Shown piece after piece: positions 1 through 64,000 of a DNA stretch of 64,000 nucleotides; positions within the stretch are counted from its first letter, which is position 1, and each line of letters starts with the position of its first letter. The position numbers were made by a program, and so were the translations under genes. The stretch lies in contig UQNH01000001.1 in NCBI GenBank assembly GCA_900542365.1, forward strand, positions 33,130 through 97,129, given 5' to 3'. The stretch comes from an uncultured Collinsella sp. GTDB lineage: Bacteria; Actinomycetota; Coriobacteriia; Coriobacteriales; Coriobacteriaceae. The notes under the pieces are model-generated. The model was not told the DNA's origin and searched no databases. It was given only the letters and a program-made list of their open reading frames with translations.

Positions 1-240
1 ACGGCGCCCGGTATCGACAAGGCCCGCGCGCTCGAGGGTGCCCTGCCCAAGCTCGGTATCGATGCCAGCGAGGTCGTCTCGTTTGGCGACGGCCAGAACG
101 ACAAGTCCATGATTGAGTGGGCGGGTACCGGTGTTGCCATGGGCAACGCCGTCGATGAGGTTAAGGCGGTAGCCCAGATGGTGACCGCCAATAACAACGA
201 AGACGGTATTGCAGTGGCGCTGGATAAGCTGCTGGGCTAG
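1..240 (+). CDS. Cof-type HAD-IIB phosphatase, C-terminal fragment (5' end outside window)
   Basis: Frame 1 is open from the window edge to TAG at 238-240. The translation ...VSFGDGQNDKSMIEWAGTGVAMGNAVDEVKAVAQMVT... carries the GDGxND HAD motif typical of Cof-like sugar phosphatases. Confidence 0.7.
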   Translation, partial: TAPGIDKARALEGALPKLGIDASEVVSFGDGQNDKSMIEWAGTGVAMGNAVDEVKAVAQMVTANNNEDGIAVALDKLLG

Positions 241-262
241 AATCGCCGATAATGCATGGTTC

Positions 263-288
263 GGGCGCCTGCTTACAGGCGCCCTTTT
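263..288 (+). terminator. Rho-independent terminator of the Cof-like gene
   Basis: Perfect 9-bp stem GGGCGCCTG / CAGGCGCCC with a 4-nt loop, followed by TTTT. It lies inside the track ORF 256-963, which argues against the ATG-256 start. Confidence 0.8.
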
Positions 289-303
289 GTTAGGGAGGGT
301 GCC

Positions 304-963
304 GTGTCCGCATTTCCGTTCGACGCCGTTATCTTTGACATGGACGGTGTCATTGTCGATACCGAGTATTACTATCTGGGCGAGACTGCCGCGTTTGCCA
401 AGGAGCTTGGGTTGAACCTGACCCAAGAGGAGTTGAACGGGCAGGTCGGTACCTCGCATCAGTTCTTTCTCCACATGCTGGTCGATTGGTTTGAGCGTGC
501 CGGTAAGGGACATTTTACTGGCGAGGAGGCGTTGGCCCGTTGGGATGAGTGGGCGCATAAACGTCCGCGCGACTATCAGACTTTGATTAACCCAGGCGCC
601 GTGGATACGATTCGAGAGCTGCCGCGCCGCGGCGTTCGCGTGGCGCTTGCTAGCTCGTCGCCCATGGATAGCATCGAGGAAGTACTCAATGCGTGCGGGC
701 TGTCGGATGCCTTTGAGTATGTGGTGAGTGGCGAGCAGTTTAAGGAGAGCAAGCCCGAGCCCGACATCTACCTGCATGCGCTTGACCTACTGGGGCTGCC
801 CGCGAATCGCTGCTGCTGCGTTGAGGATTCGGTGCCTGGCATCACTGCCGGCAAGCGCGCCGGTCTGACAGTTATTGCCAAGCGCGAGGAGCGCTTTGGC
901 TTTAGCCAAGATGCCGCGGACAAGATTATCGACCAGCTGCCGGAGCTGCTCACGCTTTCTTAG
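304..963 (+). CDS. HAD-IA hydrolase (beta-phosphoglucomutase/phosphatase-like)
   Basis: DxDG motif in AVIFDMDGVIVDTE. GTG-304 is preceded by AGGGAGGG at 292-299. C-terminal motif VEDSVPGITAGKRAG. Confidence 0.8.
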   Translation: MSAFPFDAVIFDMDGVIVDTEYYYLGETAAFAKELGLNLTQEELNGQVGTSHQFFLHMLVDWFERAGKGHFTGEEALARWDEWAHKRPRDYQTLINPGAVDTIRELPRRGVRVALASSSPMDSIEEVLNACGLSDAFEYVVSGEQFKESKPEPDIYLHALDLLGLPANRCCCVEDSVPGITAGKRAGLTVIAKREERFGFSQDAADKIIDQLPELLTLS

Positions 964-1113
964 GAGCGCGGTAGTTGCGCGTTTTTCGGGTCTGATGAGT
1001 AAATAGCCAACATTTTGGTGCGACACCTAGCATACTTTAAGCTAATGCGGGCTTAAGGGCTTGTTGAATGCCTTTAAGCCCGTTTTAGAATTAATTGTGC
1101 TGGGAGAGGGTAT

Positions 1114-1857
1114 ATGCCACCGACTGAAGGGCCGACTGACGGTAAAGCAGCGATACCGCTGTACCAACAGGTCATTGATATCATTAAAAACGAAATCAAC
1201 TCCGGCGCCTACAAGGCAGGCGCGCGGATACCCAACGAATTCGAATTGGCTGAGAGCTATAAAGTTGGCCGCGTTACCGTGCGACGCGCTATTGAGGAGC
1301 TCGTCCAGCAGGGCTATCTAACGAAGCGACAGGGGAAAGGCACGTTTGTCAATGCCCCCAAGCTCAAGCGCAAGATTCGCCAGAAGGATGACGTTCAGAG
1401 TTTTTCGGACGCATGCCGCGTTAACGGAATGGAACCGGGGGCGTGTGTCATTTCGAGAAAGATACTGCCGGCGGATTCCACCGAAGCACAGTTCTTTGGT
1501 GTTCCCGTTGGAACTGACTTGATTTGCGTTGAGCGCGTGCGCACTGCCGATGGCGTCCCTGTCATGCTTGAGAACAACATATATGTTTACGAGGACAACG
1601 CCTATCTATCAACGGCACCTCTATCTAACCAATCCATTTTTGAGTTCGTGCGCAACCGGACGGGCCGCACGCCCGCGTTTACCGACCCGTGCACGCTCGA
1701 GATCGCCTGCGCGTCGCCCGAGGTCGCTCGACTGTTGGCAGTTCCCGTTGGCGAACCCTTGTTTTATATGGAAGCCTTCTTTTTCGATGAGCAGCGGCGG
1801 CCGTTTATCATCGGTCGTCAGCGAATCGTTGGGTCTCGCTACGTTTTTGACATCTAG
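1114..1857 (+). CDS. GntR/HutC-family transcriptional regulator (FrlR-like, UTRA effector domain)
   Basis: N-terminal wHTH IPLYQQVIDIIKNEINSGAYKAGARIPNEFELAESYKVGRVTVRRAIEELVQQGYL. RBS GGAGAGGG. Lies upstream of the frl-like operon. Confidence 0.85.
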   Translation: MPPTEGPTDGKAAIPLYQQVIDIIKNEINSGAYKAGARIPNEFELAESYKVGRVTVRRAIEELVQQGYLTKRQGKGTFVNAPKLKRKIRQKDDVQSFSDACRVNGMEPGACVISRKILPADSTEAQFFGVPVGTDLICVERVRTADGVPVMLENNIYVYEDNAYLSTAPLSNQSIFEFVRNRTGRTPAFTDPCTLEIACASPEVARLLAVPVGEPLFYMEAFFFDEQRRPFIIGRQRIVGSRYVFDI

Positions 1858-1869
1858 GACATTGCGAAT

Positions 1870-1905
1870 GGAAGCGCCCGGTGGATCATCTCACCGGGCG
1901 TTTCC
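1870..1905 (+). terminator. Hairpin after the GntR gene (possible terminator)
   Basis: 14-bp stem GGAAGCGCCCGGTG / CACCGGGCGTTTCC with one G-U pair and an 8-nt loop. The T-tract is weak. Confidence 0.45.
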
Positions 1906-1996
1906 ATACCGTTCACGGCGCAAACGCAACCGTTCAACCGCGTTGCGGCAATCAGTTTGAAATTATCTTGATGAAGGAAAAAGCTGCTGGTAATCT

Positions 1997-2033
1997 ATAG
2001 AACGTCATAGAACGTTTGCATTGTGCAAACGTT
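1997..2033 (+). promoter_or_regulatory. Candidate operator upstream of the transporter gene
   Basis: Direct repeat ATAGAACGT at 1997-2005 and 2007-2015, overlapping a perfect palindrome AACGTTTGCA-TTG-TGCAAACGTT at 2011-2033. It sits 43 nt upstream of the ATG at 2076. Confidence 0.5.
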
Positions 2034-2075
2034 GAAGCGAGATGCGATGCAGTCTCGAGTTCTTTGGAGGTATCT

Positions 2076-3539
2076 ATGTCAGATACGAAGGCGAAGAAGA
2101 CAAACAGACGTTTTAAGTTCAAATTACCGCATGTCTATACGATAATGTTCTTGCTGATCGTTGTCTTTGCGGTCCTGACTTGGATCGTTCCCTCTGGTCA
2201 GTATCAGCGCAAGACGATTTCGACAGCGGCGGGCGAGCGTGAAGTCGCCGTTGCTGGAACCTATGAACAGGTCGATAAGAACTACACCGATTCCGAGACC
2301 GGTGAGACCATCAATTTGGGCCAGGATATCTTCGCGGTCCTGCAAGCGCCCACCAAAGGTATCCAAGAGGCTGCCGACGTCGTTGCGTTCGTCTTATTGA
2401 TTGGCGGATCGTTCGCAATCATCACCAAGACCAACGCTTTGAATGCCGGCATGAGCCGTGTGATTAAAAAGCTTAAGAACAAGGACATCCTCATCATTCC
2501 CATCACGATGACGTTGCTGTCCATTTGCGGCACTACGTTTGGTATGTCTGAGGAAGCCCTGCCGTTCTATGCCATCTTCATTCCCATCATGATGGGTATC
2601 GGTTATGACTCGATGACGGCATTCATCATCTGCTTCCTTGGCCCTAACCTGGGATATTGTGCCTCGACCATCGACCCGTTTAATGTTTTGATCGCCCAAG
2701 GCATCATTGGCATCGAGGGCAATCCGCAACTGTGGCTGCGCGCCGTTTCTTGGGTCATCTTCACTGCCGTCGGTATCGCATGGGCCATGCGCTACGCCAT
2801 GCGCGTCAAGAAAAACCCCGAGTCGTCCATTACGTATGAGGACGATAAGCTCAAGCGTATCGAGTTTTCCGTGACCGATGCCTCCATTGAGGAAGAGTTC
2901 ACTATCCGTCAGAAGCTCGTGCTTATCGATTTTGCTTGCGGTATGGGCATTATCGTCTGGGGTCTTGTTACCCAGGGCTGGTACATGAATGAGATTTCCG
3001 CCGTGTTCCTTGGCATGGGCTTGCTTGCCGGTATCCTGGGCGGTCTTGACCAGCAGACGATCGCTGAGGAGTTCGTTAAGGGTCTCGCCGACTTTGCGTA
3101 CGCTGCCATCGTTATTGGTATCGCTCGCGGTATTCTGGTCATCGCCGAGGGCGGCATGATCATCGACACCATCCTCCAGGCGCTCGCTACTGCGCTCGCC
3201 GGTGCACCCGCCGCCGTCTACACCACGTTTATGTATATCGTCCTTGGCCTGCTCTCTTTGCTGGTTCCCTCGAGTTCTGGCCTGGCGGCGCTCACCATGC
3301 CTGTTATGGGCCCCCTGACCGAGCTTATGGGCCTCAATCCCGAGGCAGCCGTTACCGCGCTCCAGTTTGCTAATCAGACCATCAACACCATCAGTCCCGT
3401 GGCGGGCATGACGGTCGCCGGCCTTGCCGTGGCTAAGATTTCGTTTGGCCAATGGTGGAAGACCATTTGGAAGTTCTTCATTTTCATGGTCGTCTTTGGC
3501 CTGATCGTAACGGCAATCTCTGGCATGCTTCCGATGTAG
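2076..3539 (+). CDS. YfcC-family (DcuC/ArcD-like) membrane transporter
   Basis: MSDTKAKKTNRRFKFKLPHVYTIMFLLIVVFAVLTWIVPSGQY is the typical YfcC N-terminus and the protein is polytopic. ATG-2076 was chosen because the track start at 2016 lies inside the operator palindrome. Confidence 0.8.
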   Translation: MSDTKAKKTNRRFKFKLPHVYTIMFLLIVVFAVLTWIVPSGQYQRKTISTAAGEREVAVAGTYEQVDKNYTDSETGETINLGQDIFAVLQAPTKGIQEAADVVAFVLLIGGSFAIITKTNALNAGMSRVIKKLKNKDILIIPITMTLLSICGTTFGMSEEALPFYAIFIPIMMGIGYDSMTAFIICFLGPNLGYCASTIDPFNVLIAQGIIGIEGNPQLWLRAVSWVIFTAVGIAWAMRYAMRVKKNPESSITYEDDKLKRIEFSVTDASIEEEFTIRQKLVLIDFACGMGIIVWGLVTQGWYMNEISAVFLGMGLLAGILGGLDQQTIAEEFVKGLADFAYAAIVIGIARGILVIAEGGMIIDTILQALATALAGAPAAVYTTFMYIVLGLLSLLVPSSSGLAALTMPVMGPLTELMGLNPEAAVTALQFANQTINTISPVAGMTVAGLAVAKISFGQWWKTIWKFFIFMVVFGLIVTAISGMLPM

Positions 3540-3548
3540 GTGGTTGTG

Positions 3549-5132
3549 ATGTCTGATCGTTTGACGGTCCTGACGTCTAAGAGCGTCTTTACCGGTACGG
3601 GGGACCTGCCGTTTGAAGGTTTCGTAGCGGTCCGTGGCAATCGAATTGAGGCTGTTGGCACCAAGTGTGAGGTAGCTTCGTATTTGACCCAAGCGGACGA
3701 GGTAGTTGACCTGGGCGACCGCACCGTCATGCCTGGCCTGATCGATGTGCATACCTTCTATACGGGCTGGGCGCTGCGGACGTTGGGGTCTGATCTATCC
3801 GGCGTCGCCGATGCCAAAGAGGCCGTGTCGCTCTTGCGTGCATGGAAAGATGATCATCCGGATTGTGCGGCGGCTTTTGGCCACAACATGCCCGAAACGT
3901 TGGCATCGGATGCCGAGAACGCAAATACGGCAGCTGTGTTTGACGATTGTTTTGGCGATATCCCTGTCGTCTGCTTTACACCGGGTGCGGAGACCTGCGT
4001 TCTCAATGCTGCCGCCAGTGCGCGATACGGCTTTACACCCCAGGCGTGCTATGCCGAGAAGATCTGGCGCATGATGAGCGATTTCCTCGCGCTACCCGAG
4101 GTGCGCGCCGGGTATTCGGACTACATGAGCATGCTTAACGAGCGCGGCGTTACCGCCATCAAGGAGATGGCGTTTGATGACTACTACGGCTTTGCCGACG
4201 AAATGGCTCGCCGTGAGGAATCTGGTGAGCTGACGGTTCGCGTCTCTATGATGTCGCAGCCGGTGGGTGCCGGTGCAAATTTGGCATATGCCCGCGAGGC
4301 GCGAGAGCGCTTCCGGGGACCGTTCGTTCGTTTTTCTGGCTTCAACCGTATGACCGATCGCGGCGTATGGGCGGGGCTTGCCGAGATGATTGACCCCTAT
4401 GAGGACACGGCCGATGCGGGAGCTGCCGGCAAGACGGTTGTCGAAGAGCCCGAGTGGGATCTGATTGAGAACGAGCTGCGTGCAATTGATGCTGACGGCT
4501 TCCGATATTCCTTGCATTGCCAGGGCGATGGCGCCGTTCGCCGCACCGTGGCGCTCTATGCCTCGCTGCCTCGAGACGAGCATGGACGGATGCTTCGCCG
4601 CCATGCGATTACCGATCTCGAGAACTCTGACCCGACCGATCTTGTCGAGTTTGGCAAGTTAGGCGGAATTTGCGAGGTCTATCCGCAGATTCTGACGCTG
4701 GACCGGCGCGAGGATTGCCTGTCGATGATGCGTCGACAAATTGGCGAGACGCGACTTTTGCACAGCTGGAATCGCCGCGGCATGGAAGATTCCGGATGCA
4801 CAGTGTGCTGTGGAACGGATTTGCCACTGCTGATTCCGAGCCTGGGCGAGTCAATCTACAGCGCGTGCGGCGGATTCTTCGCCGACGGACTGCCCGTGAA
4901 TGAGGTCAACACGCTGACGCTTGTCGAGCTCTTGCGCGCTTGGACTGCCGGGGGCGCGTACGATCTGATGCGCGAAGACGAGCTGGGTACGCTTGAGGTT
5001 GGCAAGCTTGCCGATATCTGCGTGCTCAATCGGGATGTGTTCGACCTCGATTATCGCGACGCACGCGATCTTGCGGTTGATATGACGATGTCGGACGGAC
5101 AAATCGTGTTCGATCGAAATAAGGAGGCATAA
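3549..5132 (+). CDS. Amidohydrolase-3 family metal-dependent hydrolase
   Basis: VMPGLIDVHTF metal-binding start motif; about 527 aa. RBS AGGTGG 5 nt upstream of ATG-3549. Confidence 0.7.
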   Translation: MSDRLTVLTSKSVFTGTGDLPFEGFVAVRGNRIEAVGTKCEVASYLTQADEVVDLGDRTVMPGLIDVHTFYTGWALRTLGSDLSGVADAKEAVSLLRAWKDDHPDCAAAFGHNMPETLASDAENANTAAVFDDCFGDIPVVCFTPGAETCVLNAAASARYGFTPQACYAEKIWRMMSDFLALPEVRAGYSDYMSMLNERGVTAIKEMAFDDYYGFADEMARREESGELTVRVSMMSQPVGAGANLAYAREARERFRGPFVRFSGFNRMTDRGVWAGLAEMIDPYEDTADAGAAGKTVVEEPEWDLIENELRAIDADGFRYSLHCQGDGAVRRTVALYASLPRDEHGRMLRRHAITDLENSDPTDLVEFGKLGGICEVYPQILTLDRREDCLSMMRRQIGETRLLHSWNRRGMEDSGCTVCCGTDLPLLIPSLGESIYSACGGFFADGLPVNEVNTLTLVELLRAWTAGGAYDLMREDELGTLEVGKLADICVLNRDVFDLDYRDARDLAVDMTMSDGQIVFDRNKEA

Positions 5133-5133
5133 G

Positions 5134-5985
5134 ATGTCTGAATCCAAACCGACGCTGCGCCGCGAACAGATTGCGGGCATGAATATCCACTACATCATGT
5201 GGTCGCTCGATTACTTCCTTGATGTGCAGCAGCGTTTGGGCTTTGAGTCCATTGAGCTGTGGTGTGCGGAGCCGCATGTGACGCTCGACCACACGGGCTA
5301 CTTTGAGGCTGAGGTCCTGGCGAAAAAGGCTGCAGACCGTGGGCTTAGGTATCGTACTCTGTGCCCCGAGAATGTTGTCTATCCTTGGCAGTACTGCGCA
5401 CGCAAACCGCTGCATGAACAGCGCAGCCTGGCGTACTTTAAGCACGGCATTGAGCTTGCCGAGGTACTTGGGTGCGACCGTATGTCCGTCAACTCGGGCT
5501 GGGGCGACTGGGACGAGGACCGCGAGGAAGCCTGGAAGCGCAGCCGCGAGCACTTGTCCATTCTGGCGGAGTATGCCGGTGAGCACGGTCTGGTGCTTAC
5601 GATGGAAAGCCTGCGTCCCGAGGAGAGCAACCTTGTAACGACGGTTTCCGATGCGAAGCGCATGATTGACGAGGTCGCGAGCCCGTACTTACAGCCCATG
5701 GTTGATACAACCGCGATGGGCGTTGCGGGCGAGACGCTCGAGGACTGGTTTGCCGCCTTTGGTGATGGGGCAATTCACGAGATGCACTTTATCGACGGTG
5801 ACCCGTATGGCCATCTGGTGTGGGGCGATGGCAAGCACGATATGGACGCCTTCGTCGCCACGCTTAATGCCCATGGTTTCGATGGCATGCTGGGCCAGGA
5901 AATCACGGACGGGCGTTACTACGATGACCCGGCGGCGGCAGATGCCAAGAACATGGCCGCATTCGAGAAATATCTGATTGACTAA
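5134..5985 (+). CDS. Xylose-isomerase-like TIM-barrel sugar isomerase/epimerase (FrlC-like)
   Basis: 283 aa, RBS AAGGAGG, placed between an amidohydrolase and an FrlB-like SIS gene. E. coli FrlC belongs to the same fold family. Confidence 0.65.
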   Translation: MSESKPTLRREQIAGMNIHYIMWSLDYFLDVQQRLGFESIELWCAEPHVTLDHTGYFEAEVLAKKAADRGLRYRTLCPENVVYPWQYCARKPLHEQRSLAYFKHGIELAEVLGCDRMSVNSGWGDWDEDREEAWKRSREHLSILAEYAGEHGLVLTMESLRPEESNLVTTVSDAKRMIDEVASPYLQPMVDTTAMGVAGETLEDWFAAFGDGAIHEMHFIDGDPYGHLVWGDGKHDMDAFVATLNAHGFDGMLGQEITDGRYYDDPAAADAKNMAAFEKYLID

Positions 5986-6047
5986 AACAACTATCGGCCA
6001 CGCAGCCAACGTCATTGATTGCGGACCAAACAAGAAAGGAACTGGAT

Positions 6048-7016
6048 ATGAACGCACACGATCTGATCAAAGAGGCAATTGCCGAGAAGGGCAAGTTCGA
6101 CAGCGTCTACTGGATTGCTTGCGGTGGCTCCATGATCGATTTGATCCCGGCTCATGAGCTTCTGCAGCGCGAGGCAACCACCTTCACTTCGTATATCTAT
6201 ACGGCTCGCGAGTTTGATATCATGCGCCCGCGCCGCTTGGGTGAGAAATCCCTAGTCATTGCTTGCAGCCACAGTGGCAACACCCCCGAGGTCGTCGAGG
6301 GCTGCGAGATTGCCCTTGCTGCCGGCGCTACGGTGATCGCCCAGACCGACAACGCTGGATCCAAGATTGACTCCGGCAAGTGGACCACGTGGGTCTACCC
6401 CTGGGGCGAGGGCGTGCCGCAGGCCGAGGTCCCCGCTGGCATTTCGCTGTCGCTTGCGGCCGAGCTGCTCGATCAGCAGGAGGGTTACGCCGATCTTGCC
6501 GATATGTATGCCGGTATCGCCGAGATGGATAAGATTCTTCCCCCGGCACGTGAGAAGGTAAATGCCGAGCTAGGTGATCGTTTTGCCAAGCTTTGCCAGG
6601 AGCACGAGTTCTTCTACATTCTGGGCAGCGGTCCCAACTTTAGCCAGACCTACGGTTTCGCTATCTGCTCTCTTATGGAGATGCAGTGGCAGCACTGCAG
6701 CTACATCCACTCTGCCGAGTACTTCCACGGCCCCTTCGAGGCTACTCAGGATGGCGTTTTTTACTTCCTGCAGATGGGCTCCAGCGAGTGCCGTGCTATG
6801 GACGAGCGCGCCCTTGCGTTCCTTAAGACGCATACCGATACGCTGATGGTGCTCGATGCCAAGGAGTACGGTATGGAAGCCGTGCCGGCGAGTGTCCGTG
6901 CCTATCTGGACCCGGTGCTGTTCTACGCCATGAACTGCGAGCTGCGTGCTGCACGCGGCAAGGTGTTTGATCACGATCCCGATTTCCGTCGCTATATGGG
7001 TGTTGTCGAGTACTAG
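6048..7016 (+). CDS. SIS-domain protein, fructosamine-6-phosphate deglycase-like (FrlB-like)
   Basis: VYWIACGGSMIDL and LVIACSHSGNTPE are SIS signatures. About 322 aa with two SIS halves. RBS AAAGGA. Confidence 0.7.
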   Translation: MNAHDLIKEAIAEKGKFDSVYWIACGGSMIDLIPAHELLQREATTFTSYIYTAREFDIMRPRRLGEKSLVIACSHSGNTPEVVEGCEIALAAGATVIAQTDNAGSKIDSGKWTTWVYPWGEGVPQAEVPAGISLSLAAELLDQQEGYADLADMYAGIAEMDKILPPAREKVNAELGDRFAKLCQEHEFFYILGSGPNFSQTYGFAICSLMEMQWQHCSYIHSAEYFHGPFEATQDGVFYFLQMGSSECRAMDERALAFLKTHTDTLMVLDAKEYGMEAVPASVRAYLDPVLFYAMNCELRAARGKVFDHDPDFRRYMGVVEY

Positions 7017-7030
7017 AAGGGGCAAAGGCC

Positions 7031-7894
7031 ATGGCATTTAACGTTAACGCGCTCGGATTTGGCGACAACGTCGTCGATCGCTACGAGCATATCCACACCA
7101 TGTATCCCGGCGGCAATGCGGTGAACTTCGCCGTTTATGCCAAGAAATGCGGTGCCGCACGCTCTGCATACATGGGCATTTTTGGCAATGACGCCGCTGC
7201 CGAGCATGTCATTGCAAGCCTCGAGGATGAGGGTATCGAGCTTGACAAGTGCGAGCAGATGATTGGCGAGAACGGAGCGGCTCGCGTGACCGTCGTTGAC
7301 GGTGACCGTGTCTTCCTCGGCTCCAACGAGGGCGGTATCCGTGGCGATGCGCGCTATGTTCTCGATCGCTTTGACCTTTCGTACATGAAGCAGTTCGATG
7401 TGGTTCATTCGGGCAACTATTGCTTCACCGAGCGCGAGCTGCCCAAGTTGAAGGCTGCGGGCGTCACGGTCTCTTTTGACTTTTCGGACGACTCCACCGA
7501 CGAGTACTACGAGCAGATTGCGCCCTATGTCGATTTTGCTTTCTTTAGTGCGGCGGATGCCGCGAGTGAGGACGAGATTCGCGAGCGTCTGGCATGGGTG
7601 AAGGGTCTGGGTCCGCGTTTTGTGTCGGCTACGGCGGGCGCCGAGGGCTGCATCGCTTACGACGGCGAGCGTTATTACCGCCAGCTGGCTAAACCGGTAA
7701 CGGACATGAAGGACACCATGGGGGCGGGCGACTCGTTCCTCACCTCGTTTTTGATGTGCTATCTCGATTCCGCCAAGCGTGGTGAGGGCGGCGCCGAGGC
7801 CATCGAGCGCGCGCTCGACTTTGCTGCCGGGTTTGCCTCGACCGTGTGCGGCATGGAAGGTTCTTGGGGCCACGGAGCACCAATCGTCGAATAG
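7031..7894 (+). CDS. frlD: PfkB-family fructoselysine/fructosamine 6-kinase
   Basis: GDNVVDRY...GGNAVNFAVY and DTMGAGDSFLTSFL closely parallel E. coli FrlD motifs (GDNCVDIY...GGNAVNVAVY, DTMGAGDSFIAGFL; recalled from memory). Confidence 0.7.
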   Translation: MAFNVNALGFGDNVVDRYEHIHTMYPGGNAVNFAVYAKKCGAARSAYMGIFGNDAAAEHVIASLEDEGIELDKCEQMIGENGAARVTVVDGDRVFLGSNEGGIRGDARYVLDRFDLSYMKQFDVVHSGNYCFTERELPKLKAAGVTVSFDFSDDSTDEYYEQIAPYVDFAFFSAADAASEDEIRERLAWVKGLGPRFVSATAGAEGCIAYDGERYYRQLAKPVTDMKDTMGAGDSFLTSFLMCYLDSAKRGEGGAEAIERALDFAAGFASTVCGMEGSWGHGAPIVE

Positions 7895-8015
7895 CTTAAG
7901 AAAGCGTACGGCGGTCTGGCTATGAGGCCTTGGACAGCCGATGCAAAACAATAAGCGAAACGCGAAAAGGGGGCTCGCCATGTGGTGGGTCCCCTTTTGA
8001 ACATTGGAGAAGACC

Positions 8016-8816
8016 ATGGGTATTAAAGCGTGTGCGGCTGGTTTTTGCTGTGCGGACGTCTATCAAAACATCGGCGTGTTCTATCCGACTGGTAATGGCA
8101 TTGACTGGGGTATCCATCTTGCACGATTGGGCGTTTCGGTATCCGCCGTGTCGGTTGTCGGCAAGGACGAGTACGGAGACAAGATGAGAGAGGCGCTGGC
8201 CGCCGAGGGGTTTGATATCTCTCATCTGCGGGTGGAGGATGGCGACACCTCGGTGATGCTCATGGCATTGAAAGACGGCGTCGATCGCGTGCATCTCGAG
8301 GCAATCGATGGCGTAATGGAGACATATCGTCCGAATGAAGATGACCGGGCGTTTATCCTAGAGCATGACATCATTCATACCGACCTGTTTGGCAATTGTT
8401 TGGACCTCCTGCCCGAGTGGCATAATGCGGGCAAGACGGTGGTTATGGACTTCTCGGTGTTCAGCCAAGATCCCGAATATGCCTGCGAGAATCATTTTCC
8501 CTACGTTGACTACGCATTTATGTCGTTTGAAGATGACACTCCGGAGCTGCGGGACTGGGTACGTCACGCGCAGGAATTGGGGCCGCGCGTTGCGGTTGCC
8601 ACGCTTGGCGAGAAGGGAAGCATTGCCTATGACGGTGAGCGCTTCTATGAGTGCGGGATCGTGCCGGCGGAGAAGGTCGTTAATACCGTGGGTGCCGGCG
8701 ACTCGTATATCGCCGGGTTTACCAAGGGCGTGATCGATGGCCTTGATATTCCGGCGTGTATGAAGGCGGGCGCTGAGCTGTCGTCCCGAGTGATTGGTTC
8801 GTTTGAGCCGTACTAG
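8016..8816 (+). CDS. Second, divergent PfkB-family sugar/fructosamine kinase
   Basis: C-terminal NTVGAGDSYIAGF PfkB signature. Same overall layout as the upstream kinase, but the N-terminal motif has diverged (CCADVY...TGNGIDWGIHL). Confidence 0.65.
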   Translation: MGIKACAAGFCCADVYQNIGVFYPTGNGIDWGIHLARLGVSVSAVSVVGKDEYGDKMREALAAEGFDISHLRVEDGDTSVMLMALKDGVDRVHLEAIDGVMETYRPNEDDRAFILEHDIIHTDLFGNCLDLLPEWHNAGKTVVMDFSVFSQDPEYACENHFPYVDYAFMSFEDDTPELRDWVRHAQELGPRVAVATLGEKGSIAYDGERFYECGIVPAEKVVNTVGAGDSYIAGFTKGVIDGLDIPACMKAGAELSSRVIGSFEPY

Positions 8817-8843
8817 GGTCAAATGCCTGGAAAGGAGTACGAA

Positions 8844-9704
8844 ATGGTTATCGACATGTTGGTCCATCCTATGCTCTACGGCGAGATCTGTACGCCGGGT
8901 GATGAGCCTGATGGATTCGGTTTTTGGTCACGAGAATTTGGTATGGGGCATATGGGCCCCATGGATTGGGATGAGCTTCAAGTCGAGATGGACGTCTGCG
9001 ATGTGCAGAAGAGCGTGCTCATGCCGCTCGATGTAACCACGGCATGCGGAGGGCACTTTGGCACCAATGACCAGATTGCCATGCTGGTTGCCGCACATCC
9101 CGATCGTCTGTGGGGATTTGCGAGCGTAGACCCGCAGGTGAGCGGTGCCGCAGACGAATTGGAGCGCGCCTTTACCGAGTTGGGGGCAAAGGGGCTTTGC
9201 CTGCATCCTGCAAAGCAGGGTTTTGCCCCCGATGATGCTGTGGCCGAGCCGCTTTACGAACTGTGCGAGCGCTATAACAAGCCGGTGGTTTTCCATGCCG
9301 GTATGTCTTGGGAGCCGGGCGCAGAGCTCTCGCGCAGTAACCCGCTTGCATTTGAGCACACAATCGCAACGCATCCAAATGTGCGTTTTAGTTTGACCCA
9401 TTTTGGCTGGCCCTGGGTGCGCGAGACCGTGGCGATGCTGCTCAAGTATCCCAACTGCTACGTGGACACCTCTATCACTTACATCGATTCGCCCGAGGAG
9501 ATGATGCAGCGTCTTTTCACGGTCGATATGGGGCCGCTGTGGTATGAGCGCGCGCTATCGCACCAAGTGATGTTCGCCAGCAATACGCCGCGCTTCCGTG
9601 CATTCAAACTCAAGCGGGCGCTCGATACCGTGCCCATGCGCGATGACGCGCGAGAAAGGCTCTACTGGGGTAATGCCCTGCGTTTTCTTGAAGGGGATGA
9701 GTGA
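8844..9704 (+). CDS. Amidohydrolase-2 (ACMSD-like TIM-barrel) family protein
   Basis: MVIDMLVHP start, FHAG and THFGWPW motifs. RBS AAGGAG 6 nt before ATG-8844. Confidence 0.65.
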   Translation: MVIDMLVHPMLYGEICTPGDEPDGFGFWSREFGMGHMGPMDWDELQVEMDVCDVQKSVLMPLDVTTACGGHFGTNDQIAMLVAAHPDRLWGFASVDPQVSGAADELERAFTELGAKGLCLHPAKQGFAPDDAVAEPLYELCERYNKPVVFHAGMSWEPGAELSRSNPLAFEHTIATHPNVRFSLTHFGWPWVRETVAMLLKYPNCYVDTSITYIDSPEEMMQRLFTVDMGPLWYERALSHQVMFASNTPRFRAFKLKRALDTVPMRDDARERLYWGNALRFLEGDE

Positions 9705-9706
9705 AC

Positions 9707-10135
9707 ATGGTGACGCTCGAGACATTGAGCTATCTATCGACTGCTCCGGACCAGTTCATCGATATTACCGAGGACGTGCACGCTGCCATCGAACGCAGCT
9801 CGGTGACCAATGGCTTGGCGGCGATTATTTTGTCGCATACGACCTGCGGAATCGTGGTAAACGAGGGGCTGCCCTGCGTGGAGACGGATCTTATGGAGAC
9901 GCTTGATCGCATCGCCCCACTCGATGCCCCCTATGCGCATGCACACTTCCTGCCGAGCTACGGAGCCACCGGTAACAACTCCTGTGGGCATATCAAGAGC
10001 ATGATTTGTGGAAACAGTTGCTTCTTTCCCGTCCAAGATGGCCACATCGTGTGCGGAAGTGCCCAGAACATCTATCTTGCGGAGTTTGACGGTCCGCAGA
10101 AGCGAAAAGTGTACGTCGAGGTGCTGGGGGAGTAA
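9707..10135 (+). CDS. YjbQ/UPF0047 family protein (secondary thiamine-phosphate synthase-like)
   Basis: FIDITEDVHAAIERSSVTNGLAAIILSHTTCGIVVNE and the HAH...HIKS pattern are typical of YjbQ. Confidence 0.7.
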   Translation: MVTLETLSYLSTAPDQFIDITEDVHAAIERSSVTNGLAAIILSHTTCGIVVNEGLPCVETDLMETLDRIAPLDAPYAHAHFLPSYGATGNNSCGHIKSMICGNSCFFPVQDGHIVCGSAQNIYLAEFDGPQKRKVYVEVLGE

Positions 10136-10168
10136 CGTCCCTGCAATAACCCTATGAAGGAGCACGTT

Positions 10169-10978
10169 ATGTCGTTTCTAACTTCGATGTTCAAGAACGA
10201 AAAGCCGGTTATCGGAATGCTGCACCTGCGTCCTCTGCCGGGCGATCCGCTGTATTACCCGGGCGGAAGCGTATCGCAGGTCGTGGAAGCCGCCAAGCGC
10301 GATCTCGAGGCGTTGCAGCAGGGCGGTGTCGATGGCATTTTGATTACCAATGAGCTCTCGATGCCCTATGAGCAGCATGTTTCTCCCTCAACCCTTGCAT
10401 CGATGGGCTATGTAATCGGGGCTCTGTCCCATGATCTGTCGACTCCTTGGGGAGCTGAGGCAATTTACGATGGTGATGCCACAATCGAGCTGTGCGCTGC
10501 CGTCGACGCGCAGTTCACGCGCTGCAATTTTTGCGGTGCCTGGGCCGGTGATCTCGGGCTGATTAACCGAGATTTCGCTCACACCATGCGTCGCAAGGCG
10601 GCGCTGCGCTTGGACGACCTCAAGCTTTTTCACTTCATCACGAGCGAGGGCGAGGTTTATCTCAACGACCGCACGACCGCGGACATTGCCGATTCACTTC
10701 TCTTTAATTGCCTACCGGATGCGATGGTCATCGGCGGTTCGGCTGCCGGTCGTGGCGCTTCGGGCGAGCTTGCCGACGAGGTCCGCGAGCGTGTTGGCGA
10801 AGTGCCCGTGGTATGTGGCACCGGTTGTCGCGAAAATACCGTGGCTGACGTATTTGCTCACTACGATGGCGCGTTTGTCGGCACGTGCTTAAAGCGCGAC
10901 GGAAAGCTGGATGCCCCGATTGATGTTGAGCGGGTGGTTCGTTTTATGGCTGCCGCTCGTACGGCGCGAGGGGAGTAG
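10169..10978 (+). CDS. BtpA/SgcQ family protein
   Basis: KPVIGMLHLRPLPGDPLY is the BtpA-family N-terminal signature. RBS AAGGAG before ATG-10169. Confidence 0.7.
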   Translation: MSFLTSMFKNEKPVIGMLHLRPLPGDPLYYPGGSVSQVVEAAKRDLEALQQGGVDGILITNELSMPYEQHVSPSTLASMGYVIGALSHDLSTPWGAEAIYDGDATIELCAAVDAQFTRCNFCGAWAGDLGLINRDFAHTMRRKAALRLDDLKLFHFITSEGEVYLNDRTTADIADSLLFNCLPDAMVIGGSAAGRGASGELADEVRERVGEVPVVCGTGCRENTVADVFAHYDGAFVGTCLKRDGKLDAPIDVERVVRFMAAARTARGE

Positions 10979-10984
10979 GCACCT

Positions 10985-12502
10985 ATGGCGCTCTATCTGG
11001 GTATTGATATTGGGACAAGCGCCTCTAAAGGCGTTTTAATCGATGATCGATGCAACATCGTTTGCCAAGCCTCTTGTGGACATGAGACGGACAACCCGTG
11101 TGATGGATGGTACCAGCATGATGCTGAGGCAGTTTGGTGGGGCGATTTTTGCCGCTTGTCGCGCGAGCTGGTGATGCTATCGGGGGTTAACGCGGCGCAG
11201 ATCGGATGCGTGGGCCTTTCCGCATTGGGTTGCGACTGTGTGCCGGTCGATACCGAGTGCAACGCGCTGGCGCCCGCGATTTTGTATGGAGTCGATGCAC
11301 GTTCGAAGCCGCAGATTGACGAGCTCCTTTCCGAATATGGGTCAGGTCGCGCACGCGAACTTTTCGGGCACGATCCCTGCTCATCAGATATTGCTCCTAA
11401 GATCTTATGGTTTAAGGAGAATATGCCCGAGGTGCACGAACGTGCCGCGAAGTTCCTGACGGCATCATCGTTTCTATGCGCAAAGTTGACGGGGCGTTTT
11501 ACGGTGGACCGTTACTTGGCGGAGGATTTTCTTCCCCTATACGACCGCTACACTTGGAGGGTTGATGCTCGGGAATGTGCTCGTTTCTGCCGGCCTGACC
11601 AGATGGCGGAGGTAATGTCGGCTACCGATATTGCCGGGGCGATTACGCAGCGCGCGGCTGAGGCGACAGGGCTCGCGGCAGGGACACCTGTCTTAGTGGG
11701 AACGGGCGACTCTGGTGCCGAGGCCATTTCGACGGGTGTATTTCGTCCCGGCGATATGATGGTTCAGTTGGGGAGCACGGCGTATTTCATCTACCTAGCT
11801 GATCATATGGTCGATGATGCCCGCCTGTGGCCAGGGACGTTTATCATTCCCGGAACTTACGGGATCTGCGCGGGGACCAATACGGCGGGTGCACTCACAT
11901 CGTGGCTGCGCCAAGAGCTGTATCGCGACGCCGTGGAGGCCGAGGGCCACGGTGGCCCCGATGCATATTCGGTCATGGCGCATGATGCCGCCGATGTGGC
12001 GCCGGGTGCCGATGGGCTCCTGTGCCTGCCGTACTTTGCGGGGGAGCGTACTCCGCTCAACGATCCCGAGGCACGTGGCGTCTTCTTTGGCCTGACCGGA
12101 AGGCATACGCGAGCCCATATGGTTCGCGCCGCCTTGGAAGGCGTCGCGTATACCGTTGCATCCCATGTCGACATTATCGAGCGAGAGCATGGACTGCCAA
12201 TTGGGCGCATTATGCTTGTCGGAGGTGGAACCAAGAATCCAGTTTGGATGCAGGCTATCGCCGACGTATGCGGGCGCGAGGTCTCGGTTGCCAAGGTTAC
12301 GGTGGGCGCATGCTTCGGTGATGCCATCATGGCAGCTCTCGCAGGTGGCGCCTATGCATCATGGGATGAACTCGCCCAAGTCCTTGGCGTTGCACAAACA
12401 ATCGTGCCCGATATGGATGCCCACGAGCTATATGCGTCGCGTCGTCATATCTTTGACGAATTGTATGCACGTAACCGTGATCTCATGCACGAATTGGTGT
12501 AA
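10985..12502 (+). CDS. FGGY-family carbohydrate kinase (xylulokinase-like)
   Basis: MALYLGIDIGTSASKGVLID N-terminus, GTGDSGAEA and GGGTKNPVWMQ motifs. Confidence 0.8.
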   Translation: MALYLGIDIGTSASKGVLIDDRCNIVCQASCGHETDNPCDGWYQHDAEAVWWGDFCRLSRELVMLSGVNAAQIGCVGLSALGCDCVPVDTECNALAPAILYGVDARSKPQIDELLSEYGSGRARELFGHDPCSSDIAPKILWFKENMPEVHERAAKFLTASSFLCAKLTGRFTVDRYLAEDFLPLYDRYTWRVDARECARFCRPDQMAEVMSATDIAGAITQRAAEATGLAAGTPVLVGTGDSGAEAISTGVFRPGDMMVQLGSTAYFIYLADHMVDDARLWPGTFIIPGTYGICAGTNTAGALTSWLRQELYRDAVEAEGHGGPDAYSVMAHDAADVAPGADGLLCLPYFAGERTPLNDPEARGVFFGLTGRHTRAHMVRAALEGVAYTVASHVDIIEREHGLPIGRIMLVGGGTKNPVWMQAIADVCGREVSVAKVTVGACFGDAIMAALAGGAYASWDELAQVLGVAQTIVPDMDAHELYASRRHIFDELYARNRDLMHELV

Positions 12503-12523
12503 TGCTGCCGAATTGTACTGCCT

Positions 12524-12570
12524 GCCAATAGGGACTGCGTTGTGCGATTCGCATGTCCCTTGGCATTTTT
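12524..12570. terminator. Imperfect hairpin plus T-tract between convergent genes
   Basis: GCCAATAGGGACTGCG...CGCATGTCCCTTGGC followed by ATTTTT. Confidence 0.5.
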
Positions 12571-12581
12571 GCCCACAGGGG

Positions 12582-13364
12582 TTAGCGAAGGTCAAAAACA
12601 GAGTGCGCATTTGCTAAAACTACCGACTCGATGCGCTTTGCGTCACAGTTTTTGAGTGAGGCAATGTGCATCGAGGTCCTTGCGAGCGATCTGATGAGCG
12701 ATTGCACACTTGTTTCTGTGTTTGGTTCGGCCGGCGCATCGGTCTCGAGCAGTAGACGGTCGAGTGGAATCTGTCGGGCATATTCGCGACCGCGCTTGGT
12801 GGCGAGCATACGCTCGTTCACGGAAAAATAGCAGCCTGCGTTTCGCGCACGGACGAACTCGTTCGAGGTACCGCTAAACCAGTGAAAGATGACGGCGGGG
12901 GAGTTGGGGCTTGGGGTGAGCAATCCATATGACTCAAGGGCGTCCAGTACGGTTCCTGCCGAACGAACAGCGTGAATTGATATCACGCGCCCGGCAAGAG
13001 GGTGCTGCACGAGTGCATCGCAGAGCCGGTCAAATGCCTGTACTTGTAGCGACTCGCTTCCGGCAAAACGAGCGGAAAAGTCGAGCCCGACCTCGCCGAT
13101 CAAGCGTTCTTGTGCAGCGACTTCGCAAAGCAGATTGATTTCAGCGTTGCCACATCGTCCGTCGGCGAGCCACCAGGGATGGAGGCCGATGCCGGCAAAG
13201 ATATTTGAACGGCCGCAGGCGCGCTTCTTGGCGCGTGCAAAGTCGTGCGGATCGACGCCGCAGTCAAATAGAATCAGGCCCAGCGCCGTTGCCTCATCGG
13301 CAACGGCGTCCGGGTGAGCCATTAGATCAAGATGGCAGTGTGCATCAAATAACCGGGGCTCCAT
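12582..13364 (-). CDS. TatD-family metal-dependent hydrolase/DNase
   Basis: MEPRLFDAHCHLDL N-terminus; 260 aa. Confidence 0.8.
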   Translation of the reverse strand: MEPRLFDAHCHLDLMAHPDAVADEATALGLILFDCGVDPHDFARAKKRACGRSNIFAGIGLHPWWLADGRCGNAEINLLCEVAAQERLIGEVGLDFSARFAGSESLQVQAFDRLCDALVQHPLAGRVISIHAVRSAGTVLDALESYGLLTPSPNSPAVIFHWFSGTSNEFVRARNAGCYFSVNERMLATKRGREYARQIPLDRLLLETDAPAEPNTETSVQSLIRSLARTSMHIASLKNCDAKRIESVVLANAHSVFDLR

Positions 13365-13378
13365 CTCGGCGCGCTCCG

Positions 13379-14170
13379 CTAGTCTAGGCGCTGGCCATCG
13401 GCGCGCACGCGCTCGGTGCCGCGGCCACTGATCTGACGGATAACCTCGCCGGCGATCATCTGGCCCATGATGGGCGGCATAAAGCTGGCGGTTCCCAGCT
13501 CGGTGCGCTCGTGGATGTTGGAAGGATCGCGGGGCTGTGTCTTAACCGATTCCTCGCAGCTAAACAGTACGTGTAGGCTCTTGATTCCGCGCTTCTTACA
13601 TTCTTTGCGCATAATGCGGCTCATGGGGTCACGTACCGTATCGAAGATGTCGGCAAAGCGGAGGCACTCGGGATGGAGTTTGTTGGCCCCGCCCATGGAG
13701 CTAACCAAACGGATGTCATGGTCCTGAGCATATTTGGCAATGGTGAGCTTGGCCGAGATGGTGTCGATGGCGTCGACGACGTAGTCGAGCTTGCCACCCG
13801 TCTGCTCCAAAACGCCCGCGAAGAACTCGTCGATGTTGTCGCTCAGCAGGTATTCGGTGCGCTTGATAACGCTGGCGGCGGGATTGATGTCGTGGATCAT
13901 GGCTTCCATCACGTCAACCTTGCGCTTGCCGACGGTGCTGTGAAAGGCGATGGCCTGTCGATTGATGTTGCTGGGCGCGACGATATCCTTGTCCAGAATC
14001 ACAAAATGACCGATGCCGCCGCGGACAAGTGCCTCGCAGCAGTTGGAGCCCACGCCTCCGCAGCCGAGCACCAGCACCGTGGCGTTGGCGAGTCTATCGA
14101 GTGCCTCACGGCCCATGATGATCTCGAGTTTGGTGTCGCGTGTCTCGACGAGAGCGGCGGTTTCGGTCAT
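13379..14170 (-). CDS. tcdA: tRNA threonylcarbamoyladenosine dehydratase (ThiF/E1-like)
   Basis: VLVLGCGGVGSNCCEALVRGGIGHFVILDKDIVAPSNINRQ. The second ATG (14170) has a 6-nt spacer from GGAGG, whereas the first ATG (14176) abuts it. Confidence 0.75.
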   Translation of the reverse strand: MTETAALVETRDTKLEIIMGREALDRLANATVLVLGCGGVGSNCCEALVRGGIGHFVILDKDIVAPSNINRQAIAFHSTVGKRKVDVMEAMIHDINPAASVIKRTEYLLSDNIDEFFAGVLEQTGGKLDYVVDAIDTISAKLTIAKYAQDHDIRLVSSMGGANKLHPECLRFADIFDTVRDPMSRIMRKECKKRGIKSLHVLFSCEESVKTQPRDPSNIHERTELGTASFMPPIMGQMIAGEVIRQISGRGTERVRADGQRLD

Positions 14171-14257
14171 AGACATCCTCCGATGGGGAAGCGAATCGTG
14201 TTTTAGCTATCACCATTATAGGTATTATCGCGATTCCATTTGAGCCCTAGGGGCTTG

Positions 14258-14286
14258 TTGAAATGAGGCGGTGATTCGCATAAGAT
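14258..14286 (+). promoter_or_regulatory. Near-consensus sigma-70-type promoter with no ORF behind it
   Basis: TTGAAA (14258-14263), a 17-nt spacer, then TAAGAT (14281-14286). Confidence 0.5.
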
Positions 14287-14292
14287 GAAGCA

Positions 14293-14387
14293 GATGGCAC
14301 CCGTTGCCGCGGGTTAGCCAACTCCGAAACACGTTTATGGCGTGAGAAGTGGCCGTCTTCGCATTACGCGGAGGCGGCTATTTTTTT
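14293..14387 (+). ncRNA. Candidate small RNA or 5' leader (about 95 nt) ending in an intrinsic terminator
   Basis: Lies downstream of the promoter above. Terminator stem GCCGTCTTCGC (14352-14362) / GCGGAGGCGGC (14368-14378), 11 bp with 2 G-U pairs, loop ATTAC, then TATTTTTTT. No RBS-preceded ORF lies inside. Confidence 0.4.
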
Positions 14388-14397
14388 GAGTACAAGA

Positions 14398-14435
14398 TTA
14401 GATAGTTAGACAAACATCTAAATATCGAGTATAGT
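14398..14435 (+). promoter_or_regulatory. Candidate sdpR promoter with an inverted-repeat operator
   Basis: TTAGAC (14406-14411), 18-nt spacer, TATAGT (14430-14435). Inverted repeat TTAGAT (14398-14403) / ATCTAA (14416-14421) overlaps the promoter. Confidence 0.4.
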
Positions 14436-14469
14436 GTGCGCGTCATGAGGGGTGCTGAGAGGAGGTCCT

Positions 14470-14748
14470 ATGCCGGGAGAGGGTTTTAAGGCGCTTGCCG
14501 ATCCAACGCGACGGCGCATTTTGGAGTTGCTGCGCGAGGGCAATTGTACGGCCGGGGAGCTTGCCGAGCATTTTGACATCAGCAAGCCGTCATTGAGCCA
14601 TCATTTGGCGACGCTCAAAAACGCCGGGCTGGTGACCGACGAGCGCCATGGCCAAAACATCGTTTACAGCTTAAACACCACCGTCATGCAGGACTTGATT
14701 GGCTGGTTTATGGGCTTTACAAACACGGAAGGTGATAAGGATGAATAA
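14470..14748 (+). CDS. sdpR: ArsR-family autorepressor, SdpR-like
   Basis: FKALADPTRRRILELLREGNCTAGELAEHFDISKPSLSHHLATLKNAGLV. RBS GAGGAGG. Overlaps the sdpI-like gene. Confidence 0.75.
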   Translation: MPGEGFKALADPTRRRILELLREGNCTAGELAEHFDISKPSLSHHLATLKNAGLVTDERHGQNIVYSLNTTVMQDLIGWFMGFTNTEGDKDE

Positions 14749-15445
14749 CGAAAACAAGGGCATTCACCCCACGGGGGTATCGTCGCGCGTGTGGATTGCG
14801 CTGGTCGTTCTGTGCGTCGCCAATGTCGTAGCGCACCTCATGGTGATGCCGAGCTTGCCTGCACAGATTCCCACGCACTGGGGCGCGAACGGCGCCGTCG
14901 ATGGTTGGGGTCCTAGCTGGATGGCCTCCGCGCTCGGCGTGCTGCCTCTGGCGCTTCTCGCAATGTTCTGCGTGGTGCCGCGCATCGATCCCAAAGGTGA
15001 GGCATATCGAACCTCGGGCAAGTTCTATCAGGGCTTCGTAATCGCCTTCACCTTGTTCATGTGCGCCATAAGCTGGCTGGGAGAGCTTACGGTCTGGGGC
15101 GTGGTGCCGGCGGTCGGTTCGGTCAACGTGCTGATTTCCGGTGCTATCGGTTTGCTGTTCATCGGCGTAGGCAACTACTTGCCGCGTGTGAAGCAGAACT
15201 ATACGCTCGGTATCAAGACGCCTTGGGCGCTTGCCGATCCCGAGAACTGGCGCCGTACGCAGCGTTTTGGCGGCGCCTGCTTTATGGTGCTGGGTATTGG
15301 CCTGATTGTGATGGGCGTGGCAGGTGCGGTGCTTTCGAGTGAAGTCGTTGCCGCGGTGATTGCGGTTCTGGCGTTTGGTTCAGCCGGAGCTGCCTACGTC
15401 TATTCGTATCTGCTGTGGCGTAAATCGCAGCGAGCCGTTCGCTAA
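14741..15445 (+). CDS. sdpI: SdpI-family membrane immunity/signal protein (DUF1648 + SdpI)
   Basis: Polytopic. Contains the IPTHWGANGAVDGWG motif and a C-terminal SdpI-like region with IKTPWALADPENWRRTQRFGG. The ATG overlaps the sdpR stop codon. Confidence 0.7.
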   Translation: MNNENKGIHPTGVSSRVWIALVVLCVANVVAHLMVMPSLPAQIPTHWGANGAVDGWGPSWMASALGVLPLALLAMFCVVPRIDPKGEAYRTSGKFYQGFVIAFTLFMCAISWLGELTVWGVVPAVGSVNVLISGAIGLLFIGVGNYLPRVKQNYTLGIKTPWALADPENWRRTQRFGGACFMVLGIGLIVMGVAGAVLSSEVVAAVIAVLAFGSAGAAYVYSYLLWRKSQRAVR

Positions 15446-15629
15446 GGTTGCGGAAAACTAGCGTACGCAGTTCATAGTATGTTCTGGGGGACTTTTCCCA
15501 GGTAGTATTAGGGGGTGTGGGCAACCATGCCCCTTTTTCGTTAAGTTTCAGAGCTGGTTTCCTCATTTCGTTTCCACTAAAGCGAATCAAGAATAGGGAA
15601 ACAGCAGGTAGAAAGGATAAAACAGGCAT

Positions 15630-17309
15630 ATGGCGGAGTTTATCTACCAGATGTATCAGGCTCGCAAGGCCCATGGCGACAAGGTAATCCTTGACGACGT
15701 GACCCTGAGCTTCTACCCCGGTGCCAAGATCGGTGTCGTGGGCCCCAACGGCATGGGCAAGTCGACCCTGCTCAAGATCATGGCCGGCATTGAGGAGGTC
15801 TCCAACGGCGATGCCAGGCTCACCCCCGGCTACACCGTGGGTATCCTGCAGCAGGAGCCGCCGCTCGACGACGACAAGACCGTCATCGAGAACGTGCGCA
15901 TGGCGTTTGGCGACATGATCGCCAAGGTCGATCGCTTCAATAAGATCGGCGAGGAGATGTGCGACCCGGATTGCGACATGGACGCCCTCATGGCAGAGAT
16001 GGGCAAGCTCCAGGACGAGATTGACGCCGCCGACGGCTGGGATATCGATTCCAAACTCGGCCAGGCCATGGACGCTCTGCAGCTGCCCGATTCCGACATG
16101 CCGGTCAACGTGCTTTCCGGCGGCGAGCGCCGCCGTGTGGCCCTGTGCAAGCTGCTGCTTGAGGCTCCCGACCTGCTGCTGCTCGACGAGCCCACGAACC
16201 ACCTGGACGCTGAGTCGATCCTGTGGCTCGAGCACTTCCTGCACAACTACCAGGGCGCGGTGCTTGCCGTCACGCACGATCGCTACTTCCTGGATAACGT
16301 TGCCGAGTGGATCTGCGAGGTCGACCGCGGCCACCTTTATCCCTACAAGGGCAACTACTCCACGTATCTGGAGACCAAGGCCGCGCGTATCGAGGCGCAG
16401 GGCAACCGCGATGCCAAGCTCGCCAAGCGCATGGAGGCCGAGCTCGAGTGGGTACGCAGCTCGCCCAAGGCTCGCCAGGCCAAGAACAAGGCCCGTCTGG
16501 CTCGCTACGAGGAGATGGAGGCCGAGGCCCGCGCAAGCCAGAAGCTCGACTGGACCGACATCCGCATCCCTGTGGGCCCGCGTCTGGGCAACAAGGTGCT
16601 CGAGGCCCATCACGTGCACAAGGAGTTCGATGGCCGTGTGCTCATCGACGATCTTTCGTTTACGCTGCCGCGCAACGGCATCGTGGGCGTGATCGGTCCC
16701 AACGGCGTGGGCAAGACCACACTGTTCAAGACGATTGTGGGTCTGGAGCCGCTGACTTCGGGCGAGCTCGAGGTGGGCGAGACCGTCAAGATTTCTTACG
16801 TCGACCAGAACCGTTCCGGCATCGACCCCGATAAGAACCTATGGGAGGTCGTCTCGGACGGCCTGGACCACATGATGGTGGGCGAGACCGAGGTTCCGAG
16901 CCGCGCTTATGTGGCGAGCTTTGGCTTTAAGGGCCAGGACCAGCAGAAGCGCGCTGGCGTGCTCTCCGGCGGCGAGCGCAACCGTCTGAACTTGGCGCTT
17001 ACGCTCAAGCAGGGCGGCAACCTGCTGCTCCTCGACGAGCCCACGAACGACCTCGACGTCGAGACGCTGTCCTCGCTCGAAGCGGCGCTGCTCGAGTTCC
17101 CGGGCTGCTCGGTGGTCATTAGCCACGATCGTATGTTCCTGGACCGCGTTGCCACGCACATTCTGGCGTGGGAGGGCACCGACGAGAATCCGGGCAACTG
17201 GTATTGGTTCGAGGGCAACTTCGAGGCCTATCAGGCCAACCGCATCGAGCGCCTGGGCGAGGACGCAGCCCAGCCGCATCGTATTCACCGCAAGCTCACG
17301 CGTGACTAG
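15630..17309 (+). CDS. ettA: Energy-dependent translational throttle protein EttA (ABC-F)
   Basis: MAEFIYQMYQARKAHGDKVILDDVTLSFYPGAKIGVVGPNGMGKSTLLKIMAG. Two ABC cassettes; 559 aa. Confidence 0.9.
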   Translation: MAEFIYQMYQARKAHGDKVILDDVTLSFYPGAKIGVVGPNGMGKSTLLKIMAGIEEVSNGDARLTPGYTVGILQQEPPLDDDKTVIENVRMAFGDMIAKVDRFNKIGEEMCDPDCDMDALMAEMGKLQDEIDAADGWDIDSKLGQAMDALQLPDSDMPVNVLSGGERRRVALCKLLLEAPDLLLLDEPTNHLDAESILWLEHFLHNYQGAVLAVTHDRYFLDNVAEWICEVDRGHLYPYKGNYSTYLETKAARIEAQGNRDAKLAKRMEAELEWVRSSPKARQAKNKARLARYEEMEAEARASQKLDWTDIRIPVGPRLGNKVLEAHHVHKEFDGRVLIDDLSFTLPRNGIVGVIGPNGVGKTTLFKTIVGLEPLTSGELEVGETVKISYVDQNRSGIDPDKNLWEVVSDGLDHMMVGETEVPSRAYVASFGFKGQDQQKRAGVLSGGERNRLNLALTLKQGGNLLLLDEPTNDLDVETLSSLEAALLEFPGCSVVISHDRMFLDRVATHILAWEGTDENPGNWYWFEGNFEAYQANRIERLGEDAAQPHRIHRKLTRD

Positions 17310-17318
17310 TAGCAAGTA

Positions 17319-17349
17319 GAAAGGCCGCCAGCAAGGGCGGCCTTTCTTG
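17319..17349 (+). terminator. ettA terminator
   Basis: GAAAGGCCGCC / GGCGGCCTTTC stem with a 6-nt loop, followed by TTGT. Confidence 0.65.
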
Positions 17350-17589
17350 TAGCAATTGCACTGCAGCTATGCCCTGGCTGCTGGTTTGATTCATAATCAA
17401 AGTCATCTCTTTGGGATTAAAGCCCGTTTTTGCTATGAGTGATTTTCTAATTCCGTTTAAAACGTAAAGACGTATTGGGTTACAAGGACATAAGCAAATC
17501 GAATTGAAATATAACCAGTGCTGTAACGTTACAAAAAAGGTTATAGAATAGGAGTATCTTATAAGTCGCTCCTCTAGAAAGAAGAACAT

Positions 17590-18717
17590 ATGCTTTCGCG
17601 TCGTCGTTTTCTGCAACTTGTCGCGTCTTCAATTGTCGCCTTAGCCGCACGTCCGAAAGAGGTTTTTGCTTTGACGGGCAATATTGATGGTGAGCAGATA
17701 CAATTTACTTCAGAAATTGCGCAAGAGCTTGCCGATAAATATATAAAGGGACTCCTCGGCTCTTCGTATACGCCTTCTGACCCTATTCCTTTTGTAGACG
17801 TTGATGGGTCCCCGCTTGGCTACATTGTTCCGGTTGTGACATTCAATAGAGCCGCGGGCTATTTGGTTTTAGATGCTTCAGATGATGAAATACTTACGGG
17901 ATATCGTTTTGGAGACGGCTTAGTCAGCCCTATGGATCGGGGAGGAGATCTTGGTGTTGAGTCTTATTCTTTCAATAACCCAGTCGTAATGATCAATCCA
18001 TTCGAATTCGGTGTGCAATCTTTGGACGGTTCAATAACAACAAATTGCGGAAGAACAATCCCGGCTGTTTCCATAGAAGGACGGCCTGTCGTTTTATCGA
18101 ATAAACCTTCAAGCTGGAACGATGTCGTAATTTACGCAACTCAAATGCAGGATTACACAGTATCTGGATTTCGTTCCATTTCTCAGTTTATGTCATATGA
18201 TGAAAGCGAGATTAAGAGGCTTACTGCCCACTATGCTTGTATGGTGACAGCTTTTTCGAACGTTGCGGAACTGTATGGCATTGCCAATTTATATAACGAC
18301 CCTTCGCAATATATGCAGATATGGAATTACACCAATACCCATGCTCTTTCCGATGAAGAACAGACTGTTCCCGGCGTTGTTTTGGGCGGAACGCCGATAT
18401 CAACCTGTGCAACGGGGTTTACAAATTACTGCGCAAGCAGAGGAAGTACTCTTATCGCCCGCACTGTCTCCTCTCCGGCTATCGCGAGCATTCAAAATGA
18501 GATTAACTCTAATAGACCGAATGTTTTACATGCGAGTTTGTACAACGGATCAGCCCATTCTGTAACAGCGGAGGCTTACGCCACACTTACTGGTAAGAAA
18601 ACTGGAGAGACAAGGCAGATGATTGGCATAGCGGACGGCTGGAATTCATCTTTATCCTTCCTGAAGTATGATCAGAGCTATTATGCGTGGACTTATGGAA
18701 CGACTTTTTCGAAGTAG
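17590..18717 (+). CDS. Tat-signal secreted protein, possible papain-fold (C39-like) cysteine peptidase
   Basis: Twin-arginine signal MLSRRRFLQLVASSIVALAA. HYACMVTAFSNVAELYG and GSAHSVTAEAY...DGWN resemble Cys/His/Asp-type C39-like motifs; the functional call is inference. AT-richer than the flanks. Confidence 0.45.
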   Translation: MLSRRRFLQLVASSIVALAARPKEVFALTGNIDGEQIQFTSEIAQELADKYIKGLLGSSYTPSDPIPFVDVDGSPLGYIVPVVTFNRAAGYLVLDASDDEILTGYRFGDGLVSPMDRGGDLGVESYSFNNPVVMINPFEFGVQSLDGSITTNCGRTIPAVSIEGRPVVLSNKPSSWNDVVIYATQMQDYTVSGFRSISQFMSYDESEIKRLTAHYACMVTAFSNVAELYGIANLYNDPSQYMQIWNYTNTHALSDEEQTVPGVVLGGTPISTCATGFTNYCASRGSTLIARTVSSPAIASIQNEINSNRPNVLHASLYNGSAHSVTAEAYATLTGKKTGETRQMIGIADGWNSSLSFLKYDQSYYAWTYGTTFSK

Positions 18718-19087
18718 GACGATTCGTCTAGCTCTGTCTTTGGTGCTGATGGCTTCATTGGTGGGCTGTTCAACAAAGGAAGAGATATCGCGCGGAGGTT
18801 CCGGAGAAGTGACTGCGACAGACTCAGGTTCATTAGAAATAGCTGGCGGGCATGCCGATGTGATGTTACAAGGAAAAGGCGTGCTTAGGTCGATTGATGC
18901 TGAAGACGCTGTCTGCTCAATAGAGGATTTGAAGACAGGTGAAACTGCATCGTACCGAGTTTCAGATAATGCTGCGAATATGATTGAGTCGATACCGACT
19001 GGAGCGCAGGTTTCTTTTAGATACTTTGCTCCGCAACTTGAGGATGAGCTTGCTTCTCTGGTGTCTATATGCGCCGATGACAACTAA
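18695..19087 (+). CDS. Lipoprotein, unknown function
   Basis: Signal plus lipobox in MERLFRSRTIRLALSLVLMASLVGC. Overlaps the 3' end of the upstream gene. ATG-18683 is an alternative start. Confidence 0.55.
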   Translation: MERLFRSRTIRLALSLVLMASLVGCSTKEEISRGGSGEVTATDSGSLEIAGGHADVMLQGKGVLRSIDAEDAVCSIEDLKTGETASYRVSDNAANMIESIPTGAQVSFRYFAPQLEDELASLVSICADDN

Positions 19088-19102
19088 AAGGCCTGAATTC
19101 AA

Positions 19103-19144
19103 ACGGCCTCAGATGGTCAATTGGCTATCCGAGGCCGTTTTTTA
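19103..19144. terminator. Hairpin plus T-tract between convergent genes
   Basis: ACGGCCTC ... GAGGCCGT with a 20-nt loop, followed by TTTTTT. Confidence 0.5.
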
Positions 19145-20449
19145 CTCGACCGGGGCTTCGACCTTGTCGATGGCCCAGGTGGCTCCGAGGCCGCCGGTGG
19201 TGTTGCGGCGAATGCGTACGGTGACTTCGTGGCGTTTGCCGGCCTGTGTGTAGCGCAGGGGGAAGCTCGCGCGGTTACGGCCGGCCTCGATGGTACCGCG
19301 CTCGCGAGCGATCCAGTAGTACTCGCCGACGATGCCGAGGGTGTCGGCGCCGTAGGGGAGATAAGTCGACAGCTGGTGCAGCAGCGGGCTAGGGCAGAAG
19401 ACCTCGGTCGCGAAATCGATGGGGAAGTCCCCGGGGATGGTTGGTGCTGCGGAAGCGGGGGCCGGTGCTGAATTGGGGACCGGAGTCGGTGCAGGTGTGG
19501 GAGCCTGGTCACAGGCGGGTGCGGATGCGGACTCAATGACAGGTGCAGACTCAGATGCCGCTTCTGGCTTAGCTATGGAATCTGTCGGTTCCACGGAGAT
19601 GGACGTGTCTTCGGTCCCGGTTTTGGCATCGGCCTGCGGAGTGTCCTCTGCCTCGACGTTCGGCTTGGCCTCGACCGGCGTGGATACCATGGTGGTGATG
19701 CCGGCGTTGGCGTTCTCGGGGTCGTAGACAACCGTGAGCGAGATGGCAGGCTGGGGCGCCTCGGGCTCCGGTGTTGCCTCGGCAGCATCTTGATCCGCGA
19801 GCTCGTCGGACTGATTGTCCTCGGTGTTGTCGCCAAAGACATCGTGGTTCTGGAACACGGGCGCCTCGGGCTGGCCAGCCGCCTCTTCGGTTGTCGACTT
19901 GGATGCCTCGTTGAGCTCCGCAGTGGCTTCCTGCTCGGATATGACTTCGGGATCGGTCGTGGCGGCGATTTCGGTTTCGGCCTCTGCTGTTACTCCAATA
20001 GCGACTTCGATCTCTGTCTCGGGTTCGGGTTCCGGCACGGCTCCAACCATGGCTTCGGGCTCGGGACGCTTAACGTGCTTGGGGCGCACGGCCTTCAGGT
20101 CCTTCTTGCCGTGCTTCTTCTTTTTGTAGGACTGCTTGGCGCCCTTGGTAGCCTTGCGCTTGTCCTCGTCCTTGGCAAGGGCGGCATCCCATGCCTCGTT
20201 GGCGATGACGGTGGCATACAGGCGGCCGCCCTTAAAGACGGTCAGTTTAATGCAGTCGTCGAGTTCCTCGAGCAACTCGCGCGTGGACTCGAAGCCCAAG
20301 TCATAAGCGGCCATGTCGCCGGCGGCGAGCGCCTCCTCGACCTGCGTCATAAACGTTTGCTTACCGCACCCAATCGCGTCGCGCAGCAGGCGATACAGAT
20401 AGATGTGGTTGCCCAGCGATAGCGTGGGCCTAACTATTGTCTTGCTCAT
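19142..20449 (-). CDS. Hypothetical protein: OST-HTH/LOTUS-like N-domain, long acidic/Pro-Thr-Ala-rich linker, conserved C-domain
   Basis: Start MSKTIVRP with RBS GAGGAG. The N-terminal segment DLGFESTRELLEELDDCIKLTVFKGGRLYATV resembles OST-HTH (inference). The middle is low complexity. Confidence 0.5.
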   Translation of the reverse strand: MSKTIVRPTLSLGNHIYLYRLLRDAIGCGKQTFMTQVEEALAAGDMAAYDLGFESTRELLEELDDCIKLTVFKGGRLYATVIANEAWDAALAKDEDKRKATKGAKQSYKKKKHGKKDLKAVRPKHVKRPEPEAMVGAVPEPEPETEIEVAIGVTAEAETEIAATTDPEVISEQEATAELNEASKSTTEEAAGQPEAPVFQNHDVFGDNTEDNQSDELADQDAAEATPEPEAPQPAISLTVVYDPENANAGITTMVSTPVEAKPNVEAEDTPQADAKTGTEDTSISVEPTDSIAKPEAASESAPVIESASAPACDQAPTPAPTPVPNSAPAPASAAPTIPGDFPIDFATEVFCPSPLLHQLSTYLPYGADTLGIVGEYYWIARERGTIEAGRNRASFPLRYTQAGKRHEVTVRIRRNTTGGLGATWAIDKVEAPVE

Positions 20450-20521
20450 GGCAAATCTCCTCTTTACACACGTAAAGCATCTTACCATCGCATAGCGTTC
20501 GCCATGGCGGCACCCAAGGCA

Positions 20522-20555
20522 AACGGGCGCGAACCGCTATCGATTCGCGCCCGTT
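20522..20555 (-). terminator. Perfect 12-bp hairpin between two minus-strand genes (possible U-tract-poor terminator)
   Basis: AACGGGCGCGAA / TTCGCGCCCGTT with a 10-nt loop. Confidence 0.5.
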
Positions 20556-20585
20556 GTACAGGTTGCCTATCTGGGGATGCAGTGC

Positions 20586-21527
20586 TTAGTTGCCCGATGC
20601 CGTGCCTTGGCTCGAGCTGTTAGATGTCGTGCCCAATGTGGTGTCACTCGAATTGCTGTTGCTGCTGCCTGCTGTGCCCGTTCCCGACGTGGTGTCGCTC
20701 GTCTGGCCGCCCGTGCTCGGTTGAGAGCCGTCAGTCGTTTGGCTTGAGTCAGTCGTGCCGGATTGCGTGCCGCTGTTGGCCGTAGAGGAATCGGCGCCCT
20801 GCGATTGATCGGGGGTGTTCGATGACGAGTCGGTGGATGCGGAGTTACCCTGCGGGTCGTCCTGCTGGCTTTGCGATTGACCGGAGCTATCCGCGTCGTG
20901 CTCGGTCGTATGCGACGAAAGGATCGGCTCGGGGCGCTCGCCCAGGCCCTCACCGGCAGTGGTGATAAGGATGGCGCCGGCGCAGGCGATGACCGCGACG
21001 ATGGCGATGGCGATCGAGAAGACGATGACCTTCTTTTGCGTCTGGCTGCGCTCTGCCGCCGCCTTGGCGCGCAGGCTGTTGGGAGCGACGCGCGCCGTGG
21101 TCGCGCGTCCCGCAACCTGGCGCATCTCCTGCGTGGTTGCGGCGCCACCTAGGTGCTCCTCGACATTGGGCTCAACGGGCTCGTAGGCGCCGGTAGGGTA
21201 GTCGACAGCGGCATGCGTGCCCTTGATTGCTTCGGCGCTGGCGGAGATAAAGTGGCGATAGACCTGCGAGGACACAACAGTGATGACTGAGCTCACAGCG
21301 GCACCAATCACCGAGCCGGCAATGCCGATCTTTGAAGCAAGCGCCACGCTCGTGGCGGCAGCTGCGGCGCCGGCGATGATCTGGGGAATGGAAATGTCGT
21401 CGAACAGGCCCTTTTTGGGCGCGATGGCCATGGTCTGTCCGATGGAATGGTTCTCGTGCACGCCGTTGTTGAGTGATGCCGGCGTCATGACGCGCGTGCG
21501 CGGCGCGTCGGTGTACTTGGTTGTCAT
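20586..21527 (-). CDS. Membrane protein with a Ser/Thr/Gly/Gln-rich extracellular tail
   Basis: Start MTTKYTD with RBS GGGAGGA. Two hydrophobic segments, followed by low complexity such as SSTANSGTQSGTTDSSQTTDGSQPSTGG. Confidence 0.55.
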   Translation of the reverse strand: MTTKYTDAPRTRVMTPASLNNGVHENHSIGQTMAIAPKKGLFDDISIPQIIAGAAAAATSVALASKIGIAGSVIGAAVSSVITVVSSQVYRHFISASAEAIKGTHAAVDYPTGAYEPVEPNVEEHLGGAATTQEMRQVAGRATTARVAPNSLRAKAAAERSQTQKKVIVFSIAIAIVAVIACAGAILITTAGEGLGERPEPILSSHTTEHDADSSGQSQSQQDDPQGNSASTDSSSNTPDQSQGADSSTANSGTQSGTTDSSQTTDGSQPSTGGQTSDTTSGTGTAGSSNSNSSDTTLGTTSNSSSQGTASGN

Positions 21528-21701
21528 ACGGGGTCCTCCCGGTGTAAATCTGCTTCGTTTCGTGTAGCCATCAGGGTACCCACCAGATGTGAATCGTACG
21601 TGACATTTAACAGATACCATCAACTCATCAAGGGGGCCTGCTGTCTTTGGTGCGATAGCTTGATGCTAAACTGGATTTATGTTTGCGAGGTGGTTTACGT
21701 G

Positions 21702-21920
21702 ATGTACCCGTATATGACATTCGAAGATGGAACCGAGGTCATTCATTCTGACCTGATTACAGATGGCGATATCGAAAAGGTTATCGTGCATTTTGAACGA
21801 CCGACGGCAGAGGGTTTCGACTCCGCTCGTTGTGAGTTGCCTTCCTGTTCGTGGACTGACTGGGAAGGGCATTTTACTCAGAGTGAAAAACGAGCTTTCG
21901 AAGAGTGTCTGAGCAAATAA
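21702..21920 (+). CDS. Small hypothetical protein (72 aa)
   Basis: MYPYMTFEDGTEVIHSDL...; RBS GCGAGGTGG. First gene of the AT-rich islet. Confidence 0.45.
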   Translation: MYPYMTFEDGTEVIHSDLITDGDIEKVIVHFERPTAEGFDSARCELPSCSWTDWEGHFTQSEKRAFEECLSK

Positions 21921-22020
21921 TTTAGATTAGTTCGAGTTTAGTTCGAATAAAGAAGCTGAATGCGATGACCTAAAGCGTATGCATTTTTAGTATTAGATGC
22001 GTATGAAATGGAGGATGTGA

Positions 22021-22302
22021 ATGGATGAGCTAATAGACTTTAAAAAACGATTTCTCAAGAATGGCGAGCTGGTTTCAATTCCAAAAAAGGAAAGCTATAA
22101 AAGAATCATGCTGCTATGGGCCGTCTCTTTCTTTGAATTAAATACAAGTTATACGGAGCTTCAGGTTAATCGTGTGCTGTCACAGCTCTATCCTGATTAT
22201 GCCGTGTTGAGGCGGTGCTTGGTTGATTATGGATTCCTATTAAGGGATGAACGAGGCCTGAAATACGAGGTTAATCGTGATGTTCACGGTATTGAGAGCT
22301 AG
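22021..22302 (+). CDS. DUF2087 domain protein (regulator-associated domain)
   Basis: YTELQVNRVLSQLYPDYAVLRRCLVDYGFLLRDERG matches the DUF2087 pattern. RBS GGAGGA. Confidence 0.65.
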   Translation: MDELIDFKKRFLKNGELVSIPKKESYKRIMLLWAVSFFELNTSYTELQVNRVLSQLYPDYAVLRRCLVDYGFLLRDERGLKYEVNRDVHGIES

Positions 22303-23464
22303 CCGTCCGGTTCGGGTCCTATATATTGCTAGAGGGATAAGCGAAATAGGCAATTGGTGTGCGAATATTGCTTTGCCAATGCTAATTTACGAGGTAACTC
22401 ACGATGTTTCTGCAACTGCTTTGATGGTCTGCTGCAGATTTGCCCCCTCTCTGTTTTCAGTTGCGCTCGCGCAGCTGCCTCAGAAGATGGGTATCGGGAC
22501 ACTGCAGGCCATGAGATTGGCAGACTTAATTCGCGCGGGATTATTCGTTTGCTATATTTTTGTTGATAGTAAATGGAGTATGTTTGCTATTACGTGCGCG
22601 GTATCGCTTTGCCGAACGGTAGAAATGCCCTGCTTTTACTCGTTGTTAAGAGCCAATACGAATAGTATCAATCGCGACGTAATTAATAATTCGTTTGGGT
22701 TCCTGCAGAATTTGATGATGGTTCTGGGGCCAGTTGCCGGCGGTTTTGTTGTCGCTCAATTTGGGGCGGAGGCTGTTCTTGCATTAGACGCGCTTTCTTT
22801 TGCCGCGTCGTTCTGGTTGCTGCGAGATGTTCCGTCGGTTATCGAGGTTAATGATAAAGAGGGAATAAGCAAAAATGAAAAAAACAGGACTGCATTTAGT
22901 GATCTTAGCGCGAAGCACTTGGCAATTGGTTTCCTATTAATCGATATTTCTAGTGGCGTGGCATTCGGCTCTCTGAATTCTCTTTTGCCAGCTATAGCGC
23001 AATTGCAATTTGACTCGTCATCGATACAATACGGATTCCTTCAGAGTAGTCTTACAATCGGACTGTTGTTCGGAAATACAATATATGGTCGTTTAATCAG
23101 TGGTTCCGATTGCGTTAAATCATATTGTTTTGTGACGTATCTTGCGCTCGGTGCGTATCTGGCGTTTGGCTATCGCTATGCGTCTGGGATATCGTTTATT
23201 TTCCTTTTTATCGTCGGTGCCGGAAACGCCATTCAAGATGTGCTTCTCATAACATCGCTGCAGGATTTGGCGAGAGACGGATCTGAATCGATAAGCCTGT
23301 TTTCAATTAGGGAGTCTTTGCAATCGGTTGCTGTTGTTATTTCAACACTTCTTGTTTCGCTGTTCACGAGCATCGCGATGTTCTCAATTCTCGTTACAGG
23401 ACTTGGTGTATTTTCAATTATGATGGTAGTTGTGTTTCAATTGAATTATTTGCGAAAGATGTGA
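22280..23464 (+). CDS. MFS transporter
   Basis: About 394 aa with roughly 12 hydrophobic segments. Overlaps the DUF2087 gene 3' end. GTG-22277 is an alternative start. Confidence 0.75.
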   Translation: MFTVLRASRPVRVLYIARGISEIGNWCANIALPMLIYEVTHDVSATALMVCCRFAPSLFSVALAQLPQKMGIGTLQAMRLADLIRAGLFVCYIFVDSKWSMFAITCAVSLCRTVEMPCFYSLLRANTNSINRDVINNSFGFLQNLMMVLGPVAGGFVVAQFGAEAVLALDALSFAASFWLLRDVPSVIEVNDKEGISKNEKNRTAFSDLSAKHLAIGFLLIDISSGVAFGSLNSLLPAIAQLQFDSSSIQYGFLQSSLTIGLLFGNTIYGRLISGSDCVKSYCFVTYLALGAYLAFGYRYASGISFIFLFIVGAGNAIQDVLLITSLQDLARDGSESISLFSIRESLQSVAVVISTLLVSLFTSIAMFSILVTGLGVFSIMMVVVFQLNYLRKM

Positions 23465-23471
23465 CGTTGAT

Positions 23472-25793
23472 ATGCCTAAAACGCTTTTAGTATTTCCCCC
23501 AGGATGGAGTCCAGTGGGGCCGTATCTTGCCTTGCCTGTTTTGAAGTCATATCTTCAAGAGGTTGAACAATACAAAGTTGACATTGTTGACTTAAACGTG
23601 GAATTTTACGATGACCTCCTATCTTTTAGACATGTCGAAGAGTGCTGTAAAAGGTATCGGGAATCAAAGGATTCGTTTAGTTCGAATGTCCAATTAACAA
23701 TCGAGTTGATACAAAAGTCGGCACTTAATGTTGACGAGGCAAAAGATATTTTCAGATCGAAGAGATACTTTAATCTAAAAGAAAGACAATATGCTGAAAA
23801 CATTTTTAGAAATGCACTCTATATCATAAATCACGTCTCATATGGAGTTAAATACACGTTCAACTCCATAGATCTGCCCTATGATTATTATTCGACACCA
23901 GAAATAATGAAATCGCTTGCGGATACCTTGCATAATCCGTTTATTTCCTTCTATGAAACTGCCTTTCTTAAGCGTATTCAGAGGGAAAAAATCGAGTTTA
24001 TTGGGATTTCGGTGAGCGGCTGTTTCCAATTGATTTCTGCAGTTACGTTAGCGAAACTGATTAAAGAAGAATGTCCATCTGTTAAACACGTCTCATTGGG
24101 CGGCAATTACATTACTCGTTTAGCAGATGACTGCATGAAAGAATGGCATCCCTTTTTTGAATACATTGATTCGATAATGATGTATGACGGCGAAGAGCCG
24201 CTTGCACGTCTTCTTGAGGCTCTTGACTCTGGTGATGACAATCTCGACTGTGTTCCAAACCTTTGCCATGCTAAAGGTGGAAAGATATATAAAAACCATC
24301 GGATTGAGCAAACATTTATCAACGATACAGTTCCCGATTTCGATGGCTTCGCCCTTTCTAAATACTTCATGCCTGAGCTAATATTGCCGGTTTATTCCTC
24401 TAGGCAGTGTTTTAATCATTGCGCCTTCTGCACCATTCCCGGTGCTACCGGTGGTTGTTACCGAAAGATGCCTATATCGAGAGTATTTGAAATAATGTGT
24501 CGGTTAAATGAAAAATACGGCACGAGAGTTTTCTCTTTTGTGGATGAAACATTCGAAGGCAAAAGAATGGAGCAACTCGCGGATGAAATAAACGCATCGG
24601 GAAAAACGTTTTTCTGGCATGGAGAAACGAGGTTCTCTCCAACCCTAAGTACAGACGTTTTTAACAAGATATACCAAAGTGGATGTAGGCAGATTCAGTT
24701 TGGCCTCGAGTCATACAACCAAAGAGTTCTTGATCTAATGAAGAAGAACACGAGAGTTGATTGGATTGATCGCAATATCCATGATTGTCTCAATGCGGGT
24801 ATTCCTGTTCATCTATTTTTTATGATTGGCTTTCCGACCGAAACTAAAGAAGAGGCTCTGAACACCTTAGCTTATACAGAGAATGTTTTGAATTATTCAA
24901 AACAGGTATGTGGTGTTCCATATTCCACGAGAGGATTTACGAATTTTGGTCTCGTTATGGGGTCGGATGTTTGGAATCATCCCGATAAGTATGGTGTCTC
25001 TGTAATGCCGCAGTCCCAATATGAGGATTTGCGCCTCGAAGTAGATTATGTTTCAGGCACTGGTTTAACTTTAAATGAAGCAAAATCCTTATCTGATGAG
25101 CATCATATTGATTTTTATATGCAAGAGGTCATAAACGGTAGCGACACAATTGACTTGCCCCAGCGGCTTCATATTTCAGAGGTGACCTGGATCCTAGATT
25201 CTATTCACGCTGTCAGGTATAAGGGACATTTGACCAAAGTAAAGCGACGGCTAACTAGTCTAAATCCAGCTGATCGAATCTGGCTGGATTCCAAGACCTC
25301 TGTCGTGCTCGTTGAGCCATTTGCCTACTTCTATAATTCTGAATACCATCATGTCTATGCTGTTTCCCAGTTGGTATACCATAAGTTGGCCCGTTTATTG
25401 GAGGCCGATTGTAGCATTTCTCTTATTCTTGATCAGGGCGACCTCGAGCTGACAAGGGCGATAGAAGAACTGTTGCATTATGGATTGCTGAATACAAATA
25501 TCGATGCCGATTATGTAATGCACGATAATGGTTTTCAATTGGTTAAAAGTTCGTTTGTTAAAGAAGTCGGACGCTCAAAAGAGGGGTTAAGAGTACTGCT
25601 GAGTTGTGCCACCCATAGAATGTGTGCGGTTAATGATTTTTCGTTCGCTTTGCTTTCGTTGTTTGAAAAGCCGATTACTAAGAACGAGGTGCGCGACATT
25701 TTGAAAAAAGAGGGACTATCGACAAGCGAGGAGCAATTAAACAAGTTGGTTGATAATTGCATGAAAGCAGATATACTACAACTGATTAGATAG
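23472..25793 (+). CDS. B12-binding-domain radical SAM enzyme (RiPP-maturase-type C-methyltransferase-like) with a C-terminal PqqD/RRE-like region
   Basis: CFNHCAFC = CX3CX2C at 24408-24431. The N-terminus TLLVFPPGWSPVGPYLALPVLKSYLQ...DLNVEFYD resembles class-B rSAM bacteriocin-maturation proteins. The C-terminal ~175 aa contain two PqqD-like segments. Confidence 0.8.
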   Translation: MPKTLLVFPPGWSPVGPYLALPVLKSYLQEVEQYKVDIVDLNVEFYDDLLSFRHVEECCKRYRESKDSFSSNVQLTIELIQKSALNVDEAKDIFRSKRYFNLKERQYAENIFRNALYIINHVSYGVKYTFNSIDLPYDYYSTPEIMKSLADTLHNPFISFYETAFLKRIQREKIEFIGISVSGCFQLISAVTLAKLIKEECPSVKHVSLGGNYITRLADDCMKEWHPFFEYIDSIMMYDGEEPLARLLEALDSGDDNLDCVPNLCHAKGGKIYKNHRIEQTFINDTVPDFDGFALSKYFMPELILPVYSSRQCFNHCAFCTIPGATGGCYRKMPISRVFEIMCRLNEKYGTRVFSFVDETFEGKRMEQLADEINASGKTFFWHGETRFSPTLSTDVFNKIYQSGCRQIQFGLESYNQRVLDLMKKNTRVDWIDRNIHDCLNAGIPVHLFFMIGFPTETKEEALNTLAYTENVLNYSKQVCGVPYSTRGFTNFGLVMGSDVWNHPDKYGVSVMPQSQYEDLRLEVDYVSGTGLTLNEAKSLSDEHHIDFYMQEVINGSDTIDLPQRLHISEVTWILDSIHAVRYKGHLTKVKRRLTSLNPADRIWLDSKTSVVLVEPFAYFYNSEYHHVYAVSQLVYHKLARLLEADCSISLILDQGDLELTRAIEELLHYGLLNTNIDADYVMHDNGFQLVKSSFVKEVGRSKEGLRVLLSCATHRMCAVNDFSFALLSLFEKPITKNEVRDILKKEGLSTSEEQLNKLVDNCMKADILQLIR

Positions 25794-25806
25794 AGGAGGT
25801 TTCTGC

Positions 25807-25917
25807 ATGGACGTTATTAACAAAGATCTCTTGGAGCAACTGAAAGAGTCTCAGGAAGAGGGCGTCGTGGTAGAAGTGTTCGACTTTGAGGACTACATGG
25901 ATAAATTCTGCCATTAG
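25807..25917 (+). CDS. Candidate RiPP precursor peptide (36 aa), absent from the ORF track
   Basis: ATG lies 7 nt after GAGGAGG. Translation MDVINKDLLEQLKESQEEGVVVEVFDFEDYMDKFCH. Starts 14 nt after the rSAM stop codon and is followed by an intrinsic terminator. Confidence 0.65.
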   Translation: MDVINKDLLEQLKESQEEGVVVEVFDFEDYMDKFCH

Positions 25918-25943
25918 TTTCGGAATTTTCTTGCCTCGCTTAA

Positions 25944-25976
25944 AGGAGAAGTCGATTATCGATTTCTCCTTTTTTA
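25944..25976 (+). terminator. Rho-independent terminator closing the rSAM-peptide operon
   Basis: AGGAGAA (25944-25950) / TTCTCCT (25964-25970), followed by TTTTT. Confidence 0.75.
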
Positions 25977-26105
25977 GTTAAAGATATTTTTGGAATACAT
26001 GCTCTTAGCACAGGTTAGCGTCTCAGTAAACTGGGAGGTTGCTTTGGCTAGTTAGAGATATGTGAACGTCCGTTAGACTGAATCTCAGGGTAGAAGGGGC
26101 CTCCA

Positions 26106-28106
26106 GTGTCCAGATCAACAAGGCAATGCTGCGTTTCGGCTAATAAGAACGACGGCTTTCTGCGGGTTGCGGCGGCGTCGCCGCGGATTCGCGTGGCCGA
26201 TGTCGAGGGCAATGCCGAGGTTGCGCTGGCGGCTGTTCGCGATGCTGCCGAGCGTGGCGTTCGCGCGCTGGTGCTGCCCGAGCTTAATCTGTGCGGCTAT
26301 ACCGCGGCCGATCTGTTCCATAACCGTACATTGCTGCATGCCTGCGAGACCGTACTGGCACATATTCTCGATGAAACTCGCGAGCTGCCGATCGTCTTTA
26401 CCGTTGGCTTGCCCGTTGCGGTGGCAGAAAACATCTACAACTGCGCCGCCGTGTGCTGCGCGGGCGAGCTCTTGGGCCTCACGGCCAAGAAGTATCTGCC
26501 CAACTATGGCGAGTTCTATGAACGCCGTTGGTTTGCTCCGGCGCCTACGGATCCCGTGTGGGTTGATTTTGCCGGTCAGGGCCCGGTCCCGCTTGGTTCG
26601 GGGCTCATTTACCGTTGCTGTGATGAGGGCGCCGAGGACCTGGTGCTGGGCGTTGAGGTCTGCGAGGACCTGTGGGTGCCGGCGCCCCCTTCGACCGAGA
26701 TGGCGCTTGCCGGTGCGACGGTGATTCTCAACCCGTCGGCCTCGGACGAGATTATCGGTAAGGCAGATTACCGCCGCAGCCTTATCTCCAATCAGAGTGC
26801 GCGCCTGTACTGCGCCTATGCCTATGCGGATGCGAGCGAGGGCGAGTCCACGACCGATATGGTCTTTGCGGGGGAGAACCTCGTCTACGAAAACGGTTCG
26901 AAGCTCGCCGCGACGAAGCTCCTCACTTGCGATATGGCCGTCGCCGACGTCGATCTTGACCGCCTGGTTGCCGAGCGCCGTCGCTCGACGACGTGGACAC
27001 GCGCGGACGATGCGCTGGAGGCCACGACCGTTGAGTTTTCGTTTGAGGGCGCGCTGGCCAAAGAGCCTGTTCTGCGCGATGCCTGCGATATCGACCGCGT
27101 TTTCCCTCGCGCGCCTTTTGTGCCGGCCGACCACGGTGATCTGGCCGAGCGCTGCGAGACTATTCTCAATCTGCAGACTGCTGGCCTCAAGACTCGCCTT
27201 GCCCATACGGGCACCAAGGCGGCCGTCATCGGCCTTTCGGGCGGCCTGGACTCCACGCTGGCACTGCTTGTGACCGTGCGCGCCTTCGATGCACTGGGGC
27301 TGCCGCGCACGGGTATCACGGCGGTCTCCATGCCCGGCTTTGGCACGACGCACCGCACCAAGTCCAATGCCGAGTCGCTTGCTCGCGGTCTGGGTGTCTC
27401 CTTCCGCGAGGTCTCGATCCATGCTGCCGTTGAGCAGCACTTTAAGGACATCGAGCACGACCCGGCCGTTCGGGACGTGACCTACGAGAACAGCCAGGCG
27501 CGCGAGCGTACGCAGATTCTCATGGACTTGGCCAACCAGGCCGGCGGCTTTGTCATCGGTACCGGCGACCTGTCGGAGCTGGCGCTCGGCTGGGCTACGT
27601 ACAACGGCGACCATATGAGCATGTACGCCGTCAACGCGAGCGTGCCCAAGACGCTCGTACGCCATCTGGTGCGCTATGCGGCCGATGTCTTTGGCGGGCG
27701 CATCGCCACCACGCTGCTCGACATCCTCGATACGCCGGTGTCTCCCGAACTTCTGCCGCCCACGGGCGACGGCGAGATCGCCCAGAAGACCGAAGACCTG
27801 GTGGGCCCCTACGAGCTGCACGACTACTTCCTCTACTACCTGCTGCGCTTTGGCTTTGAGCCGGGCAAGATCTACCGCATGGCGCTCAAGAGCTTTGGGG
27901 GCGTCTATGACGAGGTGACGATTCATACGTGGCTGCGTACGTTCTACCGCCGCTTCTTTGCTCAGCAGTTTAAGCGCAGCTGCCTGCCCGACGGTCCCAA
28001 GGTGGGCTCGGTGACGCTCAGCCCGCGCGGCGATTGGCGCATGCCGAGCGACGCCAGCTCGCGCCTGTGGCTCGCGCAGATCGACGCACTCAATCCGATT
28101 GACTAA
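26106..28106 (+). CDS. nadE: Glutamine-dependent NAD+ synthetase (CN-hydrolase + NAD synthetase domains)
   Basis: GFLRVAAASPRIRVADVEGN N-terminus, SGGLDSTL PP-loop, 666 aa. The GTG start is uncertain. Confidence 0.85.
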   Translation: MSRSTRQCCVSANKNDGFLRVAAASPRIRVADVEGNAEVALAAVRDAAERGVRALVLPELNLCGYTAADLFHNRTLLHACETVLAHILDETRELPIVFTVGLPVAVAENIYNCAAVCCAGELLGLTAKKYLPNYGEFYERRWFAPAPTDPVWVDFAGQGPVPLGSGLIYRCCDEGAEDLVLGVEVCEDLWVPAPPSTEMALAGATVILNPSASDEIIGKADYRRSLISNQSARLYCAYAYADASEGESTTDMVFAGENLVYENGSKLAATKLLTCDMAVADVDLDRLVAERRRSTTWTRADDALEATTVEFSFEGALAKEPVLRDACDIDRVFPRAPFVPADHGDLAERCETILNLQTAGLKTRLAHTGTKAAVIGLSGGLDSTLALLVTVRAFDALGLPRTGITAVSMPGFGTTHRTKSNAESLARGLGVSFREVSIHAAVEQHFKDIEHDPAVRDVTYENSQARERTQILMDLANQAGGFVIGTGDLSELALGWATYNGDHMSMYAVNASVPKTLVRHLVRYAADVFGGRIATTLLDILDTPVSPELLPPTGDGEIAQKTEDLVGPYELHDYFLYYLLRFGFEPGKIYRMALKSFGGVYDEVTIHTWLRTFYRRFFAQQFKRSCLPDGPKVGSVTLSPRGDWRMPSDASSRLWLAQIDALNPID

Positions 28107-28224
28107 GGTTGGCTAAATTGAACCTATATAGGGGTTGCAAGCGGTACACTTTTGCAATCTGATGGCCCGTATCGCGCGGCGCTCTTGTCGGAGCGCCGCG
28201 TTTTTCATATCGAAAGGTGGCACC

Positions 28225-29388
28225 ATGCAGGCATCGCAGCGTCTCGACCGCTTTGGCGCGGAGGTCTTCGCCTCGCTCAACAACGAACTTCTCGCGCTGA
28301 AGGCTCAGGGCAAGACCATTTACAACATGAGCGTGGGCACGCCCGACTTTAAGCCGTACGACCATGTGGTCGAGGCGCTCACGCATGCAGCCCAAGATCC
28401 CGAGATGTGGAAGTATGCCCTGCGCGACCTGCCCGAACTCAAACAAGCCGTGTGCGATTACTATGAGCGTCGCTTTGGCGTTTCGGGCATTACACCGTCC
28501 ATGGTGCAGTCGTGCAACGGCACGCAGGAGGGCGTGGGCCATTTGGGCCTGGCCCTGCTCGATCCGGGTGACACCATCCTGGTTCCCGATCCGTGCTACC
28601 CGGTCTTTGAGGCGGGTGCCAAGATCGCCGATGCCAAGCTCGAGTACTATCCGCTGGTGGCGGAGCACAATTACCTGCCCTATGTGGCGGGTATCGATCC
28701 CGAGGTGGCCGATCGTGCCAAGTATATGATCGTGTCGCTGCCCGCGAACCCGGTCGGCTCGGTGGGCACTCCCGAGGTCTACGAGGAGATCATCGCTTTC
28801 GCCCGCGAGCACGACCTGCTCATCGTCCATGACAACGCGTACTCCGACATCGTGTTCGACGGCGAGCCGGGCGGCAGCTTCTTGCAGTATCCCGGCGCGC
28901 TCGAGGTGGGCGTTGAGTTCTTCTCGCTCTCCAAGTCGTTTAACGTCACCGGTGCGCGTATCGGCTTTTTGGTCGGCCGCGAGGATGTGGTCTCTGCCTT
29001 TGCCAAGCTGCGCGGCCAGATCGACTTCGGTATGTTCTTCCCGATCCAGAAGGCCGCCATCGCCTGCCTGAACGGTCCGCGCGATGAGGTCGAGGCGCAG
29101 CGTCTGAAGTACCAGGAGCGCCGCGATGCCCTGTGCGACGGTCTTGAGGGCCTGGGCTGGGAGCGTCCCAACGCGCATGGTTCTATGTTTGTGTGGGCCA
29201 AGCTTCCCGGTGGTCGCACCGATTCCATGGCGTTTTGCGAGGAGCTCATGGAGAAGGCCGGCGTTGTGGTGACGCCGGGCGCGAGCTTTGGTCCTTCGGG
29301 CGAGGGACACGTGCGCATGGCGCTGGTCCTGCCGCCCGACCAGATTGCTTTGGCTGTCGAGGCCATTCGTGAGGCGGGCCTGTATTAG
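28225..29388 (+). CDS. Class I/II PLP-dependent aminotransferase
   Basis: MQASQRLDRFGAEVFASLNNE..., SLSKSFNVTGARIG (PLP lysine motif). RBS AAAGGTGG. Confidence 0.8.
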   Translation: MQASQRLDRFGAEVFASLNNELLALKAQGKTIYNMSVGTPDFKPYDHVVEALTHAAQDPEMWKYALRDLPELKQAVCDYYERRFGVSGITPSMVQSCNGTQEGVGHLGLALLDPGDTILVPDPCYPVFEAGAKIADAKLEYYPLVAEHNYLPYVAGIDPEVADRAKYMIVSLPANPVGSVGTPEVYEEIIAFAREHDLLIVHDNAYSDIVFDGEPGGSFLQYPGALEVGVEFFSLSKSFNVTGARIGFLVGREDVVSAFAKLRGQIDFGMFFPIQKAAIACLNGPRDEVEAQRLKYQERRDALCDGLEGLGWERPNAHGSMFVWAKLPGGRTDSMAFCEELMEKAGVVVTPGASFGPSGEGHVRMALVLPPDQIALAVEAIREAGLY

Positions 29389-29589
29389 AAAGGTATTTCG
29401 ACTCGTCAATAGCTCGAAACCGATTTCGTGCAGTTATTTTACGAATACTGCAAACAATTTCGGTAAACGGTCGATTTTTGGCTGCGAATAGGAGCATAAT
29501 CAAAGTCCCGATTGGATGTATTGGGATTACGGCAAGCCGCTCGGGTCGTTCCCGGGCGGCTTGTTTGTGGAGAGAGATGGGAGTTTCTA

Positions 29590-30540
29590 ATGGTTAACGA
29601 GAAGAAGGTCGCTATTGTCGGCTGCGGTTTCGTCGGTTCGTCTTCGGCGTTCGCACTGATGCAGAGTGGTCTGTTCTCCGAGATGGTCCTCATCGACGTG
29701 GACAAGAACCGCGCCGAGGGTGAGGCCCTGGATATCGCGCACGGCATGACGTTTGCCGAGCCGATGAAGATCTACGCCGGCGATTATTCTGATGTCGCCG
29801 ACGCCGCCATGATCGTCGTCACCGCTGGCGCTGCCCAGAAGCCCGGTGAGACCCGCCTGGACTTGGTCAACAAGAACGTAAACATCTTTAAGTCCATTAT
29901 CCCCGAGATTAAGAAGTCCGGCTTCGACGGCATTCTGCTCATCGTCTCCAACCCGGTTGATGTTCTGACCTATGCTGCCATCAAAATGTCCGGCCTGCCC
30001 GAGGGCCATGTCATCGGCTCCGGCACCGTGCTCGACACTGGCCGTCTGCAGCAGATGCTTGGTGCCCACGTCGAGGTTGACCCGCGCGATGTCCAGGCCT
30101 ATGTCATGGGCGAGCACGGCGACTCCGAGTTTGTCGCTTGGTCCAGCGCTCAGGTTGCCGGCGTTCCGCTGAACACCTTCTGCGAGCTTCACGGTCATCT
30201 GGAGCACGAGGCTGCCGAGAAGCGTATCGCCGAGGACGTCAAGAACTCCGCCTACACCATCATCGAGAAGAAGCACGCTACCTACTATGGCGTTGCCATG
30301 GCCGTCAAGCGCATCTGCACTGCCGTCATGCGCGATGAGCAGACCGTTCTGCCTGTTTCCTCGCTCATGGTGGGCGAGTATGGTCTGTCCGATCTGGCCA
30401 TCTCCATGCCGACCGTTGTTGGCCGCGACGGCGTTGTCTGCCGCGTCCCCGTGCCGCTGAACGATGACGAGCAGCATGAGCTCACCGCCTCCGCCAAGGC
30501 CCTCAAGGACATCATCGACAGCGTCGACTTCTCCTGCTAG
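29590..30540 (+). CDS. ldh: L-lactate dehydrogenase
   Basis: KVAIVGCGFVGSSSAFAL, VVTAGAAQKPGETRLDL, GEHGDSEF. Confidence 0.9.
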   Translation: MVNEKKVAIVGCGFVGSSSAFALMQSGLFSEMVLIDVDKNRAEGEALDIAHGMTFAEPMKIYAGDYSDVADAAMIVVTAGAAQKPGETRLDLVNKNVNIFKSIIPEIKKSGFDGILLIVSNPVDVLTYAAIKMSGLPEGHVIGSGTVLDTGRLQQMLGAHVEVDPRDVQAYVMGEHGDSEFVAWSSAQVAGVPLNTFCELHGHLEHEAAEKRIAEDVKNSAYTIIEKKHATYYGVAMAVKRICTAVMRDEQTVLPVSSLMVGEYGLSDLAISMPTVVGRDGVVCRVPVPLNDDEQHELTASAKALKDIIDSVDFSC

Positions 30541-30570
30541 ATTGGGCTCGTTTGCCAGCAAGCTACAATG

Positions 30571-30607
30571 AAGGCGCCTGGGTCCACGCGACCCGGGCGC
30601 CTTTTTG
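30571..30607 (+). terminator. ldh terminator
   Basis: AAGGCGCCTGGGTC / GACCCGGGCGCCTT (14 bp, 1 G-U pair) followed by TTTTTGG. Confidence 0.8.
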
Positions 30608-30653
30608 GTGCAAGGGGGACAGGTTGCTTTGCACCATTGTTGATGGGAGAGCC

Positions 30654-31814
30654 ATGTCGGATTCGCCTAATTTTTTGACCTATGCCCAGACGGCGTTTGA
30701 TCCGTTTGAGGAACGGTCGTTCTGCGCGGTTGATAGCCTGGTCTTTGCGTGGCTGTCCTATTTGCGTTTGCCGGGGGATATGGCGGAGCTGACGAACTGG
30801 CAGGGCCTTGACGTACGCGAGCTGCTGCGCGCCGAGTGCTACCAAGACATGATTGGCGACCTGTGGGATCCGGAGGGGAGCCGTTCCTTGTTGGAGGCTG
30901 TGGCAGCAAGCCCTCGCTACCGTGGCGTTCGTGTTTGCGGCTATCGTACCGTGAGTGATGCCGAGACGACGGAGCAGTTTGCGGCTATGACGTTCCGATT
31001 TCCGGCGGGGTTTAGCTATCTTTCCTTCCGGGGGACCGACAGCACGATTGTGGGCTGGAAAGAGGACTTTAACATGGCGTTCCGGTGTCCTGTGCCGGCC
31101 CAGGAATCCGCGGCGCGTTATGTGGACGAGGCAGCGGATACGATTGACGGGCCGCTTTTGTGCGGAGGTCATTCCAAGGGTGGAAACCTTGCGGTGTACG
31201 GTGCGGCGATGTGCTCCGATGTCGCCCGTGAGCGAATCGAACGGGCGTATTCCCATGATGGTCCGGGCTTCGTCGAGGAGTTTCTGAACGGCAACGCCTT
31301 CGCTGATCTATCCAGTCGAATCGACAAGACCCTGCCTCAGTCATCGATTTTTGGCATGATGTTTGAGACGCAGGAGGACTACGCCATCGTTGAGAGCACC
31401 GAATTTAGCCTGCTGCAGCATAACCCCTTTAGCTGGGTGGTCGATGGCTGCGACTTTGTGTATCGCGAGCGTCTGTCCGCCGGCGCGCGCTACGTCGACG
31501 GTTCCATTCGCGAGATGCTGCTTGCAGTGACACCTAACGAGCGCGAGCGTTTTGTAGATGCATTGTTCTCCGTGTTTGAGGCCACGGGTGCGGTGCGGTT
31601 TGCGGATATCGCTGGGAATCTACGCGGGAACCTGCCTGTGATGCTTCAGGCTGCACAAGGCTTCGACAAGGATACGCGACGCTTTGTCTCGCAGACCATC
31701 GCGGCAATCCTTAAATGCGCGCTGCTGCCCAAGCGGCCCCAGATCGACATGCCTGCCGCCGGTAAGAGCCTGGCAGAACAGCTCGATGCGTGGCAGTCCG
31801 AGCTCCTGCACTAG
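30654..31814 (+). CDS. Mbeg1-like/DUF2974 alpha-beta hydrolase (lipase-like)
   Basis: MSDSPNFLTYAQTAFDPFEE...; GGHSKGGNLAVYGA is a GxSxG nucleophile elbow. Confidence 0.6.
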   Translation: MSDSPNFLTYAQTAFDPFEERSFCAVDSLVFAWLSYLRLPGDMAELTNWQGLDVRELLRAECYQDMIGDLWDPEGSRSLLEAVAASPRYRGVRVCGYRTVSDAETTEQFAAMTFRFPAGFSYLSFRGTDSTIVGWKEDFNMAFRCPVPAQESAARYVDEAADTIDGPLLCGGHSKGGNLAVYGAAMCSDVARERIERAYSHDGPGFVEEFLNGNAFADLSSRIDKTLPQSSIFGMMFETQEDYAIVESTEFSLLQHNPFSWVVDGCDFVYRERLSAGARYVDGSIREMLLAVTPNERERFVDALFSVFEATGAVRFADIAGNLRGNLPVMLQAAQGFDKDTRRFVSQTIAAILKCALLPKRPQIDMPAAGKSLAEQLDAWQSELLH

Positions 31815-31925
31815 CTGCTGGTGCACGGTGGTCAGGTTTCTTTGCATCAATCTTCGAAGCGCTTGGGGCGGGCTCGACCGCTATACTGGTTCGTGCTCAA
31901 ATCGATCTAGAACGGAATGCCGTAT

Positions 31926-32930
31926 ATGAAAATCAACCATGCAATTCTGCATATCCTGGACTTTGATTCTGCCGTCAACGTCATGAGCCAGCGCGAGCTG
32001 GATATCGAGAGCCGCACCGTGCTCAACTTTGTGACCACACACTTGCGCCGTGCCCGTACATCGGCCGATAACAAACGCGCCACGTTTGCCGAGAACTCTG
32101 CGTTTGGTGGTGAGCTCAAGGGCTATTTCTTTGGCGAGCGCGAGTTTGTGGACCTGTCGCAGCAGATTGCGGAGTTTATCTCCTCCGAGCTCACCAAGGC
32201 TGAGAAAGCCGAGTCCACCGACGTGCTCGTGGCTGATTTTGACGACGATGAGGATGCCCGCTGGTTTGCCGTGATGCTGCTGGGCTCCAAGCAGGCTTTT
32301 ATGCACGAAGTGGGCCGCGAGGAGGGAGAGGTGCGCAACGACATCGCGCGCCACTACGCCATTCTGCCGAACCCCTCGCAAAAGGTGTCGAGCTATGCCA
32401 TCGTGCGTGCGAGCACCATGGAGATCGGTTACGTGGACAAGAAGCGCAAGATTGCCGGTGAGGACCGTATGCTTATCCCCGATGGCCTGCTGCAGTGCGA
32501 CACGGGCGTATCAGGCAAGGAGGTCATCGACACCGTGACGCGTGTGGTCGAGGAAGTCGCCGAGGAGCACGGTGCCAATACGGCCGTGGCGCTCGCCAAG
32601 GTTAAGGCTGCCGTCGCCGAGAAAGTCGAGGATGACGAGGAGCTGCCGCCCTGGGATATCGTCGATGAGGTCTTTGAGGACGAACCGGTTATCAAGGAGA
32701 GCGTGCGCGCGGCACTGACTGAGGAGAAGGTGCCTGAGCGTGTGCCCGTGGAGCGCAAGCAGGTCGAACGCGCGGCGGTGCGCAACCACAAGATTCGTAC
32801 CGATACGGGCATCGAGATCAGCTTTCCGGCCGAGATGGGCTCGAACTCCGAGTACATCGAGTTCGTCAACGAACCCAACGGCCTCATCTCCATCGAGCTC
32901 AAGAATATCGGCAGCATCGAGAATCGATAG
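31926..32930 (+). CDS. Nucleoid-associated protein (NdpA/YejK-like)
   Basis: MKINHAILHILDFDS N-terminus is typical of the NA37 family; 334 aa. Confidence 0.5.
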   Translation: MKINHAILHILDFDSAVNVMSQRELDIESRTVLNFVTTHLRRARTSADNKRATFAENSAFGGELKGYFFGEREFVDLSQQIAEFISSELTKAEKAESTDVLVADFDDDEDARWFAVMLLGSKQAFMHEVGREEGEVRNDIARHYAILPNPSQKVSSYAIVRASTMEIGYVDKKRKIAGEDRMLIPDGLLQCDTGVSGKEVIDTVTRVVEEVAEEHGANTAVALAKVKAAVAEKVEDDEELPPWDIVDEVFEDEPVIKESVRAALTEEKVPERVPVERKQVERAAVRNHKIRTDTGIEISFPAEMGSNSEYIEFVNEPNGLISIELKNIGSIENR

Positions 32931-32957
32931 CGGCTCGAGTAGATTGACCGTAACGAA

Positions 32958-32990
32958 AAGGCCAAAGCCCTTTGGGGCTTCGGCCTTCTT
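32958..32990. terminator. Bidirectional terminator between convergent genes
   Basis: AAGGCCAAAGCCC / GGGCTTCGGCCTT (13 bp, 1 mismatch) with loop TTTG. Confidence 0.65.
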
Positions 32991-33008
32991 GGTAAAACCG
33001 CGTAACTA

Positions 33009-33728
33009 TTAAAGCTGACGTAGTCCCTCTTCGAGGCCGGTCTTGCTGTCGGTTTTCTCATCGCGCATCTTGATGACGCGGGCGGGGACACCGGCCACGA
33101 CGGCGCCGGCGGGGACGTCCTCGACGCATACGGCGCCGGCGGCAACGACAGCACCCTTGCCCACGCGCACGCCCTCCAGGACCACGGCGTTGGCGCCAAT
33201 CATGACATCATCTTCGATGATGACGGGCGTGGCGCTCGCAGGCTCAACGACGCCTGCCAGTACGGTGCCGGCGCCGATATGGCAGTTCTTGCCCACGGTT
33301 GCGCGGCCGCCCAGGACGGCGCCCATATCAATCATAGAGCCCTCGCCGATAACGGAGCCGATGTTGATGATGGTGCCCATCATGATGACGGCGCGGTCGC
33401 CGATCTCGACGCGGTCGCGGATGATTGCGCCCGGCTCGATGCGGGCGTTGATGCCCTTGAGGTCGAGCATGGGCACGGCGGAGTTGCGGCAGTCGTTCTC
33501 TACGTCGTAGTAGTCGATGGAGTCGGCATTGGCATCGAGGATGACCTTGAGCTCATCCCAGTCACCAAAGACGGTCTTGCCACGACGACCGCCGTAGACG
33601 TGCGCATTGCCCCACTGGACCTTCATGCCCGGCTTTTCGCGCACGTACAGTTTGACGGGCGTTTTCTTGGGCGCGGTGGCGATGTAGTCGATAATCTCCT
33701 GTGCATCCATCTCGGCTGCGTTGCTCAT
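33009..33728 (-). CDS. dapH: Tetrahydrodipicolinate N-acetyltransferase
   Basis: Near-colinear with B. subtilis DapH as recalled: [32 protein letters not shown]...[21 protein letters not shown]. Confidence 0.9.
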
Positions 33729-33767
33729 TTGCTATCTCTCCTTTGGGCGGATTCGGTTGATACCTGG

Positions 33768-34508
33768 TTAGGCAAACATGACCTGGTCGAACGTATAGAA
33801 GCCGGGTTCACGGGCGACGAGCTTCTGCGCGGCTGCCAGGGCGCCGTTGACAAAGATCTGACGGCTCGTGGCGCGGTGGGTGAGCGTGACTTCCTCGTCC
33901 TGGCCAAAGAAACCCACCTCGTGCACACCGGCTACGGTGCCGCCGCGCAGCGAGTGCATGCCGATTTCCTTGGGGTCGCGCGCTCCGCACATGCCCTCGC
34001 GGCCATAGACGGGGTGGTAGCCTGCCTCGGGCTCGGCCTCGACTACGGCGTCGAGCAGCAGCTTGGCAGTGCCGCTGGGGGCGTCGACTTTTTGGTTATG
34101 GTGCGTCTCGACGATTTCGCAGTCAAAGCCGGGCAGCTCACGCGTGGCCTGGGCCACTAGATGACGCAGGGCTGCGATGCCGATCGAGTAATTGCCCGAG
34201 TGCATAACGCGGGTGTTCTGGCCCAGCTCACGCAGACGGTCCATCTGCTCGGGGGTGTAGCCTGTGGTGCCCGAGACCAACGCCGCGCCCGTGCGCTCGA
34301 CATAGGCGACGACGGCATCGAAGGTCACGACGTTCGAGAAGTCGATGATGACGTCGGCTGCCGGGGTGCTCTCGAGCTCGGACAGGTCAAAACCGATCTG
34401 GGCCACGATATCAAAAACGGGCTCTCCAGCGGCGTTGACAATGCCCTCGGCGGTAGTGTGGATGAGCGAGCCCATGCGGCCCGTTCCCATAATGACGGTC
34501 TTAATCAA
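33768..34508 (-). CDS. dapB: 4-hydroxy-tetrahydrodipicolinate reductase
   Basis: IMGTGRMG N-terminus, EIVETHHNQKVDAPSGTA signature. The start overlaps the dapA stop. Confidence 0.9.
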   Translation of the reverse strand: MIKTVIMGTGRMGSLIHTTAEGIVNAAGEPVFDIVAQIGFDLSELESTPAADVIIDFSNVVTFDAVVAYVERTGAALVSGTTGYTPEQMDRLRELGQNTRVMHSGNYSIGIAALRHLVAQATRELPGFDCEIVETHHNQKVDAPSGTAKLLLDAVVEAEPEAGYHPVYGREGMCGARDPKEIGMHSLRGGTVAGVHEVGFFGQDEEVTLTHRATSRQIFVNGALAAAQKLVAREPGFYTFDQVMFA

Positions 34509-35391
34509 GCAGACCAGCTCCCTTCAGAGCATCGGTAAGTGCGGCGCGCGTGTTATCGGCCATGGGGCACAGCGGCATGCGGTAGTTGGCTTCGATCATG
34601 CCCATCTGGGCGAGTGCCTCCTTGACGGGGATGGGGTTGACCTCGCTAAAGAGGGCATTGATGAGCGGCTGTCCGGCAATTTGGATATCGCGGGCGCGCT
34701 CCACGTCGCCGTCCAGATAGGCGCGGCACATGTCGTGCACGAGCTGCGGCTGAACATCGGCCCACACGCTGATGGTGCCCGAGGCGCCCAGGCTCATGAG
34801 CGGCACGGTGAGCGTGTCTTCGCCCGAGTACATACGGAAGTCGTCGGACAGCAGGTGGGCGATCTTGGCCGCGTAGGCGACGTTGCCCGAGGCTTCCTTA
34901 ATACCCATGATGTTGGGGTGCGCGGCCAAGCGCTCTACGTTGCGCTCGCTGATGCCGCAGCCGCAGCGGCCGGGGATGTTGTACAGGATGCAGGGGATAT
35001 CTACGGCATCGGCAACGGTCTTAAAGTGCTGGTAGATGCCCTCTTCATTAGACTTGTTGTAGTAGGGGGTAATGAGCAGCAGGCCGTCGGCGCCCAGGCC
35101 CTGATAGGTGAGCGACTTGGTGAGCATGGTTTGCGTGGAGTTGGAACCCGAGCCGGCGATGACGGGGACGCGGCCTGCAACCTGCTTGACCACGGCGGCG
35201 ACGACGGAGTTGTCCTCGTCATCGGTCATCGTGGCGCTCTCGCCGGTGGTGCCCAGGGTGAGGATGGCGTCGGTGCCATTTTGCAGGTGGAAATCGATAA
35301 GGCGCTCGAGTGCGTCAAAGTCGACGCTGCCGTCCTTTTTAAACGGCGTAACAAGGGCGACGATCGAGCCCTCGAGGTTGCGGATATCCAT
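34501..35391 (-). CDS. dapA: DapA moiety with its own SD and ATG inside the long ORF
   Basis: AAGGAGAAGAAC-ATG (ATG at 35391-35389). MDIRNLEGSIVALVTPFKKDGSVDFDALERLIDFHL...GTTGES...IKEASG; 296 aa. Confidence 0.75.
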   Translation of the reverse strand: MDIRNLEGSIVALVTPFKKDGSVDFDALERLIDFHLQNGTDAILTLGTTGESATMTDDEDNSVVAAVVKQVAGRVPVIAGSGSNSTQTMLTKSLTYQGLGADGLLLITPYYNKSNEEGIYQHFKTVADAVDIPCILYNIPGRCGCGISERNVERLAAHPNIMGIKEASGNVAYAAKIAHLLSDDFRMYSGEDTLTVPLMSLGASGTISVWADVQPQLVHDMCRAYLDGDVERARDIQIAGQPLINALFSEVNPIPVKEALAQMGMIEANYRMPLCPMADNTRAALTDALKGAGLLD

Positions 35392-36810
35392 GTTCTTCTC
35401 CTTCGCTTCCGCGATCTGGATGCGTTTGTTCCATTGGACGGCGACGGCCAGGCGCTCGTCCTGAGCGCGACGACGAGCGCTTTCGGCGCGCGACTTGGCC
35501 AGCAGCTCTCGGCCGCTCGGCAACACGTCGAGCGTGGCAAAATAATCGCCCGGGCGCTCGGCGCGGCGGATAAGGTCGGCCGAGCCGTCGGGGCGCAGCA
35601 GCACCTCGGCGGAGCGCAGACGGCCGTTGTAGTTGTAGCCCATGGAGTAACCATGCGCGCCGGTATCGTGGATCACGAGCACATCACCCATGTCGACCCG
35701 CGGTAGCTCGCGGTCGATGGCGAACTTGTCGTTGTTCTCGCACAGATTGCCCGTAATGTCGTACGTGTTTGTGACAGGCGCCGCGGTCTTGTCGGAGCCA
35801 CCCGGCTGGCCCATCACCGTAATGTGGTGGTAGGCGCCATACATGGCAGGGCGGATCAGATCGACGGCGCTTGCGTCGACACCGATATAGTCCTTGTAGA
35901 TTTGCTTCTCGTGGATGGCCTTGGTGACCAGGCAGCCGTAGGGGCCCATCATAAAGCGGCCCATCTCGGTGCAGATTGCCACATCGCCCATGCCGGCGGG
36001 AACCAGAATCTCGTCGTAGGCCGCATGCACTCCTTCGCCGATGGCATGGATATCGTTGGCCTGCTGCTCGGGCAGGTAGGGGATGCCGACGCCGCCGGAC
36101 AGATTGATAAAGGCGACGTGTGCGCCGGTCTCGCGCTCCAGGCGCACGGCAAGCTCAAAGAGGATGCGCGCGAGCTTGGGGTAGTAGTCGTTGGTGACGG
36201 TGTTGCTGGCAAGGAATGCGTGGATGCCAAAGTTTTCGGCGCCCTTGGCCTTGAGCGTGCGAAAGGCCTCGAAGAGCTGCTCGGTGGTCATGCCGTATTT
36301 GGAGTCGCCGGGGTTGTCCATGATGCCGTTGGAGAGCTGGAACAGACCGCCCGGATTAAAGCGGCAGCTGACCGTCTTGGGGATGGGGCCTGCGACGCGC
36401 TCAAAGAACTCGATGTGGCTGATGTCGTCAAAGTTGACGATGGCGCCCAGCTTGTCGGCGAGCTCAAAGTCCGCTGCCGGCGTGTCGTTGGATGAGAACA
36501 TGATGTCGTGTCCCGTGATACCCAGCGAGCGGGCGATCATGAGCTCGGTATAGCTCGAGCAATCGCAGCCGCAGCCGTATTCGTTGAGAATGGAGATGAG
36601 CGCCGGGTTGGGATTGGCCTTGACGGCAAAGTATTCCTTAAAGCCCGGGTTCCATGCGAAGGCGTCGCGCACCTCTTGCATGTTGCGTCGGATGCCCGCC
36701 TCGTCATATAGATGAAATGGCGTGGGGAACTGCTCGACGATATGCTCGAGCGTCTTCTTGTCCACAAACGGCTGCTTGGCCGCATATGCCTCGTTGGGGG
36801 TTAATGCCAT
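34501..36810 (-). CDS. Continuous 769-codon ORF: diaminopimelate decarboxylase (LysA) read in-frame into 4-hydroxy-tetrahydrodipicolinate synthase (DapA)
   Basis: N-terminal ~430 aa are an Orn/DAP/Arg decarboxylase (FPTPFHLYDE, YFAVKANPNP). A ~45-aa Arg/Ala/Glu-rich linker follows with no stop codon, then a complete DapA. Confidence 0.7.
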   Translation of the reverse strand: MALTPNEAYAAKQPFVDKKTLEHIVEQFPTPFHLYDEAGIRRNMQEVRDAFAWNPGFKEYFAVKANPNPALISILNEYGCGCDCSSYTELMIARSLGITGHDIMFSSNDTPAADFELADKLGAIVNFDDISHIEFFERVAGPIPKTVSCRFNPGGLFQLSNGIMDNPGDSKYGMTTEQLFEAFRTLKAKGAENFGIHAFLASNTVTNDYYPKLARILFELAVRLERETGAHVAFINLSGGVGIPYLPEQQANDIHAIGEGVHAAYDEILVPAGMGDVAICTEMGRFMMGPYGCLVTKAIHEKQIYKDYIGVDASAVDLIRPAMYGAYHHITVMGQPGGSDKTAAPVTNTYDITGNLCENNDKFAIDRELPRVDMGDVLVIHDTGAHGYSMGYNYNGRLRSAEVLLRPDGSADLIRRAERPGDYFATLDVLPSGRELLAKSRAESARRRAQDERLAVAVQWNKRIQIAEAKEKNMDIRNLEGSIVALVTPFKKDGSVDFDALERLIDFHLQNGTDAILTLGTTGESATMTDDEDNSVVAAVVKQVAGRVPVIAGSGSNSTQTMLTKSLTYQGLGADGLLLITPYYNKSNEEGIYQHFKTVADAVDIPCILYNIPGRCGCGISERNVERLAAHPNIMGIKEASGNVAYAAKIAHLLSDDFRMYSGEDTLTVPLMSLGASGTISVWADVQPQLVHDMCRAYLDGDVERARDIQIAGQPLINALFSEVNPIPVKEALAQMGMIEANYRMPLCPMADNTRAALTDALKGAGLLD

Positions 36811-36881
36811 GTCCCGTAAACCTCGCTATCCAGACGGCGCCATCTGCGCATCGAATCCGCATAGCGTGGACCCAATGTCCG

Positions 36882-37038
36882 GATAGCGCTCCCGCATTGC
36901 TGCAGACAGTCCTGCGGGTGTTTCCCGCAGGCCCACCAGGTTGTTCGTGCCCGAAAAGCCCAGTTCGGCGGGTTTCGCCTCCCCACGGGGTCAAAGCCTG
37001 CCGGCTCACCCGCGGTTCTTCGTGCCCGCGCCTCTATC
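36882..37038 (-). promoter_or_regulatory. Lysine riboswitch (L-box) in the lysA-dap operon leader
   Basis: The minus strand reads GATAGAGGCGCGGGCACGAAG...GGGGAGGCGAAACCCGCCGAACTGGG...GGACTGTCTGCAG...GGGAGCGCTATC. This matches L-box hallmarks (AGAGGCGC, GGGGAG..GCCGAA, ACUGUC, closing P1 GAUAG/CUAUC). No U-tract terminator follows. Confidence 0.75.
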
Positions 37039-37189
37039 AAGTGGTAACGACCCTACCACGTTGCACTTTACCAAACAAGAGTATTCGTATATAACGTTTA
37101 AAAAATGCAGGGATATGCTGGAAATAAGGGTGTAGCAATCTTGCGGCACAATAGATAGCAGCCGACGCGCACCTACGAAAGGAACCAAT

Positions 37190-38377
37190 ATGGCCGAGCT
37201 CCAAGAACTCCGTCGCTACCGCCGCGACTTGCACAGGATCCCGGAGCTCGACTTCGATCTTCCGCAGACGATCGCCTATATCGAGGGCGTGTTGGCACCG
37301 CTCACCTGCGAGGTGACCCATCCGTGCCCCGGCTGCGTCTGCGCTTTCTTCGACGCTGGCGTTGGCGCCGCGCATGCCACGGCGATTCGCGCCGATATGG
37401 ATGCGCTGCCCATTGCCGAGGCAACGGGGGCAGCGTTCGCTTCGACCCATCCCGGCAAGATGCATGCTTGCGGGCACGATGGACACATGGCCATGGCGCT
37501 TTCGGCGGCAACCTTTGTCGACCGTACGATCCGTGAGCAGCCGGGCGCCATTAAGCGCAATGTGCTCTTTGTGTTTCAGCCGGCCGAGGAGACGACTGGT
37601 GGTGCCAAGACGGTGTGCGAGAGCGGCGTGTTCGAGCGCTACGGGGTGGATCGCATCTTCGGCTTCCACGTGTGGCCCGATCTGCCCGCCGGCACGTTGG
37701 CGAGCTGCTCCGGTCCGTTGCTGGCGCGTTCGAGTGAGACACACATTCATATCCATGGCACGAGCATCCATATCGCTAAGACCTATGGCGTTCCGGTCGA
37801 GGAGTCGCACGATGCGGCGCTGGCGGCTGCCAAGTTCTTGGTTTCCGAGCGCGAGCTCATGGACGAGTTGGGTGTCGACGAGCCCTGCATTGGTAAGTTC
37901 GGCCTGCTGCAGGCCGGCACCGTCTGCAATGCGGTGGCGGGGGAGGCCCATGTGGCTGGCAGCCTGCGCGTGTTTACGGACGGTATGTTCGACCGTGCGC
38001 GCGAGGGTGTGCGCCGCGTGCTAGACGATGCCTGCGCCGCAACGGGCTGCACATATGACCTCGATTTTGCCGAGGGCTATCCGCCGGTCGATAACGACCC
38101 CGAGTTGTTCGCCCACATTGCGCCCGCCTTGTCCGAGCTGCAACTTGTGGACGAGCCGCTGCTAATCGCCGAGGATTTCGCGTTCTATCAGCGCCATCTG
38201 CCGGGCGTGTTTTTCTTGCTGGGCACGGGCGTGCCAGAGGGACAAGAAAACCCGAGCGATTCGGATGGCTGCCCCGCCTATGCCACGAGCGCTCTGCATA
38301 CCGATACCATGCTCTTTGACGAGGAAATCCTACTCAAAGGCCTCGATGTCTACAAACGATTGCTTTTGCTTGACTAA
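37190..38377 (+). CDS. M20D amidohydrolase, probable N-acetyl-diaminopimelate deacetylase
   Basis: LRRYRRDLHRIPELDFDLPQT, HACGHDGH. Divergent from the dapH-containing operon, consistent with the acetylase branch. Confidence 0.7.
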   Translation: MAELQELRRYRRDLHRIPELDFDLPQTIAYIEGVLAPLTCEVTHPCPGCVCAFFDAGVGAAHATAIRADMDALPIAEATGAAFASTHPGKMHACGHDGHMAMALSAATFVDRTIREQPGAIKRNVLFVFQPAEETTGGAKTVCESGVFERYGVDRIFGFHVWPDLPAGTLASCSGPLLARSSETHIHIHGTSIHIAKTYGVPVEESHDAALAAAKFLVSERELMDELGVDEPCIGKFGLLQAGTVCNAVAGEAHVAGSLRVFTDGMFDRAREGVRRVLDDACAATGCTYDLDFAEGYPPVDNDPELFAHIAPALSELQLVDEPLLIAEDFAFYQRHLPGVFFLLGTGVPEGQENPSDSDGCPAYATSALHTDTMLFDEEILLKGLDVYKRLLLLD

Positions 38378-38479
38378 GGCTTGAAGGACTATTTGTTCTA
38401 GAAAACACGAACAAACGTACGATATAATAGAGATGTAAGTCTATAGAAACGTTTGACGTTACTAACGTAAGGCGATACT

Positions 38480-38761
38480 ATGATTGCATCGTATAAAGAT
38501 GAGGATACCGAACGCTTTGCCATGGGTGTGCGGGTCAGGAGGTTCGTGCCCTTTGAGCGTGTTGCGTTGAGGAAGATTCGCCAACTGCAGGTTTGTGCTT
38601 CGCTTGATGATCTTCGCGTTCCACCGGGCAACCGCCTGGAAGCTTTGAAGGGCGATCGTGCCGGTCAATATAGCATCCGTGTTAACGAGCGCTATCGGGT
38701 CTGCTTTGAGTGGAGACAGGAGATGGCTTGGAATGTCGAAATCGTCGATTATCACAAGTGA
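38480..38761 (+). CDS. higB: HigB-type (killer protein) RelE/ParE-superfamily toxin
   Basis: LDDLRVPPGNRLEALKGDRAGQYSIRVNERYRVCFEW; 93 aa. Confidence 0.85.
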   Translation: MIASYKDEDTERFAMGVRVRRFVPFERVALRKIRQLQVCASLDDLRVPPGNRLEALKGDRAGQYSIRVNERYRVCFEWRQEMAWNVEIVDYHK

Positions 38762-39074
38762 TGAGACTTCGGCCGATTTGTTGTCGCCGGTGACTCCTGG
38801 TGAGCTTCTCAAAGAGGAGTTTCTTGTTCCCATGGGCATTTCTCAATATCGCCTTGCGAAAGAGACCGGGATTCCGGCTCAGCGTATCGGGCAGATTGTC
38901 TTGGGAAAACGTCGCGTGACGGCCGACACCGACCTTCGTCTTTGCCGTTATTTTGGCCTGACGGATGGTTATTGGCTGCGCGCTCAGGTGGCGTTTGACC
39001 TTGAGGCAGAGAAAAGGCGGATTGAACCGGAACTCGATAAGATCGTTCCTGTTCAGCAGGCCATCGCACTGTAG
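38733..39074 (+). CDS. higA: HigA-type HTH antitoxin
   Basis: TPGELLKEEFLVPMGISQYRLAKETGIPAQRIGQIVLGKRRVTADTDLRLCRYFG. Overlaps higB by 29 nt. Confidence 0.85.
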   Translation: MSKSSIITSDETSADLLSPVTPGELLKEEFLVPMGISQYRLAKETGIPAQRIGQIVLGKRRVTADTDLRLCRYFGLTDGYWLRAQVAFDLEAEKRRIEPELDKIVPVQQAIAL

Positions 39075-39100
39075 TGCTCAAAGATGATGGGGGGGTGGCG

Positions 39101-39424
39101 ATGAGGCGACGCCGACAGTCTGCCGTATATAGTCCGGGTGGATGCGGGTGTGGCTTGTTACTGCTTCCGGTCATCGCTGTGAGCATTGGCGTGATGTTTG
39201 CGCTTGCCGGGGTGGCAGCAGCGGCACTCGTGTTGCTGATTGTGGCCATTGGCGTGACGGTCTGGCTGTACCGTTCTCGCGAGCAACGCCGCGCCGATGG
39301 TAAGACCAATGTTGGATGGACTATCTTTTTAGTCGTCGCCTACCTATTGAGCATCAGCTATTTAGTTTTCTTTATCCTGTTGCTTGTGAGCACCTTTACC
39401 GGGGAATCCGTCACGGTGGGTTGA
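39101..39424 (+). CDS. Small membrane protein, unknown function
   Basis: MRRRRQSAVYS... followed by three hydrophobic segments. RBS GGGGGTGG. Confidence 0.45.
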   Translation: MRRRRQSAVYSPGGCGCGLLLLPVIAVSIGVMFALAGVAAAALVLLIVAIGVTVWLYRSREQRRADGKTNVGWTIFLVVAYLLSISYLVFFILLLVSTFTGESVTVG

Positions 39425-39588
39425 TGCGCTGCTAGCAGACGGTCACGCAAAGTGCGTTTGCTCGGCGTCTGGATAGCTGCATTGGCCGTTTACCGCAACC
39501 TTAGCTCTCAGCTAATGAATTCAAGTTCAATCCTTTCTACGATGTGCTGTGTGCCGGCGCGGTAGCCGGATCGTAGGAAGGATGAATA

Positions 39589-40032
39589 ATGGCAAAAGAG
39601 GGAAAGAAGCCGATCGGCAAGATTGTCCTAGGCGTCATCGTGGTGCTGGTTATCGTCGGTGCCGTGGGCTCTATGGGTGGCAATTCAACCGATTCGTCTG
39701 CGAGCGATTCGGCAAAACCTGCCGAGGCGACACAGCAGGCTGAGGAGCAAAAAGAACCGCAAGAACCGTATACCATTGCTGACGAGGCTGAAGACACCTC
39801 CAATCAGTTTGCCTATAAGATCACGGGCACGCTGACCAATAACACGGACAAGGAAAAGAGCTACATTCAGATTGAGTATGTTCTGTATGATGCCGATGGC
39901 AACCAGGTTGGAACGGCTCTTGCAAACACCAATCATCTGAAGGCGGGCGGCTCCTGGAAGTTCGAGGCGCTGGGTACGGTGTCTCCTGACCAGGTTGCTA
40001 GCTGGGAGCGTTCGGATGTAAGCGGTTTTTAG
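39589..40032 (+). CDS. FxLYD-domain membrane-anchored protein
   Basis: N-terminal TM segment, acidic linker, then IEYVLYDADGNQVG...GGSWKFEA (FxLYD pattern). Confidence 0.6.
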   Translation: MAKEGKKPIGKIVLGVIVVLVIVGAVGSMGGNSTDSSASDSAKPAEATQQAEEQKEPQEPYTIADEAEDTSNQFAYKITGTLTNNTDKEKSYIQIEYVLYDADGNQVGTALANTNHLKAGGSWKFEALGTVSPDQVASWERSDVSGF

Positions 40033-40065
40033 CATGTTGCATGCACTGGGGGGAGGTGAAGTCGT

Positions 40066-40488
40066 ATGCCCGATAAAAAGCTGACCGAGGAGCTGCTCAA
40101 TGAGCTTCTCGATGCGCCGAACATCGATGGCTATATCAGGGAGCACGACTTTGCCGCCCCGTCGCTTTCGGACTACCTGAAGCAGCTGCTGCAGGAAAAG
40201 GGCTTGGAGCGCTCGCGCGTGGTTCGTATGGCCGATCTCAATGAGACCTTCGGCTATCAGATCTTTACCGGTGCGCGTCACCCGAGTCGCAATAAGGTGC
40301 TGCAGATTGCCTTTGCGATGGCGCTGACGCTCAAAGAGGCCAACCGTGCACTGACGGCTGCCGGGGTAAGCGTCCTCAACTGCAAGGATCGCCGTGATGC
40401 GATTATCATCTTTTGCATCGATCGCGGGTGCAGCCTCCAAAAGGTCAACGAGGAGCTGTATCGCTTTGGCGAGGAGACGGTGAGTTAG
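40066..40488 (+). CDS. XRE-like HTH protein
   Basis: LSDYLKQLLQEKGLERSRVVRMADLNETFGYQIFTGARHPSRNKVLQIAFAM. Confidence 0.5.
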   Translation: MPDKKLTEELLNELLDAPNIDGYIREHDFAAPSLSDYLKQLLQEKGLERSRVVRMADLNETFGYQIFTGARHPSRNKVLQIAFAMALTLKEANRALTAAGVSVLNCKDRRDAIIIFCIDRGCSLQKVNEELYRFGEETVS

Positions 40489-40556
40489 CGGCTGATATCT
40501 GAGCCGGCGGAGCTGCCGAACAACGATGCAAACGAACGGGGCGCGGATGCCATGGG

Positions 40557-41966
40557 GTGTCTGCGCCCTGCGCTATGATGGAGGCTATGGATACTCAGAC
40601 CACAACATATTCCGATGACGAGCTGACCGCAGCGCTTGCCGAACATCTGGCGTCGCTCGATCGCGACGACAGCTATCGCGTGGAGCGTGTACTTAAGCGC
40701 TCGTCCGTTGAAACAACCGAGCTCGTGTACTTTGAAGGAACCGGCGGTGGTTCGCTCGGCCCCTTTGTCCGTAAACGCATCGATGCTTCGGCTCAAATCG
40801 GCGGGGCATACGGGCGTCTGTTTGCCGCCCAGCGGGCAGGCAGGCGTTTTGAGCACCTGCCCAGAATCGTCGATTGTCATCGTGTGGGCGACGAGCTCAA
40901 CGTGGTTATGGAATACATCGAAGGGGAGACGCTCAGGGCGCTGGTGGACCGTCTGGGAGCCACCCCCGATTATGCGCGTGAATTGTATCCTGCCCTATGC
41001 GATGCCGTGGGCGAGCTCCACGCCGGTTTTGCAATGGCGGGGGAGACGTCGGCGCCGGTGATCCATCGCGACCTCAAACCGTCGAATATCATCGTGACGG
41101 GTGCGAACTGTACGCTCGATGAGGGCCTGACGTTTTCGTCGCTGGTGATTATCGACTTGGGGATCGCGCGCGTATGGCGCGATGGCGCCGATGCCGACAC
41201 CGTCAAGTTTGGCACGCGACCCTATGCGCCGCCCGAGCAGTATGGGTTTGGGCAGACGAGTGTGCGCAGCGACGTCTACGCACTGGGCGCCCTGTTGTTC
41301 TTCTGCTTGACGGGAGTCGACCCTAAACCAGGGCTCGACATGCGCGAGCAATGCGAGGCGCGTGGCATTCCCACTCCACTTGCCGATGCCGTCTGCATGT
41401 CGATGGCGCTCGACCCGGCCAAGCGTTTTGCGAGTGCGGAAGCGTTGGGACGGGCGACGCGCTCGGCATACGATCTGAGCCGCCCCGTGCGGCCTCCTAC
41501 ACCTGCGCCTGTCCGTACTCCGGCCTCGGAGACGGTGTTGACGCTCCAAGGGCTCCAGAACCCCGCAGGGCTTCCTAGGCCTGCCGCCTCCGCTGCATGC
41601 GGTCCGCTCTCTCGCGTTCCGGAGTCTCTGGGGCGCATTTGGAATGCGCTCGTCTGTTTCTCGCTACTTGTGTTCTTTGCCGGAAGTCACTTTGCCGTCT
41701 TTCACCCCACGGGAGCAAACCAAAGCTACCCGACGTGGCTTCTCATAATCGAGTATTTTTTCTTTGTCGATGGCCTTATGGTGCTTATGCATTTTGCGCT
41801 GCTCGATAAGCGCCGTCTTCGTCGGCGATTCGCACTGCTCGACAGCTATCGCGGCAAGAAACTCGCGAAACTTTGGCTCAAGGCATTGGGTGTGCTGCTC
41901 CTATGCATGATCGTCATAGTCGCGGTTGCCAATGCGACCGGCGTCGTCGATACCTCCGCTACCTAA
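40557..41966 (+). CDS. Ser/Thr protein kinase with a C-terminal polytopic membrane region
   Basis: IHRDLKPSNIIV catalytic loop, DLGIAR, PYAPPEQ. A Pro-rich linker is followed by 3-4 TM segments. Confidence 0.8.
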   Translation: MSAPCAMMEAMDTQTTTYSDDELTAALAEHLASLDRDDSYRVERVLKRSSVETTELVYFEGTGGGSLGPFVRKRIDASAQIGGAYGRLFAAQRAGRRFEHLPRIVDCHRVGDELNVVMEYIEGETLRALVDRLGATPDYARELYPALCDAVGELHAGFAMAGETSAPVIHRDLKPSNIIVTGANCTLDEGLTFSSLVIIDLGIARVWRDGADADTVKFGTRPYAPPEQYGFGQTSVRSDVYALGALLFFCLTGVDPKPGLDMREQCEARGIPTPLADAVCMSMALDPAKRFASAEALGRATRSAYDLSRPVRPPTPAPVRTPASETVLTLQGLQNPAGLPRPAASAACGPLSRVPESLGRIWNALVCFSLLVFFAGSHFAVFHPTGANQSYPTWLLIIEYFFFVDGLMVLMHFALLDKRRLRRRFALLDSYRGKKLAKLWLKALGVLLLCMIVIVAVANATGVVDTSAT

Positions 41967-41970
41967 AAGA

Positions 41971-41993
41971 AAAGGGCCCCATTGGGGCCCTTT
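41971..41993. terminator. Bidirectional terminator
   Basis: Perfect AAAGGGCCCC-ATT-GGGGCCCTTT. Confidence 0.8.
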
Positions 41994-42003
41994 GCAGTTG
42001 CAC

Positions 42004-43134
42004 CTAGATGCGGTTCATCTGAGCGGCGACTTTGTTGTACCAGTCCTGCCACGTGGGCGGGCAGTACTTTTTGGCCGCTGCCGGGGTAAGGGTGGAGCCG
42101 TAGTTGGCGCCCAGATAGGCAACGTGAGCGGAGATGCCCTCGCTCCAGCTGCCAAAGCTGCGCCAACCGCCGCCACGGGCACTCCAGCCCCAGGCGTTGT
42201 AAGAATTGGCGCAATAAGCACCCTTGGTGCTCTCGATGCAGGCGATGGCGGGGGACCAACGGGGGTCGACACCGGTATTCCAAGCGGCGACGGCAAAGTT
42301 ATAGCCCTGGCCTGCCATGGGGGAGCCGGCGAGATAATTGTCGATGCGGCTCGTCCACTCATTAATGAACGAATCGTAATCGGAACTACCGGTATTGGAG
42401 TTGTTCACCGTGGTGTCTATGGTGGTGTTGGTGTTGGTGGCCTGGCTGCTGGAATTGCCGCCGCTTACGCCCTCGCCCGAGAGCTTCTCGGCGGCAGCGG
42501 CCTTATCGGCCTCAAGCTTGGCAAGCTCGGCGGCATTTTCCTGCTCGGCTTTTGCCTGTGCCTCGCTGCGGAGCTGCTGGGCCTGCGCCAGCGCATCCTC
42601 GGCGTTTTTCTGCTCTGCCTCAAGCTGTGACTTGGCCTGCTGGAGCTCGGCCTTGTTCTGCTCGAGTTCGGTTTGCATATTATTGAGCTCTTCGATCTCG
42701 TCGACGCTCGAGCTCGTGATCTGGTTGGTGTATTTGCAGGTCGTGATGAACTCACCCAGGCTCTGCGCATTGACCAGGAAGCTCACGATGGGATTGGTGC
42801 CTTTCTGATACTTGTACAGATCGCGCATGGCGGAGCTTGCTTTGGCCTGCTGCTCGGGAAGCTTAGCCTCGATTTCCTCGATGCTTGCCTCATTGGAGTC
42901 AATCTGCTTTTGCAGGTCATCGAGTTTGGTGCGGGCGTCGTTGTAGGCGCTCGTGGCGGCTTCGATCTTCTGCTGGGCTGCGGAAAGCTGGTCCTGCGTT
43001 GCCTGCGAGGCGGCATACGCCGCAACGGGGGAGAGCATCGGCGTGGCCGTCAGCGCAACGGCGAGCGCGGCGCTCGTGATGATACGAGCCGGCTTCGACG
43101 CAATGAGCGCTGCGGCGCGATGATTCGAATGCTG
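42004..43134 (-). CDS. Secreted coiled-coil protein (PcsB-like organisation) with a C-terminal putative cell-wall-active domain
   Basis: Signal peptide ...SPVAAYA. About 200 aa of heptad-like Q/A/E/K-rich sequence, an S/T/N linker, then a conserved Trp-rich C-domain (DPRWSPAIACIESTKG...NAWGW). Confidence 0.45.
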   Translation of the reverse strand, partial: QHSNHRAAALIASKPARIITSAALAVALTATPMLSPVAAYAASQATQDQLSAAQQKIEAATSAYNDARTKLDDLQKQIDSNEASIEEIEAKLPEQQAKASSAMRDLYKYQKGTNPIVSFLVNAQSLGEFITTCKYTNQITSSSVDEIEELNNMQTELEQNKAELQQAKSQLEAEQKNAEDALAQAQQLRSEAQAKAEQENAAELAKLEADKAAAAEKLSGEGVSGGNSSSQATNTNTTIDTTVNNSNTGSSDYDSFINEWTSRIDNYLAGSPMAGQGYNFAVAAWNTGVDPRWSPAIACIESTKGAYCANSYNAWGWSARGGGWRSFGSWSEGISAHVAYLGANYGSTLTPAAAKKYCPPTWQDWYNKVAAQMNRI

Positions 43135-43200
43135 CATCCAGTCCCTCTGCAATCAATCGTAGGTAATGGTTCGAACGGTATTCTACTACTGCTTTCGACC

Positions 43201-43244
43201 TCAACTTGAACCTTAAAGGTTCTAAAGGGTCAAGTTGAACTTGA
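43201..43244. repeat. Nested palindromes in the 5' region of the coiled-coil protein gene
   Basis: TCAACTTGA (43201-09) is inverted with TCAAGTTGA (43230-38). Perfect palindrome AACCTTAAAGGTT at 43208-43220. Perfect 7-1-7 palindrome TCAAGTTGAACTTGA at 43230-43244. Confidence 0.6.
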
Positions 43245-43530
43245 GGCTTTGGCCTTGACCTGCGGGAATGGTGAATTGTTGAGAAACCATAGAGTTCAAC
43301 TTTAACGTTACGGAACCCTGTCGAGAGGGTTTTTGTTTATCAAAAGTCGCCTCATGTGGGGTTTTGCAACTACAGGGTCCCATCACGGCGAGGGCGGATT
43401 TCATGCTGGATAATTGCGCTGATTGCCATAGATACGGTGGAGCTTTGGGCGCCGGCGGTTTGGCACGCTAGAATAAATCAGTTGCGCAAAGACCGCCCGT
43501 TGTGTGGGCAGTTCATGATAGGAAGTTTCC

Positions 43531-44787
43531 ATGGCATTGCAGTTTACAGAGCGCGAGTTTATTCCCGTGCTGCTCGGTGGCGACATCAACGCCTATTCGG
43601 TGGCGCGCGCCTTCTATGAGGAGTACCAGGTCAAGAGTCTGGTCTTTGGCAAGTATCAGACGGGTCCCGCGTACCGCAGCCAGATTATCGACTACACGCC
43701 CAACGTGGACATCGATACCATGCCCGTGATGCTCAGGACCGTCAACGGCATTGCCCAAGCGCATGCCGATAAGACGATTGTCCTTGTGGGCTGTGGCGAT
43801 AACTATGTTGCCCTCGTGGCTCAGGCCAAGGATGCCCATGAGCTGGCGGATAACATCGTCGCGCCTTACGCTCCCTATAGCATGCTTGAGCAGTGTCAGA
43901 AGAAGGAGATCTTCTACGAGCTGTGCGAGAAGCATGGCGTGCCCTATCCGCATACCTTTACCTTCACCATGGCGATGCTGAACGCCCAAGGCGAGGCGCC
44001 TGCCGAAGTGCTCGACCAGATCGATTTTCCCTACCCGATGATTCTGAAGCCTTCTGACGGCATCATGTGGTGGCAGCACGAGTTCGAGGGCCAGAAAAAG
44101 GCCTATGAGATTGCCGACCGTGCCGAGCTGGAACAGGTCATTCGCGACTCGTATGCCAGCGGCTACACCGACGACCTGATCTTGCAGGATCGCGTGCCCG
44201 GCAATGACGAGTACATGCGCGTGCTCACCAGTTATTCCGACCGCAACGGCAAGGTGCGCATGATGTGCCTGGGTCACGTGCTGCTCGAGGAGCATCAGCC
44301 TCACGGTGTCGGCAACCACGCCTGTATCATCACCGAGCCCAATGACGAGCTCATGGGCGGCGTGCGCAAGTTGCTCGAGGACCTTCACTTTGTGGGCTAT
44401 TCCAACTTTGACGTTAAGTATGACGAGCGCGACGGCTCGTTTAAGTTCTTCGATTTCAACACGCGCCAAGGTCGCAGCAACTACTACGTCACTAACAGCG
44501 GCTTTAACGTTGCCAAGTATGTGGTGGACGAGTATGTGTTCAACCGCCCGTTTGAGCCGGAGTTTGTGACGGCGCAGGACGAGGCGCTGTGGATGGTCGT
44601 TCCCATGGGGGTCGTCGACAAGTACGTCAAGGATCCCGAGCTGCGCGCTAAGGTGCATCGCCTGGACAAGGAAGGCAAGGGCGCCGACCCTTCGTTTATG
44701 AAGGGCGACTTTGTCTTTAACCGCTGGCTGCGCATGTGGCACACCAAGCTGCGCCACTTTAAGCTGTTCAAGACGTATTACAAGTAG
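43531..44787 (+). CDS. ATP-grasp carboxylate-amine ligase, D-aspartate ligase-like
   Basis: 418 aa. N-terminus FIPVLLGGDINAYSVARAFYEEY is typical of the D-Asp ligase ATP-grasp group. Directly followed by an Asp/Glu racemase gene. Confidence 0.6.
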   Translation: MALQFTEREFIPVLLGGDINAYSVARAFYEEYQVKSLVFGKYQTGPAYRSQIIDYTPNVDIDTMPVMLRTVNGIAQAHADKTIVLVGCGDNYVALVAQAKDAHELADNIVAPYAPYSMLEQCQKKEIFYELCEKHGVPYPHTFTFTMAMLNAQGEAPAEVLDQIDFPYPMILKPSDGIMWWQHEFEGQKKAYEIADRAELEQVIRDSYASGYTDDLILQDRVPGNDEYMRVLTSYSDRNGKVRMMCLGHVLLEEHQPHGVGNHACIITEPNDELMGGVRKLLEDLHFVGYSNFDVKYDERDGSFKFFDFNTRQGRSNYYVTNSGFNVAKYVVDEYVFNRPFEPEFVTAQDEALWMVVPMGVVDKYVKDPELRAKVHRLDKEGKGADPSFMKGDFVFNRWLRMWHTKLRHFKLFKTYYK

Positions 44788-44871
44788 ATGAGTGCGGCGC
44801 CCGTCCGGTTTACATCGGGCGGGCGCGGGTATGATACGCGCAATTGCGCAAACGTCACCAAGGAGGCGGCG

Positions 44872-45618
44872 ATGGAAAAGCTGGGAGTTATCGGCGGCAT
44901 GGGCGCCGAGGCCACGTCGTATTACTACGACCAGGTGGTGCGCCATACGGCTGCTGCCTGCGATCAGGAACATATCGACATGGTGGTGCTCTCCAAGTCG
45001 ACCATGCCCGACCGCACGCTTGCCATTAAGACCGGCGAGCATGCCAAGCTGCTGGCGACCATGAAAGAGTGTGCCCAGGCACTCGAGTCGCTGGGCTGTG
45101 CGCACATTGCCATTCCCTGCAACACGTCGCACTACTTCTACGACCAGATCCAGTCGTTTACGAAGGTGCCGATTATCCACATGCCGCGTGAGTCGGTGCG
45201 CTATGCCCTTGCGGGTGCGGTGATGGGGGAGTGCGAGTTCGACCCCAACCTGAGTATGCCGGCCGAGCCGGTGCACAAGATTGGCATTATGGGCACCGAC
45301 GGAACCGTGGGCGCGGGCGTCTACGGCCGCGAATGCGAGGCTGCGGGTGTTGAGGTCGTCTATCCCAGCGAGAAACGTCAGAACGATGTGATGTCGCTTA
45401 TCTACGATGATGTGAAGGCCGGACGTGAGCCCGATATGGATAAGTTCGACCGCGTGATGTGGGAGTTCGCCCGTAGCGGCTGCGACCGTGTCATTCTGGC
45501 CTGCACCGAGCTATCGGTGCTGCAGAAGTATCGAGAGATGCCCGAGATCACCCTTGACGCCATGGACGTCCTGGTGCGCGAATCCATCATCCGCAGCGGC
45601 GCCCCCTACCGCCTCTAG
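44872..45618 (+). CDS. Aspartate racemase family protein
   Basis: MEKLGVIGGMGAEATSYYY..., IPCNTSH and ILACTELS (two catalytic Cys motifs). RBS AAGGAGG. Confidence 0.8.
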   Translation: MEKLGVIGGMGAEATSYYYDQVVRHTAAACDQEHIDMVVLSKSTMPDRTLAIKTGEHAKLLATMKECAQALESLGCAHIAIPCNTSHYFYDQIQSFTKVPIIHMPRESVRYALAGAVMGECEFDPNLSMPAEPVHKIGIMGTDGTVGAGVYGRECEAAGVEVVYPSEKRQNDVMSLIYDDVKAGREPDMDKFDRVMWEFARSGCDRVILACTELSVLQKYREMPEITLDAMDVLVRESIIRSGAPYRL

Positions 45619-45677
45619 CTTCCGACCTGCCAAAAAGGGACAGGTTTATTTTGGTAGGTTTTATCTGGTGAAACAGT

Positions 45678-45715
45678 AAAGGCCTCGGCTCGTTTGGTGC
45701 GAGCCGAGGCCTTTT
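45678..45715. terminator. Bidirectional terminator
   Basis: Perfect 15-bp stem AAAGGCCTCGGCTCG / CGAGCCGAGGCCTTT with a 7-nt loop. Confidence 0.85.
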
Positions 45716-45743
45716 GCGTTGGGCGGTTGCTGTCGGTGGTGAA

Positions 45744-46490
45744 CTAGAAAAGGAAGCCGATGGAGATAAGGGCGATACTGACGATAAGTACGGCGATATC
45801 CAGGCCTTTGATGGGGTAGCGCTTATACGAACTCGCACGCGTGCGCAGGTAGAAGCCGCGCTGCTCGGCGGCAAGCGCGGTGGCATCGGTCTTGCCCACG
45901 CTCGAAATAAGCAGTGGCACGCACAGCGGCAGCATGAGCTTGAGTTTCTTGACGGGATTCTTAGTGTCGTATTCTACGCCGCGTGCAGTCTGCGCCTCCA
46001 TGATGGCGTTCATTTCCTGGCCAAATACCGGCACAAAGCGCAGCGCCGTGGTAAAGGTGAAGGCATAGCGATATGGCACGTGCAGCACCTCGACGCAGGC
46101 GTTGGCGAGGTCGTTGAGCTTGGTCACCATAAGCATGAGGATGAGCGGCAGCGCCACGCCCAACAGACGCAGGCAGGCCTTTGTTCCGGTGATGAGGCCC
46201 TCGTCGGTGACAAAGCCCCACACCACGTTGCCATCGCGCATAAAGGCCAGCTGGAGCACCAGCATGATAAGCGCGAGCGGAATCAGCAACTTGAGTAGCG
46301 AGAACAGACGGTTGACGACGCCGGCATAGGCACCCAGTACAAGGGTGAGTGCCAAAAAGCCCAGCAGCGCCACGTAGGTGTCGGACAAGAAGATGCCGAT
46401 GATGATGGCGGCGGCGAGGCCCAGTTTGATGACGGGGTTCAGGCGATGCAGCAGCGTATCGCCCGGCATGTAGTCGATGACGTTAACCAC
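45744..46490 (-). CDS. ecfT: ECF transporter transmembrane (T) component
   Basis: CbiQ/EcfT-like polytopic protein with the ARG...R motifs (EAQTARGVEY, LAAEQRGF). GTG-46490 overlaps the ecfA stop codon. ATG-46469 is an alternative start. Confidence 0.75.
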   Translation of the reverse strand: MVNVIDYMPGDTLLHRLNPVIKLGLAAAIIIGIFLSDTYVALLGFLALTLVLGAYAGVVNRLFSLLKLLIPLALIMLVLQLAFMRDGNVVWGFVTDEGLITGTKACLRLLGVALPLILMLMVTKLNDLANACVEVLHVPYRYAFTFTTALRFVPVFGQEMNAIMEAQTARGVEYDTKNPVKKLKLMLPLCVPLLISSVGKTDATALAAEQRGFYLRTRASSYKRYPIKGLDIAVLIVSIALISIGFLF

Positions 46491-48234
46491 GGCGGTCCAT
46501 CTCCTCGGTAATACGAACGATATCGGTGACCTCACTCACCTGCGCAAAGGCAGGCGAGACGGAGGATGCCAGGCGGCGTGAGAGTTCAATGACCTGGGGC
46601 GGCTCGACGTAGGCACGCTGCATGAGTTCGATGTTCGAAAACAGCTCGTGCGTGCGGCCGCGGTCGAGGATGCGGCCGTTTGCCATTACCACAATGCGCT
46701 CGGCAAAATCCGAAACGACTTCCATATCGTGGCAGACCATGATAACGGCGCAACCGCGCTCGGCCATGGTGCGCACCGTTTCCATGACGGTCATGCACTC
46801 GCGGTAATCAAGGCCGCTCGTGGGCTCGTCGAGCACGACGATCTTGGGCTCTACGACCACGACAGAGGCGAGTGCCACCATCTGGCGCTGACCGCGCGAA
46901 AGCGAGAAAGGTGCCTCATCGGCAGGCAGGCCAAAGCGGTCGATGACGAGCTGGGCGCGACGCAGAGCCTCGGCGCGGTCCATGCCGCCAAGCTCCAAGC
47001 CAAAGGCGACCTCGTCGAGCACGGTGTCCTTGCAGATCTGACGGTCAGGGTTTTGGAAGAGGGTTGCGACTTCGCGGGCGATACGGCTCGTGGGAACGGC
47101 TGCGGTATCCAGTCCCGTGACGCGCACGCTGCCTGAGGCGGGCTTAAGCAGGCCTGTGAGCAGCTTGGTGAGCGTGGTCTTGCCGGCACCGTTCTGGCCG
47201 ACGATGCCCACGAGCTCGCCGGGATAGAGGGTTAGGTTGAGGTCGTGGACGGCGGCGCCGCCATTGGGATAGGCAAACTCAACATGGTCGAAGGTGAGCA
47301 CGGGCTCGGCGTCCTTGGCGTGCGGGCGCAACGACGGTGCGTGCGGTGAGCCGGCGGGTGCCTGAATGTCGCTGCTTGCGTGTGCGGGGTCGACGATGCC
47401 CGTAATCAGGCGCTCGGCCTCATCGACATCCAAGCAAGGGGTACCGCTTACCAGGCCATCGGCCTGGAGGCTATTGAAGATACGCGTGACGCGAGGGCAG
47501 TCGACGCCGATGGCACGGAGCTCGTCGGTATGCGCGAAGACCTCGTGTGGCTCGCCCTGCAGCGCGATTTCGCCCTGGTTGAGCACGAGCACGCGGTTGC
47601 AGTACTCCGAGAGCAGGGCGACCTTTTGCTCAACGACGACGATGGTGATTCCAAGTGCGCGGTTTGCCTCACGTAGCGTCTCGAAGACCAACGTGGAGCT
47701 GGCGGGGTCGAGTGCCGCGGTGGGCTCGTCGAGAACCAAGACGCGCGGACGCATAGCGAGGATGGCAGCGATGGCTACCTTTTGCTTCTGTCCGCCCGAG
47801 AGGGTGGCGATCTCGCGGTCGCGCAGGTCGCTGATGCCGACGGTCTCGAGGGTTTCGGTGACGCGCTGCTCAATCTGGTCGTGCGGCACGCCAAAGTTCT
47901 CGAGGCCAAAGGGCATCTCATCCTCAACCACGGAGGCGACCATCTGCGTGTCGATGTCTTGCAGCACGCTGCCGACGATCTGCGACACATCGGTGAGCGA
48001 AACTTCACAGGTGTCGTTGCCGTCGACAGTGACGGAGCCAAAGAACGTGCCGGTGTAATGGTGGGGTACGGCTCCCGACAGACAGGCGGCAAGTGTAGAT
48101 TTGCCGGCGCCCGAAGGACCGATAATGCCAATAAAATCTCCCCTGTTCACGCCGAGCGAGATATGCTTAAGCACCTGCTCGGTCTGCGTGCCATAGGAGA
48201 ACGAGACATCGTCGACGTTGATGATCGTTTCCAT
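46483..48234 (-). CDS. Fused double ATPase of an ECF transporter (EcfA1-EcfA2)
   Basis: Two Walker A sites (GPSGAGKST, GQNGAGKTT), two signature motifs (LSGGQKQ, LSRGQRQ); 583 aa. Confidence 0.85.
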   Translation of the reverse strand: METIINVDDVSFSYGTQTEQVLKHISLGVNRGDFIGIIGPSGAGKSTLAACLSGAVPHHYTGTFFGSVTVDGNDTCEVSLTDVSQIVGSVLQDIDTQMVASVVEDEMPFGLENFGVPHDQIEQRVTETLETVGISDLRDREIATLSGGQKQKVAIAAILAMRPRVLVLDEPTAALDPASSTLVFETLREANRALGITIVVVEQKVALLSEYCNRVLVLNQGEIALQGEPHEVFAHTDELRAIGVDCPRVTRIFNSLQADGLVSGTPCLDVDEAERLITGIVDPAHASSDIQAPAGSPHAPSLRPHAKDAEPVLTFDHVEFAYPNGGAAVHDLNLTLYPGELVGIVGQNGAGKTTLTKLLTGLLKPASGSVRVTGLDTAAVPTSRIAREVATLFQNPDRQICKDTVLDEVAFGLELGGMDRAEALRRAQLVIDRFGLPADEAPFSLSRGQRQMVALASVVVVEPKIVVLDEPTSGLDYRECMTVMETVRTMAERGCAVIMVCHDMEVVSDFAERIVVMANGRILDRGRTHELFSNIELMQRAYVEPPQVIELSRRLASSVSPAFAQVSEVTDIVRITEEMDRRG

Positions 48235-48254
48235 GGATACCTTTCAGAGTCATC

Positions 48255-48294
48255 GGGGACGTTCTTACATGACTAGTCGTTTAAGAACGTCCCC
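48255..48294 (-). promoter_or_regulatory. Intercistronic 13-bp perfect hairpin between the S-component and ATPase genes
   Basis: GGGGACGTTCTTA / TAAGAACGTCCCC with a 14-nt loop that itself contains the palindrome GACTAGTC. No U-tract. Confidence 0.6.
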
Positions 48295-48340
48295 AAGAGC
48301 TAGTTGTTTGGGACAGTCTTTACCGATGGGGCACTGTGGG

Positions 48341-48913
48341 TTAGTTGAGCTTCAGGGCCTTCTGGATGGGCAGGTAGAGGGCGCCGACCAGGATGGCGTT
48401 AAAGACGGCGGTCATGGCGACAACGGGCAGCATGGCTGCGGCGAGCTCGCCCACCACGCCGAGCATGGCCATCTTGATGACCATGAAGATGACGCCCGAG
48501 ACAAAGGTGGTCACGAACGTTGCGACGATGGCGACAATAGGCTTAACCTGGCCGCCCTTGGTAGCAGCGTTGACAATGACAGCCATGAGCATGGCGGCAA
48601 TGCCCTCGGCGGCAAAATCGACAAACGGCGAGGTGGTGGTGATCTGGATCACGGCGGCCGAAATGAGGCCGATGACGAGCGCCTGGCCAATGTTGGGGCG
48701 AACGACCAAGATGGTGAGGCAGAAGGCCGAGATGATGAACTCGGGGCTGATCATGCCGCCCGAGATGCTGGAGATAGCCTTGCCGACGGTGAAGTTGAGA
48801 ATGAAGCCGGCAGCAAGCAGAATGGCGAGCAGGACAAGGGCACGGATATCGAGTTTGCCACGGTCGGCGGTCTGGACGGTGCGGGGCTGGGCGGCGGTGG
48901 TGTTCTGAGACAT
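48341..48913 (-). CDS. trpP: ECF S component, TrpP-like (probable tryptophan transporter)
   Basis: 190 aa, 6 TM segments. Segment-wise resemblance to B. subtilis TrpP as recalled (PEFIISAFCLTILVV, ALVIGLISAAVIQITT, LPVVAMTAVFNAIL). A WWW leader ORF lies upstream. Confidence 0.6.
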   Translation of the reverse strand: MSQNTTAAQPRTVQTADRGKLDIRALVLLAILLAAGFILNFTVGKAISSISGGMISPEFIISAFCLTILVVRPNIGQALVIGLISAAVIQITTTSPFVDFAAEGIAAMLMAVIVNAATKGGQVKPIVAIVATFVTTFVSGVIFMVIKMAMLGVVGELAAAMLPVVAMTAVFNAILVGALYLPIQKALKLN

Positions 48914-48990
48914 GGTGAAAGTCCTTTCAAAAAGGGGAGTGCAAGAAAAAACGGAGGCGCGTGATGCGAATGCGATCGGGCTCGAGATAG

Positions 48991-49020
48991 AAAAAGGCCC
49001 CCGGTCGAAACCGGAGGCCT
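48991..49020 (-). terminator. Attenuator terminator in the trpP leader
   Basis: RNA GGCCUCCGG-UUUCGA-CCGGGGGCC (9 bp, 1 G-U pair) followed by UUUUU. Lies between the leader ORF and the trpP start. Confidence 0.65.
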
Positions 49021-49057
49021 TCCAATCACCTAGAGCGCAAAAACAGGCGTGAGGGAC

Positions 49058-49126
49058 TCACCGTCGACCGATCGTATTCGCATCACGCCACCACCAGTTG
49101 TTGAGAGACGTCATCGAGTTCTTCAT
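49058..49126 (-). CDS. Trp-rich leader peptide (22 aa), absent from the ORF track
   Basis: AAGGAG is followed by 8 nt and then ATG. Translation MKNSMTSLNNWWWRDANTIGRR. The three consecutive TGG codons are at 49088-49096. Confidence 0.7.
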   Translation of the reverse strand: MKNSMTSLNNWWWRDANTIGRR

Positions 49127-49318
49127 GTTGGTGGCTCCTTTCGTGATGCCGTGGCTCGGTAGCACCTGATTGCTGTTGCGCTGCACTATAGCACAGCGAT
49201 ATATGTGCAGGGAAATCTTTTTTGAAAAGATTTCAGCGGCGTTTCCCGCCGGTCAGATGACGGGCTAGGAGGGCAAGGCCGCTCACGCTGTCTCGCCCTC
49301 CTTTAGAACGTGAGGGCC

Positions 49319-51124
49319 TTAGGCCTTCTTGCGTCGATAGATCACGAAGCCGCAGACACCGATGATGACGACGGCGCCAACAGCCATGGCGGCCATGTTG
49401 TTGCCCTCGGACTTCTCCTCGGGGGCCTCTTCCTTCTCGACCTCGGGCTCGGCTACGTCCTCATCGGAGAGCGCCTCGTCGGCGTAGGTGATGGACTCGA
49501 CCAGGCAGTCGTTGTCGGCATCGTAGTCACTCGGGACGAACTTCTCGGAGAAGTCGCCCTTCTTGAGGTAATCGCGCATCTCCTCGAGCATGGCCTTGCA
49601 CTTGACGTAGGTGTTCTTGGTCGCGGCCTTGCCAGCCTTGTTGGCCAGGGCGGTGCGGGCCTCGGTGCCCTCGGCAGCCTGCATGGCCTCGTCGACGGTC
49701 AGGTTCTGCTCGATGAGCTCCTTCTGCAGAGCGTCGAGATAGGCGCGGACGCCGGTGGCGCAGTTGTCGCGGTTCTCCTCGGCGAGCGTGTTGATGTCCA
49801 TGAGGACGTAATTGATGGAGTTCTTGGGCTCCTCGTTGTTCACGACGTCTTCCTCTTCACAGTGATCGAAGGAGACATCCTGATCGCTGAAGTAGGGGCT
49901 GACCTCGGTGAGCAGTGCGGAGTAGAAGGGAATAGCGACGGAGAACTCGGCGTTGGAGAGCATCTCCCACTGGATGGTCGCGATCTCGGGGTCCATGCCC
50001 TGACGGATCTGGAAGGTGTGGATCTCGGTGTTGCGGTTGGAGCCGATGGCATAGGCACCGTCGGTGTTGGCGTTGAGGCCGGCGACATTCTCGCCACGAG
50101 TGGCAAAGCTGCGGATCATCTCGAAGGTGTTCCAGTCGGACTTGCCGGGCTGGAAGAACAGCGGCTGCATCTCGTGGACCAGGGCGCCGGTCGTGGCACG
50201 AGCATCTTCGCGCTCGTCCTTAACGATCTCGTAGTCGGTGCCCTCGGCAAGCGGAGCCATGAAGTAATCGCGGCCCTGGATATAGCGAGACCAAGAATGC
50301 ATGGCCTGCTCGCTAATTTCCTCACCGTAGGTCTGGGCAACGTCGAACTGGCCGTCCTCGAAGTACTTGGCAAAGCCCTTTTCTTCGGGCATGGTCTGAA
50401 TGTCCTTGGAGTGGAGGCAGTTCTCGGTATCGTCGAGGTTGACCTTGTAGTTAAGGTTGCCGATGTTGGGGTTGACCGAGGCGATGTCGTCGGTGAGCTT
50501 CATGGCAATCCACTGATGGCCAGAAAGTCCGGCGAACAGCCAGGTCTCGTTGTTGTCGGCGATGATGACCTGGTCGTTGGTGCAGATGCCCTGCTCGTCG
50601 ACCAGGCTACCGAGGAGCTCGACGCCCTCGCGGGCCGTGGCGCTCTCGCCCAGGATAACGCTGGCGTAATTGTACTCACCGATGCCGGTCTCCTCGGTAA
50701 TGGGGTCGGCCTCCTCAGCCTTCTCGTTGTAGGAGGTGCTCAGCGTGGCAGAGCAGGAGACACCCTTCTCGTTGATGCCAGCCTCGGAATAAGCGTCATA
50801 GCGATCTTCCCACTGAGAGGGGTTGTCGCGAACGAAGGTGTAGCGGTAGGTCGCGCCCTTGGACTTGTACTCAAAGCCTGATTCGAGCGAGCTATACTCG
50901 CTGCCGTCCTTGTGCGCAGGCTCAATGCCAAAGTGCTTGATATAGCGCGGGCTAAAGTCCTCTGCGCGGCCGTAGTACGTGTTGCCGTCCGCCGTGAGTT
51001 TGCTGCCCATGTAGATCTGGGTGCAAGCGAGCGCCGAGGTCGGCATGGCCATAATGGCCGCTGCTCCGAATGCAAGGCTGCAGCCAAGCTTCTTGAGCGT
51101 GTTGACAGGATGAGTAAACCTCAT
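49319..51124 (-). CDS. C69-family dipeptidase with a signal peptide and an acidic linker + TM anchor at the C-terminus
   Basis: The signal ends ...TSALA, followed by the nucleophile Cys in CTQIYMGSKLTADGNTYYGRAEDF. C-terminus ...EKEEAPEEKSEGNNMAAMAVGAVVIIGVCGFVIYRRKKA. RBS GGGAGGG. Confidence 0.8.
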   Translation of the reverse strand: MRFTHPVNTLKKLGCSLAFGAAAIMAMPTSALACTQIYMGSKLTADGNTYYGRAEDFSPRYIKHFGIEPAHKDGSEYSSLESGFEYKSKGATYRYTFVRDNPSQWEDRYDAYSEAGINEKGVSCSATLSTSYNEKAEEADPITEETGIGEYNYASVILGESATAREGVELLGSLVDEQGICTNDQVIIADNNETWLFAGLSGHQWIAMKLTDDIASVNPNIGNLNYKVNLDDTENCLHSKDIQTMPEEKGFAKYFEDGQFDVAQTYGEEISEQAMHSWSRYIQGRDYFMAPLAEGTDYEIVKDEREDARATTGALVHEMQPLFFQPGKSDWNTFEMIRSFATRGENVAGLNANTDGAYAIGSNRNTEIHTFQIRQGMDPEIATIQWEMLSNAEFSVAIPFYSALLTEVSPYFSDQDVSFDHCEEEDVVNNEEPKNSINYVLMDINTLAEENRDNCATGVRAYLDALQKELIEQNLTVDEAMQAAEGTEARTALANKAGKAATKNTYVKCKAMLEEMRDYLKKGDFSEKFVPSDYDADNDCLVESITYADEALSDEDVAEPEVEKEEAPEEKSEGNNMAAMAVGAVVIIGVCGFVIYRRKKA

Positions 51125-51351
51125 AATCCCTCCCAACTGTTGAGACCCCGCAAAGCTATGTGGAATCTCAGCTAATAAATACATCTATTAGCCTATAGGA
51201 AGTCTAAAGAGTATTCATCTATTTCGATGAAATACTCGATGAGCGTCCTAAAATATGCGATGAACGGATAAGAATACTCATTATGTAGCTTTACTTAAAT
51301 AAAGGCACCCTGCAATTACTCTACCTGAATAAAGCACCTTGCACGGGGCGC

Positions 51352-51396
51352 AAAGAAAAATCCCCCGCTGTTTGGCAAATGCATAAACAACGGGGG
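51352..51396 (-). terminator. Terminator of the dagK-like/small-peptide unit
   Basis: RNA CCCCCGUUGUUU / AAACAGCGGGGG (12 bp, 1 G-U pair), 11-nt loop, then AUUUUUCUUUG. Confidence 0.8.
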
Positions 51397-51432
51397 AGAC
51401 GATGATTGGATGAATATCATACCAATGTGGAA

Positions 51433-51525
51433 TTACTTCTTCCGGCGGTGGATCACGTTAATCGCATAGCCGATGAGCATGGCCAAAACGATGACGATAA
51501 AGCCGAGCAGGGGATTGTCGTTCAT
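51433..51525 (-). CDS. 30-aa single-TM peptide, absent from the ORF track
   Basis: GGAGGA is followed by 4 nt and then ATG, immediately after the upstream stop codon. Translation MNDNPLLGFIVIVLAMLIGYAINVIHRRKK. Lies upstream of the operon terminator. Confidence 0.45.
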   Translation of the reverse strand: MNDNPLLGFIVIVLAMLIGYAINVIHRRKK

Positions 51526-51534
51526 GGGGTCCTC

Positions 51535-52452
51535 CTATTTTCCGAGTGGGGAGAATTCGTCGACGATGAGGTCGAGGCATTGCGGAAGCGCGCGGGCTCC
51601 AAAGACGCCCGAGTTGCTGGAGATGATCTCGCCATCGAACTGCATGCCCAGCGACGGGGTGCAGGTGATCTTGGCTTCTTTGGTCTGGATGATCTTAAAC
51701 TGCGGACGGCCGAGCACCTTGCCGGCGGGGTCGAGCGCGGCGGTGATCACGGTCGGGAGCAGCTGCACGGTTTTTACGGGCTCGATGACCGCGATGTCGA
51801 CCATGCCGTCGTTCATGCGACAGTCGGGGAACAGGTTGATGTCGTTTTGGATGACCGAGGTGTTGCCGGCCATGCAGCAGATGCCATCGAGCTCCTCGAC
51901 AATGCCATCGTGCTCAATGGTAAAGTGCGCCACCGTGGGGTTGGGCGTGGCGAGCGCGGAGAGGAAGTAGGCGATCTCGCCAATGTCGTTTTTGGTGGGA
52001 GCGGCCTTCATCATGATTTCGGCGTCGTAGCCCGAGCCGGCGATGATGATAAAGCCGTGGCGCTTCTCGTTGCCGTTTTCGTCGAGCCAAAAGAGCTCGC
52101 CCATGTCCACTTTGACCGTGCGGCCGGCGCGGCAGGCCTTGGCGAGCGCCGCCGCCTCGGGGGCATTGCCGATGTTGTTAAAGAATAGACAGGCCGTGCC
52201 GGAGGGGAAGACGAGCGTGGGGACACCGCACCCGCGCATCTGGTCGAGCACGTTGGAGACGGTACCGTCGCCGCCCGAAACGACCACGCGGTCGAACTCG
52301 CGAACGTCCGCCACCGCGTCCTCGGGCTCCATGCCATCGCCGATAAAACGCATCACGACCTCGTCGCCACCCTGCGCGAGGGCGTGCGTGAACGCGTAGA
52401 TTTCATCTGAGCTGGGGCCCGATGCCGGGTTGTGGATGATAAGGCAGCGCAT
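51535..52452 (-). CDS. Diacylglycerol/lipid kinase family protein (YegS/BmrU-like)
   Basis: MRCLIIHNPASG..., VVVSGGDGTVSNV. Confidence 0.8.
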   Translation of the reverse strand: MRCLIIHNPASGPSSDEIYAFTHALAQGGDEVVMRFIGDGMEPEDAVADVREFDRVVVSGGDGTVSNVLDQMRGCGVPTLVFPSGTACLFFNNIGNAPEAAALAKACRAGRTVKVDMGELFWLDENGNEKRHGFIIIAGSGYDAEIMMKAAPTKNDIGEIAYFLSALATPNPTVAHFTIEHDGIVEELDGICCMAGNTSVIQNDINLFPDCRMNDGMVDIAVIEPVKTVQLLPTVITAALDPAGKVLGRPQFKIIQTKEAKITCTPSLGMQFDGEIISSNSGVFGARALPQCLDLIVDEFSPLGK

Positions 52453-52550
52453 ACTTACGTTCCCGTTCTGTGACTAACCGAGTATAGTTGTAGGGCAATG
52501 CCGATATCCTACCCGTGTTTTTCGGGCCTAACCTTATTCGATGGGTTGAT

Positions 52551-53684
52551 ATGTACATTTCCACACATCAGGCTCTGCTCGACTTTTGCCAGCGCGCTCG
52601 TGAGTTCGACGCGATTGCCGTCGATACCGAGTTTTTGCGCGAGCGCACGTTCCACCCGCGCCTGTGCTTGGTCCAGATTGCCACCCCTGCCGAGAGCGTC
52701 GCGGTCGATCCTTTGGTGATCGACGACCTGTCGCCGCTCGCCGAGCTTATGGGCGATGAGAGTGTGACCAAGGTCTTTCACGCCTGCTCGCAGGATATGG
52801 AGGTTATGCTCCATACCGTGGGCGTGCTGCCGCGTCCCATTTTTGACACGCAGGTGGCCGCCGCCTTCTTGGGCGAGCGCCAGCAGATTTCCTACGGCGC
52901 GCTCGTGCAGACGTTTTGCGGCGTCTCATTGCCCAAGACCGAGTCACTGACCGATTGGTCGCGCCGCCCGCTGACCGACAAACAGATCGAGTACGCGATT
53001 GATGACGTCAAGTACCTGATCGTCGCCTATACCGAGATGATGAGTCGCCTGCGCGAGCTGGGCCGGGTGGACTGGGTACTCGACGAGTTGCGCCCACTGG
53101 CCGACGAGTCGCATTACCGCGCCGATCGTCACGAGGCATTCCGCAAGGTCAAGCGCATCAACTCGTGCAGCCGTCACCAGTTGGGCATCGCGCGCGAGCT
53201 CGCCGCCTGGCGCGAGGACCGCGCCGAGCGCCGCAACATCCCGCGCAAGTGGGTCATGTCCGACGATACGTTGCTGGCGCTCGTCAAGCGCAACCCTGTG
53301 CGCGTTGAGGAGTTCCGTAGCATTCGCGGTACCGATCAGCTGGGGGAGCGCGATGTGGACGGTGCGTTGATGGCCATCAAGCGCGGCGCGAGCTGCCCGC
53401 ACGATCGCCTGCCGCTCATGGTGCGCGGACATCGCCAGATCTCGCCGGAGCTGGAGAGCGTGACCGACCTGATGTATGCACTCATTCGCTTGGTTGCCGA
53501 GCGCTCGGGCGTGGCTACCTCGGTCATTGCCTCACGCGATGACCTGGCCGACTACATTGAGCATCCCGAGCAGAGCCGCCTGCGTGAAGGTTGGCGTTTT
53601 GAGCTTGTGGGCTCGCGCCTGGACGATCTGCTTTCCGGCAACATGGGCCTCACCGTGAAGGACGGAAAGATTGAGTTGTTATAG
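52551..53684 (+). CDS. rnd: Ribonuclease D
   Basis: IAVDTEFLRERTFHPRLCLVQIAT (DEDD exonuclease motif I), YAIDDVKYL, plus an HRDC-like region. Confidence 0.8.
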   Translation: MYISTHQALLDFCQRAREFDAIAVDTEFLRERTFHPRLCLVQIATPAESVAVDPLVIDDLSPLAELMGDESVTKVFHACSQDMEVMLHTVGVLPRPIFDTQVAAAFLGERQQISYGALVQTFCGVSLPKTESLTDWSRRPLTDKQIEYAIDDVKYLIVAYTEMMSRLRELGRVDWVLDELRPLADESHYRADRHEAFRKVKRINSCSRHQLGIARELAAWREDRAERRNIPRKWVMSDDTLLALVKRNPVRVEEFRSIRGTDQLGERDVDGALMAIKRGASCPHDRLPLMVRGHRQISPELESVTDLMYALIRLVAERSGVATSVIASRDDLADYIEHPEQSRLREGWRFELVGSRLDDLLSGNMGLTVKDGKIELL

Positions 53685-53748
53685 GGAAGCCTAGTCGGCT
53701 GAGTGGGTAGAATGCCTCCAACGTGTAACTCGATTCGGAGGAATTCGC

Positions 53749-54453
53749 ATGCCTTATTACTATGGATATGGCTTTGGCATCGACCCGCTGTACCTGCTGG
53801 TTGTTCTTGTTTGTACAGTGCTTGGCCTTGCTGCGCAGAGCTATATCAACTCGACGTACAAGACCTGGTCCAAGGTTCGCTCGGACGGCGACACGGGTGC
53901 CACGGTCGCTCGCCGCATGCTCGACGCCAACGGTTGCAACGCCGTGGGTATCAAGGGCGTCGCCGGTGAGCTCACCGACCATTACAACCCGCAGGATAAC
54001 AACCTATATCTGTCGGATTCCAACCGTTCGGGCGGGTCGGTCGCAAGCGTTGCCGTCGCCTGCCACGAGGCGGGCCATGCTGCCCAGCGTCAAAGCGGTT
54101 ACGCCATGATGAAGGTACGCACCGCCCTCGTGCCGGTCGTCAACTTTACCCAGAACACTTGGACCATCGTGTTGCTCATGGGCCTGTTCATGAACGTCGC
54201 GGGGCTCACGACCCTCGCGCTGGTCTTCTTCTCGTTTAGCGTGCTGTTCCAACTGGTTACGCTGCCGGTCGAGATTGATGCCAGCCGCCGCGCCGTGGCG
54301 TACATCGAGCAGTCGGGCATGAGCTCCAAGCAGGTCAACGGTGCCAAGAAGGTCCTGACGGCAGCCGCGCTCACCTATGTTGCCGCAGCGCTCACCTCGA
54401 TTATTCAGCTGCTCTACCTTATGGCTCGTTACGACAGAAACTCCAACCGATAA
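53749..54453 (+). CDS. Zinc metallopeptidase (Zn_peptidase_2 family), membrane-associated
   Basis: MPYYYGYGFGIDPLYLLVV... N-terminus and HEAGHA. Confidence 0.8.
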   Translation: MPYYYGYGFGIDPLYLLVVLVCTVLGLAAQSYINSTYKTWSKVRSDGDTGATVARRMLDANGCNAVGIKGVAGELTDHYNPQDNNLYLSDSNRSGGSVASVAVACHEAGHAAQRQSGYAMMKVRTALVPVVNFTQNTWTIVLLMGLFMNVAGLTTLALVFFSFSVLFQLVTLPVEIDASRRAVAYIEQSGMSSKQVNGAKKVLTAAALTYVAAALTSIIQLLYLMARYDRNSNR

Positions 54454-54541
54454 CAAATTGGGTCGCTGGGCGCCGTGGGGATTTGTGTCCCTGCGGCGCT
54501 GTACTATGTGTTGGACTTGAATTTGCGCAGGGCCGGAGCCC

Positions 54542-56020
54542 ATGTGCACGATGACGAAAGGGGGCTGCGTGGGAGGCTGGAATCTGACCGGCAATACCGT
54601 TTCCGCCGAGTTCGACGGATCGGACGAGCAGGAGCGCAAGGAGCTCAGCGTGAGTCAGGCGGTGGAGATCGCTGCCGGTGCGCTCGATGCCATTCCGCAG
54701 CTGAGTGTCCTGGGCGAGGTCACGGGCTTCCGTGGCCCCAATGCCCGAAGCGGCCACTGCTACTTCCAAATCAAGGACGACTCGGCGGCCGTCGACTGCA
54801 TCATCTGGAAGGGCGCCTACCTTAAGCGCACCTTCGATCTGCGCGACGGCATGCAGGTGAGCTTTAAGGGCAGCTTCAATCTCTACAAGCCTACGGGTCG
54901 CATGAGCTTCGTCGCCCGCTCGTTCTCGCTGGCGGGGGAGGGCTTGCTGCGTCAGCAGGTGGCTCAGTTGGCCGAAAAGCTGCGTCGCGAAGGTCTGATG
55001 GACGAGGCGCGCAAACGTCGCATTCCGGTGTTTTGCTCGCGCGTGGCAGTCGTCACCTCGCTTTCGGGTGCCGTCATCGACGACGTCAAGCGCACACTGC
55101 GCCGTCGCAACCCGCTCGTCGAGCTCGTCTGCGTGGGCGCCAAGGTTCAAGGTGAGGGCGCGCCTGCAGAGCTTATTGAAGGCTTACGCCGCGCCGCTGC
55201 CATTACGCCGGCGCCCGATTGCATTTTGCTCGTGCGTGGCGGTGGCTCCTTCGAGGACCTCATGACTTTTAACGACGAGGAGCTTGCCCGCGCGGTGGCA
55301 GCCTGCCCCGTGCCTGTGGTGACGGGCATTGGGCATGAACCCGATACCTCGATTTGCGACATGGTGAGCGACCGCCGCGCCTCCACGCCAACGGCGGCGG
55401 CAGAATCGGTGGCGCCGGCTATGACGGAGTTGGCCGACGTGCTCGAGGCGCGTCATCAGCGTCTGGGCGCCGCGGTGGCTTCGATGATTGGGTCGGATCA
55501 GGTCGACCTGGAGATGCTCGATCAGCGCGGTCGCCGCGCCTGGGACACCTATACGGCTCGACTGGGCGACGCGCTCGATGCAGCCGCGTGCCGCCCGTGC
55601 CTCAACGATCCAACGTTTATGGTCGAGCGCCGCGAGTCCGAGCTTGCCCTGACGGCCGATCGTCTGTCCGGCGCCATAACGCGTTCGGTTGGGACCTTCC
55701 GCTCCAACTTCGAGCGTCTGCCCGAGCGCTTGATCGCAAGCACCTCAGGGCTCGACGGCAAGCGCCATGCGCTCATGCTCGCGAGTTCTCGCCTGGAGCA
55801 TCAGGGGCGCACGATGCTCAGCAAACCCGCGTCCGACCTGGGCCGTGCGGCAGCCTCGCTCGATGCCCTGTCGCCGCTCAAGGTGCTTGCCCGCGGCTAT
55901 TCCATCGCGTACAGCGACGATGGTGTGGCTACGAGCGCCAAGACCTTTAAGCCCGGCGACGCCATTCGTGTGCGCATGGCAGACGGCAACGTGGCGGCAA
56001 CGGTCGATATGGTCGAGTAG
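54542..56020 (+). CDS. xseA: Exodeoxyribonuclease VII large subunit
   Basis: OB-fold GEVTGFRGPNARSGHCYFQIKD, VVTSLSGAVIDD, VRGGGSFEDL. The start codon is uncertain. Confidence 0.85.
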   Translation: MCTMTKGGCVGGWNLTGNTVSAEFDGSDEQERKELSVSQAVEIAAGALDAIPQLSVLGEVTGFRGPNARSGHCYFQIKDDSAAVDCIIWKGAYLKRTFDLRDGMQVSFKGSFNLYKPTGRMSFVARSFSLAGEGLLRQQVAQLAEKLRREGLMDEARKRRIPVFCSRVAVVTSLSGAVIDDVKRTLRRRNPLVELVCVGAKVQGEGAPAELIEGLRRAAAITPAPDCILLVRGGGSFEDLMTFNDEELARAVAACPVPVVTGIGHEPDTSICDMVSDRRASTPTAAAESVAPAMTELADVLEARHQRLGAAVASMIGSDQVDLEMLDQRGRRAWDTYTARLGDALDAAACRPCLNDPTFMVERRESELALTADRLSGAITRSVGTFRSNFERLPERLIASTSGLDGKRHALMLASSRLEHQGRTMLSKPASDLGRAAASLDALSPLKVLARGYSIAYSDDGVATSAKTFKPGDAIRVRMADGNVAATVDMVE

Positions 56021-56062
56021 ACCGCGTTTCACAGTGATAGACCCTTAGGAAAGGAAACAGAT

Positions 56063-56329
56063 ATGGCAGAGAAGACCCCGGTCGAGCAGCTTACGTACAA
56101 GCAGGCCTCGCAGGAGCTGGAGCTCATCATCCGCAGCCTGGAGTCGGGCGATATGGAGCTCGAGGAGTCGCTCGAGAGCTATACCCGCGGCGTCGAGCTC
56201 CTCAAGAGCCTGCGCACCCGCCTGTCCGATGCCGAGCAGAAGGTCTCGGTGCTCCTTAAGGACGTCGACGGCAACGACGTGCTCGCCGACGGCGAAGCCG
56301 CCAACACCGACGACAGTCTCTCGTTCTAG
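56063..56329 (+). CDS. xseB: Exodeoxyribonuclease VII small subunit
   Basis: YKQASQELELIIRSLESGDMELEESLESYTRGVELLK. Confidence 0.85.
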   Translation: MAEKTPVEQLTYKQASQELELIIRSLESGDMELEESLESYTRGVELLKSLRTRLSDAEQKVSVLLKDVDGNDVLADGEAANTDDSLSF

Positions 56330-56378
56330 CCATCCCGACCAAATATAATTACCTTGGTCTGCGAGAAAGGAACCAACC

Positions 56379-56714
56379 ATGTGTGATTGCATCTTCTGCA
56401 AAATCGCCAACCACGAGATCCCCTCGACCGTTGTCTATGAGGACGACCAGGTCATCGCCTTCGACGACCTCAATCCCCAGGCGCCGGTCCACACGCTCGT
56501 GATCCCCAAGAAGCACTACAGCGACATCGCCGACAACGTGCCGGCCGAGACCATGGGCGCCATGGCCCACGCCATCCAGGAGGTTGCCAAGGCCAAGGGC
56601 CTGGAGGACGGTTTCCGCGTCATCTCCAACAAGGGCGTCAACGCCGGCCAGACCGTCATGCACTTCCACATGCACGTCCTCGGCGGCAAAAACCTGGGCG
56701 AGAACCTGCTCTGA
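56379..56714 (+). CDS. HIT-family (histidine triad) protein
   Basis: CIFCKI... and HFHMHVLGG. Confidence 0.85.
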   Translation: MCDCIFCKIANHEIPSTVVYEDDQVIAFDDLNPQAPVHTLVIPKKHYSDIADNVPAETMGAMAHAIQEVAKAKGLEDGFRVISNKGVNAGQTVMHFHMHVLGGKNLGENLL

Positions 56715-56909
56715 AAACGGCTCACACGACGTTTTCGTCGCCGGTTGAGACCATCTTTTCTCTGCTAATGCTAACCCGGAGATGCCTGTTCAAGTGGGTG
56801 TCTCCGGGCTCGTTATTTGTTGCGAACCGGTGACAATTCGAATTCACATGAGTAGCCAGGTCGCGGCCGATCTACGCTAACGCCTTGAAATCGAGTTAAG
56901 GATTGTTTG

Positions 56910-57806
56910 ATGAATTTGTCGCAATTGGAGTACCTCGATGCCGTTGTAAGACTGGGCGGTGTTCGCCGAGCAGCTTCTGCGCTTCATGTAACGCCGCAAG
57001 CCGTCTCGGTCGCAATTAAAAAACTTGAATCCGAACTGGGCGTTAAGCTGATTGATCGCGCAGGGCGTGAGACCGCCCCCACTTCAGAGGGAAGAGAATT
57101 CGCTCTCCGTGCTCAGGACGTTTTGAACCAGATTGATGGGCTCAAGCATTTTGCCAGCCAAGATCTTCGAGGCGTTTCTCCTGATGGCCACTTTCGACTT
57201 TACGTTCCTTGTCTGCACGGTAGGGGCGAACTGTTTTCTGACGATTGCTACGATAGGTTTGTAGAGGAGCATCCTGAGATCCACCTAGACGTCTGGCATC
57301 AGCCGAGTGCGGCATGCTTTGAATCATTGATGATGGGCATTTCGGATGCCGCCGTTTCGTTTGAAGAACCTCGCGACGATAGTTTGCATTACAAAAATCT
57401 CGGAGAGAAGAGCCTTAAGGTACTTGCCTACTCCGACCATCCCTCTTTATCCCGCTCGATTCGAATCGAAGACCTCTTTGACGGCAGGGTTGCCGTTCCC
57501 ATTAACTTGGGACCTTGTTTGACTGCCCTTTCAAAGTGTCCGGAAACTCAACTTCATGATTTGAAATTCCGTGACGTGGAGTATTCGAACCTCGAGCAAT
57601 GCCGTTTTCTAAGTTCAGGAGGAAGAATACTCGCGTTTTCTGGCTCCCAGATCTGTGCAGAAAACTCATCAATCTTGGAACTCGACATTAGCGCTTCTAA
57701 AGAGTGCTACCTTCCGGTCTATTTCTGTTATAGAAAAAACGAATGGACGGAAAGGCATCGTACTGTGTTTTGGCATCTTATGAAAACTCTATGCGATATT
57801 AGATAG
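56910..57806 (+). CDS. LysR-family transcriptional regulator (first gene of the AT-rich islet)
   Basis: MNLSQLEYLDAVVRLGGVRRAASALHVTPQAVSVAIKKLESELGVKLIDR. RBS AAGGA. Confidence 0.85.
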   Translation: MNLSQLEYLDAVVRLGGVRRAASALHVTPQAVSVAIKKLESELGVKLIDRAGRETAPTSEGREFALRAQDVLNQIDGLKHFASQDLRGVSPDGHFRLYVPCLHGRGELFSDDCYDRFVEEHPEIHLDVWHQPSAACFESLMMGISDAAVSFEEPRDDSLHYKNLGEKSLKVLAYSDHPSLSRSIRIEDLFDGRVAVPINLGPCLTALSKCPETQLHDLKFRDVEYSNLEQCRFLSSGGRILAFSGSQICAENSSILELDISASKECYLPVYFCYRKNEWTERHRTVFWHLMKTLCDIR

Positions 57807-57916
57807 GTGCAGGGTAAAAATTATTTGTCGGTCTCTTCCTTCTAATTGACGGTTTTCGAGTTATTTTCCATTCAAGCGATCGCCATGTTCTGATGACAGG
57901 ATAGAAAGGATTGCGA

Positions 57917-57994
57917 ATGACTCCCCTTAACAAAACAAACACCGACGTAAGCTCTGAACGCGTTGTCTGTATGTACAACGCTTGCAAAGCTTAG
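57917..57994 (+). CDS. Candidate RiPP precursor peptide (25 aa, two Cys), absent from the ORF track
   Basis: GAAAGGA is followed by 7 nt and then ATG. Translation MTPLNKTNTDVSSERVVCMYNACKA. Lies 55 nt upstream of the first rSAM/SPASM gene and is followed by a hairpin plus T8. Confidence 0.6.
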   Translation: MTPLNKTNTDVSSERVVCMYNACKA

Positions 57995-58005
57995 CCTTGA
58001 CGCGA

Positions 58006-58037
58006 GGGGCGGCTCATTTCTGGGCCGCCTTTTTTTT
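58006..58037 (+). terminator. Hairpin plus T-tract between precursor ORF and rSAM genes (attenuator-type terminator)
   Basis: GGCGGC (58008-13) / GCCGCC (58024-29) with a 10-nt loop, followed by TTTTTTTT (58030-37). Confidence 0.6.
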
Positions 58038-58049
58038 GAAGGGGATCAA

Positions 58050-59420
58050 ATGCCATTAATTAAACTGAATGAACTCGAACTCATTAGCTTGGACGAGAAT
58101 AATTCCGTTCTTATCAATTTGATGAATGGAAACGCCGACATTGTGAATGCGGCTGTTGCGCTTGCTATTCGTTCAGGCTGTTTTGATGGGCTTGATATTG
58201 ATACGCTCGATTTACTGATCGAGCGCGGCTATGTCTTTGACTCTGAGCATGCACGTGACAAATTTGTTGAACGAATCGATAAACGGTTGGCTTGGGAGTC
58301 GACTAGGGAAATACCAAATTTCATTGTCGTCCCAACCTATTCATGCAACCTTGATTGCTACTACTGTTTTGAAAGGGCGAGTATTTCGCGTGGCATTCGC
58401 CTTAATAAAGAAATTGAATTAGATGTCGAGCGTTTTTTCTCGTTTGTGGCCAAAGTCCTTTCTGAGTTTGAGAATGGCTATGGGGATTTTGATATGTCGA
58501 AAGTGCTGGTAACAATTACGGGCGGAGAACCTCTACAAGATTTTACGTTTCGGACAATTGAAAAGCTTCTCATAGGCTGCAGAAATAGGGGCTTTAGGGT
58601 TTCGTTCGTTACGAACGCGCTTGCTGTTCCAGAGTATTTGCATCTACTCTCTGATTACGTCTCCGTTATTGATGATATGCAAATAACGTTAGATGGCGCC
58701 CAAAGGGAGCATGATTCAATTAGGGTGGCCATTGACGGTAAACCGACCTTCAATCGAATCGTCCACTCAATTGAGCTGCTAAGCTGTCTTGATCTTAACT
58801 TGCAGGTAAGAATCAACGTGACGCGACGAAATGTAGGCACGTTGACTGAAATTGGACCTCTCATTCAAAAGTTTGATCGAGTTCTATTCTATGTTTACCT
58901 TATGCAGCAAGAGGGACGTTGTCAGAGTGAGAACGTCCTTGATGAGCTTGAAGGAATTAAAGCCCTAGACAGGCTAAAGGATGAAAACGGCGACCTCGAT
59001 AACCTTCTTGTTGAGTATCACGGGAGAAAGTTGATCGAATCAATATTTAGTGGCAAGAAGTTTCATCCAAAAATTAAAACTTGCACTGCTATGTGTAATC
59101 AATTCATATACGACCAATTTGGCTATGTATATAAATGCTGGTGGGCCATGGGCAATCGGTCTCGAGCCGTGGGTTTCGATGACGATAACGGAATTGCATG
59201 GAATAAGAAGCTGCTGTCTTACTACCGGGATCGCTCTGTGCTTAAAATGGATGCCTGCCGAGTTTGCCGTTATAGATATGTTTGTGGCGGCGGATGCACT
59301 GGGAGGCTTACCCTATATGACATGAGGAAAGGCTCTGTATCATGCCCGGATTTTCATTCGATTTTGGACTATGAAGTGCATCGGCACTGCGCCTCTCGTA
59401 GCGATGAGGGGTGTTGCTGA
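58050..59420 (+). CDS. Radical SAM/SPASM-domain peptide-modifying enzyme 1
   Basis: CNLDCYYC at 58344-58367 (CX3CX2C). C-terminal SPASM motif CRVCRYRYVCGGGC (CX2CX5CX3C). About 95 aa N-terminal extension, possibly RRE. RBS GAAGGGGA. Confidence 0.8.
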   Translation: MPLIKLNELELISLDENNSVLINLMNGNADIVNAAVALAIRSGCFDGLDIDTLDLLIERGYVFDSEHARDKFVERIDKRLAWESTREIPNFIVVPTYSCNLDCYYCFERASISRGIRLNKEIELDVERFFSFVAKVLSEFENGYGDFDMSKVLVTITGGEPLQDFTFRTIEKLLIGCRNRGFRVSFVTNALAVPEYLHLLSDYVSVIDDMQITLDGAQREHDSIRVAIDGKPTFNRIVHSIELLSCLDLNLQVRINVTRRNVGTLTEIGPLIQKFDRVLFYVYLMQQEGRCQSENVLDELEGIKALDRLKDENGDLDNLLVEYHGRKLIESIFSGKKFHPKIKTCTAMCNQFIYDQFGYVYKCWWAMGNRSRAVGFDDDNGIAWNKKLLSYYRDRSVLKMDACRVCRYRYVCGGGCTGRLTLYDMRKGSVSCPDFHSILDYEVHRHCASRSDEGCC

Positions 59421-60706
59421 TGCTTGCGCAAGCGGACTTTACGACGGTTGTCGAATTTAGCAGGGTGTCGGTGTTGGCTAATTATCTGTTGGGCACCCTA
59501 GATGCTATTGATGCCGATTATATTGACGAGGATCATTCGATTTCTGTAGAGACTCTCGATAAGGCCGAATCGGCCTATCTTCAAAAACGGGGGCACCTGC
59601 AAGTCCGGGACCATGAACAGCGTGAGTTAATATGTCGTCTCTGGAGTTCCTATCTGCAAAAGCACGAAACTACTTGCTATGTCTATCTACAATTAACCCA
59701 TGAATGCAACTTGCGTTGCTCCTATTGCTTTCAAGCTTCAAATGGCTACCAGCATCGGACTATGGCGCCGGGCACCCTTCATAATATTGAATCGTGCTTA
59801 AAGAGATTGCTTAAGACATCGTGCGATCCTGCTCGGATTGTTATCGTTTTATATGGCGGAGAGCCATTACTGCCTAAAAATATGAATCTGGTTTTAGAGG
59901 CTTTAGACATATGCAAAAGACATGGCTTTCGACTTCGGGTAATCACTAATGGGACTCAACTGCCTCATTATCTAGAAATTCTGAAGCGAAGTATTGGAGT
60001 GTTGGACGGTGTTACCGTTACGCTGGACGGCGCTCGCTTTTCACATGATAAAGTTCGAAGGACGCTTGATGGGGAGGGGACATATGATCGGGTTGTCTCT
60101 TCTAGTAAAGCTGCTATGCGAAATGGGATTGACGTAACGGTTCGCCTAAATGTATCCCAAGATAATATCGATATGCTGAGACATTCCAATTGGAGGTACT
60201 CTGACTTTAAGTACGAGATTCATCGTGTTGAATATCCTCTATACGAAAAGGCCGTTTCTTTCTGGCAATTGCTAGAACTATGCTTGAATGGCTATATATC
60301 TTTGACAGAGCTTGCCGTGAATCAAGTCGGCTATTTTTACCAGATATTTGAAGAAGATCAAGCGCATTATCCTCTATTCGGTGACTGTCTATCTGGGTCG
60401 GTGCTTCTGTTTTCTCCAGAGGGGGCTGTCTATGATTGTAACGAAGCCGGTACCGATTCGGTTCCATTGGGTATGGTTGAGGATGATTCCTGTTCATATT
60501 TTGAAAGTGTTGAAAGATACCTTAGCGGCCGAGCCTTTCAGATGGAAATCCCCTGTTCAGAGTGCCCTGCCTCTCCTGTTTGCGGAGGCGCCTGTCGCGT
60601 GAGGCGCGGGGATTCCTCTTCTTATAAGAAATGCCCGTATTACTCTGATATTTCCGATATGCTAAAAAGATATATATCCTGGAAAACTGGGCTTCAGGGG
60701 GTTTAA
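59420..60706 (+). CDS. Radical SAM/SPASM-domain peptide-modifying enzyme 2 (paralogue of enzyme 1)
   Basis: CNLRCSYC at 59705-59728. SPASM motif CSECPASPVCGGAC. The ATG overlaps the upstream TGA (TGATG); GTG-59411 is an alternative start. Shares GGEPL, GFR..TN and TLDGA..HD blocks with enzyme 1. Confidence 0.8.
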   Translation: MLAQADFTTVVEFSRVSVLANYLLGTLDAIDADYIDEDHSISVETLDKAESAYLQKRGHLQVRDHEQRELICRLWSSYLQKHETTCYVYLQLTHECNLRCSYCFQASNGYQHRTMAPGTLHNIESCLKRLLKTSCDPARIVIVLYGGEPLLPKNMNLVLEALDICKRHGFRLRVITNGTQLPHYLEILKRSIGVLDGVTVTLDGARFSHDKVRRTLDGEGTYDRVVSSSKAAMRNGIDVTVRLNVSQDNIDMLRHSNWRYSDFKYEIHRVEYPLYEKAVSFWQLLELCLNGYISLTELAVNQVGYFYQIFEEDQAHYPLFGDCLSGSVLLFSPEGAVYDCNEAGTDSVPLGMVEDDSCSYFESVERYLSGRAFQMEIPCSECPASPVCGGACRVRRGDSSSYKKCPYYSDISDMLKRYISWKTGLQGV

Positions 60707-60707
60707 A

Positions 60708-61901
60708 ATGCTTAAAAGGGTCATACTGCCCTACATGCTGTTCGTGTTCCTGTCGAACTTCAGCACGATCCTCTATTTCTTGACCGTCTATCTTGAGCAC
60801 GAGGGTTTCTCGCTCACGACTATCTCAGCAATGCTGCTTGCCTACCAGATCGGCAAGTTCGTCTCAGAGGTGCCTACTGGGTATATTGCTGACCGCTATG
60901 GCCGAAAAGCGAGCGGGCTGCTGGGTGTTGCTGGTCTAATTGCATACTACCTTGCGCTGCTCTTTGTGCAATCGCCGACTGTGCTTCTGATCGCCTTTGT
61001 CGTCAAAGGCATTTCTCTTGCCTGCATCAGTGGCTCTATTGAAGCCATCTACATTGACAGTGTCCCCCAAGAAGCTTTGGTTTCCCTAAACGTTATTGAG
61101 CGATTCGTTTTCTATGCCTCCTATGCGATTTCAGCGTTCCTTGGCGGCATGATTTCGGCTGCGCAGGCTTATCGGGTTGGTCTTTCGTGCGATATCGTAG
61201 CTATGGTTTTAACGCTCGCTGTCGTTGCCCTGATTCACGAACCTCGCGACGGTTCAAAGACGATGGCGCGGGATGACCATGTGACCGTTGGGCAAATAAC
61301 TCAAGCGATTTTGTACAACCCCTGCCTAATTGAGGCGTATGTCATGGACGTTTCGCAGGCGTTTGCCTTCGTTTCACTCGAGGATTTTTTCACGCTGATG
61401 TTAAACGAGAGGGGGATGAACTCCGTTGCCGCAGGCGCGACGGTTGCGGTCCAACTCTTATGCTCTGCTGGTCTCGGGCTGGCCATTCCATCGCTGCTTA
61501 AGAGAATCGATCAACGACGCTTCGCTCGTTTAACGGGCTGCACGAGGTATTTGCTGACTGCGCTCTTTCTGCTGCCATTTATGCCGCGCTCGCTTCTACC
61601 TCTGTTGTATATTCTGCAGACTATTGCGTACGTTTTCTTTGCCCCGATTAAATATTCCATTTTCCAGAGCAATGCACCTGCGCAGTTTCGCTGTTCTCTC
61701 ATTTCGGTTCAGAGCTTGATGGTTTCGGTTGGAGCGATCTTGTTCTATGCGTTCAACGCGCTGTTTGTTTCGTCTATTGGGGTCTCTTCATCCATATTAG
61801 TGGCGCTTCTTCTGTCTGCGCTCCTTTATATTCCGGCGCTTTTCAAGCTTACGAAAGACCGCGGTGGTTCCCGTTCGAAGAATGTGTCTCTCAGGGCTTG
61901 A
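60708..61901 (+). CDS. MFS transporter
   Basis: ADRYGRK motif, about 12 TM segments. The ATG lies 1 nt after the rSAM2 stop codon. Confidence 0.8.
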   Translation: MLKRVILPYMLFVFLSNFSTILYFLTVYLEHEGFSLTTISAMLLAYQIGKFVSEVPTGYIADRYGRKASGLLGVAGLIAYYLALLFVQSPTVLLIAFVVKGISLACISGSIEAIYIDSVPQEALVSLNVIERFVFYASYAISAFLGGMISAAQAYRVGLSCDIVAMVLTLAVVALIHEPRDGSKTMARDDHVTVGQITQAILYNPCLIEAYVMDVSQAFAFVSLEDFFTLMLNERGMNSVAAGATVAVQLLCSAGLGLAIPSLLKRIDQRRFARLTGCTRYLLTALFLLPFMPRSLLPLLYILQTIAYVFFAPIKYSIFQSNAPAQFRCSLISVQSLMVSVGAILFYAFNALFVSSIGVSSSILVALLLSALLYIPALFKLTKDRGGSRSKNVSLRA

Positions 61902-61997
61902 TATATCAGCTCCCGCTTAGGACGAACGTACGTTTAGGGGTATTATTGAAGCGTATGTAACCTGGCGGCGCCACACCGCCTGTTAGTAGGGAGACAC

Positions 61998-63176
61998 ATG
62001 AACGTTCTGGTCGTCAACGCGGGATCTTCGACCCTTAAGTATCAGGTCATCGATACCAAGTCCCACAAGGTGTCCGCAAAGGGCTCCTGCGAGCGCGTCT
62101 GCTTTACCGGTGGTACCTTCACCCATGCTGCCAACGGCTCCAAGAAGGTGACCGAGAACATCGAGTTCCCCGACCACAAGGTCGCCATCGAGGTCGTCCT
62201 GAAGGACCTCGAGGCCAACGGCGTCAAGATCGAGGGCATTGGCCACCGTATCGTTCAGGGCGGTTGGTACTTTGGCGATTCCTCCCTCGTCGACGAGGAC
62301 GTCCTCGCCAAGATCCGCGAGGTCGCTCCGCTCGCCCCGCTGCACAACAACCCCGAGGCCAACGTTATCGAGTACTGCCTGGAGCAGTATCCCGACCTGC
62401 CCAACGTCACGGTCTACGATACTGCTTTCCACTTCAATATGCCCGAGGTCGCCAAGACCTACGCCCTGCCCAAGGACGTCTGCGACAAGCTGCACATCCG
62501 TAAGTACGGCGCCCACGGCACCAGCTACCGCTACATCTCCAAGAAGGTTGCCGAGATGACCAACGGCGAGGCTCGCAAGGTCGTCGTGTGCCACATCGGT
62601 TCCGGCGCTTCCCTGTGCGCCATCGAGGACGGCAAGTGCATGGACACCACCATGGGCTTGACGCCGCTCGACGGTGTCATGATGGGCACCCGCTGCGGCT
62701 CCATCGACCCGGCCACCGTGTGCTACCTGCAGCGCGAAGGCGGCTACACCTTCGACGAGGTCGACGAGATGATGAACAAGAAGTCCGGCCTTTTGGCTGT
62801 GACCGGTGGCAAGACCAACGACTGCCGCAACGTTGAGGAGCTCGCCGCTGCCGGCGACCCCGAGGCCCAGCTCGCCTTCGATATGTTCGTCTACAAGATT
62901 GCCGCCAAGGCCGCCGAGATGGCTACCTCCATGTGCGGCATGGACACCCTGGTCTTTACCGCCGGCATCGGCGAGCACGCTCCGGCCGTCCGCGCTGGCG
63001 TGGCCGATCGTCTGGCCTTTATGGGCGTCAAGATGGACCATGCCCGCAACGCTCTGCGCGGCGACGGCGCTTGGTGCCTGTCAGCCAAGGATTCCAAGGT
63101 CAAGATTTTCGTCATCCCCACGGACGAGGAGTTCATGATCGCTTCCGACGTCGAGCGCATCGTCAACGGCAAGTAA
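61998..63176 (+). CDS. ackA: Acetate kinase
   Basis: MNVLVVNAGSSTLKYQVID, GHRIVQGG, KYGAHGTSYRY. Confidence 0.9.
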   Translation: MNVLVVNAGSSTLKYQVIDTKSHKVSAKGSCERVCFTGGTFTHAANGSKKVTENIEFPDHKVAIEVVLKDLEANGVKIEGIGHRIVQGGWYFGDSSLVDEDVLAKIREVAPLAPLHNNPEANVIEYCLEQYPDLPNVTVYDTAFHFNMPEVAKTYALPKDVCDKLHIRKYGAHGTSYRYISKKVAEMTNGEARKVVVCHIGSGASLCAIEDGKCMDTTMGLTPLDGVMMGTRCGSIDPATVCYLQREGGYTFDEVDEMMNKKSGLLAVTGGKTNDCRNVEELAAAGDPEAQLAFDMFVYKIAAKAAEMATSMCGMDTLVFTAGIGEHAPAVRAGVADRLAFMGVKMDHARNALRGDGAWCLSAKDSKVKIFVIPTDEEFMIASDVERIVNGK

Positions 63177-63340
63177 TTGATGCAAGGGGAGGGGACTGGA
63201 TGGCCTTGTGCCGTTCAGCCCCCCTTTATGCTCTTTGGGCGAAGAGTTTAATAGATATTTATTGAATTCTGATAACTTCTTATTAAGGGTACGGCCGCCT
63301 TATAGGTTTGCCGACCGTACTGTAATCACGAAGGAGTCTC

Positions 63341-64000
63341 ATGAACGTACTTGTTGTCAACGCCGGCAGCTCGAGCCTTAAATATCAGCTTTTGGATACC
63401 GATACCCGCGAGGTTTTCGCCAAGGGCAACTGCGAGCGTATCGGCTCGGAGATGGGCATTTTTGGCCACTCCGAGAACGGTGGTGCCAAGCTGACCGAGG
63501 AGATTCCTTTTCCCGATCATCGCTGCGCCATTGCGCGCGTGCTCGAGGAGCTCGAGAAGACCGACTTTACGATCGATGGCATCGGCCACCGTATCGTTCA
63601 GGGTGGCTGGCACTTCGATGATTCCGCGGTCGTCGACGATGAGGTCATGGCTAAGATCCTTGAGGTGGCTCCGCTCGCCCCGCTGCACAATTACGGCGAG
63701 GCCGCGGCGATTGAATATTGCCGCGAGAAGTATCCGGAGCTGCCCAACGTGGCTGTTTTCGACACCTCGTTCCACATGACCATGCCCGAGGTCGCCTACA
63801 CCTACGCCCTGCCCAAGGACGTGTGCGACAAGTACCACGTGCGCAAATATGGCGCGCACGGTACGAGCCACCGTTACGAGTGGATGATGGCCAAGGAGAT
63901 CCTGGGTACGCGCTGCCACCGTCTGCTTTCGTGCCATCTGGGCAACGGCGCCTCGCTTGCCGCCATCGAGGACGGTGTGTGCCGCGATACCACGATGGGC
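63341..64000 (+). CDS. Second acetate/propionate kinase paralogue, 5' part (runs off the window)
   Basis: RBS AAGGAG precedes ATG-63341. MNVLVVNAGSSSLKYQLLDTDT..., GHRIVQGGWHF, KYGAHGTSHRY. Open to the window end and not in the ORF track. Confidence 0.85.
   Translation, partial: MNVLVVNAGSSSLKYQLLDTDTREVFAKGNCERIGSEMGIFGHSENGGAKLTEEIPFPDHRCAIARVLEELEKTDFTIDGIGHRIVQGGWHFDDSAVVDDEVMAKILEVAPLAPLHNYGEAAAIEYCREKYPELPNVAVFDTSFHMTMPEVAYTYALPKDVCDKYHVRKYGAHGTSHRYEWMMAKEILGTRCHRLLSCHLGNGASLAAIEDGVCRDTTMG

Follow-up and report, generated by a model that had tools for sequence, protein, structure and literature searches.

An inserted low-GC island in Collinsella probably encodes a horizontally acquired RiPP-type cassette with a predicted class-B radical SAM enzyme and a short putative precursor peptide

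Introduction

What is made by a small AT-rich group of genes inserted next to nadE in a Collinsella chromosome, and is the 36-aa open reading frame (ORF) at its end the substrate of the large radical SAM (rSAM) enzyme encoded just before it? Collinsella aerofaciens is a common human gut bacterium. In the C. aerofaciens group, the island lies between a hypothetical gene and nadE. It was noticed in a stretch of 64,000 nucleotides (hereafter the window) by a first-pass annotation, which proposed that a cobalamin-type rSAM modifies a short acidic peptide. That description was borne out in nearly every respect. The best reading of the island is that it encodes a RiPP-type peptide natural-product family that is uncharacterised so far. 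A literature search found no paper describing this rSAM/peptide family.

An inserted low-GC island

At a 1-kb scale, GC is 0.389-0.445 over 22001-26000 and 0.61-0.64 in the flanks. The GC minimum of the window falls at 23001-24000 (0.389), in line with the earlier description of this region as its most AT-rich stretch. The borders of the island were set against an empty site found in one related genome, L181 (GCA_027669365.1). Homology between the window and L181 stops at 21631 and restarts at 26151, with 123 nt in L181 versus 4519 nt in the window. The inserted segment is ~4.5 kb long and has 39-44% GC versus ~60% around it. Both the drop in GC and a fall in between-strain divergence match these limits. 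Unexpectedly, divergence within the island is ~0.6% across lineages whose flanks differ by 5-9%. The initial ~45 nt of the annotated nadE gene fall within the inserted segment. In another island variant, L180, both island ends carry a copy of a 137-bp segment from the nadE 5' region, as direct repeats. Such a flanking repeat is absent from the window copy, and no integrase or transposase gene is present in the island. The cassette is inserted into the Collinsella chromosome and was probably acquired horizontally. The features of the island and its downstream flank are as follows.

21632..26150, no strand: inserted low-GC island, borders set against the empty-site genome
21705-21920, plus strand: 72-aa hypothetical ORF, within the island, outside the conserved cassette
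21927..21946, plus strand: TTAGTTCGA-N2-TTAGTTCGA, a 9-nt direct repeat in tandem, preceding the DUF2087 gene
22021-22302, plus strand: stand-alone DUF2087 protein, 93 aa (PF09860, 3.4e-19)
22277/22280-23464, plus strand: MFS transporter (MFS_3/MFS_1, EntS-like), from Pfam and NCBIfam matches
23472-25793, plus strand: 773-aa rSAM (PF04055), predicted class B (cobalamin-domain type), with C-terminal tandem RRE
24408..24431, plus strand: [4Fe-4S] motif CxxxCxxC (C313-x3-C317-x2-C320), conserved in homologues
25233..25790, plus strand: tandem double RRE, two modules of a beta-sheet and three helices (residues ~588-675 and 689-772)
25750..25777, plus strand: sigma-70-like promoter match TTGATA-16-TATACT, 10/12 positions
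25794..25799, plus strand: Shine-Dalgarno AGGAGG of the peptide ORF, 7 nt upstream of its ATG
25807..25917, plus strand: putative 36-aa precursor peptide MDVINKDLLEQLKESQEEGVVVEVFDFEDYMDKFCH, leader ~residues 1-22, C-terminal part ending K33-F34-C35-H36
25942..25977, plus strand: intrinsic-terminator-like hairpin, 14-pair stem and 3-nt loop plus T-run (inverted repeat I7)
26106..28106, plus strand: nadE (glutamine-dependent NAD+ synthetase), core-genome flank (Pfam CN_hydrolase and NAD_synthase)

No protease, YcaO, Lan enzyme or ABC transporter is encoded between the island borders, which bears out the earlier remark that a protease, a cyclodehydratase, a lanthipeptide enzyme and an ABC exporter are lacking. 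It was also correct that the island parallels a second islet of the window, at 57-62 kb, in architecture and without sequence similarity.

Small upstream genes and the transporter

The 72-aa ORF matches nothing in Pfam or NCBIfam. It does not resemble the ORF that takes its place in the island variant L091, and it has no nucleotide match in L180, where a fragment of the nadE 5' region occupies that position. This gene, originally grouped with the others, is indeed part of the insert, yet the two other island variants lack a counterpart, and it is therefore placed outside the conserved cassette. Among Collinsella it shows an intermediate level of divergence (97.5% identity).

The DUF2087 protein had been recognized correctly, as its PF09860 match (69.2 bits) is well above the gathering cutoff of 22.4. 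Homologues adjoin the rSAM gene in L091 (42% identical), L092 (a GerE fusion, 37%), L093 (an HTH_20 fusion, 33%), and L180, and a DUF2087 protein is present in five of the ten loci of the family described below. It is a putative regulator or modulator of the cassette. The tandem 9-nt repeat upstream of its gene, partly listed as repeat families D10/D11, was read from the sequence and is a possible operator, given here as a lead only.

The MFS gene starts ~23 nt before the DUF2087 stop codon, an overlap already noted in the first pass. The scores place its product in the MFS superfamily through MFS_1 (7e-16, 58.5 bits, cutoff 33.4) and MFS_3 (7e-12, 45 bits, cutoff 27). It fails as an EntS equivalog (47.6 bits versus a cutoff of 324). 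The protein is presumed to be an exporter and/or an immunity protein.

A predicted class-B fold in the rSAM enzyme

To which class of rSAM enzymes does the 773-aa protein belong? It is a member of the rSAM superfamily by its PF04055 match (6.9e-18, 65.8 bits versus a cutoff of 29.5). Among 19 diverse homologues, C313 and C320 of the [4Fe-4S] motif are invariant and C317 is present in at least 90%. The PF02310 B12-binding model scores 19.9-22.6 bits versus a cutoff of 32.1. The AF2 model (pLDDT 89.6, pTM 0.91) contains a barrel modelled with high confidence and a putative B12-type Rossmann domain with a helical insertion of ~130 aa. The top of its Foldseek list against the PDB consists of cobalamin-dependent rSAMs only. 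The best matches are OxsB (3.5e-16), TsrM (1.4e-15), MgmA, CysS, TokK, and AprD4, with E-values of 1e-12 to 1e-16, and the top alignments span 410-660 columns. The class-B assignment made in the first pass is supported by the predicted fold; by sequence PF02310 stays below the Pfam threshold, which counts against the best explanation. The enzyme is predicted to use cobalamin.

The nearest curated NCBIfam models are TIGR03975 (120.1 bits, 1e-34), PhpK (107 bits, 6e-31), and ApyD (84.9 bits, 4.3e-24), all of them C- and P-methyltransferase families and all scoring below their cutoffs. The resemblance to TIGR03975 proposed earlier holds in that this is the best-scoring curated model, but the score is far below the cutoff of 281.85 and the enzyme is not a member. 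Membership in the ApyD family (NF050148; cutoff 750) was likewise rejected, and the island has no MNIO, P450, or methyltransferase. A SPASM/twitch maturase was also considered and rejected, as neither PF13186 nor TIGR04085 matches and the C-terminal 190 aa are RRE modules. The enzyme fails the cutoff of every curated family, the methyltransferase families included, and this counts against the best explanation.

The first-pass annotation described the enzyme's tail as RRE-like. The window enzyme itself has no Pfam PqqD (PF05402) match; 4 of 17 aligned homologues do, the best at 1.5e-8. Of the HMM checks proposed at the outset, PF04055 scores above its cutoff, PF02310 and TIGR03975 score below theirs, and PqqD is found in homologues. 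Against the PDB, a profile of the C-terminal 90 aa scores best with a PqqD-family protein (1.3e-3), followed by TfuB1 (3.2e-3) and TbiB1 (3.4e-3). A model of the 193-aa C-terminus (pLDDT 89.4) matches ThcOx over 205 columns in Foldseek, then TigE, TbiB1 with leader, TglHI, and MibB; further matches are PqqD, TfuB1, MccB, PbtF-RRE, and CteB. Two RRE modules are visible in the secondary structure of both the full-length and the 193-aa models. The C-terminus thus has the PqqD-like RRE fold, and the tail is in fact a tandem double RRE. The known role of RREs is the binding of precursor peptides. Additional RRE copies are also carried by ThcOx (PMC8795117).

The short ORF downstream of the enzyme

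The peptide ATG lies 13 nt past the rSAM stop codon, and the strong Shine-Dalgarno sequence reported earlier is present. GGAGG-type sites are found upstream of the peptides in L091, L092, and L094 too. The hairpin proper (25942-25972) is followed by TTTTT and closes the operon. This terminator was called in the first pass, and the long stem and the T-run stand; however, promoter and terminator patterns counted over the whole region are no more numerous than in shuffled sequence, so the hairpin is notable only for its long stem. The promoter-like match falls within the 3'-terminal part of the rSAM coding sequence, 30 nt ahead of the ATG of the peptide; matches of this kind are as frequent in the region as shuffling predicts, and the site is a lead only.

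Is the short ORF conserved, as the proposal requires? All 90 genome loci and 61 of 62 metagenome loci carry it intact, or 151 of 152 Collinsella loci, and 89 of the 90 share the same last 12 residues. Furthermore, its last 14 residues are identical in the window, L091, and L180, three diverged Coriobacteriia islands whose proteins are 42-60% identical where measured. Between the window and L091, identity is 42% for the DUF2087 protein, 42% for the MFS transporter, and 60% for the rSAM; at the DNA level, the islands of the window and of L180 share 64-70% identity. The peptide C-terminus is therefore more conserved than every protein of the cassette. The ORF was also called independently on other contigs. 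These independent calls, its intact state in Collinsella, and its counterparts in nine further loci indicate that it is more than a chance ORF. A phmmer search with the peptide alone against 1.84 billion representatives returned Collinsella variants only, which counts against the best explanation.

Ten loci in four phyla

Beyond the main Collinsella variant, nine further loci have a recognisable peptide counterpart 3' of the rSAM gene. An rSAM gene followed at once by the short ORF is thus seen in ten loci from four phyla, the named ones being Actinomycetota, Bacillota, and Fusobacteriota. The ten are the window, L091, and L180; in Bacillota, L092 and L131 (both Lachnospiraceae-type), Dorea, Desulfosporosinus, Lactococcus lactis, and a Paraclostridium plasmid; and Fusobacterium nucleatum. 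By a hand alignment of these ten loci, on which the peptide family rests, the peptides have in common a leader motif, (L/I)(L/I)E(K/Q)LKE, and a C-terminal motif, [KQ]-[YF]-small, with the fuller ending [TSND]-[TK]-[KQ]-[YF]-x(1-2). The closest group of peptides also displays a D-Y..K-F/Y spacing. The gene neighbourhoods of rSAM homologues, which might have pointed to non-peptide pathways, contain peptides instead. Of the refuting conditions named in the first pass, the two open to an in-silico check, a link to non-peptide pathways and a non-conserved ORF, thus both went the proposal's way. A short putative precursor with a leader/core organisation is conserved beside the enzyme, as in RiPP gene clusters.

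Gene content is conserved across phyla, with the MFS gene adjoining the rSAM gene in every family locus examined. However, two observations count against the best explanation. MFS orthology is loose (42% identity in L091, 28% in L097, 23% in L093, not significant in others), and these proteins are not clearly orthologous. Regulators also vary among loci, being a DUF2087 protein, Rgg, or a two-component system; for example, the L. lactis family member is directly downstream of an Rgg gene.

Comparison with known systems

ApyD, of the aminopyruvatide pathway, combines a B12-rSAM with an RRE and adds a beta-methyl group to the penultimate Tyr of ..GYLYD (PMC10635010). The island is similar in pairing a predicted cobalamin-type rSAM, fused to an RRE, with a short ribosomal peptide bearing a near-C-terminal aromatic, here the putative target. 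Unlike a true orthologue, the window enzyme reaches 85 bits against the ApyD cutoff of 750, and the precursor families are unrelated. The defining MNIO (ApyHI) of apy clusters and their usual P450 and methyltransferase (PMC10635010) have no equivalent here. Pseudomonadota and Actinomycetota are the hosts of ApyD clusters, whereas the window rSAM family occurs mainly in low-GC anaerobes.

TIGR03975 (RiPP maturation radical SAM C-methyltransferase, rSAM_ocin_1) comprises PoyB/PoyC-type proteusin enzymes. Its alignment spans the whole B12 and rSAM portion, residues 6-519, of the window enzyme, which by fold is likewise class B, and its members act on ribosomal peptides, as is proposed for the window enzyme. 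In contrast, proteusin precursors with nitrile-hydratase-like or Nif11-like leaders, epimerases, and dehydratases are absent here, and the 250-aa tandem-RRE tail lies outside the model.

In the bottromycin (btm) cluster of Streptomyces scabies, the DUF2087 protein BtmL modulates expression of the precursor gene, BtmA is an MFS protein, and B12-rSAM methyltransferases are present (PMC7113386). By gene content alone, the island has the same unusual combination of DUF2087 protein, MFS transporter, class-B rSAM, and short precursor. The btm precursor transcription start lies within the preceding gene (PMC7113386), and the promoter-like site of the island is at the equivalent place. Unlike bottromycin, the island has one rSAM rather than three and lacks the YcaO, P450, proteases, O-methyltransferase, and follower peptide; a bottromycin-type cluster was rejected on the single rSAM and the absence of a YcaO or protease in 21632-26150.

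The streptococcal RaS-RiPP shp/rgg operons (streptide, tryglysin, ryptides) are also minimal sets of rSAM, short precursor, transporter, and regulator (PMC9389541, PMC11002830). Their maturases are cross-linking SPASM/twitch rSAMs, whereas the window enzyme is class B by fold and has no SPASM domain. Mining beyond streptococci by the RaS-RiPP group queried SPASM/twitch rSAMs co-occurring with transporter genes (PMC11002830) and would therefore have missed this family. MpcB of the clavusporins (PMC10849626) and BipD of the biphenomycins (PMC12707348) resemble the window system in having a class-B rSAM, a short precursor, and an MFS protein in one operon. However, MpcB depends on a DUF5825 protein and an S9 peptidase, and its methylations fall on many aliphatic residues (PMC10849626), while the biaryl bond formed by BipD requires ortho-tyrosines supplied by an MNIO (PMC12707348); in both cases the partners and the core motif are absent here.

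Proposed mechanism and alternatives

How would such a cassette work? Probably, the island is a compact, horizontally acquired RiPP-type cassette whose peptide is modified by the class-B rSAM, likely by C-methylation, exported by the MFS transporter, and tuned by the DUF2087 protein. The 36-aa peptide would be translated from its own strong ribosome-binding site, and its acidic helical N-terminal leader (..DLLEQLKE..) would be bound by the tandem RRE. The class-B part, a cobalamin-type Rossmann domain and a [4Fe-4S]/SAM barrel, would then modify the conserved stretch around K33-F34-C35. The likeliest chemistry of the single rSAM step proposed in the first pass would be C-methylation, dependent on cobalamin, of an unactivated carbon in or beside the conserved aromatic, for example to beta-methyl-Phe/Tyr, as ApyD does on the penultimate Tyr of its substrate. 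After leader removal, for which the island encodes no protease, the MFS_3-type transporter would export the product and perhaps also protect the producer, and the small DUF2087 protein would tune expression. The missing leader protease counts against this explanation. Methylation is only the commonest outcome, because RiPP B12-rSAMs such as BipD also carry out other chemistry.

It is rather unlikely, though worth serious attention, that the same cassette and substrate serve another chemistry, namely a cross-link (C-C, C-N, C-O), a rearrangement, or a modification of the C-terminus at [KQ]-[YF] or D29-Y30...K33-F34. BipD, a B12-rSAM, couples biaryls and bound almost no methylcobalamin (PMC12707348). 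Class-B ring contraction, dehydration, and C-S bond formation exist (PMC10635010), and OxsB and AprD4 are among the top folds. The adjoining K/Q and Y/F, together with the D-Y..K-F/Y spacing of the closest group, resemble a recognition or cross-link motif, and the enzyme scores below every methyltransferase cutoff. Yet methyltransferase families supply all three of the best curated models, the SPASM/twitch auxiliary-cluster domain typical of cross-linking RiPP rSAMs is missing, and beyond K/Q-Y/F no family-wide conserved residue could serve as a cross-link partner. Much less probable is that the peptide serves as a sacrificial scaffold from which a small molecule is made, with the rSAM acting on K/Q-Y/F-x, host peptidases releasing the product, and the EntS-like MFS exporting it. 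In PQQ and mycofactocin formation, PqqE/PqqD and MftC/MftB likewise combine an rSAM and a PqqD-type RRE with a short peptide that has conserved residues at or near its C-terminus. This gene combination and the RRE similarity seen here fit such a scaffold, as do the missing leader protease, the weak likeness (48 bits) to the small-molecule exporter EntS, and family-wide conservation limited to two to three C-terminal residues. The 14 residues conserved in Coriobacteriia are a better fit to a peptide-sized product, however, the peptidase, oxidase, or tailoring genes that those cofactor pathways need are absent, and the catalytic domain is class B rather than SPASM. Close to refuted is the notion that the short ORF is a chance ORF or regulatory leader peptide and that the rSAM acts on a non-peptide metabolite carried by the MFS. 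Small-molecule substrates are common among class-B rSAMs, promoter and terminator counts are at chance level, and some gene callers miss the ORF, for example in L007 (NCBI record), L093, and L095-L097. Nevertheless, an ORF with the same motifs follows the rSAM gene across four phyla, is intact in all but one Collinsella locus, and has a C-terminus conserved beyond any cassette protein, and the enzyme carries two domains whose known role is precursor binding.

Disruption of the enzyme gene in Collinsella populations

Is the cassette still in use in Collinsella? Unexpectedly, about half of the metagenomic copies have a broken rSAM gene with the MFS gene and peptide whole. Of 45 clean metagenomic loci, 21 carry a disrupted rSAM gene and 1 a disrupted MFS gene, versus 8.1-10.7 disrupted MFS genes expected (Poisson P = 2.6e-4 to 2.8e-3). 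The rSAM indels lie at no fewer than 25 different positions, also on contigs of 13-32x coverage. Furthermore, eight independent rSAM nonsense mutations occur in 9 genomes (4 of 12 isolates versus 5 of 68 MAGs, Fisher P = 0.025), one natural allele being C320*, and the rSAM of L180 is split as well. These observations suggest, tentatively, that in Collinsella the island is decaying or being selectively silenced after its acquisition, with the cassette making a peptide product in some hosts. The enzyme would be dispensable or costly here and on its way out, perhaps through "cheating", self-toxicity, or a limited supply of cobalamin, with transporter and peptide retained for another purpose such as immunity to what a neighbour makes. 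This is on balance doubtful. The indels come from metagenome assemblies, and intact copies are found in the window and, by the thousands, in databases (cluster P0001, 12,784 members). In intact copies, polymorphic codons are more often synonymous-only than amino-acid-changing in both the rSAM (83 versus 62) and the MFS gene (46 versus 39), which indicates purifying selection. The identical peptide C-terminus of diverged islands also argues for a functional product.

Under the preferred reading of a RiPP-type cassette, the rSAM would act on the 36-aa peptide, a modification, probably C-methylation, would be placed near the C-terminal aromatic, and the MFS would export the product. RaS-RiPP products are regarded as signals or as narrow-spectrum antimicrobials made by host-associated bacteria (PMC9389541, PMC11002830), and the product of the present family may likewise be a signal or an antimicrobial. 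In Collinsella, where about half of the metagenomic rSAM copies are disrupted, the pathway may often be off or dispensable.

A low-GC island with a radical SAM-peptide cassette

At 1-kb resolution, the GC content of the window is 39-44% across 22-26 kb, with the window minimum (38.9%) at 23-24 kb, and 61-64% in the adjoining core genes. The first-pass annotation had described a low-GC tract with five ORFs on one strand, and the GC profile together with ORF and domain searches confirmed this. It had also read the genes as a cassette in which a radical SAM enzyme (rSAM) modifies a short peptide. That interpretation is supported in silico by the results described here.

Features of the island and its downstream flank
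21705-21920, + strand: 72-aa hypothetical ORF
22021-22302, + strand: DUF2087 protein, 93 aa (PF09860, 3.4e-19)
22280-23464, + strand: MFS transporter (MFS_1/MFS_3); its start overlaps the DUF2087 stop
23472-25793, + strand: radical SAM protein, 773 aa (Pfam radical SAM core)
25807-25917, + strand: peptide ORF, 36 codons; AGGAGG at 25794-25799, 7 nt ahead of the ATG
25942-25972, + strand: terminator-like hairpin of 14 pairs, then a T-run (read from the sequence)
begins 26106, + strand: nadE, core-genome flank

Counts of promoter-like and terminator-like patterns in the region equaled the shuffle expectation, with no excess, and weight is therefore placed only on the specific long-stemmed terminator. 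The 72-aa ORF was rejected as a cassette member; it is without a counterpart in L091 and L180, two diverged variants of the island in Coriobacteriia. A tandem 9-nt repeat (TTAGTTCGA-N2-TTAGTTCGA) lies at 21927-21946, within the 100 nt that separate the DUF2087 gene from the ORF before it, and a near-copy is found inside the rSAM gene at 23672-23687. The upstream repeat may be a regulator binding site.

The island occupies a defined insertion site

The gene context of the window recurs around an identical rSAM protein on many contigs from the human gut and in genomes of Collinsella. The gene order is ThiF, an ArsR-type HTH protein, SdpI, ABC-F, two hypotheticals, the island, nadE, an aminotransferase, and Ldh. 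The host of the island is the Collinsella aerofaciens group. In the related genome GCA_027669365.1, synteny is kept but the island is absent between the hypothetical gene and nadE. Homology between the window and this empty site ends at 21631 and returns at 26151, with 123 nt (8902-9024) in the empty locus versus 4519 nt in the window. This break defines the feature as an inserted segment at 21632-26150, and ~45 nt at the start of the annotated nadE fall within it.

A different, strongly diverged allele of the island occupies the same site in L180, a relative at greater distance. The two islands are only 64-70% identical at the DNA level, below the identity of the flanks (nadE of L180 is 81% identical to that of the window). 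Direct repeats of 137 bp, derived from the nadE 5' region and 94% identical, border the L180 island at 4707-4843 and 9037-9173; they appear to be an integration scar. Its rSAM is split, and its peptide has the same C-terminus as that of the window. At the borders of the window island, no flanking repeat, integrase, or tRNA was found.

A conserved peptide follows the radical SAM gene

Neighborhoods of rSAM homologues at 34-60% identity were compared, and the DNA 3' of each rSAM gene was read for ORFs. Every close family member has a short ORF directly after the rSAM gene or slightly overlapping it.

Peptides encoded after the rSAM gene (L092 and L131 are Lachnospiraceae-type loci)
Window: MDVINKDLLEQLKESQEEGVVVEVFDFEDYMDKFCH
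L091: MLPIDLEIIEKLKETCEEGVKIEVFDFEDYMDKFCH
L180: MDVISRDLLEKLKDSQKEGVKIEVFDFEDYMDKFCH
L092: MDKQLLEKLKELEEKEIIAESLENQDYVMKYAT
L131: MEKELIERLKELEAQDIFAENLENEDYVVKYST
Desulfosporosinus: ..LSKEILKQLQEEALTKEVTAEVFDTCSNSTQYV
L. lactis: MDFEKIKSLAEVMEVQSTKDSAQAVDSEMNTKYC
Dorea: ..MLELLQEIKEMVNEEIKFDVMANQSVNDAMNTTQYSP
F. nucleatum: ..MKKLILIEIKKLSEKEGVEVKNCDLGSSLTTKYA
Paraclostridium plasmid: VSQSKLNKLKNYKEKTIKFDKNIVSQSTTQYCLK

All ten peptides share an acidic N-terminal leader similar to (L/I)(L/I)E(K/Q)LKE, and each closes with [KQ]-[YF]-small residue, followed by 0-2 more residues. The last 14 residues are identical in the window, L091, and L180 despite the diverged islands; between the window and L091, identity is 42% for the DUF2087 protein, 42% for the MFS transporter, and 60% for the rSAM. 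An MFS gene adjoins the rSAM gene in every family locus. Five loci have a DUF2087 gene. It stands alone in the window, L091, and L180; L092 has it joined to GerE, and the homologue locus L093 has it joined to an ArsR-type HTH. The regulator is Rgg rather than DUF2087 in the L. lactis locus, and a two-component system in Dorea.

A phmmer search with the window peptide matched Collinsella variants only, among 1.84 billion representatives. A scan of genome contigs with the family alignment returned only near-identical Collinsella copies and no distant neighborhoods, and a metagenome scan was mostly Collinsella, with just two informative new loci (L131 and L153). More distant homologues in Streptomyces and Chondromyces align over the catalytic 70% only and belong to different, larger clusters. 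In one Streptomyces locus (L099, 4710-4892), the larger cluster around the distant homologue also includes a SPASM rSAM, a PqqD protein, a P450, and an MFS transporter. An upstream 52-60-aa peptide in that locus has a leader (..DIDRLKQIAAEDDELPEV..) that resembles the LLEQLKE leader of the cassette family.

The enzyme combines a predicted class-B architecture with a tandem RRE

The rSAM matches the Pfam radical SAM core (6.9e-18), and its B12-binding domain is sub-threshold. In the motif C313-x3-C317-x2-C320, C313 and C320 are invariant and C317 is present in at least 90% of a 19-sequence family alignment. An AlphaFold model built on this alignment (pLDDT 89.6, pTM 0.91) has as its best solved-structure matches OxsB, TsrM, MgmA, CysS, TokK, and AprD4, all of which are cobalamin-dependent rSAMs (E-values 1e-12 to 1e-16, sequence identity only 12-17%). 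The modeled fold thus supports a class-B (cobalamin-domain) architecture, and nothing more specific. The best NCBIfam match was the TIGR03975 RiPP C-methyltransferase family (120 bits vs a cutoff of 282), along with the PhpK P-methyltransferase family (107 vs 600) and ApyD (85 vs 750). Since all these scores are far under the cutoffs, the rSAM is assigned to no named family. Source-database names of the homologues are all generic, and a PDB sequence search with the rSAM returned matches to the rSAM core only. No SPASM or twitch domain was found in the enzyme.

The C-terminal tail had been called RRE-like (RRE, RiPP-recognition element) in the first-pass annotation. This was right, and the tail is more precisely a double RRE. 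Evidence for this comes from the homologues, a profile search, and structure modeling. Pfam PqqD is not matched by the window rSAM itself, but it is matched by 4 of the 17 homologues in the alignment (best 1.5e-8). The top three PDB matches to a profile of the last 90 residues are RREs, namely a PqqD-family protein (1.3e-3), TfuB1 (3.2e-3), and TbiB1 (3.4e-3). The 193-residue tail modeled alone (pLDDT 89.4) matched the structure of ThcOx over 205 columns, followed by TigE, leader-bound TbiB1, TglHI, MibB, PqqD, TfuB1, MccB, the PbtF RRE, and CteB. ThcOx is described as carrying additional RRE copies (PMC8795117). In both the full-length and the tail model, two modules follow one another (residues ~588-675 and ~689-772), and each is made of a beta-sheet and three helices.

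Proposed pathway and chemistry

The cassette would work on the plan of a RiPP pathway built around a cobalamin-type rSAM. The double RRE would dock the peptide leader, and the class-B rSAM part would modify the conserved C-terminal stretch of the peptide. The MFS transporter would export the product, and the DUF2087 protein would modulate expression. This scheme follows RiPP-pathway logic; beyond gene co-conservation and the presence of a peptide-binding domain on the enzyme, its steps are ones we infer.

What chemistry would the rSAM perform? We tentatively favor cobalamin-dependent C-methylation at or beside the conserved aromatic residue, at somewhat under even confidence, because the three nearest curated models are methyltransferases, because the rSAM has no auxiliary Fe-S domain, and because ApyD, a B12-rSAM that contains an RRE, installs a beta-methyl group on the penultimate Tyr in its precursor (PMC10635010). 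Non-methyl chemistry is a real alternative, as a B12-rSAM can do other things to a substrate: BipD forms a biaryl bond (PMC12707348).

For regulation, there is a parallel in the bottromycin cluster, where the DUF2087 protein BtmL acts as a specific modulator of the precursor gene, and transcription of that gene starts within the preceding one (PMC7113386). In the island, a sigma-70-like promoter match (consensus match only) lies at 25750-25777, in the 3'-terminal part of the rSAM gene and 30 nt upstream of the peptide start.

The closest analogues of the cassette are ApyD, PoyC/TIGR03975 enzymes, the bottromycin gene combination, and the minimal streptococcal RaS-RiPP operons. In membership tests, it has the defining features of none of them. 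A literature search returned no description of the cassette family; subscription journals were mostly uncovered by it, and prior characterization is possible. According to a review, rSAM mining extended beyond streptococci queried SPASM/twitch-containing rSAMs (PMC11002830) and hence would have missed the family. What appears to be new is that the precursor family is unnamed, that the enzyme clade falls outside the curated models, and that a class-B rSAM carries two RREs in tandem.

One island allele is nearly uniform across Collinsella

In 90 Collinsella loci, identity to the window is 99.3-99.5% for the DUF2087, MFS, rSAM, and peptide genes and lower for the flanks (nadE 91.0%, upstream hypothetical 90.7%, aminotransferase 96.1%). 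Because the genome loci were ranked by similarity to the rSAM itself and are biased toward intact copies, the comparisons were redone on metagenome loci ranked against the Dorea homologue. Pairwise divergence there was 0.5-0.7% for the rSAM gene and a median of 0.9% for the MFS gene, versus 5-9.5% for the flanks. The low-divergence tract coincides with the low-GC tract (island 21632-26150 versus flanks 19000-21600 and 26150-29400). C. aerofaciens is reported to split into 19 clades at 95% ANI (PMC10039858). With clades so well split, the low divergence of the island means that one allele is nearly unchanged across otherwise separated lineages. These comparisons point to a likely recent, recombination-driven spread of one island allele through the species complex.

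The radical SAM gene is recurrently inactivated

The genome set contains eight independent nonsense mutations in the rSAM gene, at codons 12, 60, 186, 225, 280, 320, 348, and 384, in 9 genomes, four of which are cultured isolates. Nonsense alleles are commoner in isolates (4/12) than in MAGs (5/68; P = 0.025). No nonsense mutations were found in the MFS, DUF2087, or peptide genes of this set. Recoding of the in-frame stops (selenocysteine or read-through) was rejected, as TAA, TAG, and TGA all occur, at eight unrelated codons. Among the largely intact genome-set copies, 83 polymorphic rSAM codons are synonymous-only and 62 are amino-acid-changing, a pattern that indicates purifying selection on the rSAM in these copies.

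In the metagenome set, 55 full-length rSAM copies comprised 24 intact, 30 frameshifted, and 1 nonsense. The indels are spread over 25 or more positions; many are in 5-7-base runs, and some recur between samples. They were read from assemblies rather than reads, and some may be assembly errors. The adjacent MFS gene served as the control for assembly indels; nadE was unusable because blastn places spurious 1-nt gaps at ~90% identity. After removal of nine noisy assemblies, 45 loci had both genes at full length. The rSAM gene was disrupted in 21 of these and the MFS gene in 1, versus 10.7 MFS disruptions expected by length (P = 2.6e-4) or 8.1 by homopolymer content (P = 2.8e-3). This contrast with a neighboring, similarly AT-rich gene argues that most rSAM indels are real. 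Some of them are found on contigs covered 13-32x. Of 152 loci, 151 have an intact peptide ORF.

Public protein sets include fusions of MFS and rSAM (1053 aa) and forms of the enzyme truncated at the N-terminus (628 aa), all among proteins P0002-P0009, and the clusters of the truncated form have 280 and 3554 member sequences. These proteins are consistent with widespread frameshift or nonsense alleles. Why would the enzyme gene be lost so often? A costly production step may be dropped while export or immunity is kept, the enzyme may be useless where cobamide is scarce, or slippage may switch the rSAM gene; each is possible.

Other features of the window

A third low-GC islet (56907-61901) encodes a LysR regulator, two radical SAM/SPASM peptide-maturase-like enzymes, and an MFS transporter. 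The best models for its rSAMs are CefB-like (123 bits) and PapB-like (98 bits), both under their cutoffs. It is probably a second, unrelated rSAM-peptide cluster, with no precursor ORF among the genes recognized there. A link between this islet and the 21632-26150 island was rejected, as they have no sequence similarity. Another low-GC patch (45-50% GC) holds a 375-aa ORF without a Pfam match (17590-18717) that is missing from some otherwise syntenic Collinsella contigs (L008 and L010). The neighboring stretch 19000-19100 is covered in about half of the loci and is ~1% diverged there. Together they appear to form another variable, recently shared segment. The sole Rfam match in the window is a lysine riboswitch (RF00168, 36876-37044, - strand, 74 bits, E = 1.5e-17), and no tRNA genes were found in the 64 kb.

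Significance

Collinsella aerofaciens is among the most prevalent human-gut Actinomycetota, and identical or near-identical copies of the enzyme occur in thousands of public sequences. On the population side, an empty site exists, the peptide C-terminus is the same in three diverged alleles, one allele is ~10x less diverged than its flanks, and inactivation frequently affects the enzyme alone. One joint reading, unlikely as a whole, is that the cassette makes an unseen kind of modified peptide, through new chemistry by a double-RRE-docked cobalamin-type rSAM on a C-terminal Lys/Gln-aromatic dyad. The product would be a social molecule (a signal or narrow-spectrum toxin) among gut Coriobacteriia. 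One allele would have swept the C. aerofaciens complex by recombination, and repeated "cheaters" would have lost the enzyme gene only, keeping the exporter/immunity and peptide genes.

Uncharacterized rSAM peptide clusters are numerous, which tempers the standing of this one. Its substrate motif is clear enough to make co-expression a simple experiment. If active, the cassette would add an uncharacterized minimal RiPP family to the few peptide pathways that use a cobalamin-type rSAM, and would be a naturally occurring case of a class-B rSAM that carries a tandem RRE. It would also be a tractable case of a secreted-peptide trait spreading and being lost in a gut commensal. Cobalamin is a contested resource in the gut, and cobalamin dependence, if true, would tie the product to vitamin B12 ecology.

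Follow-up and report, generated by a model that had tools for sequence, protein, structure and literature searches.

What is the function of the 36-codon reading frame that lies between a radical SAM (rSAM) gene and a terminator in the genome of an uncultured Collinsella species? We addressed this question in a stretch of 64,000 nucleotides from contig UQNH01000001.1 (hereafter, the window; all coordinates refer to it). The frame begins with ATG at 25807, ends at 25917 on the plus strand, and encodes MDVINKDLLEQLKESQEEGVVVEVFDFEDYMDKFCH. A preliminary description of this DNA had placed the sequence GAGGAGG 7 nt before the ATG, and a reading of the sequence bears this out: the Shine-Dalgarno (SD) element occupies 25793 to 25799, with a spacer of exactly 7 nt, and overlaps the TAG stop codon of the rSAM gene (25791 to 25793), 13 nt of sequence separating that stop from the peptide ATG. 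Downstream, a hairpin with a 14-bp stem and a 3-nt loop (25942 to 25972) is followed by a T-run, and the region has a folding energy of -21.1 kcal/mol (z = -3.1 versus shuffles); we annotate these features as an intrinsic terminator that closes the operon (25942 to 25978, plus strand). The terminator was thus correctly noticed, but its distance from the last base of the peptide stop codon to the first base of the stem is 24 nt, not 26 nt, which is a trivial difference. We consider it likely that this open reading frame (ORF) encodes the precursor, that is, the substrate peptide, of the adjacent class-B rSAM and that it is the last gene of a four-gene RiPP-type operon.

The operon occupies an island of about 4.5 kb (approximately 21.5 to 26.0 kb) with a GC content of 40 to 46%, compared with approximately 62% in the flanks. 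Within it, the genes are tightly packed on the plus strand in the order DUF2087, MFS, rSAM, peptide, and terminator, with the peptide gene at the end. The DUF2087 gene (22021 to 22302, plus strand; 93 aa; PF09860, E = 3.4e-19) encodes a probable regulator or modulator of the cluster. The MFS transporter gene (22277 to 23464, plus strand; 395 aa; MFS_1, 7.2e-16; MFS_3, 6.9e-12) encodes a probable product exporter, for which the NCBIfam matches were TIGR00900 and EntS-like. Horizontal acquisition of the operon is part of the explanation that we consider best. A 106-aa ORF (21600 to 21920) in the same low-GC patch is Collinsella-specific.

The ORF is short, and an antisense ORF of similar size (42 aa; 25786 to 25914, minus strand) runs across it. 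It is nevertheless extremely improbable that the sense frame is a chance opening in an intergenic or terminator region, or that the antisense ORF is the real feature. Among 12 homologous peptide genes from other taxa, described below, the sense frame is the only one that is open in all, and each gene has a GGAGG/AGGAG-type SD 6 to 10 nt upstream; the sense ORF is conserved across phyla together with its SD and its motif, and the synonymous-only change in its core is what a coding sequence would show. In most homologues, stops break up the antisense frames, and we rejected the antisense ORF on this finding. Because the frame is intact in 150 Collinsella loci and is the only open frame, with an SD, in the 12 homologues, we regard it as beyond chance and very probably a real gene. 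The earlier label "unannotated" holds only in part: the protein is uncharacterized, but an identical sequence has already been deposited as "Uncharacterised protein [Collinsella aerofaciens]" (CUP28592.1; UniRef100_A0A174LWN9). The 36-aa peptide had no match in Pfam, and NCBIfam returned only a spurious one (E = 0.019).

Does the peptide have the organization of a precursor? The preliminary description had proposed an amphipathic N-terminal leader and a distinct C-terminal half, a division that substitution patterns support. In a comparison with the relative L081 (60% identity), codons 2 to 22 carry 6 synonymous and 13 nonsynonymous changes, with the L-x-x-L-K-E motif kept, whereas codons 23 to 36 carry 5 synonymous changes and no nonsynonymous ones. 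Accordingly divided, the ORF comprises a leader (codons 1 to 21, MDVINKDLLEQLKESQEEGVV; 25807 to 25869, plus strand), recognized by the family motif [DE]-[LI]-[LI]-x-x-[LI]-[KQ]-E in an alignment, and a core (codons 22 to 36 plus the stop, VEVFDFEDYMDKFCH; 25870 to 25917, plus strand), recognized by the synonymous-only change in codons 23 to 36. This pattern shows strict purifying selection on the last 14 residues. Within a 90% peptide cluster of 222 members, variants occurred only at residues 4 to 21 among the members listed. One Collinsella allele with an intact enzyme (L043) has six core substitutions (EELDYEDNKHKFCH) and keeps K-F-C-H. Variation of this kind is what a precursor with a leader and a core would show if its C-terminal K-F were the key determinant. 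In none of the 150 Collinsella loci examined does the peptide ORF carry an indel or a nonsense change; the intergenic region downstream of it has 7 indel sites across these loci, and the terminator segment has the lowest density of variable sites of all segments compared.

The neighboring rSAM gene (23472 to 25793, plus strand) encodes a protein of 773 aa with a match to Radical_SAM (PF04055; 65.8 bits, 6.9e-18). Its translation contains a [4Fe-4S] motif, C313-x3-C317-x2-C320 (24408 to 24431, plus strand), which reads SSRQCFNHCAFCTIP; across 60 homologues, C313 and C320 never vary, and conservation of C317 is at least 90%. The B12-binding domain PF02310 scored 19.9 bits in the window enzyme, which is below the cutoff of 32.1, and 34 of the 60 homologues have a Pfam B12-binding match. 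An AlphaFold2 model based on the 60 homologues (pLDDT, 93; pTM, 0.92) had as its top Foldseek neighbors only cobalamin-type rSAMs, namely, OxsB (4.8e-17), TsrM, MgmA, CysS, TokK, and AprD4. A profile search of the PDB returned the same set, and a PDB sequence search with the full enzyme returned AprD4 only. By these matches, the enzyme is a class-B (cobalamin-type) rSAM with an N-terminal cobalamin-binding domain of the Rossmann type. Pfam detected no SPASM domain in the enzyme or its homologues.

The best NCBIfam match was TIGR03975, the RiPP maturation radical SAM C-methyltransferases, at 120.1 bits (E = 1e-34, residues 6 to 519) against a curated cutoff of 281.85 bits; the next matches (PhpK, ApyD, HpnJ, BchE, and the MCR glutamine methylase) were all far below their cutoffs. 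Because the scores fall far short of the cutoff of every curated family, the reaction of the enzyme cannot be transferred by homology. In GTDB species-representative genomes, a scan with the enzyme gave 423 matches, and among the 80 of these that were listed, almost all were from Collinsella or Coriobacteriaceae, at 99 to 100% identity. With clustering at 90%, a single cluster of the enzyme comprises 12,784 protein sequences. The related locus of Lactococcus lactis encodes a lipoprotein with a DUF4430 (transcobalamin-type) domain, a weak contextual hint of cobalamin use.

The C terminus of the enzyme provides a more direct connection to a peptide. When the last 194 residues were modeled separately (pLDDT, 93.5), they formed two consecutive modules, each a beta-sheet plus three helices. 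Foldseek aligned residues 580 to 773 with the tandem-RRE protein ThcOx over 205 columns (E = 3.8e-4), and also matched them to the RRE of TigE, TbiB1 with a bound leader, TglHI, the RRE of PbtF, MibB, a lasso B1 protein, and CteB. A profile of these residues retrieved only 70 clusters at E ≤ 1e-3 from 1.84 billion representative proteins; beyond the rSAM family itself, the retrieved sequences were stand-alone proteins of approximately 90 aa, and 9 of the 10 tested belonged to PF05402 (PqqD). PqqD matches were also present in 5 of the 60 enzyme homologues, and a PDB sequence search with the C-terminal profile gave nothing meaningful. Together, the model, Foldseek, and the profile search indicate that the enzyme ends in a fused pair of tandem PqqD-like RiPP recognition elements (RREs; residues 580 to 773; 25209 to 25790, plus strand). 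A class-B rSAM with a fused tandem RRE would therefore be equipped to recognize a substrate peptide by its leader.

If the 36-aa peptide is that substrate, equivalent ORFs should accompany the enzyme elsewhere, and the preliminary description had proposed to look for them. We used the genomic context of every distinct non-Collinsella enzyme homologue that was available to locate such peptides, and the outcome was the opposite of the absence that would have spoken against the proposal. A homologous ORF of 33 to 49 aa adjoins the enzyme in 12 of 13 distinct loci of rSAM homologues (33 to 60% identity). The loci that carry it come from Coriobacteriia, Lachnospiraceae, Dorea, Desulfosporosinus, Lactococcus, Fusobacterium, Paraclostridium, and Streptomyces, which amounts to at least eight distant lineages. 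The exception, L177, has a different small ORF, 70 aa long and upstream, that lacks the motif described below, together with extra rSAM genes, and this locus counts against the precursor reading. A metagenome scan with a Desulfosporosinus-first alignment returned mostly Collinsella, and the only new types were L133 and L163. A tblastn search of plasmids recovered only distant rSAMs (≤28% identity).

The peptide of L081, a related high-GC organism whose rSAM is 60% identical, reads MLPIDLEIIEKLKETCEEGVKIEVFDFEDYMDKFCH. Two Lachnospiraceae loci with rSAMs at approximately 46% encode MDKQLLEKLKELEEKEIIAENLENQDYVMKYAN (L083) and a near-identical peptide that ends in ...YVMKYAT (L173), and a metagenome contig from the same family (L133) encodes a peptide of the L083 type, MEKELIERLKELEAQDIFAENLENEDYVVKYST. 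More distant full sequences are those of Desulfosporosinus acidiphilus (L084; rSAM, 40%; MSKEILKQLQEEALTKEVTAEVFDTCSNSTQYV, from a TTG start with its own SD), Dorea (L088; MLELLQEIKEMVNEEIKFDVMANQSVNDAMNTTQYSP), Lactococcus lactis (L089; MDFEKIKSLAEVMEVQSTKDSAQAVDSEMNTKYC), and Fusobacterium nucleatum (L092; MKKLILIEIKKLSEKEGVEVKNCDLGSSLTTKYA). The remaining peptides end in ...VESEVNTKFV (L175, a Bacilli bacterium), ...DVKEPNSTKYTSPE (L174, a metagenome contig), ...IVSQSTTQYCLK (L176, a plasmid of Paraclostridium ghonii), ...FETTKYAGPVVIKK (L163, an AT-rich contig, where the ORF lies upstream of the DUF2087 gene of the cluster), and ...NRLNSKYALLQEPANG (L178, Streptomyces coeruleorubidus, where it lies upstream of the enzyme).

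Two elements recur in these peptides: an amphipathic motif in the N-terminal part, of the approximate form [DE]-[LI]-[LI]-x-x-[LI]-[KQ]-E, and a dipeptide, [K/Q][Y/F], which is found near the C terminus of every family peptide recovered, usually preceded by N-[ST]-[ST]. In the window it is K33-F34 (25903 to 25908, plus strand), which its invariance in the family marks as the candidate modification site. Eleven of the 12 tested peptides have the dipeptide 1 to 4 residues before the C terminus; the background frequency of such an ending among small open frames at these loci is 4.4% (binomial P of approximately 1e-14, uncorrected for relatedness; at least seven lineages are independent). The strongly negative charge that had been remarked on is real for this peptide (net charge, -8) but is no family property, as relatives range from -8 to +6. 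The earlier suggestion that the Val, Phe, and Asp residues of VVVEVFD are the targets finds no support across the family: that stretch is not conserved in the family, unlike the invariant [K/Q][Y/F]. A similar stretch does recur in Desulfosporosinus (AEVFDTC). The core of bottromycin, GPVVVFDC, likewise resembles the G-VVV-E-VFD of the window and the Desulfosporosinus AEVFDTC, and because of these two resemblances, additional clade-specific methylations at VVVEVFD are possible.

On the precursor reading, the peptide would be translated from its own strong SD, and its N-terminal residues (about 20, including the amphipathic D-L-L-E-Q-L-K-E motif) would dock on the tandem PqqD-like RREs at residues 580 to 773. 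Docking would deliver the C-terminal core to an active site that combines [4Fe-4S]/SAM with cobalamin, where one or more unactivated carbons in or beside K33-F34 of the [K/Q][Y/F] unit would be modified, and the modified product would presumably leave the cell through the MFS pump. The analysis establishes the anatomy of the operon, the conserved gene order and pairing, the class and fold of the enzyme, its recognition domains, and purifying selection on the core; leader binding by the RREs, the position of the modification, its chemistry, and export by the MFS protein we infer. The product could be an antimicrobial or a signal; an Rgg regulator lies immediately upstream in the Lactococcus and Bacilli relatives, and LytTR or two-component regulators adjoin other relatives.

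Which chemistry might the enzyme perform? C-methylation of an unactivated carbon is our first choice, ahead of a nonmethyl reaction and then of a scaffold route, because the nearest curated family and most of the structural neighbors are methylases; it is a tentative choice that falls somewhat short of probable. A possibility that we rate a step lower is that the peptide is indeed a precursor but that the rSAM cross-links, cyclizes, or rearranges it around [K/Q][Y/F], for example, through a C-C bond from Lys or Gln to the aromatic residue, to give a new kind of modified peptide. The invariant element, an aliphatic amide or amine residue followed by an aromatic one, resembles the residue pairs that are joined by cross-linking rSAMs. 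The enzyme also falls outside every curated methyltransferase family, and the nonmethylating OxsB and AprD4 are among its closest structures. Nonmethyl chemistry is ranked second because B12-rSAMs in RiPP pathways also form C-C cross-links, as PbsB does (PMC12257519). On the other hand, RiPP C-methyltransferases are the curated family that the sequence matches best, the methylases TsrM, MgmA, CysS, and TokK dominate the structural neighbors, and the known cross-linkers of Lys or Arg to aromatic residues are SPASM enzymes, a domain not detected here.

The exporter and the missing protease bring a further explanation into view, in which, as for PQQ, mycofactocin, or 3-thiaglutamate, the peptide serves as a sacrificial scaffold: the K/Q-Y/F unit would be modified and excised, and a small molecule would be exported by the MFS protein. 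The near-C-terminal dipeptide is the only invariant part of the peptide, the recognition domain is PqqD-like, and the transporter belongs with the EntS-like MFS exporters of small molecules, not with the peptidase-containing ABC exporters. The island encodes no leader protease, an absence that also counts against the precursor reading in general. We nonetheless consider the scaffold route unlikely, since the whole 14-residue C terminus is under purifying selection in the Collinsella/L081 clade and no excising enzyme is encoded. Moreover, bottromycin, a true peptide, also relies on an MFS exporter (PMC7113386).

A different concern is raised by variation in the enzyme. Among 138 full-length copies of the rSAM gene in Collinsella, 38 carry disruptions, a finding that argues against the precursor reading and implies that the system is dispensable and often inactive. 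The peptide ORF stays intact in rSAM-broken strains, and the link between peptide and enzyme is drawn from sequences and models; one could therefore imagine an unmodified small protein with an accessory, regulatory, or immunity function, beside an rSAM that acts on some other substrate. Intactness, however, says nothing about independent function, because only approximately 1.8 disruptions would be expected neutrally in 111 nt, given 38 in the enzyme, and we rejected it as a sign of such a function. The enzyme, moreover, has two RREs, domains whose known role is to bind precursor leaders, and no other candidate peptide is conserved in the loci. We therefore regard an unmodified protein as very unlikely and retain the precursor reading, for which the conserved pairing, the selection on the core, and the tandem RREs of the enzyme all speak, in agreement with the original proposal.

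How does the locus relate to known RiPP systems? It resembles the TIGR03975/proteusin type in that a class-B rSAM, with an N-terminal cobalamin-type domain and an rSAM barrel, would act on a ribosomal peptide; PoyB and PoyC are examples of C-methyltransferases of proteusin-type RiPPs. Precursors of the TIGR03975 family have an NHLP or Nif11 leader, whereas the window precursor is 36 aa long and has neither. The window enzyme also differs in its fused tandem RRE, and the cluster has no epimerase, dehydratase, or N-methyltransferase. With the subthreshold score given above and no NHLP/Nif11 leader, membership in TIGR03975 was rejected.

Bottromycin biosynthesis offers a parallel in its genes and their order. 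The precursor of bottromycin uses a C-terminal follower, whereas the conserved core is C-terminal here, behind an N-terminal leader. The btm cluster encodes an MFS protein (BtmA), three class-B rSAM methyltransferases (BtmC, BtmG, and BtmK), and a DUF2087 protein (BtmL), with btmD right after btmC (PMC7113386). DUF2087, MFS, and class-B rSAM genes, and a precursor gene directly downstream of an rSAM gene, are thus features of both. The window island lacks genes for YcaO, amidohydrolase, P450, and aminopeptidase; with no YcaO or other tailoring genes in the island, assignment to a bottromycin-type cluster was rejected.

Other comparisons led to the same outcome. Streptococcal RaS-RiPP operons also combine a small precursor, an rSAM, and a transporter, and the Rgg gene beside the Lactococcus and Bacilli relatives adds to the likeness. 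Those pathways use SPASM-type rSAMs, whereas no SPASM domain was detected in the window enzyme and there is no Rgg at the Collinsella locus. RaS-RiPP membership was rejected, as the motif is absent from the 16 named subfamilies (PMC13361665) and the island has no Rgg. The clavusporin pathway is similar in that a B12-rSAM, MpcB, carries out beta-C-methylation of a short ribosomal peptide and a transporter gene lies in the operon; MpcB, however, contains CX7CX2C and depends on both a DUF5825 partner and an S9 peptidase (PMC10849626). The window enzyme has CX3CX2C and fused RREs, and Pfam scans found no DUF5825, so that clavusporin membership was rejected. PbsB, from a biphenomycin-like pathway, is a B12-rSAM in a RiPP cluster with an MFS protein (PMC12257519) and differs in needing prior MNIO hydroxylation and a separate RRE protein. 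ApyD, a B12-rSAM from a RiPP pathway and the third-best NCBIfam match of the window enzyme, was likewise rejected as a family assignment (85 bits versus a cutoff of 750 bits).

The locus works like a minimal rSAM-RiPP cluster, and the window ORF is best seen as the founding Collinsella member of an uncharacterized, phylogenetically broad RiPP family. This family is defined by [K/Q][Y/F] at the C-terminal end of the peptide and by a class-B rSAM that ends in a tandem RRE; an MFS exporter usually accompanies the two, and DUF2087 often does. In a literature search that left most subscription-journal papers outside its reach, we found no description of this peptide family. A bolder proposal, which we consider doubtful but worth stating, is that the [K/Q][Y/F] peptides constitute an unrecognized RiPP class that spans phyla and is abundant in human-gut Collinsella, with chemistry new to this enzyme class (a Lys/Gln-aromatic cross-link or a small molecule derived from the dipeptide). 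If that were true, Collinsella populations would have repeatedly lost the production of a signal or antagonist, a cheater-like dynamic in a prevalent human gut actinobacterium.

The lead appears solid, tractable, and ecologically relevant, and it is one of many uncharacterized rSAM-RiPP clusters. A minimal, self-contained operon in which a single enzyme is paired with a single peptide gives unusually tractable access to a new type of peptide modification by a B12-radical-SAM enzyme, and the natural nonsense alleles of the enzyme in isolates (for example, AF14-35 or AM15-2, with a stop at codon 280) are ready negative controls for the product and its ecological role. Genome mining can build on the family-wide [K/Q][Y/F] signature, on the tandem RRE, and on the recurrent partnership of DUF2087 with MFS (common to bottromycin).

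The partnership with DUF2087 also bears on how the peptide gene may be expressed. DUF2087 genes adjoin the rSAM-peptide pair in L081, L082/83, L084, L163, L173, and L178, and an MFS gene is adjacent to the rSAM gene in 12 of the 13 distinct loci, L177 being without one. BtmL, the only characterized DUF2087 protein found in our literature search, specifically raises transcript levels of the bottromycin precursor gene btmD (PMC7113386). Because btmD, too, lies directly downstream of a class-B rSAM gene, we infer by analogy that the window DUF2087 protein may modulate expression. An Rfam search of the locus returned neither a cobalamin riboswitch nor any other RNA. A weak promoter-like site, TTGATA-16-TATACT (25750 to 25777, plus strand), lies in the 3' end of the rSAM gene, approximately 30 nt before the peptide ATG; it matches the consensus at 10 of 12 positions, in a region whose 9 such sites are no excess over shuffles (7.7), and is named here only because btmD has an internal TSS within btmC (PMC7113386).

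Among full-length Collinsella copies of the cobalamin-type (B12) radical SAM (rSAM) gene, 38 of 138 (27%) are broken by nonsense or frameshift, a count whose frameshift component in metagenome contigs may be raised by assembly errors. The first stop in the broken copies falls at 23 different codon positions. The data point to repeated and independent loss of the enzyme within Collinsella. Ten of the broken copies are clean in-frame nonsense alleles, and the isolate genomes AF14-35, AM15-2, D6t1, and RTP21359 are among their carriers. The loci with broken copies are L033, L046, L060, L070, L072, L073, L075, L077, L078, L104, and many of L121 to L172; the copy in the window (23472-25793) is undamaged.

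Aberrant protein records (proteins P0002 to P0007 and P0008/P0009) are consistent with frequent rSAM disruption. Some Collinsella assemblies yield 1,053-aa ORFs in which the MFS transporter is fused to the rSAM protein, and N-terminally truncated 628-aa rSAM calls comprise 3,554 and 280 members, versus 12,784 for the 759-aa form.

The putative substrate peptide also varies. At positions ~8336-8446 of L043, the peptide allele of a single Collinsella MAG differs by a cluster of six substitutions in the core, which reads ELDYEDNKH in place of VFDFEDYMD; the KFCH ending is retained and the enzyme is intact. With both of these kept, the allele is either recombinant or has a core that diversified rapidly.

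More distant relatives differ in gene content. In a metagenomic relative (L174, 6648-10448), two more genes follow the rSAM-peptide pair: one for a LanB-type dehydratase of full length, the other for an MNIO of the MbnB/TglH family. Their presence suggests a hybrid pathway with further modifications; the peptide core ends in ...PNSTKYTSPE. An AT-rich relative (L163, 1398-6319) begins with the peptide gene (..FETTKYAGPVVIKK), followed by genes for DUF2087, an extra rSAM-like protein (298 aa, CNLKCKFC), a shorter B12-rSAM protein of 707 aa, and MFS. The peptide gene also lies upstream of the enzyme gene in Streptomyces coeruleorubidus (L178, 4746-12055), and its product has a 10-residue tail beyond the NSKY motif. 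This locus further encodes MFS, a Methyltransf_24-HTH-DUF2087 fusion, and two conserved proteins (418 and 234 aa) without family assignment.

In Lactococcus lactis (L089/L090, 8766-9681), a DUF4430 lipoprotein gene lies immediately 3' of the cluster MFS gene and is followed by one for a 187-aa protein without assignment. Transcobalamin-type B12 binders have DUF4430 as their C-terminal domain (PMC4350170), and this arrangement may constitute a B12-capture module for the B12-rSAM enzyme.

Elsewhere in the window, a second low-GC patch (17500-19100; ~44 to 46% GC) is probably a further horizontally acquired segment. The 375-aa product of one of its genes carries a twin-arginine-like signal (MLSRRRFLQLVASS...) and has no Pfam match; a 139-aa ORF overlaps this gene. 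A lysine riboswitch (36876-37044, minus strand; Rfam RF00168, 74 bits) sits upstream of a 769-aa ORF (34501-36810, minus strand) that, judging from its sequence, looks like a diaminopimelate decarboxylase-dihydrodipicolinate synthase fusion.

Follow-up and report, generated by a model that had tools for sequence, protein, structure and literature searches.

In the enterobacterial trpL leader (RF00513), a short ORF preceded by a Shine-Dalgarno (SD) sequence carries tandem Trp codons, and four RNA segments pair either as 1:2 and 3:4, the latter being the terminator, or as 2:3, the antiterminator; segment 2 is hidden when a ribosome has reached the stop codon, and the intrinsic terminator ends in a U tract. 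Seliverstov et al. (2005, PMC1262725) described attenuators with UGG doublets or triplets and GC-rich, poly-U terminators in Corynebacterium and Streptomyces too, and the targets reported there for Actinobacteria are trp biosynthetic operons and one trpS2, with neither transporter targets nor Coriobacteriia among them. For importers of the TrpP family (PF17099), known controls include TRAP, which acts on trpP (yhaG) of Bacillus subtilis, and the Trp T-box of Firmicutes; the sensor is a protein bound to a (G/U)AG array in the first case and an uncharged tRNA bound to the T-box in the second, and both produce more importer at limiting tryptophan. A Trp-related leader peptide, TnaC, controls the tnaCAB operon of E. 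coli, which includes the tryptophan permease gene tnaB, but in that system the nascent TnaC chain detects free Trp, Rho-dependent termination is prevented, and expression rises at high Trp. Vitreschak and co-workers, in 2004, reportedly predicted leader-peptide attenuators upstream of histidine transporter genes, a precedent for ribosome-mediated control of amino-acid importers instead of biosynthesis.

The leader analyzed here lies on the minus strand of a 64-kb stretch of Collinsella DNA (the window), upstream of the gene for a TrpP-like ECF S component (Table 1). It shares the features of trpL listed above, the 2:3 pairing and the masking by a ribosome being predicted, but has no sequence or covariance-model similarity to it; where trpL has two Trp codons it has three, segment 2 contains its stop codon, and it precedes an importer gene in Gram-positive, high-GC Coriobacteriia, whereas trpL precedes biosynthetic genes. 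With the Corynebacterium and Streptomyces attenuators it has in common the phylum, the tandem UGG codons, a GC-rich poly-U terminator and short patterns common to the antiterminator and terminator strands; their targets are biosynthetic genes or trpS2, however, and the likeness is one of architecture. It differs from the TRAP and T-box systems in that a translating ribosome is the proposed sensor, from tnaC in its intrinsic terminator, tandem UGG codons and expected induction at low Trp, and from the histidine-transporter attenuators in the amino acid, the transporter family and the taxa.

A cmscan of positions 48000-50000 against Rfam (E <= 10) gave sub-threshold chance matches only, with no leader, T-box or riboswitch family; Trp_leader (RF00513), any other curated family and the T-box riboswitch (RF00230) were discarded as candidates on this basis. 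A TRAP-regulated leader, which would contain 9-11 (G/U)AG triplets spaced by 2-3 nt, was also discarded, since no run of at least three such repeats was found in 48900-49200. The proposal of an earlier note that this arrangement is distinct from the TRAP or T-box control of trpP agrees with these results. A literature search for a trpP or ECF leader peptide and for attenuators in Coriobacteriia found nothing relevant. The protein named TrpP in Corynebacterium glutamicum is presumably unrelated. From sequence comparison and folding models, we consider it quite probable that this is a transcription attenuator of the classical leader-peptide kind, in which a ribosome responds to the level of charged tRNA-Trp, and that its target is a TrpP-like ECF tryptophan importer. 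We take it to be a real, undescribed case of a known, textbook mechanism, placed on an ECF importer in predicted Trp auxotrophs.

Table 1. Features of the trpP leader and neighboring genes (window coordinates)
Feature	Position	Strand	Basis or remark
Promoter, extended -10 TGcTATAGT	49185-49193	-	TG at 49193-49192 precedes TATAGT (49190-49185)
5' UTR segment GCAUCACG	49142-49149	-	8 nt, 100% complementary to CGUGAUGC (49087-49080)
Leader SD AAGGAG	49135-49140	-	sequence read; 8-nt spacer, ATG at 49126-49124; GGAG and 8-nt spacer kept in relatives
SD-to-AUG spacer GCCACCAACA	49126-49135	-	10 nt, 90% complementary to the Trp codons (UGGUGGUGGC)
Leader ORF MKNSMTSLNNWWWRDANTIGRR*	49058-49126	-	22 codons and stop; TGA at 49060-49058
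Three tandem Trp codons UGG UGG UGG	49088-49096	-	proposed ribosome stall site; invariant in all protein-anchored relatives
Segment 1 GGCGUGA, 5' strand of P1 (1:2)	49083-49089	-	nascent fold; overlaps the third Trp codon
Segment 2 UCGGUCGACGGUGAGUCCC, 5' strand of the antiterminator	49053-49071	-	complementary to the T1 5' arm, the loop and the first 4 nt of the 3' arm
Segment 2b UCACGCC, 3' strand of P1	49046-49052	-	just after the leader stop codon
Antiterminator hairpin (2:3)	49002-49070	-	predicted MFE of nascent RNA, Trp codons covered and T1 3' arm unmade; -25.3 kcal/mol
Intrinsic terminator T1 (3:4) GAAGGCCUCCGGU-UUCG-ACCGGGGGCCUUU, then UUCUAUCU	48991-49022	-	fold, covariation; 13-bp stem 49022-48993, -23 kcal/mol; U run (U5) 48995-48991
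Segment A'	48959-48979	-	21 nt, 95% complementary to 49088-49068; long-range helix bracketing T1
CCUCCG and U6 after A'	48946-48957	-	CUCC pairs with the leader SD GGAG in the full-length MFE
trpP RBS AAAGGA and start codon	48911-48927	-	sequence read; RBS 48927-48922, start 48913-48911
TrpP-like ECF S component (proposed regulated gene)	48341-48913	-	190 aa; PF17099 the sole Pfam match
Fused EcfA-A' ATPase	48234-46483	-	TIGR04520 458 bits (cutoff 315); TIGR04521 435 bits (cutoff 330)
EcfT	46535-45744	-	PF02361 93 bits (cutoff 25)

The leader ORF and its conservation

The earlier note had described a leader ORF with an SD and an 8-nt spacer, a TGG-TGG-TGG run, a TATAGT -10 box and, 3' of the Trp codons, two elements consisting of a hairpin and a U tract. 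Reading the minus strand located all of them where they had been placed (Table 1), and the 5' leader of the regulated gene contains a short ORF with its own RBS and with tandem codons for the regulating amino acid. The -35 of the promoter is weak or uncertain, and the consensus promoter scan made no call at TATAGT because a good -35 is lacking; Olsenella-, Enorma- and other lineages have TATAGT or TATTGT equally far 5' of their leader. Transcription of the leader is expected to start at about 49178, some 7 nt 3' of the -10.

The argument that a WWW run would be very unlikely by chance failed on composition alone: TGGTGGTGG occurs once in the 64-kb window, dinucleotide shuffling predicts 0.55 occurrences, and at least one was present in 41 of 100 shuffles. 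What makes the triplet non-random is where it stands and that every orthologous locus keeps it. A scan of a genome collection for loci gave, as the best 80 of about 550, Collinsella loci exclusively, with 95-100% identity, and the leader was present in 78/78 of those with enough upstream sequence. More divergent relatives were reached by individual protein look-ups and by a DNA pattern scan. The WWW leader was found in the protein-anchored loci of Olsenella uli, Enorma, Atopobium minutum and six further lineages whose TrpP has 45-81% identity, and the leader together with a terminator precedes, without exception, the TrpP-like genes examined from Collinsella, Enorma, Olsenella and Atopobium. 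Conservation of the WWW ORF in relatives, on which the earlier note had made its reading depend, was thus observed both within Collinsella and beyond it. Conversely, a TrpP-like gene lies on the same strand, 3' of the leader, in 104/104 cases in which the leader was found by DNA pattern alone, and a leader without a TrpP-like gene was never seen (197/197 leaders adjoin one). The pattern used on metagenomes itself forced WWW, GGTCGA and GTRAGTC, and for these elements the unbiased sample is that of the protein-anchored loci.

The N-terminus of the leader peptide varies freely in length and sequence, whereas the remainder follows a fixed spacing: WWW, six codons, G(R/Q), one codon and the stop. 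Conservation of the nucleotides runs through third codon positions and beyond the stop codon, which indicates a constraint at the RNA level.

Two predicted pairings involve the region around the Trp codons. In the whole-leader MFE, CGUGAUGC, just 3' of these codons, pairs with the 5' UTR segment GCAUCACG. The SD-to-AUG spacer GCCACCAACA could pair with the Trp codons themselves, which probably occludes the leader RBS or the Trp codons when the leader is untranslated. This spacer varies by lineage (CGCCAG, UGCCAG, CCAUCGCCA and others), yet it is complementary to the UGG repeats throughout; the pairing has -10 to -20 kcal/mol in most lineages, with a median z of -1.2, and its support across lineages is moderate.

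Terminator, helix P1 and the predicted antiterminator

The leader ORF and the structural gene are separated by an intrinsic terminator, T1, which was found in 26/26 representative lineages with -12 to -29 kcal/mol. Both partners vary in nine of its 14 pairs in the CM-fitted alignment (A4), where 93% of the cells pair versus 37-62% in slid registers; in the unfitted alignment (A2) they do so in eight of 14. The first hairpin downstream of the Trp codons corresponds to GGCGUGA:UCACGCC (helix P1, segments 1 and 2b) or to a smaller GUGAG:CUCAC hairpin; the U5 that comes next (49043-49039) may be a pause site, and several relatives too have a U-rich run 3' of P1. Segment 1 comprises the third Trp codon and the next two codons, so the 1:2 helix overlaps the regulatory codons, as in attenuators of the trp type. 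Both bases differ in four of the five inner pairs of P1 (U-A in 25 sequences and C-G in 19, for example). When P1 and T1 were evaluated jointly, 90-93% of the cells pair versus 37-62% in slid registers, and 12-13 pairs change on both sides versus about 5.8 in shuffles, a value reached by 0/500 shuffles; the outcome was the same on the unfitted and the CM-fitted alignments. The components, their conservation and the covariation of P1 and T1 are observed features of this leader.

Segment 2 spans the last four leader codons, the stop and 5 nt further, and it is near-invariant in nucleotides, third codon positions and post-stop bases included. The thermodynamic MFE of the complete leader kept T1 with every ribosome mask and contained no antiterminator, so the attenuator model depends on the order of co-transcriptional folding. 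Since a full-leader MFE cannot reveal a kinetic antiterminator, truncated nascent transcripts were folded. With the Trp codons masked, the long antiterminator hairpin was the MFE in all 18 lineages listed (of 26); with the mask extended up to the stop codon, the T1 5' arm stayed free. In ribosome-free nascent folds, the antiterminator was also the MFE in about half of the 18 lineages listed.

Across lineages, the antiterminator strands pair in 87-89% of the cells versus 30-62% in slid registers, and predicted duplex energies lie between -18 and -31 kcal/mol (median z -2.9 versus dinucleotide shuffles); in the lineage of the window itself, the duplex z is just -1.1 to -1.4, and the z of the antiterminator, -0.5 to -1.4, makes it no more stable than the shuffled controls. 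In three alignments, complementarity was conserved and double changes were no more frequent than in shuffles, partly because the columns are nearly invariant and partly because the terminator arm of the Collinsella type is 1 nt shorter, which shifts the register. Two compensatory changes were noted anecdotally: in L088 the stop UGA is replaced by UAA and the terminator arm GGGCUC by GGGCUU, and in L214 GGUCGA is replaced by GGUCAG and the loop reads GUGACC. A version of the pairing limited to CGGUCGA and the terminator loop (6-8 bp) was discarded as too weak against T1; an all-against-all column scan and RNAduplex show that the pairing takes in the stop codon and all of the 5' arm. The case for the predicted antiterminator is thus made by conserved complementarity and folding, without covariation, and is weakest in the window's own lineage.

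These elements suggest the following model, in which we infer the positions of the ribosome, the kinetic order of folding and the response to Trp. Transcription would begin a few bases 3' of TATAGT, and a ribosome would start on the leader of 22 codons. With ample tryptophan, this ribosome would pass WWW, reach the UGA and cover segment 2; the T1 5' arm would then pair with its 3' arm, and RNA polymerase would halt at the U run of T1. If no ribosome is present, segment 1 would pair with UCACGCC, P1 would close segment 2 in its loop, and T1 would likewise form. When charged tRNA-Trp is scarce, the ribosome would stall on WWW, masking segment 1 and exposing segment 2, which could pair with the emerging T1 5' arm and loop before the 3' arm is made; T1 would be blocked and transcription would read through into trpP. 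In this scheme UCGGUCGA and GAGUC would be needed for read-through. The claim of the earlier note that this is a ribosome-mediated Trp attenuator is therefore supported by the SD-preceded ORF with an invariant WWW, the conserved terminator, the covarying 1:2 helix and an alternative hairpin predicted to hold the T1 5' arm.

A long-range helix and alternative readings

Segment A' forms with the region just 3' of the Trp codons a helix (A:A') of -44 kcal/mol (z -6.4). It occurs in 79/79 Collinsella leaders (the window and 78 loci from the best 80 of about 550), and with different but matching sequences in L170, L215 and L117; it is weaker in L196 (z -2.3) and L105 (z -1.3). The helix is confined to the Collinsella/Enorma clade, most Olsenella-like lineages lacking it. 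The earlier note did not mention this helix, after which comes a third U run (48951-48946). A second terminator composed of A:A' and U6 was considered and lost weight, since a U run of at least five follows A' in just 14 of the 79 Collinsella leaders; most read CCUCCGCUUUCUUCUC, and the U run is not conserved.

It is conceivable, though doubtful, that the Collinsella/Enorma attenuator has a second ribosome-sensing layer. According to the predicted folds, A' pairs with RNA directly adjoining the Trp codons on their 3' side, where the footprint of a stalled ribosome would end, and the helix brackets T1, after which CCUCC pairs with the leader SD. Such a layer might act as a fail-safe nested terminator, whose 5' arm would be available only without a stalled ribosome, as a lock that stops translation of the leader in finished mRNAs, so that starved cells avoid trapping ribosomes on WWW, or as a site for processing by RNase III. 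In E. coli trpL, the leader RBS is also sequestered by a distal segment.

The same structures could mean that control is mainly translational or exerted through mRNA stability, stalling remodeling the 5' UTR (A:A', CCUCC and a hairpin over the trpP SD) so as to expose the trpP RBS or alter decay, with T1 playing a minor role. We regard this as improbable. The length and stability of A:A', its retention in every Collinsella leader from the loci sampled, the pairing of CUCC after A' with the leader SD, and the inclusion of the trpP SD AAAGG in a small CCUUU-UUG-AAAGG hairpin of the MFE would all fit such control; however, A:A' and the features downstream of it are limited to one clade, whereas every lineage examined has the WWW leader and T1, and T1 has all the features of an intrinsic terminator and covaries.

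We give still less credence to a reading in which the leader is a small gene in its own right, for a WWW micropeptide or an sRNA, T1 terminates constitutively and trpP is expressed from its own promoter 3' of T1. T1 is indeed very strong and present in every full-length MFE, and terminated attenuator RNAs can reportedly act in trans in other bacteria (rnTrpL, PMC6614838). The spacer between T1 and trpP, 75-190 nt in relatives, would leave room for a promoter, but it is not conserved between lineages, and a scan of the minus strand from T1 to trpP gave no promoter-like site. Moreover, the leader is accompanied by a TrpP-like gene in 197/197 cases, the N-terminus of its peptide is unconstrained, and the complementarity between the stop region and the T1 5' arm would be purposeless.

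Sensing of free Trp by the nascent peptide, as in TnaC, where the WWW peptide would bind Trp in the exit tunnel and arrest at the stop would mask segment 2 and cause termination at T1 at high Trp, fits the direction of regulation expected of an importer, the WWW-to-stop distance of 9 codons fixed in all lineages and the stop codon inside the antiterminator 5' strand, where a held ribosome would favor T1, but is very unlikely, given that the residues after WWW are poorly conserved (RDANTIGRR, RNSISLGRW, HNLVSVGRS, NNLSFSGQR, RMHIAIGQS) and show no TnaC-like Asp or Pro pattern, that a run of three Trp codons marks a sensor of tRNA charging (PMC1262725), and that this region is conserved as nucleotides, rare codons and bases past the stop included, so that RNA pairing explains the fixed spacing.

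The TrpP-like gene and the ECF module

The S component aligned with PF17099 over its full length (residues 24-187 on profile positions 3-168 of 169) with 26.0 bits, slightly under the cutoff of 27.2. Each of the 15 aligned homologues likewise matched TrpP and no other Pfam family, and precomputed PF17099 matches exist for many close homologues; an NCBIfam search of the S component gave no match. That it handles tryptophan is supported indirectly, by the WWW leader and by the predicted Trp auxotrophy of the host, and it is from these that we infer the substrate. Collinsella and Olsenella make up 41.6% of the predicted Trp-auxotrophic Actinobacteria (PMC10665431), and an importer induced by Trp starvation makes sense in such hosts.

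If the attenuator reading is correct, classical leader-peptide attenuation reaches an ECF-type importer, beyond biosynthetic operons, and does so in Coriobacteriia, a class for which the literature search gave no such element and Rfam lists none. The leader would also constitute independent regulatory evidence that this S-component family, a "hypothetical protein" in most records, handles tryptophan, and would point to the likely route of tryptophan acquisition in Collinsella and Olsenella, abundant gut genera, with a bearing on gut competition for tryptophan and its metabolites. The covariance models obtained in this analysis could be used to annotate the leader element across metagenomes.

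The genes for the EcfA/EcfA' ATPases, here fused, and for EcfT are encoded beside the S component. The earlier note had referred to a trpP-ecfA-ecfT operon; the operon status is uncertain because of hairpins in the trpP-ecfA gap, a strong one of 13 bp without a U tract in the window and a terminator-like one followed by U4 in Enorma. EcfA-A' and EcfT are likely, though not certain, to be co-regulated with trpP. The true start of EcfT is probably further downstream than 46535.

Leader ORF and its conservation among relatives

Reading the minus strand upstream of the TrpP-like gene, we recovered every leader element that the earlier note had described, each at its reported position (table). The run of three consecutive Trp codons (WWW) had been considered very unlikely to arise by chance; this argument is weaker than it seemed, since TGGTGGTGG occurs once in the window versus 0.55 occurrences expected, and at least once in 41 of 100 shuffles. 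The earlier note had also proposed looking for the WWW ORF upstream of trpP homologues in related genomes, and there it is kept, in Collinsella and in distant genera. Among the best 80 loci listed, the leader ORF is found in every Collinsella locus with sufficient upstream DNA (78 of 78); WWW never varies, and the rest of the ORF shows small changes. Protein-anchored look-ups with progressively distant homologues of the S component, the TrpP-like product (81% down to ~45% identity), revealed the same arrangement in Olsenella uli, Enorma, Atopobium minutum and several further lineages (for example, MSRIARTSMNWWWRSLSAVGRS, MFQSMNNNWWWRNSISLGRW, MTKTYLNNNWWWHNLVSVGRS, MRATGTQQWWWNNLSFSGQR and MTSSTVQFVLTNWWWRMHIAIGQS). 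The only relative in these look-ups whose upstream region (L217 1-996) contained no WWW leader was L217, a low-GC relative with two tandem paralogues, whose TrpP matched the TrpP query from locus L133 at 45% identity. Repeated AATCTAAAC(C)AATAACAATCT motifs are present in this AT-rich region, which suggests that L217 may use another mode of control. Additionally, a DNA-pattern scan of metagenomes yielded >100 additional leaders, and a TrpP-like gene lies downstream, on the same strand, in every case with enough downstream sequence (104/104).

Features of the leader in the window, and of tandem paralogues in relatives
Feature	Position	Strand	Remarks
Extended -10 box, TGcTATAGT	49193-49185	minus	sequence reading
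SD, AAGGAG	49140-49135	minus	~52 nt downstream of extended -10 box; 8-nt spacer to ORF
Leader ORF, MKNSMTSLNNWWWRDANTIGRR, 22 codons	49126-49058	minus	
UGG UGG UGG	49096-49088	minus	inside leader ORF
Hairpin + U5 run	49089-49039	minus	after leader ORF
T1, strong GC-rich hairpin + U5	49022-48991	minus	between leader ORF and trpP-like gene
TrpP-like S component, 190 aa	start 48913	minus	Pfam TrpP sole match
Tandem TrpP-like paralogues	L084 3139-3684, L090 3242-3811, L092 2383-2940, L217 186-1578, others		

Across lineages, the N-terminal half of the leader peptide varies in length and sequence, and the fixed part consists of WWW and its spacing (WWW, six codons, G(R/Q), one codon, stop). Nucleotide conservation peaks over the last four leader codons and extends past the stop codon, indicating that it is the RNA, and not the peptide, that is constrained. 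In most lineages, the UGG repeats have a complement in the SD-AUG spacer.

The -10 box lies at the centre of an imperfect palindrome (CGCTG..CTATAG..CAGCG, window 49179-49198), whose GTGCTATAGTGC was found again in L084, L170 and L215; a protein might bind here, over the promoter. A perfect 10-bp palindrome (GAAATCTTTT-CAA-AAAAGATTTC, window 49212-49234) immediately precedes the promoter and comes after the terminator-like hairpin that belongs to the peptidase gene upstream; over 15 nt, it shows 87% complementarity to the ribosome-binding region of trpP (48919-48933). This element may have arisen by chance, or may serve as an operator or within a bidirectional terminator.

Alternative helices and the proposed mechanism

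All 26 representative lineages have the intrinsic terminator T1 (3:4), with energies from -12 to -29 kcal/mol. In P1, the 1:2 helix, segment 1 (GGCGUGA), which overlaps the third Trp codon, pairs with UCACGCC just past the stop codon; its counterparts elsewhere are GGCGCGA:UCGCGCC, GGCGCAG:CUGCGCC and GUGGCAUG:CAUGCCAC. Pairs of P1 and T1 were counted on two alignments. In the unfitted MAFFT alignment (25 lineages), 89.6% of the cells are paired versus 41-60% in slid registers, and 12 pairs changed on both sides versus a shuffle mean of 5.7, a value reached in 0/500 shuffles. The CM-fitted alignment (48 sequences) gave 93.3% versus 37-62%, and 13 such pairs versus a mean of 5.9, likewise reached in none of 500 shuffles.

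The earlier note had suggested folding the leader in search of mutually exclusive helices. MFE folds of the complete leader, unconstrained or masked, kept T1 every time; any antiterminator (2:3) must therefore be kinetic. The candidate was located by an all-against-all column scan and RNAduplex. Its segment 2, the conserved UCGGUCGA-NNG-UGA-GUCY, spans the final four codons and the stop codon plus ~5 nt past it, and is complementary to the T1 5' arm and loop and to the first four 3'-arm bases; the bases 3' of segment 2 (UCGCG or UCAC) pair with a segment just upstream of T1, so that all of these form one long hairpin. Nascent RNA was folded under three conditions. With the ribosome on WWW (RNA from 22 nt past the first Trp codon to the T1 loop), the antiterminator hairpin was the MFE in all lineages listed (18 of 26; -18 to -29.5 kcal/mol, and -25.3 kcal/mol in the window). 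When the ribosome was placed at the stop codon (mask to 12 nt past the stop), this hairpin was lost and the top of T1 nucleated. Without a ribosome, P1 plus an inner hairpin sequestering GGUCGA was the MFE in about half of the lineages listed, including the window.

Across lineages, 87-89% of the antiterminator cells pair versus 30-62% in slid registers, and the duplex reached a median z of -2.9 versus dinucleotide shuffles, with just -1.1 to -1.4 in Collinsella proper. In the alignments of leader lineages, changes on both sides were no more frequent than in shuffles, since there is little variation in these columns and the arm of the Collinsella type is shorter by one base. Two anecdotal compensations fit the antiterminator model: in L088 the stop is UAA instead of UGA and the T1 arm is GGGCUU instead of GGGCUC, and in L214 GGUCAG stands opposite a GUGACC loop. 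The predicted antiterminator is well supported by conserved complementarity and folding, but covariation does not prove it.

Judged from sequence, these parts fit the classical leader-peptide attenuator model. When charged tRNA-Trp is ample, the ribosome at the stop codon would cover segment 2 and T1 would end transcription. When it is scarce, the ribosome would stall on WWW and mask segment 1, leaving segment 2 exposed to capture the T1 5' arm while the 3' arm is not yet transcribed, and the polymerase would enter trpP. If translation does not occur, P1 would form and T1 would terminate. The U-rich run after P1 may be a pause site synchronising ribosome and polymerase.

A further, clade-specific helix brackets T1. 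Segment A' (48979-48959, 21 nt, minus strand), downstream of T1, is 95% complementary to the stretch that directly follows the Trp codons (49068-49088), forming a long-range inverted repeat (-44 kcal/mol, z -6.4). This A:A' helix was found in 79/79 Collinsella leaders (78 loci and the window), with different but matching sequences in Enorma (L215), L170 and L117, and in a weaker form in L196 and L105; it was absent from most Olsenella-like lineages examined. A' is followed by CCUCC and U6 (48946-48957); in the MFE of the full-length leader, CCUCC is base-paired to the leader SD. A:A' is unlikely to be a second terminator, since the U run after A' is usually interrupted in Collinsella leaders.

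Comparison with known attenuators

No Rfam 15 family matched the leader region, and neither a T-box nor a TRAP-type triplet array was found in it. In B. subtilis, trpP is regulated by TRAP. For histidine transporters, upstream leader-peptide attenuators have been predicted, so attenuation of an importer is not new in principle; in the literature searched, we found no report of a leader peptide preceding either trpP or an ECF transporter. A survey that did not cover Coriobacteriia documents classical trp attenuators in Corynebacterium and Streptomyces, with two or three UGG codons in a row (PMC1262725). These precede trp biosynthetic operons and one trpS gene, and no transporters (PMC1262725), whereas the leader described here precedes a predicted importer. 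The putative attenuator of Collinsella trpP extends a known mechanism by a previously undescribed member and does not represent a new one. Collinsella and Olsenella represent 41.6% of the predicted tryptophan-auxotrophic Actinobacteria (PMC10665431), and thus an importer induced by Trp starvation would meet their need.

Genes surrounding the leader

The S component matched Pfam TrpP over its full length with 26.0 bits, below the gathering score of 27.2, and shares 95-100% identity with proteins from uncultured Collinsella and from C. aerofaciens among the best 80 loci listed, which places the window in Collinsella (Coriobacteriaceae). Downstream of its gene lie a fused EcfA-A' ATPase, scoring above cutoff for both TIGR04520 and TIGR04521, and then EcfT. 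In the trpP-ecfA gap (window 48235-48340), 13 bp form a perfect stem (GGGGACGTTCTTA / TAAGAACGTCCCC) that lacks a U tract; most of the other Collinsella (L006, L025 and others) carry there a different long hairpin (~110 nt, -50 kcal/mol), and Enorma (L215 3071-3190) a terminator-like hairpin with U4. Given these hairpins, co-regulation of the ECF module with trpP stays putative, and their presence suggests that the S component and the ECF module may be differentially expressed or processed. The ~110-nt hairpin resembles a repeat or MITE-type insertion.

The mechanically called EcfT ORF begins 53 nt before ecfA ends (window 46483-46535), compared with an overlap of 8 nt in relatives, which probably places the true EcfT start further downstream. 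In many relatives, a second TrpP-like paralogue (36-48% identical) lies right after the first, behind the same leader; unlike these, the window has a single TrpP-like gene. The gene upstream of the leader encodes a peptidase C69 (dipeptidase family, 621 aa, window 49319-51184, minus strand) and is followed by its own terminator-like hairpin (49251-49234). The C-terminal tail of the peptidase is hydrophobic and ends in RRKKA, and the protein is therefore probably membrane-anchored.
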